Virus record (IMG/VR): IMGVR_UViG_3300045988_149468 | Span: 1-64,000 of that record | Source: a virus | Reading direction: 5' to 3' (one strand) | Length of the DNA: 64,000 nucleotides | Part shown: one piece after another, positions 1 through 64,000 of the stretch | How positions within the stretch are numbered: the stretch's first letter is position 1 | Layout: every line of letters starts with the position of its first letter | The notes under the pieces: generated by a model | What the model saw: only the letters and a program-made list of their open reading frames with translations | What the model was told of the DNA's origin: nothing | Databases searched by the model: none | Program-made: the position numbers and the translations under genes

Positions 1-32
1 CTTTTTTTTTGCTTATTTTTATAAATTTACTA

Positions 33-61
33 TTGACAAATTACAAAATAGAAATTATAAT
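33..61 (+). promoter_or_regulatory. sigma-A-type promoter of the antirepressor gene
   Basis: TTGACA at 33-38, a 17-nt spacer, TATAAT at 56-61. The recurrent 17-nt box follows at 65-81. Confidence 0.6.
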
Positions 62-142
62 GTAAATATAATAATTAATAAGACATTAAATTTATCAACT
101 TTAGGATTCGATTATTAAATATAATATAGGAGTTGATTAATA

Positions 143-931
143 ATGAATGAAATAAAAATATTTAAAAGTGAAGAATTTGGTGAAATCAGATGTTGTCTAA
201 TTGATAATGAAATTTGGTTTGTAGGAAGAGATGTAATCAAAGACTTAGGCTATGATTTATCTACTGGAACAAGTTATACTCAATATATTAAAAAATATTG
301 TGATGAAGAAGATATTAAAAATTATAACAAAGAAACTCAAGTGCAATATACACTTGAGTTTGATTATAAAAAATTAGGGCAACGTGGTGGATTATTAATA
401 AATGAATATGCATTATATGATTTGGCTTTAGAATCACCATTGCCAAGTGCAAAAAAATTCAAACGTTGGATAACACATGAAGTAATACCACAAATCAGAA
501 AAACAGGTGGATATATTCCATTAAACAATGAAGATGATGAAGAAACTATTATGGCAAAAGCGTTAATAATAGCAAATAATACAATAAATAAAAAAGATGA
601 ATTAATTAAACAAATACAACCTAAAGCTGATTGGTTTGATGAATTCATGAGTAGTGAAGGATCATACAATTCAACTCAAATAGCAAAATTATTTAAATTA
701 TCATCAGCTCAAAAATTAAATAAACTTTTGAATGAAAATAAAATAATATATAGAAAAGGCAAAAATTGGTTGCCATACGCTGATGTGGATGAATCTTGGT
801 ATAAATTAGTTGTTGGAAATTCAAATGAACATAGTTATTCACAACTTAAATTTACACCTAAAGGGGTATATGAAATTAGCAAAACCTTAGAAATAAATTT
901 TACTGAAGAAGACTTAAAAGAACTAGCATAG
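143..931 (+). CDS. phage antirepressor (BRO-N domain plus KilA-C/ANT-like C-terminal domain)
   Basis: The N-terminus 'IKIFKSEEFGEIRCCLIDNEIWFVGRDVIKDLGY' is a typical Bro-N signature. The C-terminal 'PKADWFDEFMSSEGSYNSTQIAKLF' resembles antirepressor C-domains. An AGGAG RBS lies upstream. Confidence 0.8.
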   Translation: MNEIKIFKSEEFGEIRCCLIDNEIWFVGRDVIKDLGYDLSTGTSYTQYIKKYCDEEDIKNYNKETQVQYTLEFDYKKLGQRGGLLINEYALYDLALESPLPSAKKFKRWITHEVIPQIRKTGGYIPLNNEDDEETIMAKALIIANNTINKKDELIKQIQPKADWFDEFMSSEGSYNSTQIAKLFKLSSAQKLNKLLNENKIIYRKGKNWLPYADVDESWYKLVVGNSNEHSYSQLKFTPKGVYEISKTLEINFTEEDLKELA

Positions 932-957
932 AAATAATTTGAATATATTAATTAATA

Positions 958-992
958 ATACTATCTTTTTTAGGTGGTATTATTTTTTTATT
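958..992 (+). terminator. rho-independent terminator after the antirepressor gene
   Basis: The stem ATACTATC/GGTGGTAT (with G-U pairs) is followed by a T-run. A box copy at 942-958 precedes it. Confidence 0.55.
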
Positions 993-1096
993 TAAAATAC
1001 ATAAAAATACAAAATAATTTTAAAATTAATGTTGAAATATTAATCAATATGTGTTATTATTTAAATATAGAAATTAATAAAAGGGGATGATTTAAA

Positions 1097-1201
1097 ATGA
1101 AATTAACATTAAATCAATTAAAGGTAGTAGCTGAAAAATATCCGACAATGACAATTCTTCAATTTGTAGAATATGTAAAACAAGGAAAAATAAATTTATA
1201 A
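1097..1201 (+). CDS. small hypothetical protein (34 aa, below the ORF-track cut-off)
   Basis: ATG lies 9 nt after an AAGGGGA RBS, which directly follows the box at 1064-1080. The translation is MKLTLNQLKVVAEKYPTMTILQFVEYVKQGKINL. Confidence 0.35.
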   Translation: MKLTLNQLKVVAEKYPTMTILQFVEYVKQGKINL

Positions 1202-1208
1202 TTAAGTA

Positions 1209-1237
1209 TTGACAAAATTTGGTTATGAGTATATAAT
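1209..1237 (+). promoter_or_regulatory. sigma-A-type promoter driving tnpB copy 1
   Basis: TTGACA at 1209-1214, a 17-nt spacer, TATAAT at 1232-1237, then the box at 1241-1257 and a GGAGG RBS. Confidence 0.6.
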
Positions 1238-1272
1238 AAAAATATAAAAATTAATAAAGGAGGTGATAGAAG

Positions 1273-2415
1273 ATGATTAGAAGTTATAAAGTAAGATTAG
1301 AACCAACAAAGGAACAAATAGAAATGTTATTTAAAACTGCTGGTTGTTCTAGATTTGTATATAATTGGTGTTTAGCATTTCAAAAGGAAAGATATGAACA
1401 AGGTGAAAAATTTGTTAGTGCAATGGGAATGAGTAAATATTTAACAGCACTTAAAAAACAAGATGATTATAGTTGGTTAAAAGAAGTTGATAGCATAGCA
1501 CTTGTTGGAGCATATACAGATGCCTGTACATCATTTAAAAACTTTTTCCAGGGACTTAAAAAGGGTCAAAAGGTTGGATATCCTAAATTTAAATCCAAAA
1601 AACATTCAAAACCTGCATTTATGCCTAATTATCAAAATATTAAATTTAACGAAAATCAAGTTAAACTGCCAAAAGTGGGGATAGTTAAATTAAGCAGAAA
1701 AAACTATATACCAATAGTAAAAAAATACAGCAATCCAAGAGTTACCTTTGATGGACTTAATTGGTATATATCAGTAGGAGTTGAAGAAGCTGAAAATATT
1801 AGTTTAGAACTTAATGGAACAATAGGAGTTGATCTTGGATTAAAAGATACAGCTATACTTAGCACAGGAAAGAAATATAAAAATATTAATAAAACTGCTC
1901 ATGTAAAGAGAATAGAAAAAAGACTTAAAAAGCTACAAAGACAAGTAAGCAGAAAATACGAACAAAATAAACAAGGAAAACAATATATTAAAACAAATAA
2001 TATAATAAAACTTGAAAAAAATATAAATAAACTACACAAAAGACTTGCTAATATCAGAAATAACTATAATCATAATATAACTGCTGATATAGTAAATATG
2101 AACCCTCAAAGAATAGTAATAGAAGATCTAAACATTAAAGGCATGATGAAAAATAAACATCTATCTAATGCAATAGGAAAACAAGGGTTATATGAAATAA
2201 CTAGACAACTTGAATATAAATGTAAATTTAAAGGAATTGAATTAATAAAAGCAGATAGATTTTTCCCAAGTAGCAAAACTTGTTCTAATTGTGGACATAT
2301 TAAAAAAGACTTAAAATTAAGTGATAGAATATATATTTGTCCTGAATGTGGTACTGTAATTGATAGAGATTTAAATGCATCTATTAACTTAGCAAATTAT
2401 AAAACTGAACAATAA
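1273..2415 (+). CDS. tnpB: TnpB (IS200/IS605-family OrfB, RNA-guided nuclease), with no TnpA partner
   Basis: RuvC motifs 'IGVDLGLKD', 'VIEDLNIKGM' and 'IDRDLNASINL' are present. The zinc ribbon is 'CSNCGHI...CPECG'. The N-terminus 'YKVRLEPTKEQ' is typical of OrfB_IS605. Confidence 0.9.
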   Translation: MIRSYKVRLEPTKEQIEMLFKTAGCSRFVYNWCLAFQKERYEQGEKFVSAMGMSKYLTALKKQDDYSWLKEVDSIALVGAYTDACTSFKNFFQGLKKGQKVGYPKFKSKKHSKPAFMPNYQNIKFNENQVKLPKVGIVKLSRKNYIPIVKKYSNPRVTFDGLNWYISVGVEEAENISLELNGTIGVDLGLKDTAILSTGKKYKNINKTAHVKRIEKRLKKLQRQVSRKYEQNKQGKQYIKTNNIIKLEKNINKLHKRLANIRNNYNHNITADIVNMNPQRIVIEDLNIKGMMKNKHLSNAIGKQGLYEITRQLEYKCKFKGIELIKADRFFPSSKTCSNCGHIKKDLKLSDRIYICPECGTVIDRDLNASINLANYKTEQ

Positions 2416-2573
2416 TCATTAGCAAGATTAGTTCGGTATGTAGGGAGGTTTAACCCCGACTTTATGCTCTTGGAGAATTACACCAACCCAAGTAGCTTAG
2501 GCAAAAGGGAATTCGATGAAGAGAGAACCTTGTTTAATTGGAATATATTCTGTTATACAAGGATTAAAACAGG
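2340..2573 (+). ncRNA. candidate omega (re)RNA scaffold of tnpB copy 1
   Basis: A G+C-richer, hairpin-rich 3' tail runs from the end of tnpB to the terminator (e.g. GGGAGGTTTAACCCC). The position matches known TnpB guide RNAs. Ends and guide are not defined. Confidence 0.4.
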
Positions 2574-2600
2574 ACTTGGATAAACTTTCAAGTCTTTTTT
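2574..2600 (+). terminator. rho-independent terminator
   Basis: The stem GACTTG/CAAGTC is followed by TTTTTT. Confidence 0.6.
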
Positions 2601-2705
2601 AATGTAACTTTTTCATAAACTTTTTTCACTTTAATAAAATAGAGAAACTTTTCTGAATTAATAAAAACTATAAAAATTTGATAAACTTTCAAGTCTTTTT
2701 TTATT
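2579..2705 (+). promoter_or_regulatory. array of GA(T/G)AAACTTT operator-like repeats (left of the AP2 gene)
   Basis: Copies start at about 2579, 2624 (CATAAACTTTT), 2642 and 2680. The last lies just upstream of the TTGACA at about 2720. Confidence 0.45.
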
Positions 2706-2781
2706 TTAAAAATATTTTCTTGACAAGTATTATTTTATGTGTTAAAATGTAAATATAATAATTAATAAGAGGTGGTAAAAA

Positions 2782-3540
2782 ATGAAAAATAGAACAGGTG
2801 AAATTAATTATAATAATTTTGGTAGTAAAATGATAATAAAAGAATATAGAAAATATTCAGATGTTGATATTTATTTTCCTAAGTATAATTGGACTGCTGA
2901 GAGTGTGCAATATAATAAATTTAAAAGTGGTGAAATAAAATGTCCTTACGAACCAAGAGTTTATAATCATGGATATGTTGGAGAAGGAAAATATAATTAT
3001 AAAGAACATAAAAGGCATTATACTACTTGGAAGAATATGTTAAAAAGATGTTATGACCCTAAATTTCATAAAAATAATTCAAGTTATATAAAATGTGAAG
3101 TTTTTAAGGATTGGTTGAATTTTCAAAATTTCGCCAAATGGTATGATGATAATTTTTATCAACTAGAAAATGAAGTTATGCATTTAGATAAAGATATTTT
3201 GTATAAACATAATAAAATTTATTCACCAAAAACATGTATTTTTGCTCCACAAAATATTAATATATTATTTATTAAATCTGAGAAAAGCAGAGGGGATGCA
3301 CCAATTGGAGTTTATTGGGATAAAATTAAAAATGTTTTCATAGCAAAAGGAACTATATTTGAAAATGGCAAAAGTAAAACTGTACACCTAGGTAGATATA
3401 ATAATTCTAATGATGCTTTTCAATCTTATAAAAATTTCAAAGAAAATCATTTAAAAGAAATCGCAAACTTATACAAAGATAGAATACCACAAAAATTATA
3501 TAATGCTTTAATAAATTATAAAGTAGAAATTACAGATTAA
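2782..3540 (+). CDS. AP2-domain DNA-binding protein (homing-endonuclease-associated type)
   Basis: The C-terminal 'PIGVYWDKIKNVFIAKGTIFENGKSKTVHLGRYNNSNDAFQSY' fits the AP2/ERF-like fold signature. It has its own promoter, box (2752-2768) and RBS. Confidence 0.55.
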   Translation: MKNRTGEINYNNFGSKMIIKEYRKYSDVDIYFPKYNWTAESVQYNKFKSGEIKCPYEPRVYNHGYVGEGKYNYKEHKRHYTTWKNMLKRCYDPKFHKNNSSYIKCEVFKDWLNFQNFAKWYDDNFYQLENEVMHLDKDILYKHNKIYSPKTCIFAPQNINILFIKSEKSRGDAPIGVYWDKIKNVFIAKGTIFENGKSKTVHLGRYNNSNDAFQSYKNFKENHLKEIANLYKDRIPQKLYNALINYKVEITD

Positions 3541-3623
3541 CTACCTAATTAGGTAGTTATTTTTTATATATCAATTTAATAAATTATAGAAAAATTTTTC
3601 ATTTGATATATAAAAAATAAACT

Positions 3624-3818
3624 GTAAACTTTCGTCATGTTAGCATTTTGATAAAAATTCTTTAATTGATCCAAAATGATAAACTTTTTTGAAGTTAATA
3701 AAATAGAGAAACTTTTGATAAACTTTTTATGATTCCAATTACAAGAAAATTTTTTCACCTTCTTTTATTAATAAAAAGCATAAAAATTTTTTAATAAATT
3801 TGATAAACTTTTCTTGAC
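3624..3818 (+). promoter_or_regulatory. second array of GA(T/G)AAACTTT repeats (right of the AP2 gene)
   Basis: Copies start at about 3624, 3678, 3706, 3717 and 3802; the last overlaps the -35 TTGACT. The 22-nt string TTAATAAAATAGAGAAACTTTT is identical at 2631-2652 and 3695-3716. Confidence 0.45.
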
Positions 3819-3881
3819 TTATTTCATTAATCAATATATAATATAAATATAAAAGTTAATAAATAAGTTGGAGGTGTAAAA

Positions 3882-4136
3882 ATGAAAGAATGTACAGGAT
3901 ATTATCAATATAAAGGATTCTTAATAAATTTTAGTGATTATATGCAAACTTGGAGTTTAGAACCAAACTATTTAAATTTAGATGATAATGATATTTTAAA
4001 TTTTGTAATAGAATATAATAATTCATATTCACCACGATTCAAGACCATTAATAAAGCTAAAAAATACATTAAAGAAAATGAAAAAGAATTAAAAACTGAG
4101 ATTGAAAAATTATTAAAAGATTATTTAGATAAATAA
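3882..4136 (+). CDS. hypothetical protein
   Basis: It has its own promoter, a box variant at 3846-3862 and a GGAGG RBS. I recognise no domain. Confidence 0.55.
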   Translation: MKECTGYYQYKGFLINFSDYMQTWSLEPNYLNLDDNDILNFVIEYNNSYSPRFKTINKAKKYIKENEKELKTEIEKLLKDYLDK

Positions 4137-4200
4137 TTATAAAGGTTTGAGGTGATCCTTTAAAACCTCACAAAATATACTTTAAAAGGGGAGTTAGAAA

Positions 4201-4491
4201 ATGAAAGATGTAAAAGTTTTATTAAATGTTAATGTTACTGGAGGTAATTATATTCATGTAGGATTAAGCAAAGGTTATGCTGTTATGATTGATGATTTTA
4301 GCGAAGAGTGTAATTGTATGATTATAAAATATGATAAAAAATATTTTGATGAAGATGCTTTTTTGGATTTTATAATTTGGAATCAATGGAAAACTGAAAA
4401 AATATTTAATTTCCATATTGATTTTGAAAATACAACAGAGGATCAAATGAAAGTGTATACAGAACGTGCATTAAAACATATAGGATTATAA
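4201..4491 (+). CDS. hypothetical protein
   Basis: It has a GGGGAG RBS and is co-oriented with the 3882 gene. I recognise no domain. Confidence 0.55.
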   Translation: MKDVKVLLNVNVTGGNYIHVGLSKGYAVMIDDFSEECNCMIIKYDKKYFDEDAFLDFIIWNQWKTEKIFNFHIDFENTTEDQMKVYTERALKHIGL

Positions 4492-4500
4492 GGGAACGTA

Positions 4501-4531
4501 AAGGAAGTTTAGAAATAGACTTCCTTTTTTA
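4501..4531 (+). terminator. rho-independent terminator
   Basis: The stem AAGGAAGT/ACTTCCTT is followed by a T-run. Confidence 0.65.
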
Positions 4532-4766
4532 TTGTTATATTATATAGGCATACGGGGAACGTACAAAATATTTTTCCAGAAGTTGAAATTTTTATTTTTG
4601 ATTTTTTAGGATAAAAAGTTTTAAAATTTTGAGTTAGTTCTGGAAACCAAAAATAAAAAGTTAACTGATTAAAAATTATTTTTACATTTATTAATATTTT
4701 GTTGCATTAATTATTATAAGATGTTATAATATAAGTATAATAATTAATAAATGGAGGTATTACAAA

Positions 4767-5126
4767 ATGAATAAAAAAGAAAAATCAATATTATTAAATA
4801 CTTATAAAGAAGAATATACATTATTAAAAAATGGATTCGATTATAAAATGGATTCTATTAGAACTTTTAAACATTTACTTGATCAATTAGGATTAAATAA
4901 CGATAGAATAGAAATAGAAAATAATATCTATTTTGAAATTAATAATATTAAGGGTATGGTAAAAGCAGGTTACGAACGATTAATCGAAATAATAGCAAAA
5001 TACAATAATGATAATATAGTTAATATAGAGGATATAGAAGAAATATTATTTTCTATAGAATTTGAATTAACTGAAGAACATAAAAAGAATATAGAAGCCT
5101 GTTATAAACTAATAAATGAAGAATAA
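4767..5126 (+). CDS. hypothetical protein
   Basis: A promoter (TTGCAT...TATAAT), the box at 4734-4750 and a GGAGG RBS precede it. Confidence 0.55.
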   Translation: MNKKEKSILLNTYKEEYTLLKNGFDYKMDSIRTFKHLLDQLGLNNDRIEIENNIYFEINNIKGMVKAGYERLIEIIAKYNNDNIVNIEDIEEILFSIEFELTEEHKKNIEACYKLINEE

Positions 5127-5135
5127 TAATTATTA

Positions 5136-5167
5136 AGTACTTGGATTAAATTCCAAGTACTTTTTTA
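5136..5167 (+). terminator. rho-independent terminator
   Basis: The stem AGTACTTGGA/TCCAAGTACT is followed by TTTTTT. Confidence 0.7.
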
Positions 5168-5410
5168 TTGACTTATTCCAGTAGATCAACTTTTAAATTT
5201 TAATCTAATAACTATAATAAAAATGACCTTCTATATTCGATTTTAAAGGCATTGTAAAAAGTTTATTGATAGTTTATACCTTTAATCTTTAGAATTGATT
5301 TAAGAGGATATAAAAATAAATATAAAAAGTTTTATATTTTTATTGTATTATATTAATTAATGTAGTATAATATAAATATAAAAATTAATAAATAATTAGG
5401 AGGCAATAAG

Positions 5411-5707
5411 ATGAATAATATAAACATTCAAATATTAAGAAATATAAATTTAGGAGGTAATTTTTTAACTAACGCCGTATTATATAAAGGATATTTATTT
5501 ATAACAGATAACGAAATATTATTTGAAGAAAATTTAAATGTAATAAAAGATTATCCATACAATACTTTGGAAGAAAAACAATATAATAATTTTATGACTA
5601 ATGTTGATTATGTAATTATTAAAAGTTTTCATAAAGATTATGAATTTAATAAATTAACTGATGAGGACTTAATCCAATATACTATGGATGCATATAAAGA
5701 ATTATAA
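5411..5707 (+). CDS. hypothetical protein
   Basis: A promoter, the box at 5375-5391 and an AGGAGG RBS precede it. Confidence 0.55.
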   Translation: MNNINIQILRNINLGGNFLTNAVLYKGYLFITDNEILFEENLNVIKDYPYNTLEEKQYNNFMTNVDYVIIKSFHKDYEFNKLTDEDLIQYTMDAYKEL

Positions 5708-5727
5708 AAATATATTGTAATGCTTAC

Positions 5728-5755
5728 AGACTAGATTTTTCTCTAGTCTTTTTTA
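5728..5755 (+). terminator. rho-independent terminator
   Basis: The stem AGACTAGA/TCTAGTCT is followed by a T-run. Confidence 0.65.
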
Positions 5756-5885
5756 TTGCCTAATTTTATGATCCTTTAATAAAATCATATTTTTATATTT
5801 TACAACTAATTAATATTTTTAAATAAATTTATTTTGACCTTCTAATTGCCAATTTAAAGAGTTTTATTTTCTTCTTAATATATTT

Positions 5886-6010
5886 ATACCTTTAATTCGT
5901 GAACTACTCACGAGCTAAGCTCGTTGGCTTCCTAGGTAAGGTTACTATTGTAACTAATTTACTAGGCTCAAAAGATTGTTCCAATCTCTTATTTTTTTAT
6001 TATTGTAATA
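5886..6010 (-). ncRNA. candidate omega RNA and guide of the IS1341-like element
   Basis: In the minus-strand sense, structured sequence follows the tnpB stop (GTTAC-AATA-GTAAC and ACGAGC-TTA-GCTCGT hairpins). It ends at the inferred right end; the next ~20 nt of flank would be the guide. Confidence 0.45.
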
Positions 6011-7215
6011 TTCTCAATCCTTCATGTAATATATTTATACTTGCATTTATATCTCTATCATGATGCTTGCCACAATATGGACAAGTGAACTCTCTTATGT
6101 CTAATGGTTTTTTGCCTGTATTTTCACCACAATTAGAACATATTTGACTAGAAGGATAATATTTATCTACAAAAGAAATTGTTCTTCCATACCATTTAGC
6201 CTTATATTCTAATTGTCTTCTAAATTCATACCATCCTACATCTGATGCAGATTGAGATAAATATTTATTTTGTTGAATTTCTTTTACTTGTAAATCTTCC
6301 AAACATATTACTTGGTTTTCGTTTATAAGTTCAGAAGTTAATTTATGTAAAAAATCTTTTCTTTGATTAGCTATTTTTTCATGTAGTTTAGCAACTTTTA
6401 TTCTTTGTTTATTTCTGTTTTTACTACCTTTTTTCTTCCTAGATAACTTTATTTGTTCTTTAGCTAATTTATTTAATGATTTTTTCAAATATCTAGGATT
6501 AGGATATTTTATACCATCTGAAGTTATTGCAAAATCAGTTAATCCTAAATCTATACCAACTGCGAATTTACTTTTAGGTAACTGTTTTATTTCTTGATCC
6601 ACTAATATAGAAATATAATATTTATTATCAGGATTTTTAGATATTGTAGCTGATTTAATTATTCCATCTTTAGGTATTTGTCTATGTAATTTAATTCTAA
6701 CTAATGTTTTTAATTTTGGTAACTTAATATACTTGTCATCTATTATTTTTATTGTTTGTGTTTTTTGATTGTTATTTGTTGTATAATTATAATGATTATT
6801 CTTTTTAGATTTAAATTTAGGAAATCCGACTGATTTATCTCTAAAGAAATTTTTATATGCTTTGTCTAAATTCATTTGAGCATTAGCTAATGCTAAACTA
6901 TCCACTTCTTTTAACCATTGATATTCTTTTTTATACTGCGCAGGAGTATTATTTAACATTTTATTGTTTTCTTTATAATACTCTATTTTATCGTTTAACA
7001 TTTTGTTATATATAAATCTAACACTACCAAAACATTTAGAAAAATATATCTTTTGTTCTTTATTTGGATATAGTCTATATTTATATGCTTTTAACATTTT
7101 ATCACCTCCTTATACTATATAGTATTTCCATTTTAAGGTAAAAATAAACCTATTTTAACTATATTAAAAAGATAATAAAACGCCTTACAATGGAAATATA
7201 AAGGGATTTTTAATA
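5906..7215 (-). mobile_element. TnpB-only IS200/IS605-family (IS1341-like) insertion
   Basis: It has tnpB plus a subterminal hairpin at the right end (ACGAGC-TTA-GCTCGT). The right-end boundary at 5905/5906 comes from comparison with an uninterrupted paralogous sequence at about 5225-5290. The left-end boundary (about 7200-7215) is uncertain. A long-range inverted repeat, TATTTCCATT(T/G)TAAGG, lies at about 7121 and about 7185. Confidence 0.6.
6000..7097 (-). CDS. tnpB: TnpB (IS200/IS605-family OrfB), from a different lineage than the other two copies
   Basis: 'YKYRLYPNKEQ', 'VGIDLGLTDF', 'ICLEDLQVKEI' and 'CSNCGE...CPYCGKHHDRDINASINI' are present. Confidence 0.9.
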   Translation of the reverse strand: MLKAYKYRLYPNKEQKIYFSKCFGSVRFIYNKMLNDKIEYYKENNKMLNNTPAQYKKEYQWLKEVDSLALANAQMNLDKAYKNFFRDKSVGFPKFKSKKNNHYNYTTNNNQKTQTIKIIDDKYIKLPKLKTLVRIKLHRQIPKDGIIKSATISKNPDNKYYISILVDQEIKQLPKSKFAVGIDLGLTDFAITSDGIKYPNPRYLKKSLNKLAKEQIKLSRKKKGSKNRNKQRIKVAKLHEKIANQRKDFLHKLTSELINENQVICLEDLQVKEIQQNKYLSQSASDVGWYEFRRQLEYKAKWYGRTISFVDKYYPSSQICSNCGENTGKKPLDIREFTCPYCGKHHDRDINASINILHEGLRILQ

Positions 7216-7300
7216 ACAGATTGAAATATTAAATTAGTTGATCTATTTATTTTTAGGCAATAAAAAAAGAAGGATTAATATTAATCCTTCTATCTGTAAA

Positions 7301-7678
7301 TTAATCGATATAATATTCAACTTCAAAATTATAATAATTTATTAAATTGTTTATTTCTTGTTTTTGTTCATAAGTCAATTTTTGCTTTTTATCTATCATT
7401 AATATATTAGACTCAGGAACAACTCTCACTATTTGATAATTACATTGTAACTTTCCGAATGCATTATTATCATATACATTTATTCTAGTTGCTCCAAATA
7501 TAACTCTATGATCTTGGCATCTGCATCCATAATCACAAATTGTATTAAGGTATTGCCCTGTAGGTAATAAATAAAAACTTGAATTTCCTAAATATTCATC
7601 AGATACAGTGTTTTCTAACTCTTCTAATTTTTCATATCTTTTCACTAGATTATTTATATTTCTTTTCATTTCTAACAA
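7301..7678 (-). CDS. hypothetical protein (Cys/His-rich core 'CDYGCRCQDH')
   Basis: An RBS and a box copy (7690-7706, reverse complement) lie upstream. Confidence 0.55.
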   Translation of the reverse strand: MLEMKRNINNLVKRYEKLEELENTVSDEYLGNSSFYLLPTGQYLNTICDYGCRCQDHRVIFGATRINVYDNNAFGKLQCNYQIVRVVPESNILMIDKKQKLTYEQKQEINNLINYYNFEVEYYID

Positions 7679-7735
7679 CTCCTTTATATTTATTAATTTA
7701 TATACTTATATTATATATTAATTAATGTAATATTT

Positions 7736-7967
7736 CAATAGTTTATTTTGTATTTTTTATGTTTTTTTAGTACATTATAAATACAATTTAAGCATATTAA
7801 AAATACTTTGATATTTCAATTTTAAGGACTTGTTATATTTGCATGATTAATTATATTATTATATTTATAGAAGCTTTCAAAATGTTAATAAGAAGGTGAA
7901 TAATAAAGGATCAATTTTATTTTACAATAAAAAAAGAAGTTAGAAATTAATCTAACCTCTTTATAAT
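7736..7967. repeat. intergenic promoter/terminator module, copy 1 of a ~235-bp direct repeat
   Basis: It aligns by eye over most of its length with 8298-8550. Both start CAATAGTTTATTTTGTATTTTTTATG and end with a hairpin plus CCTCTTTATAAT. Confidence 0.7.
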
Positions 7968-7970
7968 TCA

Positions 7971-8231
7971 TTATTTAAATAATTCATCCCATTCTTCAGC
8001 AAATTCTAAATCACTTTCATATTCTTCTAAATATTCTTTTAGTTGTTCAACTGTTTCTATATAAGGATTATTTATCCATTCATTTATTATGTCTAAACCT
8101 TTTTCAGTTATTTTTAAATCGTTCTTTTCTTCAGCTAAACCTCTATTAATTATATATTCTTTTGTATTATTTTCTATTTCTGTTTTACCTTCTTTTAACA
8201 TTATTAATGATTTTATTATTTGTTCATTCAT
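7971..8231 (-). CDS. hypothetical acidic protein
   Basis: It is bracketed by the two ~235-bp repeat copies. A box copy lies at 8252-8268. Confidence 0.55.
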   Translation of the reverse strand: MNEQIIKSLIMLKEGKTEIENNTKEYIINRGLAEEKNDLKITEKGLDIINEWINNPYIETVEQLKEYLEEYESDLEFAEEWDELFK

Positions 8232-8297
8232 TTTCTTTTTTCTCCTTTTCTTTATTAATTATTATATTTAAATGATAGCAAATTTAAAAATAAATTT

Positions 8298-8550
8298 CAA
8301 TAGTTTATTTTGTATTTTTTATGTTTTTTTTAGTACGTTATAAATACAATTCAAGTATATTAAAAATATCCTTATATTTCAAGTATAAGAGGTCGTTATA
8401 TTCGCATGATTAATTATATTATTATATTTATAATATCCTTCTAGAGCTTAATTGAACGGTTAATAATAAAGGATCAAAATATTAAATAAGTAGATCAACT
8501 ATTAAGATAATAAAAAAAGAAGTTGGAAATTAATCCAACCTCTTTATAAT
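8298..8550. repeat. intergenic promoter/terminator module, copy 2
   Basis: See 7736-7967. Confidence 0.7.
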
Positions 8551-8564
8551 AAAATATTTATATC

Positions 8565-8777
8565 TTAAAAATTAATTGTATCTAATAAATTATCGTTACT
8601 ATCATAAATATTAACTCCTATTATAAAATCACTAAATGATTTATTTTCTTTATATGCTAATATTCTATTTTTAACGCCTTTTAAAGTTTTCAATCTAATA
8701 ATACCTGCATCAATTGTTCCTATTTTTTCAACTAATTTTCCTTTACTATCTTTATAAAATCCATTGTAATAAAACAT
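8565..8777 (-). CDS. hypothetical protein
   Basis: An AGGAGG RBS and the box at 8794-8810 lie upstream. Confidence 0.55.
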   Translation of the reverse strand: MFYYNGFYKDSKGKLVEKIGTIDAGIIRLKTLKGVKNRILAYKENKSFSDFIIGVNIYDSNDNLLDTINF

Positions 8778-8817
8778 AATATAACCTCCTAATTATTAAT
8801 TTATATTTTTGTTACCA

Positions 8818-8886
8818 CCTAAGAGGATAATTATCCTCTTAACGCTTAGGGCTTAAGGTATTGTTTTTAGCTGCCCTAACAACTTA
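8818..8886 (-). ncRNA. conserved two-hairpin RNA element, copy A
   Basis: The hairpins are 8820-8841 (AAGAGGATA/TATCCTCTT) and 8846-8852/8873-8879 (TTAGGGC/GCCCTAA). It is homologous to 11128-11197, with compensatory changes in both stems. Confidence 0.55.
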
Positions 8887-8900
8887 TATATTATAAACTA

Positions 8901-9185
8901 TCATTTCCAATAAACAGCGTATAGCAATTTCCATATTGTTTCTTCTTCTATTGAAATTAATGTATAATATTGAATATTATCCTTTATCCACCAGCCTTTA
9001 ATTTCTTCAGTGTTAACATCAGTTATAATTATAAATTGTTTTCCATTACTTCTGTTATTTTTTCTAAAAAATTTTAAATCATAAGAATTGGAAGGACTTA
9101 ATATATTTAATTCATTTAATTTTTTTATTATTGTACTATTTAAATTTCCTCTTAATTCTTCTTTATTTACTTTTATATTTTTCAT
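8901..9185 (-). CDS. hypothetical protein
   Basis: An RBS and the box at 9201-9217 lie upstream. Confidence 0.55.
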   Translation of the reverse strand: MKNIKVNKEELRGNLNSTIIKKLNELNILSPSNSYDLKFFRKNNRSNGKQFIIITDVNTEEIKGWWIKDNIQYYTLISIEEETIWKLLYAVYWK

Positions 9186-9272
9186 AATATTACCTCCTAA
9201 TTATTAATTTATATTTTTATTACTGAAAAAGGGCTTTTATAGGTTAAACCCTTTAGAACCTTTTATTTTAAG

Positions 9273-9593
9273 TTATAAGCTATAATATAAATTATTTAGA
9301 TAATCTATAGCTGATACAACGTTACTATTTGTTATATTACCATATAAGTCTACAATATCCATTACTTTTAATATTGCTATTTCTCTAAAATCTATATAGT
9401 AAATATTGTTTAAAAAATCTATTGCATTTACAACGTTACTATTTGTTTTTACTCCTATAAAATCAACTATGTACATCAATCCAAGTGTTATTGGATTTTT
9501 GAATGCTATTAATATTACTGTTATTGCTAATGCTACTAATAATATTTTTATTCCTTTGTTTAATCCTTTGAATCTATTTAATAAGTTTTTCAT
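9273..9593 (-). CDS. small membrane protein
   Basis: There is a hydrophobic segment 'GIKILLVALAITVILIAF' and an internal duplication '...NSNVV(N/S)AIDxLNN(I/L)YY'. Confidence 0.5.
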   Translation of the reverse strand: MKNLLNRFKGLNKGIKILLVALAITVILIAFKNPITLGLMYIVDFIGVKTNSNVVNAIDFLNNIYYIDFREIAILKVMDIVDLYGNITNSNVVSAIDYLNNLYYSL

Positions 9594-9662
9594 TTTTAAT
9601 TTATCCCCTTTTATTTTTATATTTAGGGATTTTTTAGAGTTGATCCCCTGACAACTGATTAA

Positions 9663-9797
9663 TTATTTTACTAAATTGAATTTACCATTAAGTTGTTTAG
9701 AATAATTATTACTAACTGATAGATTTTTCTTTAGGTTGATGAATCCTTGTTTTTTAAGATTAATTTTATTTCCTTTTAATAAATTTATTTTTTTCAT
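9663..9797 (-). CDS. small hypothetical protein (44 aa, below the ORF-track cut-off)
   Basis: ATG follows an AGGAGG RBS. The translation is MKKINLLKGNKINLKKQGFINLKKNLSVSNNYSKQLNGKFNLVK. Confidence 0.35.
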   Translation of the reverse strand: MKKINLLKGNKINLKKQGFINLKKNLSVSNNYSKQLNGKFNLVK

Positions 9798-9856
9798 AAT
9801 ATAACCTCCTAAATTTTGTTTATATAGGGATTTATAGATGATCCCTCAACCTTGTA

Positions 9857-10648
9857 TTAATAACTTCTTATTTCTTTTAATGCTAATTTTAAGCCAATTC
9901 TAAGATTTTTATTGTTTTCAATTTCTTCTAATGTTAAATTTAATGCTTCTAAAGTGTCTATTAAATCATATGTTATACAATATTCTTGATTATTTAATTC
10001 ATATTTAAACATATTCTTAGCGAATCTATACCCTTTATATCCGTTGTATAATGTTTTAATTTCAACTTGTTTATTTATATTTATTTGTTTAAAGTCTTCT
10101 ATATCAGATTTTCTTATAAAATAACCTGGTATTATTTGTTTTAAATCATTAATAGAATTAACGTTTAAATCTGATAGTTTTTCTTCTACTGATTTTTTAC
10201 TAAATGCTACTATGCAAGGAAAATCGTTTATTTGTTTTTGATATTTTTCTTTTACTTCTTTATATGCTGTTCTTGTTATTTTTTCAAATTCTTTTATAAT
10301 TTGTTCTTGTTCGTCGAATAAATCAAGCCCGTTTATATTTATTAAAGGTATATTCAAAGTTTTTGATAATTTATAAGCTATTAAATAACTTTCATGTTGA
10401 TTATCAGCTCCAGCATATAAACCATTTACTATTTTATTTTTATATTTGTTATTTATTACTATTGAACCTATGCAATTTTTATCAGCTGAATTAACTAATA
10501 ATGCTATTGTTTTTTCTTCAGATTCTTTTATATTATTTAATACTCTATCGAAATATTTTTCACCTTCTAAAGATTCATATTCTTTTTTAAGTTCTTCAGC
10601 ATTTAACCCTTCTACTAATTGATTCATATTGTTTAATAATTCCATCAT
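9857..10648 (-). CDS. hypothetical protein (263 aa)
   Basis: An RBS and the box at 10664-10680 lie upstream. I can name no domain. Confidence 0.55.
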   Translation of the reverse strand: MMELLNNMNQLVEGLNAEELKKEYESLEGEKYFDRVLNNIKESEEKTIALLVNSADKNCIGSIVINNKYKNKIVNGLYAGADNQHESYLIAYKLSKTLNIPLININGLDLFDEQEQIIKEFEKITRTAYKEVKEKYQKQINDFPCIVAFSKKSVEEKLSDLNVNSINDLKQIIPGYFIRKSDIEDFKQININKQVEIKTLYNGYKGYRFAKNMFKYELNNQEYCITYDLIDTLEALNLTLEEIENNKNLRIGLKLALKEIRSY

Positions 10649-10737
10649 TTTTACCCCTCCTGTTATTAATTTATATATTGGAGTTTTTAAAAGGAACTCC
10701 TAAACCTTTATTACTTATAATATGTTATCTAAATTGT

Positions 10738-10971
10738 TTATTTTTCAAGTTCTTCTATATAATAACTTGGATATTTGCCTAACTCATTATTGCAGTTATA
10801 ATATGAAAAAATATTTATTTCTTTTTCAAGTCCTTCTATAGAGTCTACAGTTGTTTGATGTGGTTGTATCCATATATTATTTATATTTGTTTTACAAGGT
10901 AGCATATAAACTGTAATATAACCTTGTTTTCTTATTATTGATTTTATAGTATTTTTAGTAACTTTTTTCAT
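10738..10971 (-). CDS. hypothetical protein
   Basis: A promoter (TTGACA on the minus strand at about 11035), the box at 10987-11003 and an RBS precede it. Confidence 0.55.
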   Translation of the reverse strand: MKKVTKNTIKSIIRKQGYITVYMLPCKTNINNIWIQPHQTTVDSIEGLEKEINIFSYYNCNNELGKYPSYYIEELEK

Positions 10972-11127
10972 TTTATTTCCCTCCTGTTATTAATTTATAT
11001 TTATATTGTATATTAATTAATGTTATTTGTCAACTACTTTTTATGTATTTACTATGTTTTTTTATTAACTTGTATCAGGTAAGATCAGATACTAATTAAT
11101 ATTTTGTAGGTTGATTTGATTTGCTAA

Positions 11128-11197
11128 CCTAAGGGAATTAAATATTCCCTTAACGCTTTGGGCTTAATAGCCTTTTTAGAGTTGCCCAAACAACTTA
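11128..11197 (-). ncRNA. conserved two-hairpin RNA element, copy B
   Basis: The hairpins are 11130-11152 (AAGGGAAT/ATTCCCTT) and 11157-11163/11184-11190 (TTTGGGC/GCCCAAA). See copy A. Confidence 0.55.
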
Positions 11198-11362
11198 TTT
11201 CATCAATGATATATATGTTTTATTTTGATCTAATATATCTTTGTATTTTCTATATTCATCTTTAAAGAATATTGATTTAAACCCATATGTTAACCCTGTA
11301 ATTATAGTTCTTTGTGCTTGTAATGCTTCTTTATTTCTTAATTCAAAATATTTGTTGTTCAT
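11195..11362 (-). CDS. small hypothetical protein (55 aa, below the ORF-track cut-off)
   Basis: ATG follows an AGGAGG RBS. The translation is MNNKYFELRNKEALQAQRTIITGLTYGFKS... and the stop lies inside element B. Confidence 0.4.
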   Translation of the reverse strand: MNNKYFELRNKEALQAQRTIITGLTYGFKSIFFKDEYRKYKDILDQNKTYISLMK

Positions 11363-11399
11363 AACTGAACCTCCTTAATTTTTATTATTTAATTTTATA

Positions 11400-13560
11400 T
11401 TTATATTATAGTCAGTTATATTAATTAATGCAAGTCGATTATAGTTTATTTATTTAAGTTATTATAATAATTTTGTTTAATTAAGCATGGTATATTTTAA
11501 GTTATCTTTTATTAATTATTGTAATTATATTAATTTACTTTATTAATTAATGAATATAGCATATTTTTAATTTTTTTATATTTATTTTTATAGATTATAT
11601 ATAGTAGATACAAATTAATTTTTATAGTTAGTAAAAACATACTTAACTCATTGCAATAACTTAATCATAAGTGTATTAATTAGATAGGTTATTTTGTAGG
11701 ATTAAGTATTAATAATTTGTATCTACTAATTAAGTTATTGTATATACTTACATATAATAAGTAATACGTTTCTATGTTATGTAATAGTGTTATATAAGAT
11801 TATAATAGTAGTATTACTATATTAGTGTATAGTTCTATTATCTGCATTAGTTGTTATATAAGAGTATGCGTTATGCTATTAGTTATCGTATAGTAATACT
11901 GTTATCATGTTATCTATTATTATATATATTGTTATTATGCTATCTGTATTAGTAGTTATTATATGTTATGTGAGAGTATTGTATAAGGTTATATAGTATA
12001 ATCTAATAAGTATCTTATATAGTAGTAGATTATATATCGTTTATAGTATTGCTGGATTAATATAGATATAATTTAATATACTTTTTTAATAGAAAAATTT
12101 TTATAATTTATTTTTTATTTTCTTTTTTTATATTATTGGATCAATAATATATTATGATTTATATTTGTACATTTGGAATAGGATTATATTTCTTTTTTTA
12201 ATAGTTATGTTAATATTCTATTATAAGTTGATTATCTTATAGCCTATTATATTTTTGTTCCAGATATATTTTTCTTGGTGGTATGATTTAATATACTTTA
12301 AGATTAAGAAAAGGATTAATTATTATTTATAGATATAATTTATTAATTTGTGTATTATTTATAGATTATAATTATAATAGCTTATATTGGCGTATAGAAG
12401 ATATTTTGACTATATTGCATTAAGGATAAATTATATTAGAATGTTTTTGTAACGTCTTATATTGGCGTATAGAAAGCCTGTTATATTGCAGCATCTAATA
12501 TTGTTATTATATATTGGTATATTAGGGATTATATTATTATCTGTTATTATTTTCCTTCTATTATATATAGTGTATCTGTATCATGCTATTAGTTATATAT
12601 TGTTATGTTAGTATGTATTGTTATTATGTTTTATTCTTTTATTATTTTTTTTATTTATTGAATGTCATAACAAGTATAATAGCGCATTAGAGAATATCAT
12701 AATATCAATATTGATCCTTTTATTGCCAACTAGAAAAAAATGTATTGCTATGATATTTTATTATTTTGTCATTGTTGTTATTAATTTATTTTTAATTATA
12801 TTGTTTATATATATTATTTTGTTATATTGTATTTGTTGTTATATATATTATTATATGTATTATTGTTAATTCTTTTTTCTATACACAAAATTTTTTTCAA
12901 TAACCTACAATAATTATTTTTCTATAGTATTAGTTTCAAAATATTACTCCCTCTTTTTTAGCTTCTTATTTTTTCAAATTCTAACAAGCTTCTTTTTAAG
13001 ATCACCCGTAAAGCATTCACCTATGGATTACATTTATTAATATATACGTTAATAAATGCAGGGGAGGTATTTTTATAATTTTACCTGTATTTTTTGTTGA
13101 AAATTATTTTAGTTGTTCATAATACACATATTTTCAAAAATACCATTCAAACATAACACGTACCACCTTCAAATTGTGTTTGTTTATTTAAAATACAACA
13201 TAAATAATTTTCAACAAAATAAAATTATCAATATAATAAAACAATTAAAACATTGAAATTCCAATATTCTTAAACTGTTATCAAGCATCAAACACATAAA
13301 TTTTATTTTAACTCAATAATATCCTAATATTTCAATAATCCAAAGTTGTGTAAAAGTGTAAATATTAATTCTAATTGATTATTTTTTGATATTGTTTTAA
13401 ATTTATTAAAATATCAATAGTAAATTCAAATAATATATTTATAAAAAGTGGTAAATGAAAATTAGCATATTTGATGTTAAAATGATGTTATTATGACATT
13501 ATAATTTATTAAATATGGTGCAAAATATAAAGATAACGTTAAAATAACAGTAAAATAAAG
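11400..13560. other. ~2.2-kb ORF-free, repeat-laden region between the leftward early operon and parMR
   Basis: It contains no credible ORF. Long stretches are built from TAT/GTT/TAG words with very few C on the plus strand (about 11750-12060 and 12480-12870). Several direct and inverted repeats are described in the findings. Confidence 0.7.
11602..11728. repeat. nested inverted repeat (potential ~130-bp cruciform or hairpin)
   Basis: TAGTAGATACAAATTA (11602-11617) pairs with TAATTTGTATCTACTA (11713-11728). An inner ACTTAATC/GATTAAGT pair lies between them. Confidence 0.6.
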
Positions 13561-13589
13561 TTGTATTTTTATAAAATCTATGCTACAAT
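13561..13589 (+). promoter_or_regulatory. putative parMR promoter
   Basis: TTGTAT at 13561-13566, a 17-nt spacer, TACAAT at 13584-13589. G(T)TAAA(A)T-type short repeats lie upstream at 13449-13545 and are a possible parC. Confidence 0.45.
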
Positions 13590-13608
13590 ATTATTGAGGT
13601 GATATAAA

Positions 13609-14466
13609 ATGATTAATTTACAAATTGACTTAGGTCATTACAATATAAAGACTAATGTAGGAATTGTATTTAAAAGTACATTTAAAAAAGGTAAAGAAAT
13701 AAATCCATTTGGTGAAGACATAATTTATATTGAAAATGAATATTACACAATGGAAAAAGGATCATTTGATAATACTAATAACAAAGCTTTAAAGAATTAT
13801 AAACCAAATTTATGTTATGCTATAGCTAAATCCATTGACACTACTGAAGCTGATATTAATTTAATGTTAGGTATTCCATTGGATTCTTTAGGTGCATTTG
13901 ATTTATTTAAAGAAGAATTATTACATCAAACATTAGAATTTGAATATAATAAAATTCCATATAGAATATATATTAATGATATTAAAGCTGTTGGGGAAGG
14001 TATTTCAAGTTATTATACTTTATCAGAGAAACAAAGAAGTGAAGATTTATTAATAGTAGATATAGGTGGTAGAACTACCAATGTTGTTACTTTTGAAAAG
14101 GGTAAACTAACTCATAAATTTACTATTCCACTTGGTACAATACATCTATTTAGTAGGATTGGAACTAGATTTAATAATGATGAAGGATCTAATAAGGTTG
14201 TAGAAGAAATAGAAAGATTAATTGATAATGGATATATTAAGAATACTGAAATAGAAGAAAAACAATTTTTAAATGATATAATGAATTATATAGAAGGTAA
14301 GGTAGATAGAAGAACATATAAGAATTATTATACTGGGGGAGGTAGTTTAAGACTTAAAAGATTAATAGAAGAGTATTTAAGTCCTTCTGGTATAGTAATG
14401 GATAATCCTTTGTTTACTAATGTAAAAGGTAATGAAATAATAGCTAATATGATTTGGAGAGATTAA
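13609..14466 (+). CDS. parM: ParM/Alp-family actin-like plasmid segregation ATPase
   Basis: The actin-fold phosphate motifs are 'QIDLGHYNIK' and 'LLIVDIGGRTTNVV', with 'YYTGGGS' near the C-terminus. A small DNA-binding gene follows immediately. Confidence 0.8.
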   Translation: MINLQIDLGHYNIKTNVGIVFKSTFKKGKEINPFGEDIIYIENEYYTMEKGSFDNTNNKALKNYKPNLCYAIAKSIDTTEADINLMLGIPLDSLGAFDLFKEELLHQTLEFEYNKIPYRIYINDIKAVGEGISSYYTLSEKQRSEDLLIVDIGGRTTNVVTFEKGKLTHKFTIPLGTIHLFSRIGTRFNNDEGSNKVVEEIERLIDNGYIKNTEIEEKQFLNDIMNYIEGKVDRRTYKNYYTGGGSLRLKRLIEEYLSPSGIVMDNPLFTNVKGNEIIANMIWRD

Positions 14467-14467
14467 T

Positions 14468-14692
14468 ATGACTAATAAAAAAAGAGTTAGTTTGTATTTA
14501 AATATTGATAATCCAAAAGAAAAAGAAATATGGGATTTTCTTGAATCATATGGTAAGAAGAATGAATGTATTAGAAATGCATTATACCAATATATGATTA
14601 ATGGGGATATAAAATATATTAAACCTAAAGAAGATAATAAATTAAATAAAAAAGAAACAGATTACATGTTAAATAATATAATAATAGGATAA
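14468..14692 (+). CDS. parR: ParR-like small centromere-binding protein (ribbon-helix-helix type)
   Basis: It is 74 aa and its start abuts the parM stop. The N-terminus 'KRVSLYLNIDNPKEKEIWDFL' is RHH-like. Confidence 0.6.
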   Translation: MTNKKRVSLYLNIDNPKEKEIWDFLESYGKKNECIRNALYQYMINGDIKYIKPKEDNKLNKKETDYMLNNIIIG

Positions 14693-14829
14693 TATTTATG
14701 GAGTGATTAAATTCACTCCTATTTTTTATGGTTTAAAATTCTATAAATATGGTAATAATATAAATATATTGACACATTTCTTTTTATGTGTTATAATGTT
14801 AATATATTAATTAATAAGGGGTTGATATT

Positions 14830-15634
14830 ATGTTACCAGTATTTAATGATTATATATTTTTTTTAAAAGAAAAAAATAAAGAATTAGATTTTCTAAAAGA
14901 GGGTATTTATTGGTATGATAGAAGCATCATAAAAGCTTTTGATAAAAAGGGAAACATTATAAAAATAGCAAGATTAAAAATAGATGATGATTTAAATTTA
15001 GAAATTAAAAAATATAAAAATAAAAATATGGAATTGGAAACATGGGAAGACACAATAAATAGAAATTTAAATCATTTAAATGATTTAGAAAAGAAATCAA
15101 AAGAAACAATTCATAAATATTTAAATATATATTTAGATAGTAAAATAGCAATTTTAAGTTCTGGAGGAAAAGATAGTTCAGTTACAACTTATTTAGTTAA
15201 ACAATGTTTTAATAATCCAAAAATAATATTTAACAATACTTCATTAGATTGTGTGGATACATATAGACATATTAAAAAAGAAAATAATTTAATCATAATA
15301 AATCCAAAAGAAGGATTTTATCAATGGAGAAAAAGATTAAATTTTGTGCCTACTAGATTTGCTAGAGCTTGTTGCAATATATTCAAAGAAGGTGCGATGA
15401 TAGATTATTTAGATAAAAACGATAAATATTTATTCTTTATGGGTATGAGAAATCAAGAATCTGCTAAACGTTCTAATTACACAGATGAATGGAAAAATGA
15501 TAAATGGAAAGGCAGGGAATGGAATGCGATATTGCCTATTAGAGAATGGTCAGAATTAGATGTGTGGTTATATATATTAAAGAATGATATTGATATAAAC
15601 CCTAAATATAAAAAAGGTTATAGTAGAGTTGGGT
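14830..15634 (+). CDS. PAPS-reductase-like (PP-loop ATPase) protein, exon 1
   Basis: The PP-loop 'ILSSGGKDSS' and the 'ARACCNIF' Cys pair are present. The frame runs into intron sequence after 'GYSRVG'. The track ORF 14830..15645 ends at an intron-borne stop. Confidence 0.75.
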
Positions 15635-15993
15635 GGACAAAATAAACGCCCCCTTATATAGTGATATACATTGAATAACATGGTGAACGTGTTTTATCAG
15701 CACGGTGTGTATTCTACGATTAGGAGTTATAGGAAATGATAACTAGAGAATACGCTAACAGGGAAGCCTAAGTCAAAAGATATGGTAATCCTGTGGTAAG
15801 GCTTTTGAAAAAAATATATTATAAGTTATTGTTTTTATTATAAAATATGGAAAGAATATAGAGAATTTCAAAAGCAAACTCAAACGACTATCCTGAGAGG
15901 GAGTAGGATGGAGATTGATACCATCCGAAGTGCCATGAATCTCTTATGAGATTATGATATAGTCTATACCATTGGAAACAATGGAGGAATATG
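15635..15993 (+). ncRNA. group I intron (no ORF) in the PAPS-reductase-like gene
   Basis: P1 pairs exon GGGT(15631-15634) with GCCC (15648-15651), giving a terminal U-G. Core strings are CCTAAGTCAA (15767-15776), ACGACTA (15884-15890) and GATATAGTC (15956-15964). A CCATTG-GAAA-CAATGG hairpin and a terminal G (15993) follow. Confidence 0.75.
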
Positions 15994-16445
15994 GTGCTAT
16001 AGCTTGTCCTTATTATACTAAATCAACTTGGATATTAGATGAATATTGGTATCCTAAAATGTACGACAGATGGCATAAAATATTGACTGAAGATTTTATA
16101 AGTAATAATAAAGACATAATAATGAATTGCACTGAAAAAGAATACCATATGTGTTGGAATGGTGGTAAATTAAGAGATGAACCCACACAAGAAGTAATTG
16201 AGCAATTCGCAGAGAGAGAGAAAGTAAATGTTAATGTAGCTAAAAATTATTTTAGTCATACTTGTAAGGAGTGTAGTAAGAAAATAAAAGATAAAAACAC
16301 ATTAGCGATGAATATGAAATTTAATGGTAGGAATATACAAGATATGTATTGTAAAAAACATTTAAAAGAAAAGTTAAATTTAACAGAAGATGATTGGGAT
16401 AATTATATAAAACAATTTAAAAATCAAGGTTGTGAATTATTTTAA
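15994..16445 (+). CDS. PAPS-reductase-like protein, exon 2
   Basis: The predicted junction reads ...GYSRVG-C-AIACPYYTKSTW, restoring a Cys-containing motif. The C-terminal region is Cys-rich (CKECSKK..., CKKH). Confidence 0.7.
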
Positions 16446-16470
16446 TTTATATTAATCACAACAATTAATA

Positions 16471-16500
16471 AGAGGTGATTAATTCCACCTCTTATTTTTT
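16471..16500. terminator. bidirectional terminator between convergent genes
   Basis: The stem AGAGGTG/CACCTCT is flanked by A/T runs. Confidence 0.6.
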
Positions 16501-17472
16501 TTATTTACCTAATAGTTCATTTACTTCTAATTCAATATAATATTGCAATTTATTTTCCATTGTCTTTTTAAAATAATTATAAGAACGATTACCAATGATT
16601 GTTATATTATCTTTATCTAATGTTATTGAAACTGAATCATAAAACGCTTTAGTAAAGAAATCATCATTATAATTAGATTTGTATATTTCAAAATCTTTAT
16701 CAAACAATAATTTAGTTCCTTGAGTAAAATAATCTTCTATTGATGTTGTATTTTTTATTTCTTTCTTTTCAAAATACTTTCTTTTGTCTAAGTCTTTAAC
16801 ATCAAATATTATATCTGTTACTGTACGTCCAGTTTTCTTAGTTGTAAAATCTATTTCAAACATACCAGTGCTATTTAAAGTGTTAACAGAGGGCGTTATT
16901 ATATTCCTTTGAAAATCAGCATAATTCTTATATTTATCTTCTACCATCATTAATTCTTTTAATTCAGCAACTGAATATGTTATTATTTTTTTAGAATTAC
17001 TCCATAATCTTAATAGATCATACATTCTTTGAGCATAAATTGATTTTAAAGATAGAAATATGCTTAAATTGATTGGGGTATATCCTATTTTTAAATAGTT
17101 TGTTAGAAGCTCATATACTCTATTAGAACAATTCATTTTAAAATAATCATATTCTTCATCATATTCAACACCAGATATAATATTATATTTCCCCCATATT
17201 GAGTATTTAGAATTAGCTTTAACTTCTCTAAAGTAAATAGATTTATCGCTTAAATCATCTAATATTTTGTTCATAGCTTTGATAGAATGATTAGACTTTT
17301 TATTAATTATACTTTTTAGTTCATTTCTAGTTAATATACAAGTCATATCACCATTATTATCTTTCTGTAATTTATATAATATAACCATAAATATTCTCGA
17401 TTGTATTAGTGTTAAATTATATTTAGCCTTTATCAAGTGATTATTTTTCATTAATATTTTGTCATTATCCAT
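16501..17472 (-). CDS. Rep_3-type (RepB-like) theta-replication initiator
   Basis: The N-terminus 'NHLIKAKYNLTLIQSRIFMVILYKLQ' is typical of iteron-binding Rep_3 initiators. Iterons lie directly upstream. Confidence 0.8.
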   Translation of the reverse strand: MDNDKILMKNNHLIKAKYNLTLIQSRIFMVILYKLQKDNNGDMTCILTRNELKSIINKKSNHSIKAMNKILDDLSDKSIYFREVKANSKYSIWGKYNIISGVEYDEEYDYFKMNCSNRVYELLTNYLKIGYTPINLSIFLSLKSIYAQRMYDLLRLWSNSKKIITYSVAELKELMMVEDKYKNYADFQRNIITPSVNTLNSTGMFEIDFTTKKTGRTVTDIIFDVKDLDKRKYFEKKEIKNTTSIEDYFTQGTKLLFDKDFEIYKSNYNDDFFTKAFYDSVSITLDKDNITIIGNRSYNYFKKTMENKLQYYIELEVNELLGK

Positions 17473-17499
17473 ATATTGTCCTCCTTTACATATATTATA

Positions 17500-17660
17500 C
17501 TCCCCTATTTCTCGTATTTGAATACCCTTTTGTCGTATTTAACTACCCCATTTATCGTATATAGTCCCCTATTTGTCGCATTTAAATCCCCTTTTTCTAG
17601 TTTATATTCCCCTAAAACTCGTATATAATCCCCCTTTTATCGTATTTAACTAACTCAAAT
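17500..17660. repeat. about seven 21-22-bp iterons (plasmid origin)
   Basis: The repeating unit is CCCC(T/A)nTT(T/A)TCGTAT(T/A)TnnAT. The TCGTAT-type cores sit near 17512, 17533, 17556, 17576, 17597, 17619 and 17640. Confidence 0.8.
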
Positions 17661-17971
17661 TAAGTAATATCAATATGTTTAAGTTGTCTAAATACTAGTA
17701 AAGACTATTAAATACTATATATAAATACTAAAGAAATACTAAGAAAAGGGGAAAATTACTTTACTTTTTTAATTATTTTTGTCAGAAATATTAAAAAATT
17801 TAGATTTTTCTTTAAAAAATGGTTGACATAATTGTAAAAATATGGTAAAATTATAATATAATAATCAATATTGTTTAAATTTTTATTATTATACGATAAA
17901 AAGGGGAGTTTAAGTTTAAAAACCTCAACAAATGATAACAATAATAAGTAGATGATGTGATAAAAATTATA

Positions 17972-18006
17972 TCAATATAGAAATTAATAACAGATTAAAC
18001 AGTAAA
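17972..18006 (+). repeat. 35-nt direct repeat, left copy, flanking the GH13 gene
   Basis: TCAATATAGAAATTAATAACAGATTAAACAGTAAA matches 19161-19195 with 2 mismatches and includes the box. Confidence 0.8.
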
Positions 18007-18089
18007 TAAGTGATAACCTTATAAAAGAAAGGATTGGTGATTATTTAATATGATAAATCTAAATAATTTAATTAAAAGAGGTGATTATT

Positions 18090-19169
18090 ATGCAGAATAA
18101 GAAAAGAATAATTTATGAATTATATTTTCCAGCTTTCTGTAGGGACTTTCAAGATTTAGCAAATAAAATACCATACTTTGTAGAATTAGGAGTTACTACT
18201 TTATGGTTAACTCCTATATTCCCAAGTCCAACAGAACATGGATACGACATTATCAATCATTTTGACATTAAAAAAGAATATGGTAGTTTTAGAGATTTTG
18301 ATAATTTTATTGAGAAAGCACATGAGAATGGGTTAGAAGTTTTATTAGATTTAGTACTATGTCACACAAGTTCAGAACATTTAATGTTTAAAGAATCTAT
18401 TCAAGGTAAAAACGATTGTTACTTTTGGAGCAACCATAAATTAGACGACACCTGGAAAATTTGTAATGAGAATAAACAGTATTATCTAGCCAAATGGTAT
18501 TACACGATGCCCCAACTGAATAATCAATCAGCACAAGTACGAGATTTAATAAAGGACATAATAAAGTTTTGGTTGGTAGATCATAATGTAGATGGATTTA
18601 GACTGGATGCAATAAAATATGCTAGTGGTGACCCAATAGAATTTTGGAAGTGGTTTTGTGAGGAGGTCTACAAAATAAAACCAAATGCTTATCTAGTTGG
18701 AGAGTGTTGGGAAACATTTGAAATAAGTAATGAATACGCTAAAGATACAGGAATGAAAACATTTAACTTTGAACAGGCAGGCTGGATAAAAAATGCAGTA
18801 TTACATGATGGTAGGTTTGAAGTTAAGAATGATATAAATAATGCAGTTATTTTTTTAGATAATCACGACATGACTAGAATAGCAGTAGATTGTAATTTTG
18901 ATACATTTAAGATTAAAAAATTATTAGAATTAATGTTTACATTTAAGAATAATGATATATGTATTTATTATGGAACTGAAATAGCAATGGGTGTCCCTAA
19001 TGGTCATGTGCATTGTGGAGGTTATGGAGATTTTCACTCAAGAACAAAAATGAACTGGCATGAAGTAGAAAGACAGAGAAGAGACCCAAATAGTATATTT
19101 AATTATATCAAAAAATTAATACATGAATATAAAAGTATAGGTAAAGATAGAATAGAAAATTCAATATAG
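18090..19169 (+). CDS. GH13 (alpha-amylase family) glycoside hydrolase, short form
   Basis: The four GH13 regions are 'LLDLVLCHTS' (I, N to C), 'DGFRLDAIKY' (II), 'YLVGECW' (III) and 'IFLDNHDMTR' (IV). The Asp/Glu/Asp catalytic residues are retained. No C-terminal domain is present. I prefer the ATG at 18090 (RBS GAGGTG) to the track start at 18081. Confidence 0.8.
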   Translation: MQNKKRIIYELYFPAFCRDFQDLANKIPYFVELGVTTLWLTPIFPSPTEHGYDIINHFDIKKEYGSFRDFDNFIEKAHENGLEVLLDLVLCHTSSEHLMFKESIQGKNDCYFWSNHKLDDTWKICNENKQYYLAKWYYTMPQLNNQSAQVRDLIKDIIKFWLVDHNVDGFRLDAIKYASGDPIEFWKWFCEEVYKIKPNAYLVGECWETFEISNEYAKDTGMKTFNFEQAGWIKNAVLHDGRFEVKNDINNAVIFLDNHDMTRIAVDCNFDTFKIKKLLELMFTFKNNDICIYYGTEIAMGVPNGHVHCGGYGDFHSRTKMNWHEVERQRRDPNSIFNYIKKLIHEYKSIGKDRIENSI

Positions 19170-19195
19170 AAATTAATAACAAATTAAATAGTAAA
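19161..19195 (+). repeat. 35-nt direct repeat, right copy
   Basis: See 17972-18006. It overlaps the GH13 stop codon. Confidence 0.8.
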
Positions 19196-19209
19196 GGTGG
19201 TAAAAAATT

Positions 19210-20448
19210 ATGTATATCAGAGGAAAATATGATAAAGAAGGAATTAATAATACAGCATACAATGATTATGTTAAAAAAATAAATAAAAGAATATCTAGCG
19301 TTGAAGAAGCTATTGAACAAACAAAGAAAATATTAAATATAGAAGAAATAGATAGCCAACAATTTTCAGATGATTTTTGGGGAACTATATTTACTCAACA
19401 AGATGATAAAGATGAATTAGGTTGTGTCAAATTATGTATAAACACATCAGAGCCATTATATAGTGATTTAATGATATCTAAATCATTAGAAGCATTTGGT
19501 AGTTTAATACTAGATCAAGATATTGAAGGAATGAAAGATAGTAGAGGAAGGAAAATAAGATTATACAATAGTAAAGAAGAATTTGATAGAGCTGAAAAGA
19601 ATGAAAAGAAAAATTATATGCTAGCTTTAAAAAATGGTGGAGAGAATATTAATACAGCAGATAATAATCAAGAATTTGCTATGTTAATGATTCCTAAAAA
19701 TTATAAAGAAGTTAAAACATATGATGTTAGTAATGTAAATGCTATTGATAAACAATATGGTAAAGATTATCCAATAATACATGAATATTGTGAAGGTTAT
19801 AGAGTATTAAATGAAAAAAGAAAACGTATAAAAGAATTATTGAGTGATGAAAATACAGAAAATAAAGATGAATTACTTAAATTAACAAAAGCAATATGTA
19901 GACAATTAGGAGAAATGAAAAAAGATATAAATGTAGCTTTAAAAGAATTAGTTAGACCAATAATATGGAAACAACCATTAAAAGATAGTGGTGAAGCTGA
20001 TTATAATCAATTTGATTTCTTTGATAAAAAACAAGTGAGAGAATTATTAAAAATAAAAAAAGGGAAGAATGATTTTCAAAATGATTTAAGTTGTATTCTT
20101 TATGATTTAGAAAAACTAATAGAAAAATGTGATTTCAATGAAAAGCATTATGCAATATTAGATATGTTACAGAATGGATTAGAGCAACAACAAATTGGTG
20201 AAATATTAGGTGTTAGTAAACAAAATATAAATTCAGCATTAAATGTAATGCTTAAAATGATAATCAATGAATATGAAAAACAATATACAAATTGGTATTA
20301 TCTAAACAAGGTAAAAGGTACATATAAGAAATGTTGTAGATGTGGAGAGATAAAATTAGTACAAGAATTTGATGTTGATAAGAATCTTAAATCTGGAATA
20401 AAAAGTGCTTGTAAAGAATGTAGAAAAAAAGATTATAAGAAAAAATAA
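19210..20448 (+). CDS. putative transcription regulator with a sigma-70 region-4-like HTH and a C-terminal zinc ribbon
   Basis: 'HYAILDMLQNGLEQQQIGEILGVSKQNINSALNVMLKMI' looks like a sigma region 4.2/LuxR-type HTH. The C-terminus has 'CCRCGE...CKEC'. Confidence 0.45.
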   Translation: MYIRGKYDKEGINNTAYNDYVKKINKRISSVEEAIEQTKKILNIEEIDSQQFSDDFWGTIFTQQDDKDELGCVKLCINTSEPLYSDLMISKSLEAFGSLILDQDIEGMKDSRGRKIRLYNSKEEFDRAEKNEKKNYMLALKNGGENINTADNNQEFAMLMIPKNYKEVKTYDVSNVNAIDKQYGKDYPIIHEYCEGYRVLNEKRKRIKELLSDENTENKDELLKLTKAICRQLGEMKKDINVALKELVRPIIWKQPLKDSGEADYNQFDFFDKKQVRELLKIKKGKNDFQNDLSCILYDLEKLIEKCDFNEKHYAILDMLQNGLEQQQIGEILGVSKQNINSALNVMLKMIINEYEKQYTNWYYLNKVKGTYKKCCRCGEIKLVQEFDVDKNLKSGIKSACKECRKKDYKKK

Positions 20449-20549
20449 GATTAATCTTAAACCAAATTTTGTCTACTACAATAATTTTAATCTCTTATAT
20501 AGAGTGAAAGGAGGATTAAATTCCTCCTAATTACTTTGAAAGGAGATTT

Positions 20550-21791
20550 TTGCACATGACAGAGAAAGGATGTGGGGTAATGAGAGGAAATAAATATCTA
20601 AGTGAGATAATGAAAGATATTAAATTAAGTGAAGATGAAAATAATTTAATATTAGCACCAATAGGTTGTGGAAAAACATATTATTGTGTAAATGTTTTAA
20701 TGAAAGATTTAAGTAAAAAATATTTATATTTATGTGACAATAATAATTTAAAAGATCAACTACTAAATGAAGTCTTTACTTATTCCACTAATAAAGAAAC
20801 TGTAGTTATGAAAGAATTTCAAAATATATTGGTTATGACATATAAGGAATTTGGTCATAAAATATTATATGATATAAATGAAGATTTTTCTTCACGATTT
20901 GATTTAATAGTTGCTGATGAAATACATAGCGCAATAGAATATAGTGAATTTAATCAAGATAGAGATTTAAGTTCTGCACTATTCTTTTTATTTAGAAAAC
21001 ATTTAGGAACTCCTATAATAATGATGACGGCAACAAATTATTATTTAGAATTAATGACAAGAAAATATCCACAATTAGAAAATTTTAATATAATAGATTT
21101 ATTAAAAAATAAACAAATAAAAAGATATATAGATAAAGTTAAATTATATATCAACAATATATCACAAATAAAGTTTTATCTTCAACAATCACTAGATGGT
21201 TTTATGTATGGTGGTATGAAGGCAGGGATATATACAAGACAAATAACAGATATGAAAAGAATTGAAAATATGTGTATTGACTTAGGATTAAAACCAATTT
21301 GTGTATGGTCAAGAAATAATGAAAAATATCCATTAAATGAAGAACAAATAAATTTTATGGATGAATTATTAAAAACTGGGCAAATGAAAGAACCTTATAA
21401 TATATTTATATTTAATAAGTCAAGTGAAACAGGAATTAATATAACAGATGATGCCGTTGATTTATGTATTGTTAATAGTATTAATATAACTGAACAAATT
21501 CAAGCAAGAGGACGTTTTAGAAAAGATTTAAATTTAATTATAGTTAAAACTAAAGAAAGAGCATTACCACCAATGACCATAACTTTAGATGAAAAATATT
21601 TAAATAAATGGATAATAGTTAATGAAATACAAGAAATAATAAAAGGATTAAATTTAGTTAATGAAAAAGGCAATAAAATAGGTTTAAGTACTTTTGTTAA
21701 AATATTAGAAGAAAGTCATTATAAAGTTATTAAAAAAAGAAAATCAATTAATAAAATTAGAGATACATATTATTTTATACATAAGATTTAA
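20550..21791 (+). CDS. small SF2 (DEAD/DEAH-like) helicase/ATPase
   Basis: Motifs are Walker A 'APIGCGKTY', motif II 'VADEIH', motif III 'MMTAT' and motif VI 'QARGRFRK'. I recognise no nuclease domain. Confidence 0.65.
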   Translation: MHMTEKGCGVMRGNKYLSEIMKDIKLSEDENNLILAPIGCGKTYYCVNVLMKDLSKKYLYLCDNNNLKDQLLNEVFTYSTNKETVVMKEFQNILVMTYKEFGHKILYDINEDFSSRFDLIVADEIHSAIEYSEFNQDRDLSSALFFLFRKHLGTPIIMMTATNYYLELMTRKYPQLENFNIIDLLKNKQIKRYIDKVKLYINNISQIKFYLQQSLDGFMYGGMKAGIYTRQITDMKRIENMCIDLGLKPICVWSRNNEKYPLNEEQINFMDELLKTGQMKEPYNIFIFNKSSETGINITDDAVDLCIVNSINITEQIQARGRFRKDLNLIIVKTKERALPPMTITLDEKYLNKWIIVNEIQEIIKGLNLVNEKGNKIGLSTFVKILEESHYKVIKKRKSINKIRDTYYFIHKI

Positions 21792-21858
21792 CTTTATTTG
21801 ATTGATGCCAAGAACTACCTAACTACAAATACAATTAGGGAGTTTATGGCATTTTAAT

Positions 21859-22012
21859 CCCCTCTTTCCGATTTATGGGAAGGGGGGAAGTGAAATACTT
21901 AATGGTTTTTATTAAGTATGAACTAGGGGGAATAGGAAATAATATATACCCCTCCTTCGTTCAAGTTGATAAAGACCATCAACTTTTCACTACTTTCCCC
22001 TAAAAGGGGAAA
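21859..22012 (+). other. cluster of G+C-rich hairpins in the helicase-methylase spacer
   Basis: The hairpins are at 21859-21887 (CCCCTCTTTCC/GGAAGGGGGG), 21895-21919 (ATACTTAAT/ATTAAGTAT), 21965-21983 (GTTGAT/ATCAAC) and 21994-22012 (TTTCCCC/GGGGAAA). Confidence 0.5.
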
Positions 22013-22089
22013 CATATTAATAATCATTGACAATAAATAACAAATATTATAATATATAAATATAGAAATTAATAAGAGGAGATGATATT

Positions 22090-24063
22090 ATGTATGAATT
22101 TAACTGGGAAGGAAAAGAATTAGCTTATAAATTAGCACAAACTCCTTCGACAGGGACTTTAATACCAGATAAAGAGGGCAGCAAGAATTGGGATAATACA
22201 GAGAATCTTTATATTGAGGGGGATAATTTAGAGGTATTGAAATTACTTTTAAAATCATATTTTGATAAATTAGATTTAATATTTATAGATCCACCATATA
22301 ATACAGGGACAGATATAATATATAAAAATAATTTTGCTGATCCTATAAAATATTATAAATTTATAACCGGCCAAGTTTCAGATGATGGAAAAAGTATAAA
22401 AACTAATACTGAGAGTAATGGAAGATATCATACTGACTGGGTTAATATGATGTACTCTCGATTAAAAATATCTAGAAATCTTTTGAAAAGAGAAGGTATT
22501 TTTTGTATCTCTATTGATCATAATGAGGTTTTTAATTTAGGAAAAATTTGTGATGAGGTTTTTGGAGAAGATAATCGTATCGCCATAATTTCAGTAGTTC
22601 ATAAGCCAGAGGGTAGAAATCAAGCAAAATTTATAGGGCCTAGTAATGAATATTTATTTGTTTATGCAAAAAATATTTCTTATGTCAAGCTTCAAAGAGT
22701 TGTATTAGATGAAGAGTTAGCTAAGCAATTTGAATTCGAGGATGATAATGGTAGTTACAAGTTAAAAAACTTTATTAGATTATCAGATGGAAAGTATAGT
22801 TTAAGACAATCAAAGCCAGCCTTTTGGTATCCTATTTATGTGAGCAATGATTTAAAAAATTTATCATTAGATTATTTTGAAGGTTCTTCTGCTGTTTATC
22901 CTATAACTATTCAAGGAATAGAAAGAACATGGAAAACAACAAAAGATACATTTATAGAGCGATATAATAAAGGCAATATAATTGCAAAAAGAGAAAATGA
23001 TAATATAATAATTTATGAAAAACTACGTCAAGATGAAGTAATAAAAACTCATTGGGTAAATAAAAAGTATCATGGTTTTCACTTTGGAACAAAGGTATTA
23101 GATGATTTGTTAAAAGTAAAGACATTTGATTTTCCAAAATCACTATATTTAATGAAAGATATAATTAAGTTGTTCTGTAATAAAAATGGATTAATATTAG
23201 ATTTCTTTTCTGGTTCTGCTACAACATGTCATGCAGCTATGGAATTAAATGTAGAGGATAATGGTAATCGTAAATTTATAGCCGTTCAGTTGCCTGAAAA
23301 AATAGATGAAAAAAGTGAAGCATATAAAGCAGGTTACAAAAATATCTGTGAAATAGGAAAAGAACGTATAAGAAGAGCGGGCAATAAGATAGTCTCAGAA
23401 AACAAAGACAAAGAAGGAATAGAAAATCTAGATATAGGATTTAAAGTATTTAAGTTAGTTTATAATAAAGGAGATAATAAAATGTATAATGCGAAATTAA
23501 TAGAACTGTCAAATAAAACCAATATAATGTATAGAGGACATCAGATATATGAATTAAAAGATGTATATTTTTATGTATTACAAACCGAAGAAGAGTATAT
23601 TCAATGGAGATACAAAAATGATATATTTTGGAATATGGAACATAGTGAAGAATTTTATAATAGATTAATGAATCCAATGAAGATTGAAATATTAACAAAT
23701 AAAAAACCAAAAGAATTAAAAGGTAAAAAGAAAATAGCAACAATTAATAAAGATGCAGATTATAAAGTACAAGTATTTATCGATGATGATTATAATTTAT
23801 ATTATCAAGATAATCATGCTTTCGCTAGTTGTGAATCAAAAATAGTAGATAACAAAGTTGAGACAGCATGGAATAGTTGCAAGTGTTGGTTTAAGATAAT
23901 TGGTTTATATGAATGTAGAAATAATCACATAGTTGACATTCTAAGAGACTTAAATAGTTATAGTGAATATTTATATCCTAAAAATAATGTAGCTGATAAT
24001 GTGATGTTAAGTAGATTATATGAGCAAATGGTCAATGTATATTTAGATTATGTAAATAATTAA
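22090..24063 (+). CDS. N6-adenine/N4-cytosine DNA methyltransferase, Type III Mod-like, with a ~200-aa C-terminal extension
   Basis: 'EGDNLEVLKLLLKSYFDKLDLIFIDPPYNTG' carries motif IV (DPPY) and 'LDFFSGSATTCHA' is motif I. This beta-class order matches Type III Mod proteins. Confidence 0.8.
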   Translation: MYEFNWEGKELAYKLAQTPSTGTLIPDKEGSKNWDNTENLYIEGDNLEVLKLLLKSYFDKLDLIFIDPPYNTGTDIIYKNNFADPIKYYKFITGQVSDDGKSIKTNTESNGRYHTDWVNMMYSRLKISRNLLKREGIFCISIDHNEVFNLGKICDEVFGEDNRIAIISVVHKPEGRNQAKFIGPSNEYLFVYAKNISYVKLQRVVLDEELAKQFEFEDDNGSYKLKNFIRLSDGKYSLRQSKPAFWYPIYVSNDLKNLSLDYFEGSSAVYPITIQGIERTWKTTKDTFIERYNKGNIIAKRENDNIIIYEKLRQDEVIKTHWVNKKYHGFHFGTKVLDDLLKVKTFDFPKSLYLMKDIIKLFCNKNGLILDFFSGSATTCHAAMELNVEDNGNRKFIAVQLPEKIDEKSEAYKAGYKNICEIGKERIRRAGNKIVSENKDKEGIENLDIGFKVFKLVYNKGDNKMYNAKLIELSNKTNIMYRGHQIYELKDVYFYVLQTEEEYIQWRYKNDIFWNMEHSEEFYNRLMNPMKIEILTNKKPKELKGKKKIATINKDADYKVQVFIDDDYNLYYQDNHAFASCESKIVDNKVETAWNSCKCWFKIIGLYECRNNHIVDILRDLNSYSEYLYPKNNVADNVMLSRLYEQMVNVYLDYVNN

Positions 24064-24368
24064 TAAAAATCAAAGGAGTGTAACATACATAATAATCCCC
24101 CTAAAGCAATCTAAGAGAGGTTTTAATGCTTTAAACGAATAAATTATCATTAACATATATAGAACATCTTATAGACGAAATTAGACGTATTATTTTTGAA
24201 TCATACAAAAAACATTGGAATTAAAACAAAATATGTTTACCGAAGTTGTCTTAATTCATTATAGTACATGAAGGATAACAGAAAATGTTGATTCTTCAAT
24301 GATTTCTATATATAAAATTTTTGTTTATTTTTACAGTGAGAAAAAATTAAGAAAAGGAGATTAAGATT

Positions 24369-24677
24369 ATGTTTAAAAAAGATGTTATTAAAAAATTTCA
24401 AGAAGTAGCTGAAAGAGTAGATATGAAATTATCACAAGAAGCTATAAGTAATATATTAGATATATTATCAGTTACAACAAAAGAATGTTACAAGGAATTA
24501 GAAATAGGTGAAAAAGTTACAATAGGTGAATTTATTTTAGAAAAGAAAGAAGTTAAAGAACAAACTAGAAAATGCACACTTCCTGGTAAAGAAGGAGAAT
24601 ATACAACTCCAGCACATACTAAACCAATGGGAAAATTAACTACTAAATTTAAAAAAGAAAATAAAGAATTTTTATAA
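24369..24677 (+). CDS. divergent HU/IHF-like DNA-binding protein
   Basis: It is 102 aa. '...VTIGEFILEKKEVKEQTRKCTLPGKEGEYTTPAHTKPMGKLTTKFKKE' resembles the HU beta-arm region. Confidence 0.5.
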   Translation: MFKKDVIKKFQEVAERVDMKLSQEAISNILDILSVTTKECYKELEIGEKVTIGEFILEKKEVKEQTRKCTLPGKEGEYTTPAHTKPMGKLTTKFKKENKEFL

Positions 24678-24734
24678 AAACTATTGACAAATAAAATATT
24701 ATATTATATAATATAAATATATAAATTAATAATC

Positions 24735-25250
24735 TAAAACATGAGCTGAAAAGCAATGGAATTTAAATTATTAATTCAATCCATCAAAGGCTATGTTCTT
24801 TAAAAGATTATCCTCAAATGTGATGGAATTACAATAGGGGTAAATCAAGAAAACCCACCAATGTTCCACGGGAAACTTGAGTGCATATTAGCAGATATGT
24901 ATTGTACGAGTAAGTGAGTGTTATTGTTAGCTATAATCTTACAAAAGAAAACCCCTTGCCCTAACAAGTAAAGTTGAGGGATAATTCGTACAAACTTGTG
25001 CAATGGTAAAGTATAAGAATAAATTAGTCGATTTCACCAAGTCTGTTGGTGTGCATAAATCGTCAAGCCTTTTACAAGGAATTTCAGCTTAACCAATTGA
25101 GCTATATCAAGTGGAATTTAAAGGTAATCCATGCTACCTTCACATACTAGTTAGTGTAAATTGCATGGAAATATTTAGACGTTAAAATTTTAATATTTTA
25201 AAATAATTCATTATTTTTCTACATTATTACTGTGGTGGGTAATATGTAGT
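24735..25250 (+). ncRNA. promoter-driven ORF-less transcript upstream of the tRNA region
   Basis: A TTGACA/TATAAT promoter (about 24676-24710) and the box (24716-24732) are followed by ~500 nt with no RBS or ORF. The stretch has many hairpins (e.g. CACCAA-GTCTG-TTGGTG, CCCTAAC.../...GTTGAGGG). It contains a D-arm-like tRNA fragment on the opposite strand (about 25085-25112). Confidence 0.4.
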
Positions 25251-25256
25251 CTTTGT

Positions 25257-25317
25257 GTTCCGATAGTTTAACTGGTAAAACTAATTCAAGATTTGGGTTC
25301 GAATCCCATGAGGAACT
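25257..25317 (+). pseudogene. tRNA-like element lacking an anticodon arm
   Basis: It has an acceptor-like end (GTTCC...GGAAC), a D-arm (GTTT-AACTGGTA-AAAC) and a T-arm (GGG-TTCGAAT-CCC). Only ~11 nt lie where the 17-nt anticodon arm should be. Confidence 0.35.
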
Positions 25318-25329
25318 ATAATAATTTGT

Positions 25330-25446
25330 CTATTCGAGGTATAATTAATTTAATTTAGTTCATTTTATAACTCCCTTTTATTTATTTTTATACCTTCCTA
25401 TATTATTTTTTTGTATTACCTCTTTTTAATAAAATACCTCGAATAG
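25330..25446 (+). repeat. 13-bp inverted repeat closing a pyrimidine-rich ~90-nt loop
   Basis: CTATTCGAGGTAT (25330-25342) pairs with ATACCTCGAATAG (25434-25446). The loop contains CTCCC, CCTTCC and ACCTCT strings. Confidence 0.6.
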
Positions 25447-25458
25447 TATTCCTTTTAT

Positions 25459-25534
25459 ACAGATGTAGTTTAATTGATAAAATATCTGACTCCAAATCAG
25501 AATGATGTAGGTTTGAATCCTACTGTCTGTGCCA
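25459..25534 (+). tRNA. trnW: tRNA-Trp (anticodon CCA) with encoded CCA end
   Basis: I folded a full cloverleaf by hand. It has a 7-bp acceptor (two G-U pairs), a D-arm, the anticodon arm TCTGA-CTCCAAA-TCAGA, the T-arm GTAGG-TTTGAAT-CCTAC, discriminator G and CCA. Confidence 0.8.
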
Positions 25535-25590
25535 TTTCAAATTGCAAGTCTTACTTGTATCTAAATATAATTCAGAGGAGATTGAGAAAA

Positions 25591-25857
25591 ATGAAAAAAC
25601 AAAATAAATTAACATTAAAAAATGCTAGTATTAAAGAAGAAAATGAAAAGGTGTTTGTAGTTGAATATAAGAAAGATATACCTTCTTTTTCAATGAATTT
25701 TGAAGAATTATGCGATGATATAAAGAAATTAGGTAATGTTAAATTAGCTATATCATCTGAAGATGCATTAGATTCTGATAGTGCTATTGAATTATTAAAA
25801 TTATTTGTTGGAAAAGTTGGAATAAATTTGCAAATCGTAGCTGATGAAGAATACTAG
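25591..25857 (+). CDS. hypothetical protein (88 aa)
   Basis: ATG at 25591 follows a GAGGAG RBS. The track ORF 25474..25857 begins inside the tRNA gene, so I discard its N-terminal part. Confidence 0.5.
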   Translation: MKKQNKLTLKNASIKEENEKVFVVEYKKDIPSFSMNFEELCDDIKKLGNVKLAISSEDALDSDSAIELLKLFVGKVGINLQIVADEEY

Positions 25858-25903
25858 AATATAGAAATTAATAAGAGAGATTGATTATAAAGGGGATTAT
25901 ATT

Positions 25904-27043
25904 ATGGAGATAAAAAATAAAAAAGATTTTGTCAAAGATTGTCTATCGAAGAAAAATAAATTAATTGATTGTTCTTGGCAAGATATAGTTGATAAATACG
26001 AATTAGATTGCCACCCAGATTCGATCAGACGATGGGCTGATGGAATGAAAATTTATTCTGATATTTTAGAAGAAAATGATTCTATTTCAGTTGATAATGA
26101 AACTTTGATAGAAATTAAAAAACAAAAGATTCAATTAACAGATATAAGAACAAATGTTAATGCTAAAATAAGAGATTTAGCTAGAACTGAAAATGTAATT
26201 GATTTGATGAAAAATGAAATTAAAGAACTTTCAAATAGTAAATCTTTTTTTAATGATTATGAAAATATATCAGTGGGTCAAAATGATATGATATTATGTC
26301 TTGGAGATTGGCATTATGGAATTGAAATTAATAATGCTGTAAATAAATACAATACTGATGTTTGTAAAAAAAGATTAAATAAACTATCTGATAAAGTTAT
26401 TCAATATGGGAAAGAAAATAATATTGATAAATTATATATTGCTTGTTTAGGAGATCTTGTTAGTGGAGAAATACATAATACTATTAAGTTAGATAACCAA
26501 GAAAGTGTTGCTAAACAAGTGATACAAGTTAGTGAAATAGTAGCACAATTAGTAAATAAATTAGCTAAACATTTCTATTGTGTTTTATCAATTATACAAG
26601 GGAATCATGATGCTATAGACATGAATAAAAGTGATAGACTTAATAGAAATAATTATACAAAATTAATAAAAGAGATTGTGAGAGTTAGATTAAACCAATT
26701 AGATAATGTGTTAATTCTTGATAATGAATTTAACGATGGCGAAGTATCATGTTTTAATGTTAAAGGATTAACTGTGGCAACTTGTCATGGTGACAAAATA
26801 GACAAATTGAAAGCTAAACAACAATTAGAAATGGTTGTTGGAAAACCTGTTCAATTAATATTATATGGTCATGTGCATAATCCTCAACATTATGAAATAA
26901 ATGAAACTTCAGTTTATGTAATTGGGAGTTTATCTGGAACTGATGAATATGCTATGAATAGAAAGTTATATACTATACCTAGTCAAACAATATTGTTAGT
27001 TGATGATGAAGGTATTAAATGTTCATATGATATTAAATTATAA
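25904..27043 (+). CDS. calcineurin-like metallophosphoesterase with an N-terminal extra domain
   Basis: The motifs are 'LGDWHYG', 'LGDLVSGEIHN', 'IQGNHD', 'CHGD' and 'LYGHVHNP'. Confidence 0.7.
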   Translation: MEIKNKKDFVKDCLSKKNKLIDCSWQDIVDKYELDCHPDSIRRWADGMKIYSDILEENDSISVDNETLIEIKKQKIQLTDIRTNVNAKIRDLARTENVIDLMKNEIKELSNSKSFFNDYENISVGQNDMILCLGDWHYGIEINNAVNKYNTDVCKKRLNKLSDKVIQYGKENNIDKLYIACLGDLVSGEIHNTIKLDNQESVAKQVIQVSEIVAQLVNKLAKHFYCVLSIIQGNHDAIDMNKSDRLNRNNYTKLIKEIVRVRLNQLDNVLILDNEFNDGEVSCFNVKGLTVATCHGDKIDKLKAKQQLEMVVGKPVQLILYGHVHNPQHYEINETSVYVIGSLSGTDEYAMNRKLYTIPSQTILLVDDEGIKCSYDIKL

Positions 27044-27235
27044 GATTGGAGTAAAATTAAATATGATTTTATAATTAAAACTTATGGGTTAGGTAAAGAT
27101 TAAGAGATTAATATTTTTTAGTTTTTATCTAATTCATAAGTTTTTTACTGTGAATTAGCAATCAAATCAATCTCCTCTCACTTTTATAATCCTACCAGTT
27201 ACTCCCCTTTCTGGTGGGATTCTTTTTTTTTAGTT

Positions 27236-28081
27236 ATGGAGGTGATAACAATTGCTAGACAACAAACAAAATTAAAGTGTTATTGTTGTGGTGAAGAAAG
27301 AGGATTGAAGGAATTTTATAGAGCTTCTTCTTCATTGTATCAACAAAATGGAAAAATGCTAGTTTGTAAACATTGTATTAAAAAGAGATATGAACAGTTA
27401 TTAGCTGTTTATAAAGGTGATAAAGTACAAGCTTTCAAGCATACATTAATGAATTTTGATGTGTATTTTGATTTAGATTTATATAATGTTTGTGTAAAAA
27501 AGGAAGATAATTTTGTAGGTGAGTATTTTAGATTATTAGCTACAAAAGAAAGAAGGGATAAAACTAGCATTGATAATATAATGGATGGTGATTCATCTGC
27601 TACAGGCTTAATATCTGATGAATTAGTTTTATTTTGGGGTAGAGGATATGACTATGAATCTTATATGAGTTTGGAAAGAAAATATGAAAATTATATTAAA
27701 TATTACCCTTCTGAATCAATGCAAGAAAAACAAATAATTAAAACTCTTTGTGAGTTAGAAGTACAAAAAGAAAAAAGTATCATTAAAGGTGATACTAATG
27801 AACAATTAAAAATCAATGACCAGATATCTAAAAAGATGGCTGAATTAGATATTATACCTAGTAAAGCCAAGAAATATAGTGAAGACAAAGATTTAGTTGT
27901 TGGTAAATTAATTGAAATGATTGAAAAAGATGAACCAATACCAGATGTTCATCCTGAATTTAAAGATGTTGATAGAATCTTATATTGGTTAAATAGATAT
28001 TTTATCAGCCCAATGAAAAAAGTATTTGGATTAGAACCAGCGATTTATACCGAGGAGGATGAGGTCAATAAATATTTATAA
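27236..28081 (+). CDS. putative small terminase / packaging-associated DNA-binding protein with an N-terminal Zn ribbon
   Basis: The call rests on its position upstream of terL, the 'CYCCGE...CKHC' motif and the absence of other terS candidates. The start codon is uncertain. Confidence 0.35.
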   Translation: MEVITIARQQTKLKCYCCGEERGLKEFYRASSSLYQQNGKMLVCKHCIKKRYEQLLAVYKGDKVQAFKHTLMNFDVYFDLDLYNVCVKKEDNFVGEYFRLLATKERRDKTSIDNIMDGDSSATGLISDELVLFWGRGYDYESYMSLERKYENYIKYYPSESMQEKQIIKTLCELEVQKEKSIIKGDTNEQLKINDQISKKMAELDIIPSKAKKYSEDKDLVVGKLIEMIEKDEPIPDVHPEFKDVDRILYWLNRYFISPMKKVFGLEPAIYTEEDEVNKYL

Positions 28082-28089
28082 ATATGTTG

Positions 28090-29430
28090 TGAAAACTTAT
28101 AAATATTTATTGACATATTGATGATTCTATGATATAATCTAATTATGATAATTAATAAGGGGAGTGATGAGATGAAATCTTTTATTGTTAGATTGTATCC
28201 AACTAAAGAACAAGAGATTCTGTTCTATAAACATATTAACTGTCAAAGATATGTTTATAATTGGGCATTGAATTTGAATAATGAATTATACAGAAAAGAT
28301 AAAAAGAAATATTCTTCTACTGAGTTAGGTAAAATGTTAACACAATATAAAAAACAAGAAGTGTGGTTGAGTGAAGTTTCTAATGCAACATTAAAAGAAT
28401 CAATTAGAAATTTAGATAAAGCTTATACTAATTTCTATAAGAAAAGAGCAAAATTGCCTAAATTTAAAAGTAAAAAGAAATCTAAATTATCTTTTTACAG
28501 CAGATATGACAAAATTAAATTTTATCAAAATAATACTGTTAATTTAGAAAAAATAGGTAAAGTTAAATATAGATCTAGTTATGATATTGATTTTACTAAA
28601 GAAAATTCATTTAAAAATCCTCATGTGAGTTTCAATGGTAGATGTTGGGTTCTCACGTTTGGATTAGAATTAAAAAATGAAGTTGACATACCAACAGACA
28701 ATGTTATTGGAATCGACTTAGGAATTAAATATTTAGCAGTATGTAGCGATGGAGTTGTTTATAAAAATATAAATAAAGATGCTTCTGTTAAAAAATTAGA
28801 AAAAAGACTTAAAAGATTACAAAGACAAGTGAGTAGAAAATATGAATTAAATAAGAAGGGAGGGAATCGTTACATTAAAACTAATAATATTAAAAAGTTA
28901 GAAAAAGATATTAAGAATATTCATCGAAGACTTAAGAATATAAGATTAAATCATTTACATCAAACAACTGCTGACATAGTGAAAACCAAACCATACAAAG
29001 TAGTTATGGAAGATTTAAATATTACAAATATGATGAAAAATAAATCAATAGCAAAACACGTTTCTAAATTGGGCTTATATGAGTTTATTAGACAAATGAA
29101 ATATAAATGTGAATGGAATGGTATTGAATTTATACAGGTAGATAGATATTATCCATCAAGCAAAATGTGTAGTAAATGTGGAAACATTAAACATGATTTG
29201 AAATTGTCGGATAGAAGATATACTTGTAAATGTGGATTAAATATTGATAGAGATTTTAATGCTAGTTTAAATCTTATGAATTATGGATTATCACATTAAA
29301 GATAACTATAATATGTACCCACTCGTTGATGGGGAATTTAAGTCCTGGGACTATCAATTACTAAAGTAGGTTCGCCGAAATAGGATAGGATGAATAGGAA
29401 AATAAATTTATAACTTTTTATAAGTTTTAA
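28090..29430 (+). mobile_element. TnpB unit (promoter, tnpB, structured 3' RNA) inserted between terS-like and terL
   Basis: TTGACA...TATAAT and the box at 28142-28158, then tnpB, then a structured tail (GGGGAATTTAAGTCC...). The element ends are not defined. Confidence 0.5.
28172..29299 (+). CDS. tnpB: TnpB (paralog of 1273..2415)
   Basis: 'FIVRLYPTKEQ', 'IGIDLGIKY', 'VMEDLNITNM' and 'CSKCGN...CKCGLNIDRDFNASLNL' are present. It shares 'RLKKLQRQVSRKYE' with copy 1. I place the start at ATG 28172 (RBS AAGGGGAG) rather than the track start at 28145. Confidence 0.9.
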   Translation: MKSFIVRLYPTKEQEILFYKHINCQRYVYNWALNLNNELYRKDKKKYSSTELGKMLTQYKKQEVWLSEVSNATLKESIRNLDKAYTNFYKKRAKLPKFKSKKKSKLSFYSRYDKIKFYQNNTVNLEKIGKVKYRSSYDIDFTKENSFKNPHVSFNGRCWVLTFGLELKNEVDIPTDNVIGIDLGIKYLAVCSDGVVYKNINKDASVKKLEKRLKRLQRQVSRKYELNKKGGNRYIKTNNIKKLEKDIKNIHRRLKNIRLNHLHQTTADIVKTKPYKVVMEDLNITNMMKNKSIAKHVSKLGLYEFIRQMKYKCEWNGIEFIQVDRYYPSSKMCSKCGNIKHDLKLSDRRYTCKCGLNIDRDFNASLNLMNYGLSH

Positions 29431-29437
29431 GTAACGG

Positions 29438-31192
29438 ATGAAATGTATGATCCACCAAGTAAAAAGTAAACCAAGAAGAAGTTTAAAAAAAGATTCATTT
29501 CAAAATTTATTAGATGGTACTAAAATATGGGCTGAATATTGGAGAAAAAATCCACATAGATTTGCAATTGAATATTTACAATTAAATTTATATTGGTTTC
29601 AAATGGTTTTAATTTATATGATGAATATATGTAATATAAATGCTATAATTGCTTGTAGAGGTTTAGGAAAATCATGGATTACCGCTGTGTTTTGTTGTGT
29701 TAGAGCAATTTTATATCCTGGTAGTAAAATAATTATTGCATCTGGAAATAAAAAACAAGCAGGAAATATAATTACGGAAAAAATAGTAGATTTACAAAGG
29801 GAATCACCTGCTTTAGCTAGAGAAATTAAAGAAATTAAAACTCAACATGATAATATATGTTGTATATTTAAAAATGGTTCAACTATAAGAGTAACAACTT
29901 CTGGTGATGGAGCAAGAGGGGCTAGAGGTAATGTTCTTGTAGCTGATGAATTTAGACTTATCAAAGAAAAAGATATAAATTTTGTCTTAAAACAATTTTT
30001 AACAGCCCCTAGAAAACCTCCATTTATGGAAAAAGAAGAATATAAAAATTATCCAAAAGAAAGTAATCGTGAGATATATTTAAGTTCTGCGTGGTTAAAA
30101 AGTCACTGGAGTTACAATAAATTTGAAACAACTGTAAAAAGTATGTGTGAAGGTAAGCCTTCATTTGCTTGTGACATACCTTATATATGTTCATTAGATC
30201 ATGATTTATTGCTTAAAGAAAAAATAGAAGAAGATAAGGCACAAATAGGTCAAGTAGCTTATGATATGGAGTATTGTGGTCTATGGTTTGGGGAATCAGA
30301 AAATTCATACTTTAAATCTGATGAAATTAATAATTGTAGAGTATTAAATACAGCATTTTATCCTATGACTGTTAGTGATTATAGAGATGAAAAAGAAAAA
30401 GAGAAAAAAAGAAAACAAATGCCTAAAATGAAAGGTGAAATTAGGATAATGGGTATAGACGTTGCTGTTATGGGTGGTAAAAATAATGACAACTCTATAT
30501 ATACTTTAATGAGATTAATCCCTAATGTAAATGGATTTACTAGAGAAGTTGTGCATATGGAATCATACAATGGTTTAGATGTTGAAGAACAAGCCATGAG
30601 AATTAAAAGATTATTCTTTGAATTTAAATGTAATAAGATAATCATTGACTACAATGGTACTGGTTTTGCAGTTTTAAATGAATTAATGAAAGATACTTAT
30701 GATAAAATTGCAGATGCACATTATCCATCATTTGCAATATATGAAAGAAATACTAAAGAAAATGAACTTGATGTTGAAATGGGTAAAGGTGGTTTACCTG
30801 TGATTTATGCTATTAAACCAACAGAAACAAGTAATAATAATTGTTGTGTATGGTTAAAAAATGCTTTTGCATCAAGAAAAATAAGATTATTAATAGATGA
30901 ATCTGAAAAAAGAACAGATTATACAAAAGATAAAAAATTCTTTACAGACCCTGAGTATTCAGCACTTCAAATAGCACCTTTTATACAAACATCACAATTT
31001 GTATTTGAAACTTTAAATTTGGTATATGAAGTTAGAGATAAAGGGAATATAGCTGTAAGAGAACAAGGTAGAAATAGGAAAGATAGATATTCAAGTTTAT
31101 CATATGCTAATTATTTAGCTGAATTAATAGAAAATGAAAAATATAAAAAAGGTAAAAAAAGAAAAAGTAAATTTATGTTCTTTTATAATTAA
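29438..31192 (+). CDS. terL: terminase large subunit
   Basis: It has the Walker A-like 'ACRGLGKSW', Walker B 'VLVADEFRL' and nuclease motif 'IMGIDVAV'. The portal gene follows. Confidence 0.85.
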   Translation: MKCMIHQVKSKPRRSLKKDSFQNLLDGTKIWAEYWRKNPHRFAIEYLQLNLYWFQMVLIYMMNICNINAIIACRGLGKSWITAVFCCVRAILYPGSKIIIASGNKKQAGNIITEKIVDLQRESPALAREIKEIKTQHDNICCIFKNGSTIRVTTSGDGARGARGNVLVADEFRLIKEKDINFVLKQFLTAPRKPPFMEKEEYKNYPKESNREIYLSSAWLKSHWSYNKFETTVKSMCEGKPSFACDIPYICSLDHDLLLKEKIEEDKAQIGQVAYDMEYCGLWFGESENSYFKSDEINNCRVLNTAFYPMTVSDYRDEKEKEKKRKQMPKMKGEIRIMGIDVAVMGGKNNDNSIYTLMRLIPNVNGFTREVVHMESYNGLDVEEQAMRIKRLFFEFKCNKIIIDYNGTGFAVLNELMKDTYDKIADAHYPSFAIYERNTKENELDVEMGKGGLPVIYAIKPTETSNNNCCVWLKNAFASRKIRLLIDESEKRTDYTKDKKFFTDPEYSALQIAPFIQTSQFVFETLNLVYEVRDKGNIAVREQGRNRKDRYSSLSYANYLAELIENEKYKKGKKRKSKFMFFYN

Positions 31193-31205
31193 AAAGGAGG
31201 TGTAG

Positions 31206-32660
31206 ATGTTTTTGAGTGATGAAAAATTTACTATGGTCGATTTTGCAAAGAAAATAGCAAGTGATATTAGCTATTTTGATGAATTAGAAGATAAACGATA
31301 TGGTACATTTACACCAGAACAAATAGCTAGAATATTAGAAAGACCTAAAGATAATGCTAAAAAGCTACAATTATTACATGATAGATTATTAACTAATTGT
31401 GGTATTTTAAAAGAAATATTAATATATAAATCTTCAATGTTAACTTATGACCATTTTCTTGTTGCTGATGTATTAAAAGTAAATAAAAAAGCAAAATTAG
31501 ATAAAGAATATCCAAAAGCTTGTAAACGATTAAAAGCTTATAGATTAAAATATAATGCTCCTTGGATGATGCATTCTTTACTAAGTGCAGGAGAATTGTT
31601 TATTTATATTTACGATGATATTGAAAATGGTAATTTTGATATATTAAAAATACCTACTGAATTATGTAAAATAACAAACATTAAAAATGGTATTGGTAAA
31701 TATTCAATCAATATACCTAAATTATTAAGTTATGATGAAGATAAATTAAATTCTTTACCTCAAGAGTTTAGAAAAATAAGAAAAAAAGCTGAAGATAGTG
31801 ATATTACAAAAGATAAAAATTATCATAAACATTGGTATCAAATAACAAGTAATCAAGCTTGGGGTTTTACTATTAATTATATGGAAACTAAAGGTTTGCC
31901 TTATTATACTTCTATGATTAAAGATTTAGTTAAATTAAATAAATTAGCTAAAATAGAAGATGATGGGGCTGTACTTTCAAATTATAAATTAGTAGTACAA
32001 AAATTACCACTTAATGATGAAGGTGAAATATTATGTGATTATGATGAAGCAACAGGATATCATGAAGCAGTAAAAAATGCAGTTGGAGCTGGGGATAATG
32101 TTGGTGTTGGCGTAGTTACAACTCCTTATACTGTTAGTTCTGAATCATTAGGTGATAATAAAAGTAAAGAACTATCTTATACTAGCAATGTAAAAGAGAG
32201 AGCTTATGATGATGCTGGTATATCATCAGAAATATTTAATGGTTCACGTTCAAATAACCTTTCTGTTCAATATGGACAAATCTCAGATTCAATTCTTCCA
32301 TTAAAACTACTTCAAATGTTTGAGGTATTTTGGAATAATTACATGGAAAATGATAAAATTCTAAAAAATTACATTTTATATTTTATAGACAATAATAGAT
32401 TTAATAAAGCTGATAATATTAAGTTAGCTGTAAGTTCAATAGCATTATGGGACTCACGATTGAAATATTTAGCCACACTAGGACTAGAACCTTATGAGGC
32501 TTTATGTATTCTTAATCAAGAAAAACTAATGGGTATAGATGAATTTATGCCACCTATGTTATCATCACATACTGCTACATCTGAAGACTTGGATCAAGGA
32601 AGACCTTCTGCAAGTGAGAGTGAGACGAGTGATACAAATCAATCTGAATCTCAAAACTAG
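31206..32660 (+). CDS. portal protein
   Basis: It is 484 aa, lies immediately after terL and has an acidic C-terminal tail. Confidence 0.65.
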   Translation: MFLSDEKFTMVDFAKKIASDISYFDELEDKRYGTFTPEQIARILERPKDNAKKLQLLHDRLLTNCGILKEILIYKSSMLTYDHFLVADVLKVNKKAKLDKEYPKACKRLKAYRLKYNAPWMMHSLLSAGELFIYIYDDIENGNFDILKIPTELCKITNIKNGIGKYSINIPKLLSYDEDKLNSLPQEFRKIRKKAEDSDITKDKNYHKHWYQITSNQAWGFTINYMETKGLPYYTSMIKDLVKLNKLAKIEDDGAVLSNYKLVVQKLPLNDEGEILCDYDEATGYHEAVKNAVGAGDNVGVGVVTTPYTVSSESLGDNKSKELSYTSNVKERAYDDAGISSEIFNGSRSNNLSVQYGQISDSILPLKLLQMFEVFWNNYMENDKILKNYILYFIDNNRFNKADNIKLAVSSIALWDSRLKYLATLGLEPYEALCILNQEKLMGIDEFMPPMLSSHTATSEDLDQGRPSASESETSDTNQSESQN

Positions 32661-32672
32661 GAGGGATATAAA

Positions 32673-33506
32673 ATGGATAAATTTTTATGTAAAGGAATGA
32701 AGACAAGTAATATTGAAAAGTTTCAATCACAAGGTTGGAGAGGTACAGGTATTAGCATATTAGTACTTGATACTGGATATTCTGAACATGAATACATAAA
32801 GAAAAATATAGTTGAATGTAAAAACTTTACTAATGAAATAGATTACAAAGATAATAATGGACATGGCACTTTTGTAATAGGTGAAATATTACAAGTAGCT
32901 CCTAATTCTAAAATATATGTTGGTAAAGTATTAGATGACAAAGGCAATGGGTCATATGATAGCATTATTAATGGATTAAAATGGGGTATTGAATTAGGAG
33001 TGGATATTATTAATATGTCTTTAGGTGCAACTAAAGATACTAATGAATTATACATTACTGTTAAAGAAGCTATTAATAAAGGAATAAGTATTGTTTGCTC
33101 AGCTGGGAATAATGGTGATGGTAATCCTAATACAGATGAATTAGAATATCCATCTTGCTATGAAGAAGTAATTAATGTCGGTGCAATTGATCTTAATAAA
33201 AGAATAGCACCTTATTCTAATAGTAATACTTATGTTGACTTATGTGCTGTTGGAACTGATATAACATCAACATACAAAGAAGGTAATAAATGGTGTAGAT
33301 GTAGTGGAACATCTATGTCAACACCTATTGTAAGTGGATTTCTAGCATTATTGAAAGAGAAATTTATCTATCAATGGGATAGAAAACCTAGTGAAAAAGA
33401 ATTATATGCAAGATTAATCAAAAATACAGTAGAAATAAAAGGATTAAAACCTCATGAATTAGGTAATGGATTTTTATATTATACTGATACAGATGATGAT
33501 TTATAA
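32673..33506 (+). CDS. subtilisin-like (S8) serine protease, no signal peptide or prodomain
   Basis: The catalytic triad motifs are 'LVLDTGY' (Asp), 'NGHGTFV' (His) and 'SGTSMSTP' (Ser). Confidence 0.8.
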   Translation: MDKFLCKGMKTSNIEKFQSQGWRGTGISILVLDTGYSEHEYIKKNIVECKNFTNEIDYKDNNGHGTFVIGEILQVAPNSKIYVGKVLDDKGNGSYDSIINGLKWGIELGVDIINMSLGATKDTNELYITVKEAINKGISIVCSAGNNGDGNPNTDELEYPSCYEEVINVGAIDLNKRIAPYSNSNTYVDLCAVGTDITSTYKEGNKWCRCSGTSMSTPIVSGFLALLKEKFIYQWDRKPSEKELYARLIKNTVEIKGLKPHELGNGFLYYTDTDDDL

Positions 33507-33701
33507 ATGGAGGAGATTGGATTGAAATTTTTATATGTTAAAGATGAAAATATTAAAGATAAATTATTAGCTAATGGATTTACAATGTTGCAATGTAAAG
33601 AACAAAATGGTAAATATTATGTATTTGCTAATAATGGTGTATTAACATTTAGTGAAAATGATAAAAAGGAAATTTTATTTAGTAATGAAATACATTTGTA
33701 A
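33507..33701 (+). CDS. hypothetical protein (64 aa)
   Basis: Its start abuts the protease stop codon. Confidence 0.45.
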   Translation: MEEIGLKFLYVKDENIKDKLLANGFTMLQCKEQNGKYYVFANNGVLTFSENDKKEILFSNEIHL

Positions 33702-33753
33702 AATTGAATATGATAATTAATAAGGGAAGCGAGGAATATAAGGAGGCTAGTAT

Positions 33754-34695
33754 ATGCAAGATACTTATGAAAGAGTACAAGCAATAAATATCGATACAGG
33801 AGAAGTATTAGGAACAACTTATATCAAAACAAATGGATCTGAAGAAATAATTCTAAAAGCCGAAAAGAAAAAGGCATTAACTCCAGAACAACAAATGTTT
33901 TTAAATAATAAAATTCAATTAAGAAAACAGTGTAAGGTGTTAGGAGGTTTTGTTCATATGATTTATGCTAAAAATGAATTATTATTTAATAAATTAGGAT
34001 TAGATAAAGCTAATATTAGCAGAATAATATATTTAGCAACTTATTCTGATTATGAACAAAAGGGATTATTAACTATAAAAGAAAGAAGTAAAGATGGAAC
34101 ATTTTCATCTAATGCACCAATGAGTAGAAAACAAATTCAAAGTGTATTAGGTCTAGGTGATACAGCTTTTAGAAAATTCTTAAATAACATGAAAGAAAAT
34201 GATGTAATGTTTGAATTGGACAAATCTTATTTTGTAAACACTAAATATTTTATCAAAGGTGAAGTTGAAGATATTGATAAAACTAAACAAAGTTATTGTA
34301 GATTATTTATAAATACAATAAGAGAGTTATATGAAGGATGTCCAACTAATAAACATAAAACTTTGGCTAATGTATATCAATTAATACCATTTGTTCATTA
34401 TTCTAATAATATGATATGCCATGATCCTGATGTATTGGAAGACAAAGCTAAACCAATGACATTAACTGAGATTGGTAAATTATTAAACATTAAAGATGGA
34501 AAAGGTCATTTGAGAAGGTTAGTAAAAGAATTAGGAAATTTTTATGTTACTGTAAATGGTAGAGAATATAAATTATTTGCTTATAATATTAATGATGATA
34601 AAGACTTTTATTTTATCAATCCATATGTTGTATACAGTGGAAATGACATTAAGAAATTACGTTGGGTAGCTGATACATATTTCTTTAGAGATTAA
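33754..34695 (+). CDS. hypothetical protein (moron inside the head module)
   Basis: It has its own box (33707-33723) and RBS. The 17-nt direct repeat GAATATGATAATTAATA flanks it (33706-33722 and 34794-34810). Confidence 0.55.
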   Translation: MQDTYERVQAINIDTGEVLGTTYIKTNGSEEIILKAEKKKALTPEQQMFLNNKIQLRKQCKVLGGFVHMIYAKNELLFNKLGLDKANISRIIYLATYSDYEQKGLLTIKERSKDGTFSSNAPMSRKQIQSVLGLGDTAFRKFLNNMKENDVMFELDKSYFVNTKYFIKGEVEDIDKTKQSYCRLFINTIRELYEGCPTNKHKTLANVYQLIPFVHYSNNMICHDPDVLEDKAKPMTLTEIGKLLNIKDGKGHLRRLVKELGNFYVTVNGREYKLFAYNINDDKDFYFINPYVVYSGNDIKKLRWVADTYFFRD

Positions 34696-34867
34696 TTTTT
34701 CGTTTATCGTTATAAATTACCTTCACTACGTTCAATCAAGTTATTCATATAAACATAGGGTGGTTAAGTTATAATAAAGTGAAAATTAAGAAGGAATATG
34801 ATAATTAATACCTCGCAAAATGGAGGGATACAAACAACAAAACGTTGCAAAATGGAGGAGAAATAAA

Positions 34868-35047
34868 ATGAAACCAATATTTATATGTTATAACAAATAT
34901 TTAAAAAGATTTTTATGTAAAAATGGTCAAATATCATGGTGTTCTGGTATTAATAAAAGTTCAAAACATCAATTTTGGATATTTATGAATAGCAAAGAAC
35001 TAAGTGATTTAATTGAACAATACAATAAAGATAAAATACAAACTTAA
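34868..35047 (+). CDS. small hypothetical protein
   Basis: ATG at 34868 follows a GGAGGAG RBS, in frame within track ORF 34820..35047. Confidence 0.4.
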   Translation: MKPIFICYNKYLKRFLCKNGQISWCSGINKSSKHQFWIFMNSKELSDLIEQYNKDKIQT

Positions 35048-35099
35048 ATTTAGCTTATTAAGAGATTTATTTGAATCTCTTTTTATTATATACAAAATT

Positions 35100-36365
35100 A
35101 TGGAAAGGAGGAAACCTTCCTTGAAAGAAAGAGTACAAGGTAAAATTGTATCTTTTGATTTGGAAAATAACAACAGTAGATTCGTTAGATGTAAGTTAAA
35201 ATTAATGCATGATGGCGAATCAAAAAATAGAACACAATTTACCAAAGAGGTTATGATGAATTGTGTAGAAAAAACTGTTAGAAATACACCGATATTATGT
35301 CATGTTTATAAAGATGTTGATGGCAATTATAAAATAGGAAATCACGATATGGATTTTGATTTAGAAAAAAATAAAGATGGTGATTTTGAATTTACTACAA
35401 CACATTTAGAAAAACCTGTTGGGTTTATACCAGAATCAACTGAAATATTTACTGAAGAAGAAGATGGAAGAACTTATGTTTATGCTATTGGATTATTATG
35501 GAAGCATTATATGGATAAATTAGAAGATTTATTATTAGATAAAGACTGTGTGTCTAATATATCTACTGAATTACTTTGTAATGATGCTGAAATGAATGAT
35601 GACAATATATTAGATATAAGGGAATTTGAACTTATGGGAACAACAATTATAAGTGCTGAAACAGGTATGCATAATACTGTTGGTGAATTTTATTTTTCAA
35701 ATGAAGATACAATGACTGTAGAAGATATGCAATTAGCATATAGTGAAGAATTGAGAGGAGGTGAAAAGGAAAACATGGATGAAAATGTAAAAGATCAAGT
35801 AGTTGAAAATGCTATCGAAGAACAAGAACCTCAAGTTGATGATTCGTTAGAAGAAACTGTTGTTGAAAATGCCGATAAAAAAGATAAAAAAGATAAAAAA
35901 GATGAACCTGAAAAGGATGAAGAAAAAACTGAAGAAGACGACAAGAAAAAGAAAAACGAATTAGAAGAAAAATATGAAGAGTTACAAGCTCAATTTGAAA
36001 GTTTAAAACAAGAAAACATAGCACTTAATGAAAAATTAGAATCAATGAAAGATTATGATGAATTAAAAGAATTTAAATTACAATCAGATAGAGCTAAGTT
36101 TGAACAAGAAGTTGAAGAAGTTACTGCTAAATTCGGATTAGCTGAAGAAGAAATATCTGAATTAAAAGGCAAAGTTTTAAACTATGAATTAGAATTAAAA
36201 GCTTATGAAAAAGAATTAGGTTATATGTATGCTATGAAAAAATTAGCTGAAACAAAAGTTGAAAAATTTAGCAAAGAAGAAATAAAAGAAGAAATGCCAC
36301 AAATAGATAATGGTGATTCTGAAGATGAACCTTATGGTGGATTATTTAGTATATTAGATAAATAG
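35100..36365 (+). CDS. scaffolding protein (acidic coiled-coil C-terminus); N-terminal domain of uncertain, possibly protease-like, function
   Basis: The call rests on its position between portal and capsid genes, the KKDKKDKKDE low-complexity run and a long E/K-rich coiled coil. The true start may be TTG 35121, after the AAAGGAGG RBS. Confidence 0.5.
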   Translation: MERRKPSLKERVQGKIVSFDLENNNSRFVRCKLKLMHDGESKNRTQFTKEVMMNCVEKTVRNTPILCHVYKDVDGNYKIGNHDMDFDLEKNKDGDFEFTTTHLEKPVGFIPESTEIFTEEEDGRTYVYAIGLLWKHYMDKLEDLLLDKDCVSNISTELLCNDAEMNDDNILDIREFELMGTTIISAETGMHNTVGEFYFSNEDTMTVEDMQLAYSEELRGGEKENMDENVKDQVVENAIEEQEPQVDDSLEETVVENADKKDKKDKKDEPEKDEEKTEEDDKKKKNELEEKYEELQAQFESLKQENIALNEKLESMKDYDELKEFKLQSDRAKFEQEVEEVTAKFGLAEEEISELKGKVLNYELELKAYEKELGYMYAMKKLAETKVEKFSKEEIKEEMPQIDNGDSEDEPYGGLFSILDK

Positions 36366-36375
36366 GAGGAATAAT

Positions 36376-36849
36376 ATGTATACAGAGTTAAATCATGTAA
36401 ATGACAAAATGGCAGTTTCAGTTAAATTAGATGTAGACTGCGAAAATGGTGGATTCGTTAAAATAAGCGGATTAGCTGACTGTAAAGTTGGTAATTTTGA
36501 TTTAGGTGGAGAAGCGTTAAAAGGTGTTGCTTTAACTGATGGTTTTGGTGATGTTTATTGCTTAATAGCTTCTGATTATCATAGATATGATGAAAGAGTA
36601 TTATCAGGCGATATACCTAAACATAAAAAAGGTGAATTAGTTAGAGGTTACTTATTAGAAAAAGGTAATAGAGTAACTATAGAAAAAGCATTAGTTGATG
36701 GAGAAGTTGCTGTTGGTGATGTATTAGTTCCTACTGCTACTGGTACTACATTAGCTAAAGCTGAAGGTACTGAAAAAAATGCAATAGCTCAAGTTATAGA
36801 AGTTAGAAAATACATGAAAAAAGATTGTTATAAAATAATGTTTATATAA
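36376..36849 (+). CDS. putative head decoration protein
   Basis: It is 157 aa and lies directly upstream of the major capsid gene, in lambda D-E order. Confidence 0.35.
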   Translation: MYTELNHVNDKMAVSVKLDVDCENGGFVKISGLADCKVGNFDLGGEALKGVALTDGFGDVYCLIASDYHRYDERVLSGDIPKHKKGELVRGYLLEKGNRVTIEKALVDGEVAVGDVLVPTATGTTLAKAEGTEKNAIAQVIEVRKYMKKDCYKIMFI

Positions 36850-36900
36850 TAGGAATATATAAATTAATAATAGAAAAATAGGTTAAAATAGGAGGAAATT

Positions 36901-37920
36901 ATGTTAAGAGAAAACATGACTGATTTACAAAAGACTGCTTTCGACTGTTATAACAATACTGTTATAAAATACTCAGTTGCAGAAGCAGAAGACGTGATAA
37001 GAAAGGCTATAATAAATGAAATAGGTGAACCACCTGCAAGAAAAGAAAAAATGAATAGATGGTTTGAAAAAAATAAAGTTAGATTCTATGAATTATTAGA
37101 AGAAGTTTTAGAACCATTAGTAAATTTACCAAAATTAACTGACTTAGGTGGATATATATTAGTTGAATCTTGTGACTTTGGTGATAAGAAAACTTACAAA
37201 GTTAAAAATAAAGACTTATTTAAAGTTAGTCAAATAGCAACTGGTGTTGGAATGACTGATAGACAAAGATTACATGATAGTAAACTAGACACTAAAATGA
37301 CTAGATTAGGTATCAAAATATATGAAGAAGCATTTGAATTTTTAACTGGTAGAGTTTCTTGGACTGAATTAGTTAATAAAGTAAAAGATTCTTTTGATCA
37401 TACAGTAACAATGATGGTTATACAAACTGTTTTTGATGCTTATGATGTTGTTAATACTAACTTAAAAGCTACTACAAATGCTGATGGTGTTGGTGACAAA
37501 TTAAAACAAATGATAGCTAAAGTTAAAGGTGCTACTGGTGTAGAACCAGTTGTATTAGGTACTAAATCAGCATTAGCAACTATACCTAATTCTGGTGGAA
37601 CTGATTATGTTTTAGATAATGAAGATAGAAGAAATGGTGGTTATGTAAAATTATTTGAAGGTACAAGATGTGTAGAATTAACTCAATATTATGATGTTGA
37701 AAATAATAAATTCCATATACCAGATGATTATCTAATCATAACTGTTCCAGATGCAAACGGTAAATTAGCAGTTGTTACATACGAGGGTGGAGTTACAATA
37801 TTAGATTCTAATGATACATTAGCTAGAAAAGATTATCAATTAGAAATGGAAATGGAAAGATTTGTCCATGTTGGTGTCCCAGTAGCAATGCATTTTGCAA
37901 TGATAAAAATATCTGCATAA
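36901..37920 (+). CDS. major capsid protein
   Basis: It is 339 aa and has a strong RBS. Its position fits, and a box plus hairpin follow immediately downstream (37928-37970). Confidence 0.6.
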   Translation: MLRENMTDLQKTAFDCYNNTVIKYSVAEAEDVIRKAIINEIGEPPARKEKMNRWFEKNKVRFYELLEEVLEPLVNLPKLTDLGGYILVESCDFGDKKTYKVKNKDLFKVSQIATGVGMTDRQRLHDSKLDTKMTRLGIKIYEEAFEFLTGRVSWTELVNKVKDSFDHTVTMMVIQTVFDAYDVVNTNLKATTNADGVGDKLKQMIAKVKGATGVEPVVLGTKSALATIPNSGGTDYVLDNEDRRNGGYVKLFEGTRCVELTQYYDVENNKFHIPDDYLIITVPDANGKLAVVTYEGGVTILDSNDTLARKDYQLEMEMERFVHVGVPVAMHFAMIKISA

Positions 37921-37994
37921 TTTGATAAATATAATAATTAATAACAGTTCCCTTTTTATTAAGGGGACTTATATAAAATAGGAGGAGATTAATA

Positions 37995-38621
37995 ATGGCA
38001 AGAGTAAGTAAGGCTGATTTAGAAAAGAAAAAAGCAGAAGAACAAACTGAAACACAGACTAAAGAAGTTGTAGAAGAAACAAAACCAAAAACTAAAACAG
38101 TATCAAGAAGACAACAATTTAAAGAAAAGAAAATAGAACTTAGGAAACAAGCTAGTGAGATACAAGTCGAAGTATTAAATATATCCGATGGTAATGCTTA
38201 TTTTGTTAGTAGAAAAACTGGTATACCTTATTTTGATTTAAGTCCTTCTGAAGATACAGTATTAACTTTAGATGAACTTGAAGAAGTAGTAAGAGATGCT
38301 AAAGGTTTTTTCACAAAAGATGTATTAGTTATGACTGATGTTTATAATGAAAAATACAATTTAGTTGATATAATGGAATATTTAAAATTAAAAGATTACG
38401 ATAAAGCTGGATATGATTATCTTGAAGAATTTATAGTTGATAGTTCTGATGCCGAATTTAAATCTAAATTAGAAAATGAATCAAGAGAGTATGTTAAAAG
38501 AATTGCTTGTAAAGCTATATACCTTGATGCAACTGAAGAATATATACTACCTCGTAGTAAAGAAACAATTCTTTGTAATTTATTAGGATTACAATTGCTA
38601 ATAGGTGAAAATGACAGATAG
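37995..38621 (+). CDS. hypothetical structural protein (K/E-rich N-terminus)
   Basis: It lies in the late operon and has a GGAGG RBS. Confidence 0.5.
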   Translation: MARVSKADLEKKKAEEQTETQTKEVVEETKPKTKTVSRRQQFKEKKIELRKQASEIQVEVLNISDGNAYFVSRKTGIPYFDLSPSEDTVLTLDELEEVVRDAKGFFTKDVLVMTDVYNEKYNLVDIMEYLKLKDYDKAGYDYLEEFIVDSSDAEFKSKLENESREYVKRIACKAIYLDATEEYILPRSKETILCNLLGLQLLIGENDR

Positions 38622-38631
38622 GAGGTGCATT

Positions 38632-39045
38632 ATGGCAACTTCTGTTCAAGATATTTATAAACGATTTTTAGCACAAATAGGCAAAGATGTAATAGCTGAG
38701 TTAGAACAAGAATTAGCTGAAGAACTAATGTTAATTTATTTAGAAGGCGCTATTTCAATGTTTGATATTTGTGAAAAAGACTTAACAATAGAAAATAATG
38801 AGTTTAAAGAAGATTTAACATTAAATGAACAATATATATTAGCTGATGGTATGATTTTATATTGGTTAAAACCAAAAATAAATACTGAAAAAATGATAGA
38901 TTTAATAATTACAACTAGTGATTATAACATTAAATCACCTGCCAATCTATTAGACAAATTAAATACTTTATATAATGATAGTTTTTATAAATTTAGAAAT
39001 AGAATTAATCGTTATTCGTTCAAAGGGAAAAAGGTGAATGGATAA
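38632..39045 (+). CDS. head-tail connector/adaptor candidate
   Basis: ATG at 38632 follows an AGGAGGTG RBS. The call is by position only. Confidence 0.4.
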   Translation: MATSVQDIYKRFLAQIGKDVIAELEQELAEELMLIYLEGAISMFDICEKDLTIENNEFKEDLTLNEQYILADGMILYWLKPKINTEKMIDLIITTSDYNIKSPANLLDKLNTLYNDSFYKFRNRINRYSFKGKKVNG

Positions 39046-39478
39046 TGAGTTATTTTGAAAGATATAAAATTAGAACACAAAGAGCATTAAATTGTAAAGA
39101 ATCTTTGTTAAAAGATGCTGAATATAGATTTCAACAGGTTATGGATGAAGCATTAACCACTCATATTGTTCAATATACTAAAAATGGTGAATTTCCAGAT
39201 TTAAAAAAGAATGGAACTATTAGAGTAAATATAAATGATATTACAAACAATGATAAATCAGCTTATGATGAAAAGAAAATTTTAGTTGATAAAAATGCTG
39301 ACATGGATGTTGGTTCGTACATATGGTTTAATAATTGTTGGTGGATAGCTGTATTTAAAGAACATCAAAGTTTAAATTTATATAAGAAATTGATATTTAA
39401 AGTTTGTAATCAAATAGTGAAATATAAATTAAATGGTACAACATATGATATACCTGTTAATATACACAATATGACGCT
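39045..39478 (+). CDS. head-tail joining protein, exon 1 (candidate)
   Basis: The ORF continues to an intron-borne stop at 39515. The predicted 5' splice site follows ...ATGACGCT. Confidence 0.45.
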
Positions 39479-39812
39479 AAACTGTATGGTGTCTTGCTAT
39501 AGAAATATAGCATAGGAAAATTGGGTAAAATCGGTCATATATGTAGTGATACATATGGTAAGAAAGGCTAAATCTATTTTTTATAGACAAGCTAATACCG
39601 AGTTAATTAATTAGATTACGAAAGGCTAATTAACAATGTAGAGCGTAGAAGGTGAATAAATATAATCCTTCCAAGAGTATCCAACATCTTAACGGATAAT
39701 GCTGAAGATGAAAATGTACGCCAAACTGAGTTGGAATTAACCAACTGATGAAAATGAGAGAAATCTCCAGAGCAGTAGATAAAAAGCTACTGGATAATAA
39801 TTATTGATATAG
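39479..39812 (+). ncRNA. probable self-splicing (group I-like) intron, subclass unclear
   Basis: This ~334-nt ORF-free, densely hairpinned insert sits in an otherwise gap-free operon. A P1-like pairing, GACGCT(39473-39478)/GGTGTC(39488-39493), has a terminal U-G. There is a GNRA-capped stem (ATATGTA-GTGA-TACATAT). The 3' end reads ...GATATAG. Confidence 0.5.
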
Positions 39813-40341
39813 TGATGGTATGAATGATGCTAGATATATGTCTTATGGCGATAGTAAATGTAGATTTGTTATAGGTAAAAATCCAATAACTGAAAATATA
39901 AATGTTGGAGCAAGATTCTTAGTAAATCATGATGTACCTTACAGAGTTACAAATAGAGTTGATTACGAATATAACGGATATACAAATGGTAGTGACGGTA
40001 TAATGAACTTTATACTATTACAAGTACCTAGATTGCCAGATGATGATATTGAAGATAATATTGCTTATAATAATTTTGGTAAATATGTTGATGAATTATT
40101 TGTTGGTAATGATATTTGTTACATAGGTGAAGAGAATGAATATATATTTAGAACAAAACAAATGATAAGTTATCAGCTTGAAACTGATACAAAAGAAATA
40201 ACTATATCTGTTGAAAATAATATATGTACGTTGCATTGTAATTATAATATGGATCTAATAGGTAAGACAGTAAGATTAATTGTTAATAATGATGAAGGTA
40301 ATTTTATAATTGATAAACAAATTTTAATTAAGGGGGTGTAG
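39813..40341 (+). CDS. head-tail joining protein, exon 2 (candidate)
   Basis: The frame is open from 39808. The junction would read ...NIHNMT-L-DGMNDARYMSYG. Confidence 0.45.
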
Positions 40342-40345
40342 GATT

Positions 40346-40885
40346 GTGAGCAGTATTATAAAGAATTTTTCAAGTAATTACATGACAAAATTAGCAACAA
40401 TATTCATGTTAGATAAACAAGTTAATAAATTTTTATATTACAACAATATTTTAGATGAAGATATACTTTCACAACCAGATGTTAAAAATCCTATATCAGC
40501 CTTAAATGAAAATAAAGTATTTGTTGATAGAAAGATAGATAAAATCATCAAAGAAGGAGATATTACATTATTTATAAATGTTAAAAGTGATGCTCCTTAT
40601 TCTGATGGTGCTAGAGTTTCTTCTTTATATAACGTATTAACGATTGAAGTTGGTGTTATATGTCATAAATCATGCCGAAAAACAATAAATGGAATACGAG
40701 AATTAGTGGTAACAGATAGAATTAGACAAATCTTAACTAAAACTCCAGAATTACAAGGTATTGGTGATTTAACAATTAAAAGTTGTTCACCAATGTATAG
40801 TATTCCTTATTATGATTATAATGGTTATTCTACACAATTTGAAATAATTTATTGGAAGGATGCTTATAACAATGAAATTTCCTAA
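40346..40885 (+). CDS. tail completion/connector candidate
   Basis: It lies in the late operon. The call is by position only. Confidence 0.4.
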   Translation: MSSIIKNFSSNYMTKLATIFMLDKQVNKFLYYNNILDEDILSQPDVKNPISALNENKVFVDRKIDKIIKEGDITLFINVKSDAPYSDGARVSSLYNVLTIEVGVICHKSCRKTINGIRELVVTDRIRQILTKTPELQGIGDLTIKSCSPMYSIPYYDYNGYSTQFEIIYWKDAYNNEIS

Positions 40886-41621
40886 ACAATGTGTTAGTGG
40901 GAAACCAATTGATTTAAAAAAAGATGAGCTAGGAATTATAAATCAATTCGTAGTAGATGATTTTATGGATGATTATGATATAAATGAATTTATCAGACCA
41001 TTTTATATTGAACAATCAATGATGTTATATGAAGATATCAAAAATTTAAATATACCATTATTAACTTATTTATCTACTTCATTAGGAAAAAATGAAGAAT
41101 TAATAAATTTATTATTTAAATCATTAAAATTTTTATATAAAGCTTCTGAAGTTAAATTAAGTGAAATAGATGGTGAATACATAATAATTATTAAAAAAGA
41201 TGGTAAAGGTATTGCAAATATAAATGATAGAAATTTTCATTTACTTAGTGATGTTATATTTGAAATATTATATTTTGAAAAACCTAAACCAGAAGAAAAA
41301 ATAGAAGGTTCACCAGAATTAATAAAAATGGTTAGAGAAGCTGAAGAAAAATATAGAAGAAAACATTTAAAAGATAATATTATGACATTTGAAATTATGG
41401 TACACGATGTCATTCATTATAGAAACTTAGATTATCAAGCAATTAAAAATTGGACTGTATGGCAATTAAAAGATACTTTTATTACTGAAATATATAAAGA
41501 AAATAAAGAGGATTCTTATTTATTGGCTACAGGTGGTAATTATAAAGTTGATTTAAAGAAAGTTAAAGACTGGAAAAAAGAAACTAGAGTAGTACACGAT
41601 GATGTACTTAATATGAAATAG
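40860..41621 (+). CDS. hypothetical structural protein
   Basis: It lies in the late operon. The start may be ATG 40872. Confidence 0.45.
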   Translation: MLITMKFPKQCVSGKPIDLKKDELGIINQFVVDDFMDDYDINEFIRPFYIEQSMMLYEDIKNLNIPLLTYLSTSLGKNEELINLLFKSLKFLYKASEVKLSEIDGEYIIIIKKDGKGIANINDRNFHLLSDVIFEILYFEKPKPEEKIEGSPELIKMVREAEEKYRRKHLKDNIMTFEIMVHDVIHYRNLDYQAIKNWTVWQLKDTFITEIYKENKEDSYLLATGGNYKVDLKKVKDWKKETRVVHDDVLNMK

Positions 41622-41634
41622 GAGGAAATATTAC

Positions 41635-42153
41635 ATGGCTAAAACAAGTGCAGATTTATATGCAATAAAAAAATGTGTAAATGGTACACTAACTGAAATA
41701 GGTGGAGGTGCAAAATCAATAAAAGTAGATTTTTGTAATACCTTCGATATGGAAACATCTTCAGATAAAATAACAGCTAGAGCTGATGGCGTAGATGTTA
41801 TTACTTGGAATACTTCAATAGAAAGAACATTCACATTAGGTTCTGAATGTATGAGTGATGATGCTTTAGCATTATTAGTAGGTGGTACAATAGATACAGC
41901 AACAAGTAAAATAACTGTTCCTAAAGATGTACCTTCAACTTGTTATTCTTATGAAGGTACATTTACAGTAGTCTATAAAGACGGTACTGTTGGTGTTAAA
42001 ACAATGAAAATACCTAAAGTACAACCAAACGTAGACAATTCATTATCATTATCTTCAGTAGATTTATCTACATTTGAAGTACAATTTAATATATTATCTG
42101 GTGATGAAGATTTTGTATTCACAATAGAACCTAAAACTGCTGAATCAGTATAA
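41635..42153 (+). CDS. major tail protein candidate
   Basis: It is 172 aa, has a strong RBS and precedes the chaperone/tape-measure genes. A box plus terminator-like hairpin follow (42159-42225). Confidence 0.5.
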   Translation: MAKTSADLYAIKKCVNGTLTEIGGGAKSIKVDFCNTFDMETSSDKITARADGVDVITWNTSIERTFTLGSECMSDDALALLVGGTIDTATSKITVPKDVPSTCYSYEGTFTVVYKDGTVGVKTMKIPKVQPNVDNSLSLSSVDLSTFEVQFNILSGDEDFVFTIEPKTAESV

Positions 42154-42253
42154 AATTGAATATATTAATTAATAAGACACTTAATAACTCTCTATGAAAA
42201 TAGGGAGTTATTTTTTTTATGTATTTTTAAATTTTATTTTAAAAGGAGGAATT

Positions 42254-42832
42254 ATGGATAGAACATTCAAATTAAAATTTAATATAGATGAAGACATCCT
42301 TATTGTTCCAGAGGTAGAAACCTTTACGAAAGACAATAATATATTCAATATATGTCTTGAATTATATAAAAATGGAAAAACAAAAGAGTTACAAATAAAA
42401 AAGACTGAATTGAAAGATTATAAAGTTGAATTATTTGTTTGTAAACCACCCATGCTAAAAGAATGGGTATCTTGCATTGGTGAAGTTGATGAAAAAAACA
42501 ATCGTATAAATTTCCCAATAGATGATACTTTTACAGATACGAAAGGTGCATATAAATGTGAAGTTTCAATTTCACATGATGAACAAATGTTAATTACACA
42601 ACCATTCATATATAGAGTTAATGGTAGTGTTACTGACGGTGCAATAAAAGAAGAGAAAGTAATCATTAATAAAATAGAACCTAAAATTATTAACAATTTA
42701 ATTACTACTAATGGTGAAGTAGCTTTAAGTGCTAAACAAGGATACATATTAAATGAAAGAATAACTGAAGTTGTTAAAGAGCTTAACGCTAGAATAGATA
42801 GAATATTTGATAATCAACAAGATTTAAAATAA
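42254..42832 (+). CDS. tail-associated protein (beta-rich)
   Basis: ATG at 42254 follows an AAAGGAGG RBS, in frame within track ORF 42194..42832. Confidence 0.45.
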   Translation: MDRTFKLKFNIDEDILIVPEVETFTKDNNIFNICLELYKNGKTKELQIKKTELKDYKVELFVCKPPMLKEWVSCIGEVDEKNNRINFPIDDTFTDTKGAYKCEVSISHDEQMLITQPFIYRVNGSVTDGAIKEEKVIINKIEPKIINNLITTNGEVALSAKQGYILNERITEVVKELNARIDRIFDNQQDLK

Positions 42833-42867
42833 TATAAAATTTTAATTAGTGATGGGAGGGTAAATTA

Positions 42868-43332
42868 ATGAAGATAAGTGAATTAAAAGGAAATCATTTA
42901 AGAAATTCATTTATATTTAGTATAGATGATGAAATTAGAGAGGTTAATGTGTTTAATCCAACACAAGAACAGAGAGAGATATTACTTAATAGAATAAAAG
43001 AATTAAGCAATAATGATAAAAATGATTCAGAAATAGCTGAAGAATTATATACAGATATATTATTAAATTGTACTGATTTAGAAATAGATGAACCAATAGT
43101 AGATATGTTGGCTAATCCAACTGGTAATTTATTATTGCTAATGAGAGATATAATAGATATATTTAATGAATTGCAAATGGAAATGTTGCTTAATCAATAT
43201 AATGCTATCAATGAATTAGAAAAATTACAATATACTCAATTAATGATATTAAAATCTCAAAAAATAGATATCATTAAGAAAAAAGCAGAGAAAATCCAAG
43301 ATGAAATAGATGAGTTAAAAAAGGATGATTAA
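42868..43332 (+). CDS. tail assembly chaperone (gpG-like)
   Basis: It is acidic, 154 aa, and lies upstream of the tape-measure gene. An A_AAA_AAG heptamer sits near its 3' end (43317-43323). Confidence 0.5.
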   Translation: MKISELKGNHLRNSFIFSIDDEIREVNVFNPTQEQREILLNRIKELSNNDKNDSEIAEELYTDILLNCTDLEIDEPIVDMLANPTGNLLLLMRDIIDIFNELQMEMLLNQYNAINELEKLQYTQLMILKSQKIDIIKKKAEKIQDEIDELKKDD

Positions 43333-43762
43333 TATGGATTTTAATAATATACAAGAAATTGTAAAATATGTAGAAGGAATTTCACAAGATGGCTTAGTTT
43401 CACTTAAAGATGATTTTAAGGAAACTATGAGTAATGAAATAGAGGAACAGATATATAATGATCATGAGCCTGAAGTATATGAGAGAACGGAACAATTAAA
43501 AAATACACCAGAAGTTGTTATTGGAGATAAGCTTCTTACTGCAAGCTTTGAAGATAATGGTGATTGGGAAAGTTGGAATGGTGGTCACTTCTTTCCTATG
43601 ATTGCTTGGGAAAATAGTGGGACAGTTAGAAGAAGTACGAGTCAAGGTGGTGGGACTTATCCTTTAACACATATTACTGAAGGTGCTTATCAAAAATTAG
43701 ATAGAGAAATTCCTGTTAAATTTAAACAATACCTTATTTCCAGAGGATTGAAGATAGAATAA
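43325..43762 (+). CDS. gpT-like ORF (possible frameshift extension of the chaperone)
   Basis: It overlaps the chaperone gene by 8 nt in the +1 frame. Confidence 0.45.
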   Translation: MINMDFNNIQEIVKYVEGISQDGLVSLKDDFKETMSNEIEEQIYNDHEPEVYERTEQLKNTPEVVIGDKLLTASFEDNGDWESWNGGHFFPMIAWENSGTVRRSTSQGGGTYPLTHITEGAYQKLDREIPVKFKQYLISRGLKIE

Positions 43763-43778
43763 TAAGGTGGTGAATTAA

Positions 43779-45672
43779 ATGGCAGATCATCAATTTAATA
43801 TTAAATTAGGTATTAAAGTTGAAAAAGGTGATTCTGAAAAACAGTTAGAGAATCTCAAAAAATCATTAGAAGAGAAGAAAATTACTTTAAAATTAGATGT
43901 AACTAAGCTTAATGAACAATTAAAAACATTTAAAGATTCGTTAAGTGATGTTAATAAAAAATTAAATGATGCTTTTAAGTTAAATAATGGTGCATTAGAT
44001 AATTTAAAGAATTTAAAAACCGTATTAGAGGAAATCAACAAATTAAGTGGTAAAACTAAAATACAAATTAATAATAGTAAAGACGTAAACACAATTACTA
44101 AAAATTTAGAAACACAGAAACAAAAGTATGCTGAATTAATAAGGTTGAAACAAAGCCTTGAAAAACAAAGAGCTAAAACAACTAATGCTGAATCGTATAA
44201 TGCATTAACAAGAGAAATTGATTTAGTTTCACAAAAAGCAGAAGAATGTAAAACTAAACTTAGTGAACTAACTAAGATTAAGTTAAATGCCGACATGACT
44301 AAAAGTATGGCATCGCAATTTCAAACAATTCAAAAAGAAGCTCAATCCTTAAAAACTTCATTAGAAAATACTTTAAAAAATTCTAATTTAACAATGACTC
44401 AGCAACATGATTTAGAAAATCTCTTAAAAACTATCGAAAAAATCAAAGGTAAAAAAGTAGATTTAAAAACTGATGGAGCAAAAACTAAATTACAAGATAT
44501 AAAAACCAATTTAGAAAGTATTAAAGAAAAATATTCATCAATTAAAATAGATATAAAAACTAACGACAATATTAGAAGTGCGATAAAAACAACTAATGAT
44601 TTTATTAACAAAATTAATTCTGCTCAAAAATCTAAAACTGGTGTAAATTCATTTATTGATGAAGGAAAATTAAATAATTTAAAAACTAAAGTTAAAGATT
44701 TAAGAACTCAATTGTCCGATGTACATTTAAAACCTAATGTTGAATCAGAGATTGAAAACATTATAAAAAAATTAGATAGATGTAAGGTTGAGTTTAAAGA
44801 ATTACAAAATTCAGCTAAATTAAGCATGAAAATAGATGGTGATGTAAATTCACAAACTAAACAGATTGATACTATGTTAAATAAGCTAAAAGAAATGAAA
44901 CAATGGAAAATTGGTTCAAATGCTTATATAGATGAATCTAAAATCAATGAAGCGATATCTAAATTAGAACAGTATAAAAATGAATTGAAAAATTTAGACG
45001 TTAATGATGAAAAAGTTGCATCTGAATTTGAGACTATAAAAAGTAAAATCAATGAAACAACACAAGAAATAAAAGAATTTCAAAATCAAGCTAAGCAAGG
45101 TATGAAAATTGATAGCAATAATGCTAGTATAGATTCATTAAAAAACAAAATCACTCAGTTAAAAAATGAAGAAAAATTAACTGCTGAACAAGCTGAACAA
45201 CTTAAACAAAAATTAAATCAAATATCACAAATGGATGTTGGAAAACAAGCTAATGCTATAAAACATTTTAGAAACGAATTAAAACAAGCTACAGATGAAA
45301 CTTCCAGATTGCAAACTGGTGTTAAAAGAACAAGCACATTCTTTAGTAATCTATATTCAACAATGTCTACATTCTCTCTAGGTAATATTATAAGTATGCA
45401 AATAACCAAAGCTATTTATGGTATAAGTGATACTATTAGAGAATTAGATAAAGCATTTGTTGGGTTAACTAAAGTTGCACCAGATTCATTTCATGGTACT
45501 GCTGAAGAATTAGAAAATGTAAGACAAAAAGCAGTAGAGGTTGGACAAGATGTTGCTCGTAGTGCTACGGATATAATTAATTCAACTGCATCAGCTTTAC
45601 AGTTAGGCGTAAGTAATATTGATAGAGCTATGGAATATGCTAAAAATGTCAATTTATACGCAAATGTCGCAG
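43779..45672 (+). CDS. tail tape measure protein, exon 1
   Basis: It has a long coiled coil, then the TMP core '...SATDIINSTASALQLGVSNIDRAMEYAKNVNLYANVA'. Track ORF 43779..45698 ends at an intron-borne stop. Confidence 0.8.
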
Positions 45673-46043
45673 AAACAACATTCTGCCTATGTTTATAAAG
45701 AGCATAGCAAACTCATTGAATTGCTGGAAAGCCCTAAAGCTCAAATGCCACAACATAATTGGAAACGATAAGTGTGATGGAACGAAAGTAGAAAAAAGTT
45801 TTGAGATAGTATAAGGTTAAACCCTAAGTACTAAAATAATGGGTAATCAGCCTCCAAGTCTCTATAAAGTGAGAAAGGATAAACGACTATTCCGTGACGG
45901 GAAGTACACATATAAGCTATTGATATGTGGAAGTGGTGAGGTTCTTTTTATTGAAAAAGAATGTGATATAGTCTACTCTTATATGAAAGTATAAGAAGTT
46001 CATAAGAGAACTGTCTAGCGTAGCGAGCTAGATGAATACAAGG
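45673..46043 (+). ncRNA. group I intron 1 of the tape-measure gene
   Basis: Features are the P1 hairpin GCAG|AA-ACAACA-TTCTGC, TTGAATTGCTGGAAAG, CCCTAAGT, ACGACTA (45883-45889), GATATAGTC (45965-45973) and the shared 3' module GAAGTTCATAAGAGAACTG (45995-46013). Boundaries are set by reading-frame restoration. Confidence 0.75.
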
Positions 46044-46190
46044 ATATTTCAGAAGAGGATTCAGATAAATATTTAAAATCAATAATGTCAGCGTATGGTG
46101 GCGTTGATGAATCATTGGATGCTATGAGTACCAAAGTTAAAGGTGCTGGTGATAATTACAGTAGATTAACTGATTATATGGATCAGGCAG
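46044..46190 (+). CDS. tape measure protein, exon 2
   Basis: In frame it reads (D)ISEEDSDKYLKSIMSAYGGVDESLDAMSTKVKGAGDNYSRLTDYMDQA. Confidence 0.65.
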
Positions 46191-46563
46191 ATGTTTGCCT
46201 AGTTGTATAGTAATATGCAACCGAAAACAACTCTAATTGCAGGTAATGGGTAAAGCCTTACACTACAATATGCCAGAAATGAGTATATGATAGTGCGAAA
46301 GCGGAAACAACGTAAGGATTCTCATATGGTTAAATCCTAAGTGGGAAATGATTAAATTCATACAATCCCTGTTCATGCAACCAAGCTCCCCTGTATATAA
46401 CGAGGAGAAGGCTCAACGACTAATTGTACATTACAAGCCAATGGTAATGGAAAAGGGTTGCTCCTATTTATATAGGATGAAGAAATAGTCTAATCTTATG
46501 TGAAAGCATAAGCAGTTTGTAAGAGAACGGCATAAATCTTGCGAATTTATGTGAATATGAAAG
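46191..46563 (+). ncRNA. group I intron 2 of the tape-measure gene
   Basis: Features are the P1 hairpin AGGCAG|ATGT-TTGCCT, AATTGCAGGTAA, AATCCTAAGT, ACGACTA (46416-46422) and AAATAGTC (46483-46490). The 3' module variant is GCAGTTTGTAAGAGAACGG. It is most similar to intron 4. Confidence 0.7.
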
Positions 46564-46574
46564 AAACTATGCAG
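46564..46574 (+). CDS. tape measure protein, micro-exon 3 (11 nt by my junctions; 21 nt under an alternative 3' splice site)
   Basis: AAACTATGCAG lies between two intron cores. It is required to keep exons 2 and 4 in frame (..DQA-ETMQ-NNFAVTS..). Confidence 0.45.
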
Positions 46575-46922
46575 GTGAAAGTTTAATCGCCTAGTAATAC
46601 AAGTGATTGTATTATTTTACTTTTTGAATTGCTGGAAACTCCTTAGAGTCTTAAATACTACAACATAATCTGAAAAGATAAGTGTGAAAGTTTAAAAAAT
46701 TTAAGAATTGGAAAATCAGCAGGTAAGATTCTAAGTTGATTATAAAATCAATATGAATAAACTTCAACGACTATTCCTGGCAAGGAAGTACATTCAAGCG
46801 AATGGAAGTGGAAAGCTCTTATAATAATTATAAGATAAAGATATAGTCTAGTATCCTATTGAAAAATAGGGAAGTTCATAAGAGAACTGATTAGGAAGTA
46901 GCGAACCTAATTGAATATAACG
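46575..46922 (+). ncRNA. group I intron 3 of the tape-measure gene
   Basis: Features are TTGAATTGCTGGAAAC, ACGACTA (46767-46773), AGATATAGTC (46839-46848) and GAAGTTCATAAGAGAACTG (46871-46889). It is most similar to intron 1. Confidence 0.7.
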
Positions 46923-47411
46923 AATAATTTTGCTGTTACATCAGCCGACATAGGTGAAGCATTAATGAGAAGTGCTTCAGCTTTTAAATCTAATGGTATG
47001 GATATAAATGAAGGTATAGGATTAATTGTAGGTGCTCAAGAAACGGTTCAAAATGCGGGTAAAGTAGGAAATAGTTTTAAAACAATGATAAATCGTCTTA
47101 ATGGGGTTACTTACTCTATGAAAGAAGGAGATGTTATTGCTAACAAAACTGCACAAGCATTTGAAAAATTAGCAGGTATCAAAATAGTAGATTGGGATAC
47201 TAACAAAGTAAAAGATGCTTATACTATCTTTAGTCAATTAGCAGATAAATGGGATGATATGAACGATGTTCAAAAAAATGGTATAGCAGACGCATTAGGT
47301 GGTGCTCACCATTTGAACACATTACAAGCTTTAATGAACAACTGGGACACTGTCGTACAATATCAACAAGAATATAACGATGGATTCATGGTTGGATCAG
47401 CTGAAAAAGAG
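46923..47411 (+). CDS. tape measure protein, exon 4
   Basis: 'NNFAVTSADIGEALMRSASAFKSNGMDINEGIGLIVGAQETVQNAGKVGNSFKTMINRL' is the classic TP901-type TMP core. It ends ...GSAEKE. Confidence 0.8.
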
Positions 47412-49000
47412 AAACAACATTCTCCGTATGTACAGAAATGTGCATAGGACACAACTTGAATTGCAGGTACAACCTAAGAGCCTTACACCACAATATTGGA
47501 GAAATCACAATATGAAGGTACGAAAGTAGAAACAACGTAAGGATAGATATAAGGTTAAATCCTAAGTATCTAAATGTAATTAAAGTAATTATTACATTAC
47601 AATGGTAGTTCATGCAGAGAAATTCCTAAATTTAATTTATAAAATCATTGACAATATTTACCATTGGTGTTATTATTTAAATATAATAATTAATAAGGAG
47701 GTGATTATTATGGCAAAAAAATATAATGAAAAAGATATTATTGAAATTTTAGAAAAAAATAATGTGATATTATTATCAAATTATAAAAATAGCACAACAG
47801 AATTAAAAATGATTTGTAGCTGTGGAAAGCATTTTAGTAAATCGTTTAAAATAATGAAACGAAGTGGAAATTTTAAATGTAATGATTGTATAAAAAAAGA
47901 ACAAGTAAAAAAACAAACTATGCCTTATGAAATTGCAAAACAGAGAGTTGAAAACTTAGGATATAAATTGTTAACAACCAAAGAAGAATATATTAAAGCT
48001 AGTGAAAAAAACAAATTACAATGTCCAAATGGGCATATATATGAACAAATATTATTAGATTTATTTAAAGGACACAGATGTAAAAAATGTGCATCTAAAA
48101 TAAACGGAGATAAATCTAAATTTAAATACGAAGATGTTAAAAAGGTTATAACTGATTTAGGATTTGAATTATTATCAGCAGAATATGTAAATAATGATAC
48201 TCCTTTAAAAGTTAAATGTAAAAAATGTAATCATATATTTTCCCCAACTTTACATAATTTAAAAAACGGAACTGGCTGTCCAAATTGTTATTCAAAAATT
48301 AGGGGTAAATCTACAATCATACCATACGAGGATAGAGTAAATTATGTTGAAAATTTTAATTATAAAATCTTAACACCAAAAGAAGAATATATTAATGGTG
48401 AAAATAAGGTGAAATTAAAATGTTCAAAAGGACATATTTATGAAGCTAGATTGCATGATTTTTACATTGGAAATAGATGTCCGCATTGTAAGGAATCTAA
48501 AGGTGAAAGAAAAATTGAAAGATTTTTAAAAGAAAATGACATTAGATTTGAAAAACAATACATTATAAAAAGATGTAAATTTAAAAGATATTTACCTTTT
48601 GATTTTTATTTACCTGATTATAACCTTCTTATAGAATATGATGGGAAGCAACATTTTGAAATAAGTGATTATTTTGGGGGTTATGAAAGTTTCATAGATA
48701 CCAAGATAAGAGATACAATTAAAAACATTTATTGTCAAAATAATAACATAGATTTATTGAGAATCTCTTATTGGGATTATAAAAATATTGAGAATATATT
48801 GGCTGATAAATTAAAATTAAACAAGGAAAACTTTCAACGACTAGAGTTGAGATACTCGTAGGATATAAGCGATTGATATCCGAAGTGGGTTGCCCCTAAC
48901 GTAAAGACGAGGGTGAAGAAATAGTCTGCTCATCTATAGAAATATAGAGAAGTTCATAAGAGAACTGCATAGGTATAGCGAATCTATGTGAACAAAAAGG
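47412..49000 (+). mobile_element. group I intron 4 of the tape-measure gene, carrying a nuclease ORF
   Basis: The 5' part (GAG|AA-ACAACA-TTCTC, AATTGCAGGTAC, AATCCTAAGT) and 3' part (ACGACTA 48837-48843, AAATAGTC 48919-48926, GAAGTTCATAAGAGAACTG 48949-48967) are split by a 1.15-kb ORF. That ORF has its own TTGACA promoter and box (47680-47696). Confidence 0.75.
47710..48861 (+). CDS. intron-encoded homing-endonuclease candidate: four tandem zinc-ribbon modules plus a Vsr/DUF559-like PD-(D/E)XK nuclease domain
   Basis: There are four repeats of '...C..G/C......F..G..CP.C'. The C-terminus is 'GERKIERFLKENDIRFEKQY...LPFDFYLPDYNLLIEYDGKQHFE'. ATG at 47710 follows a GGAGGTG RBS. The ORF 3' end overlaps the intron core. 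Confidence 0.65.
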   Translation: MAKKYNEKDIIEILEKNNVILLSNYKNSTTELKMICSCGKHFSKSFKIMKRSGNFKCNDCIKKEQVKKQTMPYEIAKQRVENLGYKLLTTKEEYIKASEKNKLQCPNGHIYEQILLDLFKGHRCKKCASKINGDKSKFKYEDVKKVITDLGFELLSAEYVNNDTPLKVKCKKCNHIFSPTLHNLKNGTGCPNCYSKIRGKSTIIPYEDRVNYVENFNYKILTPKEEYINGENKVKLKCSKGHIYEARLHDFYIGNRCPHCKESKGERKIERFLKENDIRFEKQYIIKRCKFKRYLPFDFYLPDYNLLIEYDGKQHFEISDYFGGYESFIDTKIRDTIKNIYCQNNNIDLLRISYWDYKNIENILADKLKLNKENFQRLELRYS

Positions 49001-52000
49001 AATGCTAGATTTATAGATAGCATAGAAGGTAAAATAACAAAATTAAAAGAACAATTTAATAGTTTGGTTACAACTACAATAAGTACGGATAGTGTTAAAA
49101 CATTTTTAGATGTATTAACAAGTGTATTAGAAACAGTTAATGGTATAGTAAAAGCATTTGATAATATAGGTATGTCTGCTCCTTTGATGATTGGTGTTTT
49201 TGCTAGTTTAGGTAAAACTATAAAAGCTTTAGGTACAGGTTCAGCATTAACTGTGACTGGGGGAAGTATATTTTCAAATTTATTAGGTAGAGCTGGTGTT
49301 CAAATACCACAAACTCTACAACAAAGTACTACTGCAACTGAAGGATTTAGAGTAGCTTTAACTAATGTAAGTGGAGCATCTATGTTAGCTTCAGCAAAAA
49401 CTGCTGTTTTAACTGCGGGTGTAACATTATTAAATACAGTTATGACAGGATTAGCTATTGGTGCTATTGCTTTAGTTTGTAAAGCTTTATATGATTATGT
49501 CAATGCTAATCAAATTGCACATGATAGAATAGAAGATAATATTGATACTACTAAAAGTAATATTAATAGTTATACCAAACAAAAGAATAGCTTAAAAGGT
49601 ATTGCAGAAGAATATGATAATTTAGCGGACAAAACTAATAAAAGTACAAAAGAATCTGAAAGATATCATGAATTACAACAACAAATAGCTGATACTGCAC
49701 CAGATTTAGTTTTAGGACAAGATTCTAATGGAAATCCAATTTTAGCTTTAAATGGATCATTAGAAGATTATATAGATAATTTAGATAGTGCAATAAAAAG
49801 AGAACAAGAGTTTTTAAAAATTCAACAAAATGCATTAGCAAATACTTCAATAGGGAATTTAGTTAAATATACTAAAGATAGAAGTATAGTTGAGTCATCT
49901 CTTGGGAATATGACAAACTTTTCAGATGCATGGGACGATAGTGGTTCATGGTGGAATAAAAAAGGATTAAAAAATGCTAAAGATGGCGCTGATGCCTATG
50001 TTCGTATAGTGCAAGAAAGAAATGATAAAGTAAATAAACTTAATAAAACTTTAACAGAACATTTTACTGAAGTTTCTCAAATAGAAGCAGAACAACAACA
50101 AAAAGTATTTAATGAATTAGGAGATGAATATCTTTATAAAAATTATAATAAGTTATCTAAAGACGGAATTAAGAATACTAAAAATATTATGGATACACTT
50201 ATTGGTAATTTTAACTGGGGTAGTGAAGTCGTAGATACAGTAGCGAAACAAAAGGATTTCATAGAAAGTTTTGATGAAATAGCTTCTAAAGTTGGTAAAA
50301 GCAAAGAAGAAATGCAAGAATGGAATAAAACTTTAAGTGAAGCTAATTATGCTTTCCAAGAAACAGGTGATTATGAACAATTCCAAAAAGACATAAGTGG
50401 TATAACTGAAGAATTAGAAAAAATGACTGGAATTGACGCTGAAAAATGGGCAATTGGATTTACACCAGCTTTACAAGGTTCATTAGATGCTGATTCTATA
50501 GCATTGAGTAAATTTTTAAAGAATTATAATAAAACACTTACAGAACTTAAATCTGGTGATAAAGTAGCAATAAGAATACAAGCCGAATATGAAGATACCA
50601 ATGATTTCATACAAAAGATAACTAATATGGAAGATAGACAGCAACAGATTGATTATATGGTTAAAATTAATACTGGTGAAGTTGAATATGGCAATCTTCC
50701 TTACCAAATTCAAGAAATGATTAAAGGTACTCTTGATGGTGGTAAAACAATGCAAGATTGGGAATCTGATGTTGTTATGAGAATTGCTACTGAAATTCAA
50801 TCTAATGGTGAATTAGATGATAAAACATTTGATTTAATTGCTAGAATGTTAAATGGTGAATTAACCGATACGGAAATTAAAGCAGGGATAACATTACCTA
50901 GTGGTGATGTATTAAATGCACAACTTGTTGGTGAAATAAATGAGGTTAATAAAAATAAAGATAAAAACATTAAAGTAGGAATTGAAGCTGATTCAGAGAA
51001 ATTAGATGAAGATTTATCTACCATTTTAGGTGATAAAGAAGAAGCTAAACAGTTAAAAGTTGATTTAGTTACTAATTTTAATGAAGATAAATTTGAAACA
51101 TTCAATGAATTAATTAAAGATATGGATTCTGATAAACAAATTCAAATAGCTACTGCTTTTGTTAATAATGGTGATGCAGATCCAGATGAAATAGAACAAT
51201 TTATATCATCTTTACCTGATGAAATCCAAAAGATAGTTAGAATTAAGTATGAAGAAAGTGGCAAAAATGATGTTGAAAATAGTGTGTTTAATGAATCTAA
51301 AGTACAGACAATTATACTTGATGCTGATGATGAAAAGGCACAAGCTAAGATTAAGAAATTAGGTAAAACGCTAGATGATATGGACGGTGTTGATAGAAAT
51401 ATTAAAGTTGGTATTATTGAAAATGCTGGTACAGGTAATGTAAAAGATATGATGAAAGCATTAGATTTAGTAAAAGATTTACCAGAAGAAAAAAGATTGG
51501 ATGTTATAAGTAATTTACAAGATATAATGGTAAACTTTTCTGAAGCTGACAAAAAACAACTTAAACCTAAAATAATGGAAATACTTGGTGATAATTCTGA
51601 TGCTAATTCTAAAATAGATAACACAAACGCAAAAGATACCCCAGACAAGAATTTGGATATTAATGCTAACGATAACGCTAGTAATAAAATTCATAAGGTA
51701 CAACAAGAAAGTATAGCCGACAAATTCTTCAACATAGTTGTTGGCGTAAAAGAAACCGTTGCAGGTGCATGGAAAGCTCTAACTAGTGGTGTAGGTGGAT
51801 TATATTCTAAAGGTGATAATAGTACTATAAAACACAAGTCAATTAGTGAATTTTCTAATATAGGAGATAACCCAATAGATGTTGATAGTGCTACACCAAC
51901 AGCTCAAAGTATGGATTTTAACTCTATGTCGGATAGTCCTTCAGTAGTAGATTCTGATTCAACAATAGATAATACAAGCTCAGCTATTAGTAAAGTAAAA

Positions 52001-53935
52001 GCATTTACTACTCAAGCATTAAGAGGATTTACAGATATAGGTAAAACAACTACAATAGGTACAAAAATAGACATAAAGAAAAACACATTAGATTCTATAG
52101 AGTATGCTGTAAACTTAATGCAAGAATTAGAATATCGTATTGATAATGTCAATGATAAATTATCTTTATTGGATGTTAAAATGGAAAATGCAGTAGGTAC
52201 TAAGAAAATTGAATACTTACAAAAACAAAATGCGTTATATGAAGAACAAGCTAAATTACAAAAAGAACTTTATGATAATTTAACTCAAGAAAAGCAAATA
52301 GTTAAAGATAAATTAAGAACATATGGTTTTACAATAGATGCACAAGGGAATCTTAGAAATTATGAAGAAACACTTCTTAAAATGGAAAAAAGAGCTAAAG
52401 AGCTAGAAGACCAAGCCGAAAAAACTAGTAAAAAAGCATCAGATTATGATACTAAAAGTAATAGTAAGTCTAGTAAGAAAACTAAAAAGTCATTACAAAA
52501 GAAAGCCGATAGTTCTAAAGACGCTTCAGATAAATATAAAGAAAAACTTGAAAAGGTAAAAGATTTAACGGAACAATATCTAAAAATGCAAAGAGATGAA
52601 ATTCCAGATGCAGAAAAAGAATGGTTAGAAATGCAAAATGCTATTAAAAAAAATAATGATGAAATAGAAAAGTTAGAATTAGAAGATAAATTATATAAAT
52701 TCAAAAATAGTGTTACTGGATTGACTAATCAATATGACATATGGGGAGATAAAATTGACTTAATAGATACTAAGCTAAACAATTCATTACAAACAGATAA
52801 GGTTTCTTTATATCAACAAAAATTATCAGCTTTAAATAAACAACTTGAAATACAAGAAAAAACATTAGAATCTTTAAAAAATCAATTACCAGTTTATCAA
52901 GAAGCATTATCGAAATATGGTGTTCAGTTTGGAGAAAATGGTAATATCATCAATATGTCTAATGTATTAAATGAATATCAAAATAGTGAAGATTTAGAAA
53001 AGATTAATGATTTAATGAAAGAATATAATGACTTAATCAGAGATACAATTCCAAATGCACAACAAGAATATGAAGATTTGAATAATGCAATTCAAGATGT
53101 TTATAATAGTCAATTAGATGTTGTAAAAGATATTGAAGATAAGATTACTGATGTTATTAAGGATCAAATTGATAAACGTAAAGATTTAATTCAAAAACAA
53201 TATGATAAAGAAATTGAATTACTTAATAAACGAAAAGATGAATATAATAACAATAAAAATACAAATGATTATTATAAAAACTTAGAAGAAGCACAATCTG
53301 AAATTGATAAAATACAAGCTAAAATTAATAGACTAAGTTTTGACAATTCATTATCTAGTAAAAGTAAGATAAGCGATTTAATGGATGATTTAAAAGATGC
53401 ACAAGATAAATATAATGATTTAGTTAACGATAGACAAGACGATTTAATTAATAATATGTATGACGATGAAATTGATAAACTTCAAAAAGAACAAGAAGAT
53501 AAAATACAAGAGCTTGAAGATAAATGGTCAGATAGTAAAATAGCTGAATTAGTTGCTAATGCGTTAGGTACACAACAATTTATAGATATTGACGGAAATG
53601 TTCATAATTTACAAGATACACTGCTTAGTTTTGCTGAAGAAAGTGGAGATGCATTAGGAATATTAGGTGATAAGATTAAAAGTGAATTAGTATTAAATCT
53701 TCAAGATGCTTTAGAATATGCTAAAGATTATAGTAATATATTTGACAACTTAGGATTAAAACATCTAGGTAATGTAAACTATAGTGATAAACTTAATAAC
53801 AAAACATTACGAGTTGATGATATAAGTATTAATGTATATGGTACTGACAACATGGATGAACAAAAAATAGCTAAAGAAGTAGCTAAACAACTTGATGGTA
53901 AATTTAGTGAAATAACAAATGGAGGACTTTTATAG
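49001..53935 (+). CDS. tape measure protein, exon 5
   Basis: It starts 'NARFIDSIEGKITKLKEQFNSL', which joins ...GSAEKE as in uninterrupted TMPs (from my recollection of the family). Hydrophobic segments and ~1,400 aa of coiled coil follow. Confidence 0.8.
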   Translation, partial: NARFIDSIEGKITKLKEQFNSLVTTTISTDSVKTFLDVLTSVLETVNGIVKAFDNIGMSAPLMIGVFASLGKTIKALGTGSALTVTGGSIFSNLLGRAGVQIPQTLQQSTTATEGFRVALTNVSGASMLASAKTAVLTAGVTLLNTVMTGLAIGAIALVCKALYDYVNANQIAHDRIEDNIDTTKSNINSYTKQKNSLKGIAEEYDNLADKTNKSTKESERYHELQQQIADTAPDLVLGQDSNGNPILALNGSLEDYIDNLDSAIKREQEFLKIQQNALANTSIGNLVKYTKDRSIVESSLGNMTNFSDAWDDSGSWWNKKGLKNAKDGADAYVRIVQERNDKVNKLNKTLTEHFTEVSQIEAEQQQKVFNELGDEYLYKNYNKLSKDGIKNTKNIMDTLIGNFNWGSEVVDTVAKQKDFIESFDEIASKVGKSKEEMQEWNKTLSEANYAFQETGDYEQFQKDISGITEELEKMTGIDAEKWAIGFTPALQGSLDADSIALSKFLKNYNKTLTELKSGDKVAIRIQAEYEDTNDFIQKITNMEDRQQQIDYMVKINTGEVEYGNLPYQIQEMIKGTLDGGKTMQDWESDVVMRIATEIQSNGELDDKTFDLIARMLNGELTDTEIKAGITLPSGDVLNAQLVGEINEVNKNKDKNIKVGIEADSEKLDEDLSTILGDKEEAKQLKVDLVTNFNEDKFETFNELIKDMDSDKQIQIATAFVNNGDADPDEIEQFISSLPDEIQKIVRIKYEESGKNDVENSVFNESKVQTIILDADDEKAQAKIKKLGKTLDDMDGVDRNIKVGIIENAGTGNVKDMMKALDLVKDLPEEKRLDVISNLQDIMVNFSEADKKQLKPKIMEILGDNSDANSKIDNTNAKDTPDKNLDINANDNASNKIHKVQQESIADKFFNIVVGVKETVAGAWKALTSGVGGLYSKGDNSTIKHKSISEFSNIGDNPIDVDSATPTAQSMDFNSMSDSPSVVDSDSTIDNTSSAISKVKAFTTQALRGFTDIGKTTTIGTKIDIKKNTLDSIEYAVNLMQELEYRIDNVNDKLSLLDVKMENAVGTKKIEYLQKQNALYEEQAKLQKELYDNLTQEKQIVKDKLRTYGFTIDAQGNLRNYEETLLKMEKRAKELEDQAEKTSKKASDYDTKSNSKSSKKTKKSLQKKADSSKDASDKYKEKLEKVKDLTEQYLKMQRDEIPDAEKEWLEMQNAIKKNNDEIEKLELEDKLYKFKNSVTGLTNQYDIWGDKIDLIDTKLNNSLQTDKVSLYQQKLSALNKQLEIQEKTLESLKNQLPVYQEALSKYGVQFGENGNIINMSNVLNEYQNSEDLEKINDLMKEYNDLIRDTIPNAQQEYEDLNNAIQDVYNSQLDVVKDIEDKITDVIKDQIDKRKDLIQKQYDKEIELLNKRKDEYNNNKNTNDYYKNLEEAQSEIDKIQAKINRLSFDNSLSSKSKISDLMDDLKDAQDKYNDLVNDRQDDLINNMYDDEIDKLQKEQEDKIQELEDKWSDSKIAELVANALGTQQFIDIDGNVHNLQDTLLSFAEESGDALGILGDKIKSELVLNLQDALEYAKDYSNIFDNLGLKHLGNVNYSDKLNNKTLRVDDISINVYGTDNMDEQKIAKEVAKQLDGKFSEITNGGLL

Positions 53936-53970
53936 TTCTCCTTTTTTATATTATAGAAAGGAGGATAATC

Positions 53971-54708
53971 ATGTTTTTAAGTCCTTATTTTTCATTTAAA
54001 GGGATTGATTGTAGAAATTATTTTATAATGATAACTACTACTGATAAAGATGATATAGTAGAAGTCGGTGTTCCATACAAAACAAATTTAACAATGGAAA
54101 ATTCATTTCATTATACGGAAGAAGATGAAACTCCAGATCCAATAGAATTTAATCTAACATTAGTAGATGAAAATAGAATACCTTTAAAATGGACGAATGA
54201 ATATTTTCAAAATATTAAAGATTGGTTGATAAGCGATGATTTTGAAGAATTTGTAAGTTATGATAATCCAGAGTATGTTTATTATTTTAAATGTATAAGT
54301 ATAGTAAAAAATTTCACATATGGTAAAGAAGGTTGGATAACTACAACATTTCAACCTTTAAATCATTATGCATATAAAAAACTGAACATCGATAAACTTG
54401 TGGATGGAAAAGAATATATTGAAATTAATAATATAACTAAAAAGGATTATGAACCAAAAATAATAATTAATAATCTAGGTACAGAAAATAAAACAATAAG
54501 AATAAATAATATGTTATTAAAAGATATAAAGAATAATGAAAATGTAACAATAGATAATTATATGTGTACTATATATGGGGATATGACTGGAAATTTATTA
54601 TCTAATAGTAATAGAAATTGGATTGTATTAAAACCTGGTCTAAATAAGATTCTAGTAGAGGGAAGTATGTTTATAAATATATTATGTGAATTTCCAGTCA
54701 TAATATAA
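53971..54708 (+). CDS. distal tail protein (Dit, siphovirus tail component)
   Basis: It lies immediately after the TMP gene. The N-terminus 'SPYFSFKGIDCRNYF' is typical of this family. Confidence 0.65.
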   Translation: MFLSPYFSFKGIDCRNYFIMITTTDKDDIVEVGVPYKTNLTMENSFHYTEEDETPDPIEFNLTLVDENRIPLKWTNEYFQNIKDWLISDDFEEFVSYDNPEYVYYFKCISIVKNFTYGKEGWITTTFQPLNHYAYKKLNIDKLVDGKEYIEINNITKKDYEPKIIINNLGTENKTIRINNMLLKDIKNNENVTIDNYMCTIYGDMTGNLLSNSNRNWIVLKPGLNKILVEGSMFINILCEFPVII

Positions 54709-54721
54709 GGAGGGGGATCAT

Positions 54722-57700
54722 TTGAAAATTAAACAATTAAGAACGATTAATAAATTAGAATTATGTAAAATTAATAAAACAATAATTGGAGAAATACCAA
54801 TCAAATTTTTAACTGAAGAAGAGTGTAAATTAGATGAAATTGGAACGTTAAATTTACAAATTCCTAAATATTTTCAAGATAATCACACTTTAAAAAAGAC
54901 AGAAGTATTAATCTATGATGATTTAAAGAATGAAAGATTTATAAAAGTAAATGAGTCAGATTATTATGTTATTAAAGAAATTAAAGAAGATAAAATAAAC
55001 AAAGTTAAAACAATTACAACTTATTCATATGAAAAGAAATTAGAAAAAAATAATATAGTTTTATCAGATATATCTTTATCACTACTTGATGTTGATGAAG
55101 AAAATGAAATATATTCTTTTAATGACGAATTGTATAAAACAACAGGTTGGAGTTTAGGGTATGTTGATGATACAGTAAGATATGATGAAACTGGTAGACC
55201 TAGAGTTAGAGTTCAAGAAAATACTGATACAAGCTTTTATCAATTTATTAAAGAAACAATTCAAGAACAATTTTGTTGTATTGCTGATTTTGATATTAAA
55301 AATAAAAAAGTAAATCTTTATGATGAAGATAGTTTTGGTGATGAGATAAAGATAATATTAAATAAAGATAATTATCTTAAAAATTTAGAAAATACAAGTA
55401 ATACTACTAGTTTAGTAACTCAACTAACATTACAAGGGAATGAAGATAAATGTATTGTTGAAGATGCAAATCCTAATGGAACAAATTATATAGAAGATTA
55501 TTCATACTTTGTTGAAACGGAAGAAATGAGTGAAGAATTAATTAATGCTTTAAACTTATATAATAAATTAACTGAAAAAAGAATAGCTGAATGGAGAGAA
55601 TTAAATACTCAAAAATCAATATTATTATCAGATATAAATAATAAAACAGGCAACGAAAATATTCTCACAAGCATGGTGAAAGAATATGAAAATTATATTA
55701 TAGCACATGAAAATATTGAAGAAGAAGGTATGGAATATGATTTAACTGATTTCAAAAATCAATTACAAATAAAAAGAGATGAATTAGTTGAATTAAATAA
55801 AGAATTAACTGATTTAGAACAACAATTAAATAATGTGAATAATAGAATTAAAGAATTAAATGGGTTGATTTTAAAAGAAACATCTAAGGATGGACAAGGT
55901 AATTTCATATTTAATGATAAACTATTAGATGAATTAAAAGAGTTTACATATAATGATACTTATTCAGAAGATTCTTTTATAGATGCTAATGAAATATTAA
56001 GAACTGGAAGACATTTATTAGAAAGTAAATGTAAACCAACAGTTGAATATTCTATTGATGTAAATGATTTTACAAGTAGAATAATATCAAACAAAACAAA
56101 AGGTGAATGGCAAGGAGAATTATCATTAGGAGATTTAATAGTATTATATGATAAAGAAACTAAAAAAGAAGAATATGTTTATTTTGTTGGTTGGAATAAA
56201 AAATACAATTATCAAAATGATTCGAATAGTGTCACAACAGAACTATCATTAGATCTATCTAACAAAAAAACGAATAAAACTAATACAAAAGTTATAGCCG
56301 ACTTATTAAAAGATAGCAAAAATAATAAAAAACAAATAAATTCAACAAAACATTTATTGAATGACCAAAAATATAATAGATTTAAATCTAATTTATTAAA
56401 TAATGAAGATATACTTTTGGACTTAGATGAACCTAGGCTGAACGATATGACTAAAGTTACAGGTATTGATTTAAATATATCAACTTTAACATTAGACATA
56501 AATGTTAGTAAACAAATAAAAGCATATGTTAGACCTACAACAGCAAAAAATACAAATGTTATATGGTCATCTTCAGATAACAATATAGCTACTGTGAGTA
56601 CTACTGGACTTGTTAAAGGTGTTAACTATGGTTCTTGTACAATAACAGCTATTACTGAAGAGGGTAATTTTAAATCTGTTTGTCAAGTTACTATTCAAAA
56701 ATCAATTGAAAATGAAGTTAAAGTAACTGGTGTTCAAGTATTAAATAGTAATATAGCACTTGATATTGGAGAAGAAGAATATATAATTCCAAATATTTTA
56801 CCTAATAATGCTACAAATCAAGACGTAACTTATGTTAGTAGTTCTCCTACTATTGCTACTGTAGATAATACTGGTAAAATTACAGGCGTTAATTATGGTA
56901 TTTGTGAAATAAAAGTTATACCTGTAGATAATCCTGAGATATCAGCTAGATGCTATATTTCAATTAGCACAGAAGACAAAAAGGATTATACAACCCTAAA
57001 CAATGCATTATTTATAGGTGATGGCAGAATTGCTGAAATGAATAGTTTAGGTATACTTAATAAATTATATGTTGATGCTAAAGCCGATGTTGATATAACT
57101 TACTTTAATAGTAGAATAAATACTTATCCTGTAAATCCAACTTGTATAATTGTAATGCCTAATATAAATGATTTAAGTGAACAAGGCGCATTTAATGTTA
57201 AGACATTATTAACTACTTTAAAAAATAAGTACCCAACTAAAAATATTTATCTTGTAACTCCATTACCAGTAGGTGTAAATTATGAAAGTTCTAAATTATA
57301 TTCTGAAGTTAATAATCAAATTACCAAATTTAATTCATTAATAAAAGATTATGCTAATTTGTTAAATGTTAAGAGTGTAAATGCTAATTTAAACTTAGTA
57401 ACAAATGGTACATTAAATAGTTATTATAGTAAAGATGGATATTATTTAACTGAAACAGGATATAGGATATTATGTAATAATATTACTAATACCATTTTAA
57501 ATTATATGAATGTTAAACAAGATACACCAAAAGACGATGATGATAAAAAAGATGATGATAATAATTCTAGTGGTGGATTAAGTAAACAAAGACAATTAAT
57601 AATTGACAGAGCTGAGGAAATTGTTAAGATGTGTAAAAATGGTAAAACTTGGTATAGTCAATATAATAGAACAACAGATTGGAATAAGAAACAAATAATA

Positions 57701-58729
57701 AAATATTCTAGTGAGACAATATATTCTCAAGGTAAACAATATACTTACAAACAACCAGGAAAAGGGAAAATCGGATTTGATTGTAGTTCGTTTGTCGGAG
57801 TTTGCTATCAAAACGCTGGATATGACTTCATGAAAGGTTTATCTTGTGCTGGTGGTAATTTACAATCTACAGCTAAGAAACACAATGCTAAGATGTGGAG
57901 ATATGTTGATAGTAAATTTGAGAAATGTTTACCAGGCGATATAGTAATGATGGCAAATGATTCCGTTGATTTAACTAAAAGTAATATGGCAACTTGTTCA
58001 ACACATCATACAGCTATTTACATGGGAAATGGATATATAGCCGAAGCTGTCGGGTATTCGACAGGAATAGTGAAAAGAAAGAGAACCCCTAATAGTCAAT
58101 GGTTCTTTATGAGAATTGAAGAATTAACTAAGACAGATAAAAAATCAAATGATGATTCTAGTGAAAGCGGAAGTAATGATAATTCAAGTTCAGATAATGG
58201 AAGTGGAAAAAACTGTATAAATCAATCAGGTACCATTGATGGACATAAATATATTTATAGATTTGCAAAAGCTCGTTGTACGGCTTATGGAGATAGTTCA
58301 AGTACAGGTGCTGGTGGCAAATTAACTATTGGAAAAAGTTGTGGTGCACATAATCTTCCGTATTCTACTAAGCTTTTTATACCTTCAACTGTTGGTAAAT
58401 TTGGTAATAAAGATGGCATATGGGAAGTTAAAGACACAGGTGGATATACAACTGATTTTGACCTATTGATTGCTAAATCTGATAGTCAGGCTGAAAAATT
58501 ATTAGGAAATCCTTTGGTGACAGACGTATACGTTCTCGAATGGGGAGATGGTAAAACAGCATGGTCATTTACGGAAGCCATTGAATGGTGTAATAAATAT
58601 TATGGAGTAGGTGCTTTTCATACTTCATGGAAAACATATATGAAATATGGTGGTTGTACAATAAACTTCTGGAGATTCAAAGACCATGACAAAACTATAA
58701 AATCTAAATCTTGGTATAATAAATTATAA
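54722..58729 (+). CDS. tail-associated lysin (Tal) with multiple enzymatic domains
   Basis: It has an N-terminal prophage-tail endopeptidase-like region and two Big_2-like repeats ('VTG(I/V)...ATV...G.V.GVNYG.C.I'). An SGNH-like segment follows ('LFIGDGRIAEMN', degenerate). It also has NlpC/P60 ('GFDCSSFVG...HHTAIYMGNGYIAEA') and a C-terminal 3D-like domain ('RCTAYGDSSSTGAGG...VKDTGGY'). Confidence 0.7.
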   Translation: MKIKQLRTINKLELCKINKTIIGEIPIKFLTEEECKLDEIGTLNLQIPKYFQDNHTLKKTEVLIYDDLKNERFIKVNESDYYVIKEIKEDKINKVKTITTYSYEKKLEKNNIVLSDISLSLLDVDEENEIYSFNDELYKTTGWSLGYVDDTVRYDETGRPRVRVQENTDTSFYQFIKETIQEQFCCIADFDIKNKKVNLYDEDSFGDEIKIILNKDNYLKNLENTSNTTSLVTQLTLQGNEDKCIVEDANPNGTNYIEDYSYFVETEEMSEELINALNLYNKLTEKRIAEWRELNTQKSILLSDINNKTGNENILTSMVKEYENYIIAHENIEEEGMEYDLTDFKNQLQIKRDELVELNKELTDLEQQLNNVNNRIKELNGLILKETSKDGQGNFIFNDKLLDELKEFTYNDTYSEDSFIDANEILRTGRHLLESKCKPTVEYSIDVNDFTSRIISNKTKGEWQGELSLGDLIVLYDKETKKEEYVYFVGWNKKYNYQNDSNSVTTELSLDLSNKKTNKTNTKVIADLLKDSKNNKKQINSTKHLLNDQKYNRFKSNLLNNEDILLDLDEPRLNDMTKVTGIDLNISTLTLDINVSKQIKAYVRPTTAKNTNVIWSSSDNNIATVSTTGLVKGVNYGSCTITAITEEGNFKSVCQVTIQKSIENEVKVTGVQVLNSNIALDIGEEEYIIPNILPNNATNQDVTYVSSSPTIATVDNTGKITGVNYGICEIKVIPVDNPEISARCYISISTEDKKDYTTLNNALFIGDGRIAEMNSLGILNKLYVDAKADVDITYFNSRINTYPVNPTCIIVMPNINDLSEQGAFNVKTLLTTLKNKYPTKNIYLVTPLPVGVNYESSKLYSEVNNQITKFNSLIKDYANLLNVKSVNANLNLVTNGTLNSYYSKDGYYLTETGYRILCNNITNTILNYMNVKQDTPKDDDDKKDDDNNSSGGLSKQRQLIIDRAEEIVKMCKNGKTWYSQYNRTTDWNKKQIIKYSSETIYSQGKQYTYKQPGKGKIGFDCSSFVGVCYQNAGYDFMKGLSCAGGNLQSTAKKHNAKMWRYVDSKFEKCLPGDIVMMANDSVDLTKSNMATCSTHHTAIYMGNGYIAEAVGYSTGIVKRKRTPNSQWFFMRIEELTKTDKKSNDDSSESGSNDNSSSDNGSGKNCINQSGTIDGHKYIYRFAKARCTAYGDSSSTGAGGKLTIGKSCGAHNLPYSTKLFIPSTVGKFGNKDGIWEVKDTGGYTTDFDLLIAKSDSQAEKLLGNPLVTDVYVLEWGDGKTAWSFTEAIEWCNKYYGVGAFHTSWKTYMKYGGCTINFWRFKDHDKTIKSKSWYNKL

Positions 58730-58815
58730 AATTTTACAAAAATAGGTTTAAAATTTCCTCCTTTTGATAACAATATATAATATGAATATAAAAATTAATA
58801 AGGGGGAATTAACTT

Positions 58816-59829
58816 ATGTATTTTAATTTAGAACACAAACAGATGGTAGAAAATCGTGGCTATATTTATATTTACAGTTATGATAGAAAAGAAGTAACAT
58901 TAGATAGTAAAAATAAGAATAAAAATAAAATTCATATAAGAGTGAAATGTCCTTATTGTAAGAAAAAATATGACATAGATATTTATACATTTAGAAATGG
59001 TTCACATTGTAAATATTGTTGTCATGAATATAAAAAATCATTTGCATATTATATTGAAGAAGAATTAGGGTTAGACCTTAATGATGTTTGGGATTGGGAA
59101 GAGAATAGCAGACGAGGAATTAATCCTTGGGATATATTAATAAAAAGTGATAAAATAATTTATATATGGTGTCAAGATAAATGGTATCATGGTAGTTATA
59201 AAACAGCACCTAGCTTATTTTACAAAGGAAGAAGATGTCCCTATTGTAATCCTTTTGCTAGTCATAGAGTGCATAAGTTAGATAGTTTTGGATATTTATA
59301 TCCAGAGAAAGCTAAGTACTGGGATTATGAAAAAAACAAAAATAAAAAACATAAAACTCCATTTGATGTGGCACCTCATAGTACTATTGAAAAATATTGG
59401 TTTAAATGCGAAAAATGTAATACACCATTTGAGAGAAGTTTAAACAGCATGAATCGAGAAGATACAGGGGTAGTATGTGAACAATGTAATGGGTCTCAAC
59501 TAGAACAAAAAGTAAAAAAAGTTTTAGACAAATATAATCAATTTTATTATAGAGAAAAAGAATTTAATAATTTAATAGGTCATGGAAAAAGAAATTTAAG
59601 ATTTGATTTTTATTTACCTAATCATAATTTATTAATAGAATGTAATGGTAAACAACATGAAGAATTTACATCTTTCTTTTGTAAAAATAAAGCAGACTTT
59701 GAAAGACAATTAGAGCACGATAGACGCAAGAAACAATACTCAATTGACCATAACATCAACTTCTTAGAAATTTGGTATTATGATATAGATAATATAGAAC
59801 AAATACTAACAAAGCAATTAAATCTATAA
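58816..59829 (+). CDS. free-standing paralog of the intron nuclease (zinc ribbons plus Vsr/DUF559-like domain)
   Basis: 'CPYCKKKY...CKYCC' and 'RRCPYCNP...' are present. The C-terminus is 'LEQKVKKVLDKYNQFYYREKEF...LRFDFYLPNHNLLIECNGKQHEE'. It has its own promoter and box (58785-58801). Confidence 0.6.
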   Translation: MYFNLEHKQMVENRGYIYIYSYDRKEVTLDSKNKNKNKIHIRVKCPYCKKKYDIDIYTFRNGSHCKYCCHEYKKSFAYYIEEELGLDLNDVWDWEENSRRGINPWDILIKSDKIIYIWCQDKWYHGSYKTAPSLFYKGRRCPYCNPFASHRVHKLDSFGYLYPEKAKYWDYEKNKNKKHKTPFDVAPHSTIEKYWFKCEKCNTPFERSLNSMNREDTGVVCEQCNGSQLEQKVKKVLDKYNQFYYREKEFNNLIGHGKRNLRFDFYLPNHNLLIECNGKQHEEFTSFFCKNKADFERQLEHDRRKKQYSIDHNINFLEIWYYDIDNIEQILTKQLNL

Positions 59830-59890
59830 TATAGAAATTAATAAGGCATCTTAGTGTGCCTTATTTTTATGTTTAAAAGGAGGTGAAATA

Positions 59891-61384
59891 ATGGCATTAT
59901 TAAATAATTCCCCTGCGAATGGATATATATACTTTGAAAATCCATGTATACAATACAATGGAACAATCTATACAATCAATTCAATGTATACAAATAAACC
60001 ATATATTTATTTTGATATATCTGATCCTAAAATATTAAAAGACTTTGATTATAGACAACCTGATGAAAATTTAATACTAGTTGTAAAAAATAATGATGGT
60101 TTTGCTATGATTTTAGAAGGTAACACAGCTTTAGAACTAACTTTTGACGGAATTAATGCAAAAACATTAGCTAATAAACTAAATTCAGTTAATAAAAACT
60201 CACAAGAATATAAAAATGAATTAAGTGAAATTAATGATAGCGTTAATTCTCTATCTGATGATTTAGTTAAGACTAATACGTTCAATGAGATTAAAGAAAC
60301 ATTTAATACATCAACAATACAGCTAAATAATAAATTGGTAAGTTTAACTGTATTAGTTAAAAATAGTGTATCGGATAATTTGTTAACTACTTCTGAAAAA
60401 GGAAATATAAATTATGAATATGGTTTATTTGAACAACGAATATTAGAAGTCCTATCTCAATCAAATTCATTAATAGCTTTATATAGTACTTCTTCTAGTA
60501 ATATAGATGAAAATGTTATATCTTCTGTAGAAAATAATGAATCTGAATTAACTGGATTGGTTGCCGAACTAAACATTCAAATGAACGAATTAGTTAATCT
60601 TCAAACAGAAGCTGTAACTTCTGCTGATATAGTTGATATAACTAGTAACTTAACAACTATAAGTTCATCATTGGTATCATTAAAAGATAATTGTAATAAT
60701 TTAATATATCTTGGTGCAGGAAATACTATTGTAGACACAACAAATAATATTTCTTTTAGATTGGACACTTTAGACAACATTGTATCTGAATTAAAAGAAA
60801 GTGTTACTTCTGGATTTGAAGAGGAAAAGAAAAATATCCAAAATATAATAAACAATGATATAAATATATGTAACAAATTAGGAAATTTATTATATCAAAT
60901 AGTTTCAAGTGATGGAAATCAAATGACGCAATCTCAGAAATCATCTATAGGAACATATTGTAATGGATTAGAAAATAATTTGAATAAATTAAAAGGTATA
61001 TATGAAGTTTATTATGAAAACGAAGCATTAGACAGCACGTTAAAAAAACAATTTAAAGAAAGTATGGACGATTTTATAAAAATACAAACTACAATGACAG
61101 ATGATTTAAAAGAAAGTATTAGTGATTTAATTCTTACATCTAAAGAATATAGAAGATATTTTGCTTATTTAGAATTGTTTAGAAGTGCAAGGAGTGATTT
61201 ATCTAGTAAATTTATGTCAGTTATAAACTTAGTTATTAATTCACAAGGTTCAGATAGTATAGATGCTATTAATACAAAGATACAAAATATAAATGACAGT
61301 ATAGCAAGTATAACACAAGAAATAAATACTATAAAAAATAAATGTGATGATTTTGATAAAAGATTAAAAGCATTAGAAGGATAG
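59891..61384 (+). CDS. baseplate/tail-fibre-associated coiled-coil protein
   Basis: The call rests on its position after Tal and a long Ser/Asn-rich coiled coil. Confidence 0.45.
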   Translation: MALLNNSPANGYIYFENPCIQYNGTIYTINSMYTNKPYIYFDISDPKILKDFDYRQPDENLILVVKNNDGFAMILEGNTALELTFDGINAKTLANKLNSVNKNSQEYKNELSEINDSVNSLSDDLVKTNTFNEIKETFNTSTIQLNNKLVSLTVLVKNSVSDNLLTTSEKGNINYEYGLFEQRILEVLSQSNSLIALYSTSSSNIDENVISSVENNESELTGLVAELNIQMNELVNLQTEAVTSADIVDITSNLTTISSSLVSLKDNCNNLIYLGAGNTIVDTTNNISFRLDTLDNIVSELKESVTSGFEEEKKNIQNIINNDINICNKLGNLLYQIVSSDGNQMTQSQKSSIGTYCNGLENNLNKLKGIYEVYYENEALDSTLKKQFKESMDDFIKIQTTMTDDLKESISDLILTSKEYRRYFAYLELFRSARSDLSSKFMSVINLVINSQGSDSIDAINTKIQNINDSIASITQEINTIKNKCDDFDKRLKALEG

Positions 61385-61395
61385 GTGATAATAAA

Positions 61396-62658
61396 ATGGA
61401 AAGAGAATATACTTTAATAATACAAAAACAAAAAAGTGTATTAAGTGAAGCATTATCTATTTCTAAAGATGATGATGGTGTTAGTGTTTATTTAAGATTA
61501 TTAGGTTCTCCATTCTTTGATATAAGTAAACATAATTACACATATTCTAAAATATCAATAACAGATAAATATAAAGTAATAAAAGAAAATGCAATAACAC
61601 CTATAGTTGATAATAGGATATTATTTAAAATAAATAATGAATTAACTAATGTTTTAGAAATAGGAGAATATCAACTATATATAAGATTAATTGATGATAG
61701 AGGTCAATATTATACTTTACCACCAATTAAAATGGAATGTATAAAATCAAATGAATTATCAACATTAACATTAGATGAAGGAACGATAGAAAAAGGTAAC
61801 GTTGATAATGTATCTATTCAAAGTTTAGGAGAGGATATTCCATCTTATTTAACTGATGGTAGTTATAATAGAACAATATGGCAAACCAATGATTTGATTA
61901 CTGGAAATAAAATGAATAAAATTGAATCTGTTCTTAATGATGAAGTTGATAATAGTATTCAGTTTGTTCAAGCATTAGAATTATTAAATAAAGAAAAAGG
62001 TTATAACCTTAAAGAAGGAACTTCAGTTAATCCTATTAACATATATAACCTTCCAGTAGGAAATTACATTCTTAATGGATATATAAAAGATTTATCAAAT
62101 AGTACAGTACAAGAAGTTGAAAATGCAAGATATTATGTAGTATATAAAGATGAAGATTGTAGTTATATATTAAGAAATTTATCTACGGATAAAATTCCAA
62201 TTTTATTGAAATACGATTCATACCATAATCAAGTATTAGCAGTCACAGGGCAAGTTAAGATACTTAAAACGGCATCAGATACGTTACAATTAACAAATGA
62301 CGAATTTCAATTTTTAAGCATTGGCGACTTGGTTAAATTGAAATTACCAAAGAATATTGACTTTACTAGAATACATTTATTCATATTACCCACATCAGAT
62401 TTAACCATTACTTTTCCTAAGATTTCATGGGAAAATTACCCATTATTAAACCAAGATATGTTTACCGAAATAACACTAACTTGTTATAATAATGTATGGT
62501 ATGGGAAAGCACATACATTTGAAAAATCAACTACAACAACAACTTATAGTGAGGAAATGACATTTAATGTTAATTCTGTAGGCTGTGATTTAGATTATGA
62601 TGATTATAAAGATATAATTAAAAATACAGTCGGGGAGGAATATATTAAAAATGAATAA
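61396..62658 (+). CDS. tail fibre/receptor-binding candidate
   Basis: The call is by position. I recognise no domain. Confidence 0.4.
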   Translation: MEREYTLIIQKQKSVLSEALSISKDDDGVSVYLRLLGSPFFDISKHNYTYSKISITDKYKVIKENAITPIVDNRILFKINNELTNVLEIGEYQLYIRLIDDRGQYYTLPPIKMECIKSNELSTLTLDEGTIEKGNVDNVSIQSLGEDIPSYLTDGSYNRTIWQTNDLITGNKMNKIESVLNDEVDNSIQFVQALELLNKEKGYNLKEGTSVNPINIYNLPVGNYILNGYIKDLSNSTVQEVENARYYVVYKDEDCSYILRNLSTDKIPILLKYDSYHNQVLAVTGQVKILKTASDTLQLTNDEFQFLSIGDLVKLKLPKNIDFTRIHLFILPTSDLTITFPKISWENYPLLNQDMFTEITLTCYNNVWYGKAHTFEKSTTTTTYSEEMTFNVNSVGCDLDYDDYKDIIKNTVGEEYIKNE

Positions 62659-63502
62659 TTGTAAAAAATATATGGGTTTAATAACTGAATCAATACAATC
62701 GTATATAGATAAAGCCTTAGAAAAATTTGACCTTTCAATAAAAAAGATTAAAGACAATGTTCCTGCTGATGTTGATTTTAATACTACTAGTAGAAAAATA
62801 CAACTTATGTCCAAGGATGGTGTAAGACTAGGTGAAGGTGTTGTATTGCCATCTACTGATTGGGGTGGCAATATAGACACAGCTAAATTTGCTAGAACAG
62901 AAGATGTTCCCACTAAAATGTCACAATTAACAAACGATAATAATTATGTTACTGAAAGTGATTTAGTTGATAAAGGATATCTTACGTCACATCAAGACAT
63001 TAGCGGTAAAGTTGACAAAGTAGAGGGAAAACAATTAACCACTAATGATTATGATGATACTGAAAGAAACAAACTTAAAAATCTATATGACAATCAATTA
63101 GCTGATACAATTATGATAAATGGAAAACTTTATTTAGTAAAAAAAGACGGTGCAATTATTGGTGAGGGTACAACTATATATAATAATACTACTGATGAAT
63201 TAACTGACTATGCTAAAAAAAATGAAGTTGCAAATGATTTATTTTTAAATTCTTCAACAAATAGATTACAACTTATAGATACTACTGGTAAAAAAATTGG
63301 CAATGGTATATTATTACCAATTAACAGTGGTACTGTCGATGGAAGTTTGGCAACTATTTATAAAAATAGCCTTCCGACTGCAACAAACGATGATGATGGC
63401 AAAATAGCGATAAAGAGAGTTGCTGGAAAAGATGATACAGTTCACATATGTATTAGACAATCTAATGGAACAAGTGCTTGGAAGAAAATAATGTTAGAAT
63501 AA
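62651..63502 (+). CDS. tail fibre protein candidate
   Basis: It overlaps the previous gene by 8 nt. Internal repeats of the type '(S/L)xDG(V/A)xxGEG(V/T)' and 'TTGKKIGNGILLP' occur. Confidence 0.4.
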   Translation: MNNCKKYMGLITESIQSYIDKALEKFDLSIKKIKDNVPADVDFNTTSRKIQLMSKDGVRLGEGVVLPSTDWGGNIDTAKFARTEDVPTKMSQLTNDNNYVTESDLVDKGYLTSHQDISGKVDKVEGKQLTTNDYDDTERNKLKNLYDNQLADTIMINGKLYLVKKDGAIIGEGTTIYNNTTDELTDYAKKNEVANDLFLNSSTNRLQLIDTTGKKIGNGILLPINSGTVDGSLATIYKNSLPTATNDDDGKIAIKRVAGKDDTVHICIRQSNGTSAWKKIMLE

Positions 63503-63580
63503 TTTTTTTTAAATAATACAAGAGTGGTTATTAACTTAACTACTCTTTTTATATAAAAAATAAAGGAGGGATGAAAATTC

Positions 63581-64000
63581 ATGTATGGTAAATTTATAAA
63601 TGACGAATTAATTGAAGCACCAAATACATATAAAACGCCAATGGGTGAATTAATAACTAATTTCACTAATTCTGTTGAATTAATGAAAGCTTATGGATTT
63701 AAAGAAATCACAGGAAATCAACCGAATTATGATCCTAACTATGAAGTATTAATAATTACATCTCATATAGAGCATGAAGACACAATAGAATGTGTTTATG
63801 AAAAAGTTTCAATGGCATCGTTACTTAAAACTAATATATCACATGATAAAAAAATAGATTATACTAGAGGTGAAATATTAGAAGCTAGAAAAAGTACTAA
63901 ATTAGTAAATGGTGAAACCACAACTAAAGAGTATTCTTCTTTAAAAGAAAGATTAGATAATATGGAAACTTTTGTTTATGAAAGAGTAGATATATCTAAT
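63581..64000 (+). CDS. hypothetical late protein, 5' partial (runs off the window)
   Basis: ATG at 63581 lies 10 nt after an AAAGGAGGG RBS, and the frame stays open to the window end. It is absent from the ORF track because no stop is present. Confidence 0.5.
   Translation, partial: MYGKFINDELIEAPNTYKTPMGELITNFTNSVELMKAYGFKEITGNQPNYDPNYEVLIITSHIEHEDTIECVYEKVSMASLLKTNISHDKKIDYTRGEILEARKSTKLVNGETTTKEYSSLKERLDNMETFVYERVDISN

Follow-up and report, generated by a model that had tools for sequence, protein, structure and literature searches.

Organisation of the tape-measure gene

The window analysed here, a 64-kb stretch of DNA taken as a whole, originates from a human gut phage of about 140 kb and contains a tail tape-measure gene at positions 43779–53935; all features described are on the plus strand. 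Three ORF fragments are located at 43779–45698, 46911–47447 and 49064–53935, as reported in the initial annotation, and the region very probably represents a single gene split by four IA2-type group I introns and expressed through one spliced precursor. Exon 1 (43779–45672, 1,894 nt, ATG at 43779) is followed by exon 2 (46044–46188, 145 nt), which has no in-frame start codon of its own, a micro-exon, exon 3 (46564–46576, 13 nt, AAACTATGCAGGT, encoding (A)NYAG), exon 4 (46923–47411, 489 nt), which encodes positions 85–201 of the Pfam PhageMin_Tail domain, and exon 5 (49001–53935, 4,935 nt), open through the stop at 53935. The IA2-type introns I1 (45673–46043, 371 nt), I2 (46189–46563, 375 nt) and I3 (46577–46922, 346 nt) are ORF-less, I2 and I3 being only 13 bases apart; I4 (47412–49000, 1,589 nt) carries an endonuclease ORF in its P6 loop.

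Each of the four sites is naturally empty in at least one related metagenomic phage, and these alleles place every junction within one base. The end of exon 1 (GTCGCAG|) is set by the intron-less allele of L017 (GTCGCAG|ATAT), with an ambiguity of 1 nt (GCA|G...G|AT). The I2 site is unoccupied in L015 and L017, where GGATCAGGC continues directly into AAACTATGC and then (A/G)GGT, joining the micro-exon to exon 2; the I3 site is unoccupied in L142, L143 and L008, and in the last of these the micro-exon is joined to exon 4 (AAACTATGCAGGT|AATAATTTTGC). The I4 site is empty in L016 (AAAAAGAG|AATGCTAG). The boundaries proposed initially for I1 and I4 are retained, while the starts of I2 and I3 had each been misplaced by 2 nt: the empty alleles of L015 and L017 change I2 from 46191–46563 to 46189–46563, and that of L008 changes I3 from 46575–46922 to 46577–46922. 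Exon 2 and the micro-exon, described as 147 and 11 nt long, become 145 and 13 nt, and the junction peptide ETMQ is replaced by DQA-NYAG-NNF, matching the NYAG of the Clostridioides phage homologs. The joined length of 7,476 nt, divisible by three, is unaffected by these corrections and contains no internal stop.

The spliced CDS has an open frame throughout and would encode a protein of 2,491 aa (279 kDa) with the complete PhageMin_Tail domain (positions 1–201), whereas the 46911–47447 fragment alone gives only positions 85–201. Among cultured phages, those of the phiCD211/phiCDIF1296T type encode the most similar proteins, at 44–51% amino-acid identity. The alignment to homologs is gapless at all four junctions, including the KEN-RF junction of the exons flanking I4, as well as across exon 2; the product reads ...MDQA-NYAG-NNFAV..., and NYAG is identical in all five Clostridioides phage homologs. 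The predicted junction peptides are NVNLYANVADISEEDSDK, LTDYMDQANYAGNNFAVTSADIGEALMR and ...GFMVGSAEKENAR. Among 5.8 billion proteins, none was contiguous and intron-free across all four sites, so no single natural sequence confirms the spliced product in full. The 178-aa ORF fragment of exon 4 is also on record on 11 contigs.

Ribozyme features of the introns

Scans with the Rfam group I intron model (RF00028) matched I1, I2, I3 and the 3′ half of I4, and the introns were assigned to subgroup IA2. The highest score was obtained for I3 (73.4 bits, E = 1e-16), for which the model sets the 5′ splice site after U46576; I2 scored 50.5 bits (E = 7e-10). The score of I1, 43.8 bits (E = 4.5e-9 in a 3.9-kb scan and 7.4e-8 in the whole window), is below the gathering score of 50, which counts against the presence of four introns, as does the lack of an Rfam match for the 5′ half of I4 by itself. 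The 3′ half of I4 gave a partial-model match in a separate scan restricted to 48818–49010 (38.7 bits, E = 7e-9); its 5′ half is 74–76% identical to the copies of I1 and I2 in L008, a phage 99.5% identical to the window over the region of these copies. The Rfam scan revealed no further group I intron elsewhere in the 64-kb window, and of the six introns suggested initially, the four of the tape-measure gene are borne out.

The four introns are homologous to one another (60–67% identity). The strings AATTGCWGG, ACGACTA and WATAGTC noted previously are exact in all of them; YCCTAAGT is exact in three, I3 containing TTCTAAGT instead. The 3′ module AGTTCATAAGAGAACTG, which in I1 (45996–46043) comprises the P9.1 and P9.2 hairpins followed by GAAUAC and AAGG, recurs in I2 (46513–46563), I3 (46872–46922) and I4 (48950–49000). 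These are the only copies in 64 kb, compared to a chance expectation of 0.34, and none of 100 shuffles reached four. Comparison of 11 related introns revealed covariation backing P7.2, P8, P9, P9.1 and P9.2: 94.3% of cells pair versus 33–42% in slid controls, and compensatory changes occur in 15 of 30 pairs. On four of five measures, no shuffle out of 500 equalled the observed values; for further pair types, nine did.

A P1 hairpin incorporating the exon end folds in every intron: GCAGAA/UUCUGC in I1 (45669–45686), exon AGGC with GCCU, plus intron AG with UU, in I2 (46185–46200), a helix including the canonical U76·G89 pair in I3 (46571–46595) and GAGAA/UUCUC in I4 (47409–47424). The guide sequence tracks the exon, with CAG/CUG in I1, GAG/CUC in I4 and CUU opposite AAG at the L015 site near CDS position 2505, and P1 shows compensatory changes between the window and its relatives, e.g., GCAG/CUGC versus GCGG/CCGC in L015 for I1, and GCAGGU/GCCUAG versus GCGGGU/GCCCAG in L017 for I3. 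P10 is formed by AAAC with GUUU in I2, directly adjoining P1, and by AAUG with CAUU in I4; it is weak in I1 and I3, which also counts against the four-intron reading. Of the four 5′ splice sites, only that of I3 has the near-universal U·G pair; I2 has C-G in its place, and I1 and I4 have G-C (or A-U). The final exon base is G for I1 and C for I2, and the last intron base is G in both, as in I3 (G46922). Wobble pairs are entirely absent from the P1 helices of I1 and I4, so these two introns cannot be assumed to splice efficiently. An in-frame stop is found 18–36 nt into each intron (26 nt in I1).

Intron I4 and its putative endonuclease

The I4 ORF (47710–48861, 383 aa) has an AAGGAGG ribosome-binding site before its ATG, and its stop codon falls within P7.1. 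PHROG searches related the product to phrog_559 ('HNH endonuclease', 1e-81), phrog_9084 (homing endonuclease) and phrog_7140 (intron-encoded nuclease). The protein carries DUF4379 treble-clef zinc fingers (Pfam), and its C-terminal domain gave weak, sub-cut-off matches to PvuRts1I-like_N, DUF559 and DUF2726. Upstream of the ORF is a promoter-like site (47648–47676; TTGACA-17-TATTAT with an upstream TG), a consensus match at 11 of 12 positions and the top match within 45600–49100. Homologues of the ORF are present in two introns of L015, the ortholog of I1, where it encodes 228 aa, and the intron near CDS position 2505. The arrangement resembles that of the phage T4 td gene, whose IA2 intron bears the free-standing I-TevI endonuclease ORF, with its own expression signals, in a peripheral stem loop and is mobile by homing. 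The td intron is the only one in its gene, compared to four here, resides in a different host gene and encodes a GIY-YIG endonuclease, whereas the I4 ORF combines zinc-finger repeats with a possible PD-(D/E)XK-like domain.

Relationship to known introns and IStrons

The introns themselves belong to a known kind. The P7.1/P7.2 and P9.1/P9.2 hairpins of I1–I4 are common to the IA2 introns of Firmicutes phages (Twort, kayviruses, Bacillus, Listeria, Brochothrix); over about 80% of its length, I1 shares 68–75% identity with introns of Bacillus, Listeria and Clostridium phages, and it matches 231 Staphylococcus phage records, with about half of I1 covered among the matches listed. The introns of the window differ from these in their host gene, the tape measure, and in having three of four 5′ splice sites that do not follow U.

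A second group of relatives consists of the IStrons, represented by CdISt1 of C. difficile (group A) and by BcISt1 and C. botulinum phage IStrons (group B) (Tourasse et al. 2014, PMC4227781). Their ribozymes are likewise of the IA2 type with P7.1/P7.2 and an extended P9, of which P9.1 and P9.2 are the parts tested here, and the GAAUAU or GAACAA motif that precedes the insertion sequence 3′ of P9.2 in IStrons (PMC4227781) has its counterpart in the GAAUAY or GAACAA of the present introns. The IStron of phage c-st shares with them the AGUUCAUAAGAGAACU hairpin and the P9.1/P9.2/GAAUAU module, which is also found in L006. Group B IStrons are the only group I introns reported in that study to splice after G, at sites following GG or AG and with CGG or CAG ends (PMC4227781); I1 and I4 are likewise preceded by AG, and their last two bases are GG. 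Three TnpB genes are also present within the window. I1 and I4, and possibly I2 and I3 as well, might be miniature IStrons, i.e., ribozymes remaining after loss of an IS605/IS607 element and placed by a transposase supplied in trans instead of by homing. We regard this origin as unlikely: the segment from GAAYAH to the 3′ splice site contains neither an inverted-repeat stem nor a remnant of an insertion sequence, the ORF-less introns (346–375 nt) are shorter than the smallest reported IStron (482 nt; PMC4227781), no TnpA-like ORF was found in the part of the window's ORFs that was scanned, and group B IStrons retain a U·G pair, displaced by one position, which I1 and I4 lack. In contrast to IStrons, which carry an insertion sequence or transposase and lie at scattered sites, the introns here contain neither, a homing-type endonuclease is located in P6 of I4 and of the two L015 introns, and the occupation of fixed positions in a single conserved gene, each with a clean empty counterpart, is what homing would be expected to produce.

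Proposed expression of the gene

Judging from the sequence features above, a single precursor transcript would contain four independent IA2 ribozymes. In each, the last 3–6 exon bases would pair with the internal guide sequence to form P1; following attack by free guanosine at the 5′ splice site, the intron's terminal G would dock and the exons would be ligated into the 7,476-nt frame for the tape-measure protein. The early in-frame stops may halt ribosomes ahead of the ribozyme core. The I4 endonuclease would be translated from its own ribosome-binding site in the P6 loop, and presumably cuts intron-less alleles of co-infecting phages, repair then copying the intron in; I1–I3 would be members of the same family minus the ORF. 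The introns cluster in the PhageMin_Tail core; no other part of the protein is well conserved, and target sites there would be stable.

The tandem of I2, the micro-exon and I3 might instead serve alternative splicing. Two short exons are documented to be skipped, one of 23 nt flanked by IA2 introns in Twort orf142 and one of 34 nt in Coxiella 23S rRNA (PMC10136302); here, skipping is computed to cause a frameshift with a stop at residue 690, so that a shortened protein of some 689 aa would be made beside the full tape measure. This role appears quite unlikely, as I2 and I3 differ in guide sequence and share just 60% identity, differences that favoured exon inclusion in an engineered tandem-intron study (PMC10136302), and the arrangement is not conserved, relatives lacking either I2 or I3. 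It is very improbable that the introns are dead relics in a permanently split gene, with a tail built from 639-, 178- and 1,623-aa fragments: separate ORFs in gene-caller annotations (phiCD211, metagenome calls) and the non-canonical 5′ splice sites of three introns agree with this, but exon 2 and the 13-nt exon, devoid of start signals, are in frame and encode conserved residues including NYAG, compensatory changes maintain the ribozyme cores and P1 pairings, PhageMin_Tail would be left in four pieces, and the 1,623-aa ORF begins at an internal TTG downstream of conserved in-frame sequence.

Distribution in related phages

Splicing of a single four-intron precursor, the preferred reading, involves an unusually high intron density. 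The maximum number of introns per phage gene in the papers found is three, in Twort orf142 (PMC10136302) and Bastillevirinae (PMC11878797); in orf142, too, two of the several introns are separated by a very short exon, 23 nt long compared to 13 nt here. The initial description of four as exceptional has to be tempered, as the tape-measure gene of the relative L015 has five. Close relatives together occupy seven sites. The identical four-intron arrangement is present in L140 and L141, from two independent samples, and is therefore not an assembly artefact. The L015 intron at the I4 site is ORF-less (362 nt), and L142 and L144 contain an additional 1,267-nt intron in exon 5, at about window position 49719.

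Among cultured phages, an Intron_gpI feature had already been annotated in Clostridium phage phiCD211 between two 'tail length tape measure protein' CDSs, and the gene is also split in AR1086-1, ES-S-0173-01, ES-S-0107-01 and pCD1602_4. In the phiCD211-like phages the number of introns ranges from one to three, most of them at different positions and several of another type ('type B'); of the three introns of Clostridioides phage pCD1602_4, only intron A matches a site in the window, that of I3. Outside the tape-measure gene, the gaps at 15646–15971 and 39516–39819 of the window look intron-like by eye or homology.

Organisation of the tape-measure gene

The analysis supports a tape-measure gene at positions 43779–53935 that encodes a 2,491-aa protein and is interrupted by four IA2 group I introns (I1–I4), one of which contains a putative endonuclease gene; we infer splicing in vivo, endonuclease activity and homing. 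The initial annotation had proposed this interpretation from three tape-measure fragments, and the ORF scan recovered the same ORFs (43779–45698, 46911–47447 and 49064–53935), together with a 383-aa ORF at 47710–48861. The interpretation of gene and introns stood, while the exon map needed a 2-nt correction. The corrected exons are 43779–45672, 46044–46188, 46564–46576 (13 nt), 46923–47411 and 49001–53935, and the introns are 371 (I1), 375 (I2), 346 (I3) and 1,589 nt (I4) long. Each intron contains an in-frame stop codon 18–36 nt from its start, and the output of gene callers consists of 639-aa, 178-aa and 1,623-aa 'proteins' and the endonuclease. The predicted spliced product (7,476 nt, 279.5 kDa) would yield the RNA junction strings GTCGCAGATATTTCAG, GATCAGGCAAACTATGCAGGTAATAATTTTGC and GAAAAAGAGAATGCTAGA and the junction peptides NVNLYANVADISEEDSDK, LTDYMDQANYAGNNFAVTSADIGEALMR and GFMVGSAEKENAR. 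By the phage lambda rule of thumb of about 0.15 nm per residue, its 2,491 aa would correspond to a tail roughly 370 nm long.

The spliced segment matches positions 1–201 of the Pfam family PF10145 (PhageMin_Tail) without a break (77.3 bits, cut-off 33.2), and the fragment 46911–47447 by itself matches positions 85–201 only. The complete domain, the great length of the protein and the presence of tail genes on both sides (a YomN-family gene upstream, called in the metagenomic relative L143, and a YOMG_N-family gene downstream) identify the product as a tape-measure protein, and homologs of the spliced protein carry this annotation. The closest cultured relatives of the protein belong to phiCD211-like Clostridioides phages (44–51% amino-acid identity), and their proteins align with the spliced product without gaps over all four joins.

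The four-intron layout is not an artefact, being the same base for base in two independent samples, the metagenomic loci L140 and L141 (the latter a contig of 139,830 bp that carries the label human gut metagenome). When the spliced segment was compared with 5.8 billion proteins, exon-sized fragments alone were matched, with neither a close relative that is contiguous and intron-free nor a sequence derived from cDNA among them, and a protein scan of 185,579 reference genomes found no relative.

Splice junctions and the 13-nt exon

The junctions were set with close relatives from IMG/VR, namely L008 (99.5% nucleotide identity), L015 (95%), L016 and L017, each of which lacks at least one of the four introns. 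The empty alleles read GTCGCAG^ATAT at the I1 site (L017), GGATCAGGC^AAACTATGC(A/G)GGT at the I2 site (L015 and L017), AAACTATGCAGGT^AATAATTTTGC at the I3 site (L008) and AAAAAGAG^AATGCTAG at the I4 site (L016). They fix the terminal intron bases as G46043, G46563, G46922 and G49000, so all four introns end in G.

The alignment with homologs suggested in the initial annotation is gapless over all four joins and revealed 2-nt errors at I2 and I3. The 11-nt exon proposed there (ETMQ) would give the join D-Q-A-E-T-M-Q-N-N-F, where every homolog has D-L-A-N-Y-A-G-N-N-F. Shifting the 5' sites of I2 and I3 by 2 nt each gives D-Q-A-N-Y-A-G-N-N-F and leaves the total length unchanged; homologs and empty alleles together demand this 13-nt exon (NYAG) and rule out the 11-nt one. 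Two further placements were rejected. A terminal G inside the conserved TGAA, with 3' exons 9–10 nt longer, conflicts with the empty alleles, adds three residues at I1 and I3 and breaks the frame at I2 and I4. For I1, I2 and I4, 5' splice sites that follow a U close by were enumerated by hand, and none of them keeps both the frame and the terminal G.

Literature examples of short exons between tandem group I introns measure 23 nt (Twort) and 34 nt (Coxiella), and the exon described here is shorter. Skipping it would, as computed, truncate the protein at residue 689; the predicted exon-skipping junction string is GATCAGGCAATAATTTTGC.

Group I identity and subgroup

Searches with the Rfam group I model RF00028 (curated gathering score 50 bits) placed I3 (73.4 bits) and I2 (50.5 bits) above the gathering score and I1 below it (43.8 bits, E = 4.5e-9 in a 3.9-kb scan). 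I4 as a whole gave no match because a 1.2-kb ORF interrupts the element; its 3' half scanned alone gave a truncated match of 38.7 bits (E = 7e-9), and its 5' half alone gave no Rfam match. The covariance-model check proposed in the initial annotation thus reached the gathering score for I2 and I3 and fell somewhat short of it for I1 and I4. The latter two are tied to I2 and I3 by a mutual identity of 60–67% among the four elements, which are related to each other without being recent copies; the 5' half of I4 matches those of I1 and I2 at 74–76% identity. At the gathering threshold, Rfam detected no intron in five related phage loci, including the one already annotated in phiCD211; the model therefore lacks sensitivity for these introns, and the failure to find a match is no sign that an intron is missing.

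The shared strings listed in the initial annotation recur as described, with AATTGCWGG exact in all four elements and ACGACTA and WATAGTC likewise in four of four. The 3' module AGTTCATAAGAGAACTG occurs four times in the window, always in these elements (chance expectation 0.34; none of 100 shuffles gave four copies).

The 3' halves of 11 introns (I1–I4 and introns from the related loci L015, L016, L002, L005 and L006 and from Listeria phage LPJP1) were aligned for covariation. Their consensus fold comprises P7, P7.2, P8, P9, P9.1 and P9.2, with 94.3% of cells paired versus 33–42% with slid partners. Compensatory changes affect 15 of 30 pairs and lie in P7.2, P8, P9, P9.1 and P9.2, with P7.2 covarying at six of six pairs; the guanosine-binding helix P7 (GACUA/UAGUC) does not vary among the 11 introns. 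None of 500 shuffles equalled the observed value on four of five measures, and nine of 500 did so on the fifth, further pair types. Since P9.1 and P9.2 covary, the shared 3' module is a structured RNA belonging to the intron. P3 to P6 are visible only in the Rfam alignments.

Subgroup IA2 is recognised by P7.1/P7.2 between P7 and P3' and by an extended P9 domain with P9.0, P9.1 and P9.2 (PMC4227781). P7.1 is present in I1, I3 and I4 (UUCC.../...GGAA versus GAGU.../...ACUC) and is reduced in I2. On the predicted P7.1/P7.2 and P9.1/P9.2 elements, I1–I4 can be assigned to IA2.

P1 helices and unusual 5' splice sites

A P1 hairpin that includes the end of the 5' exon folds in all four introns. The guide pairs change with the site: CAG/CUG for I1, GAG/CUC for I4 and AAG/CUU for an intron of L015 near position 2505 of the coding sequence (CDS). 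Orthologs differ by compensatory changes, with GCAGGU/GCCUAG in I3 versus GCGGGU/GCCCAG in L017 and GCAG/CUGC in I1 versus GCGG/CCGC in L015. Such compensation is the pattern expected if selection acts on splicing. I2 and I4 also have a 4-bp P10 immediately beside P1 (AAAC/GUUU and AAUG/CAUU, respectively).

The canonical 5'-splice-site U·G pair is present in I3 only (U46576·G46589). The 5' site of I2 follows a C paired to G, and those of I1 and I4 follow a G paired to C, so the 5' exons of these three introns do not end in U. A 1-nt ambiguity at I1 and I4 permits A-U, and the L015 ortholog of I1 has G either way; neither I1 nor I4 has a U·G even one base further in. For the Tetrahymena ribozyme, such a pair is described as both conserved and necessary (PMC1891724), and the last 5' exon base in known group I introns is 'virtually always a U (or exceptionally a C)' (PMC4227781). 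Group B IStrons, which combine a group I ribozyme with an insertion sequence, are the one documented exception, and a member, BcISt1, splices after G in vivo (PMC4227781). The missing U·G at three sites is a real departure; it is not treated as excluding membership of group I because proven ribozymes such as BcISt1 lack the pair.

Comparison with IStrons

IStrons and I1–I4 share the IA2 ribozyme type, the P9.1/P9.2 hairpins and a GAAUAY or GAACAA motif. In IStrons, this motif is followed by the insertion sequence, and group B members occupy sites preceded by GG or AG and have CGG or CAG as their last bases (PMC4227781). Like them, I1 and I4 follow AG, and both end in GG; BcISt1 differs in having a U·G one base further in that I1 and I4 lack. 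An IStron was taken to require IS200/IS605 or IS607 transposase ORFs in an inverted-repeat stem after GAAYAH, downstream of P9.2. I1–I4 contain no insertion sequence, with just 4–6 nt between the motif and the 3' splice site, and are therefore not IStrons; the only ORF in the introns, that of I4, lies in P6 and does not encode a transposase.

A tentative and rather doubtful suggestion is that I1, I4 and their L015 and L016 relatives form an endonuclease-mobilised IA2 lineage without an insertion sequence, sister to the group B IStron ribozymes, in which the 5' site follows G in a fully Watson-Crick P1, without a wobble pair at the site or beside it. If so, these introns would recognise the 5' splice site in a way so far undescribed among group I introns, and the lineage would bear on the relation between phage homing introns and IStrons. 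G-following sites without a nearby U·G would extend the sole experimental exception, BcISt1, to ordinary phage introns.

An IStron was observed in Clostridioides phage ES-S-0173-01 (L006, record positions 63277–63604 and downstream), whose record is without annotation. A terminase-like ORF has TTGAT at its end, and the ribozyme, 75% identical to I1, is inserted directly behind these bases; a 369-aa TnpB gene follows it.

The putative endonuclease ORF of I4

The I4 ORF is located in the P6 loop, is preceded by an AAGGAGG site and ends inside P7.1; the best promoter-like match of the region lies directly upstream. In PHROG, it strongly matched phage families whose annotation is HNH, homing or intron-encoded endonuclease (phrog_559, 1e-81). 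DUF4379 zinc-finger repeats scored above the Pfam cut-off, and the C-terminal domain shows a PD-(D/E)XK-type resemblance below the cut-offs (PvuRts1I-like_N 6.6e-5, DUF559 0.011). The endonuclease had no sequence match in the PDB, and NCBIfam gave nothing useful. L015 carries homologs of this ORF (228 and 363 aa) inside two introns, one occupying the I1 site and the other located near CDS 2505; its I4-site intron lacks an ORF. Such gain and loss of the ORF, along with clean empty alleles, would fit homing.

The same DUF4379 repeats are found in an ORF at 58816–59829 between tail genes. A ribosome-binding site of its own and a terminator-like hairpin accompany this ORF. A location in another intron was considered and set aside; the flanks hold no ribozyme motifs, and the ORF appears to be free-standing.

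Intron number and distribution in relatives

Among the published cases found, no phage gene has more than three group I introns, the examples being Twort orf142 with three (PMC10136302) and polymerase and terminase genes of Bastillevirinae (PMC11878797). The initial annotation had called four introns exceptional; the number does exceed the published maximum found, but L015 has five, and the high intron number characterises the whole clade and is not peculiar to the genome studied here. A survey by BLAST of the spliced CDS found I1–I4 in L140 and L141, I1, I2 and I4 in L008 and L143, and the same three in L142, which has in addition an intron of 1,267 nt at about CDS 3260. The five introns of L015 (IMGVR_UViG_3300045988_132453, locus 2899–7239) occupy the I1 site, the I3 site, CDS 2190 (an element of a second type, here called type B), the site near CDS 2505 and the I4 site, and a 45-nt exon separates two of them. 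Individual genomes have between three and five introns in the tape-measure gene, and the seven polymorphic insertion sites counted among close relatives are spread over about 1.4 kb of coding sequence of near-identical phages. No record was found of a phage gene with a denser cluster of group I introns.

The more distant Clostridioides phage pCD1602_4 has three tape-measure introns, more distant phages add further sites, and the split tape-measure gene of phiCD211 already bears an annotated Intron_gpI. A pattern search of IMG/VR for the I1/I4-type 5' end matched at least 119 stretches; among the matches listed there was one true relative, L072. The introns are of a known kind and a new, extreme case of it; the 13-nt exon and the splice sites after G or C are notable. 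Unless the introns are removed, predicted tail lengths and counts of protein families will be wrong for these gut phages, which are a widespread group. As a natural system, the intron cluster is suited to work on homing, on intron turnover and on how closely spaced ribozymes splice, those around the 13-nt exon among them.

Other RNA elements in the window and its relatives

The gap at 15646–15971, between a PAPS-reductase ORF (14830–15645, Pfam 1e-28) and the ORF 15972–16445, has the motifs CAAACGACTA...GATATAGTCTA together with a P9-like hairpin. By these features it resembles a further group I intron of IA type, and it is probably the PAPS-reductase candidate of the initial annotation; Rfam gave no match for it at E ≤ 1.

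The gap at 39516–39819, between the ORFs 39045–39515 and 39820–40341, aligns with the type B elements that split the tape-measure gene in L015 (4644–4993), pCD1602_4 (twice) and ES-S-0173-01. Their P7-like pairing covaries (GCGUA/UACGC at 39516–39819, GCAUA/UAUGC elsewhere), and the copies in tape-measure genes are preceded by U and have a terminal G. Rfam detected none of the type B elements, including that at 39516–39819; they are probably a group I subtype poorly covered by the Rfam model.

The window also contains three TnpB (IS605 OrfB/Cas12f-like) genes, at 1273–2415(+), 28145–29299(+) and 6000–7097(-). Rfam RAGATH-18 matches at 2467–2527 (63.6 bits) and 29344–29400 (37.8 bits, below the gathering score) lie 45–52 nt downstream of the two plus-strand genes, the expected place of a TnpB guide RNA or transposon right end. 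Two Pistol self-cleaving ribozymes, at 8813–8884(-) and 11123–11195(-), scored 58.6 and 63.6 bits, above the Rfam gathering score. In pCD1602_4 (L004), a Fusobacteriales-1 RNA motif (2013–2131, 97.3 bits) is located upstream of the tape-measure region.
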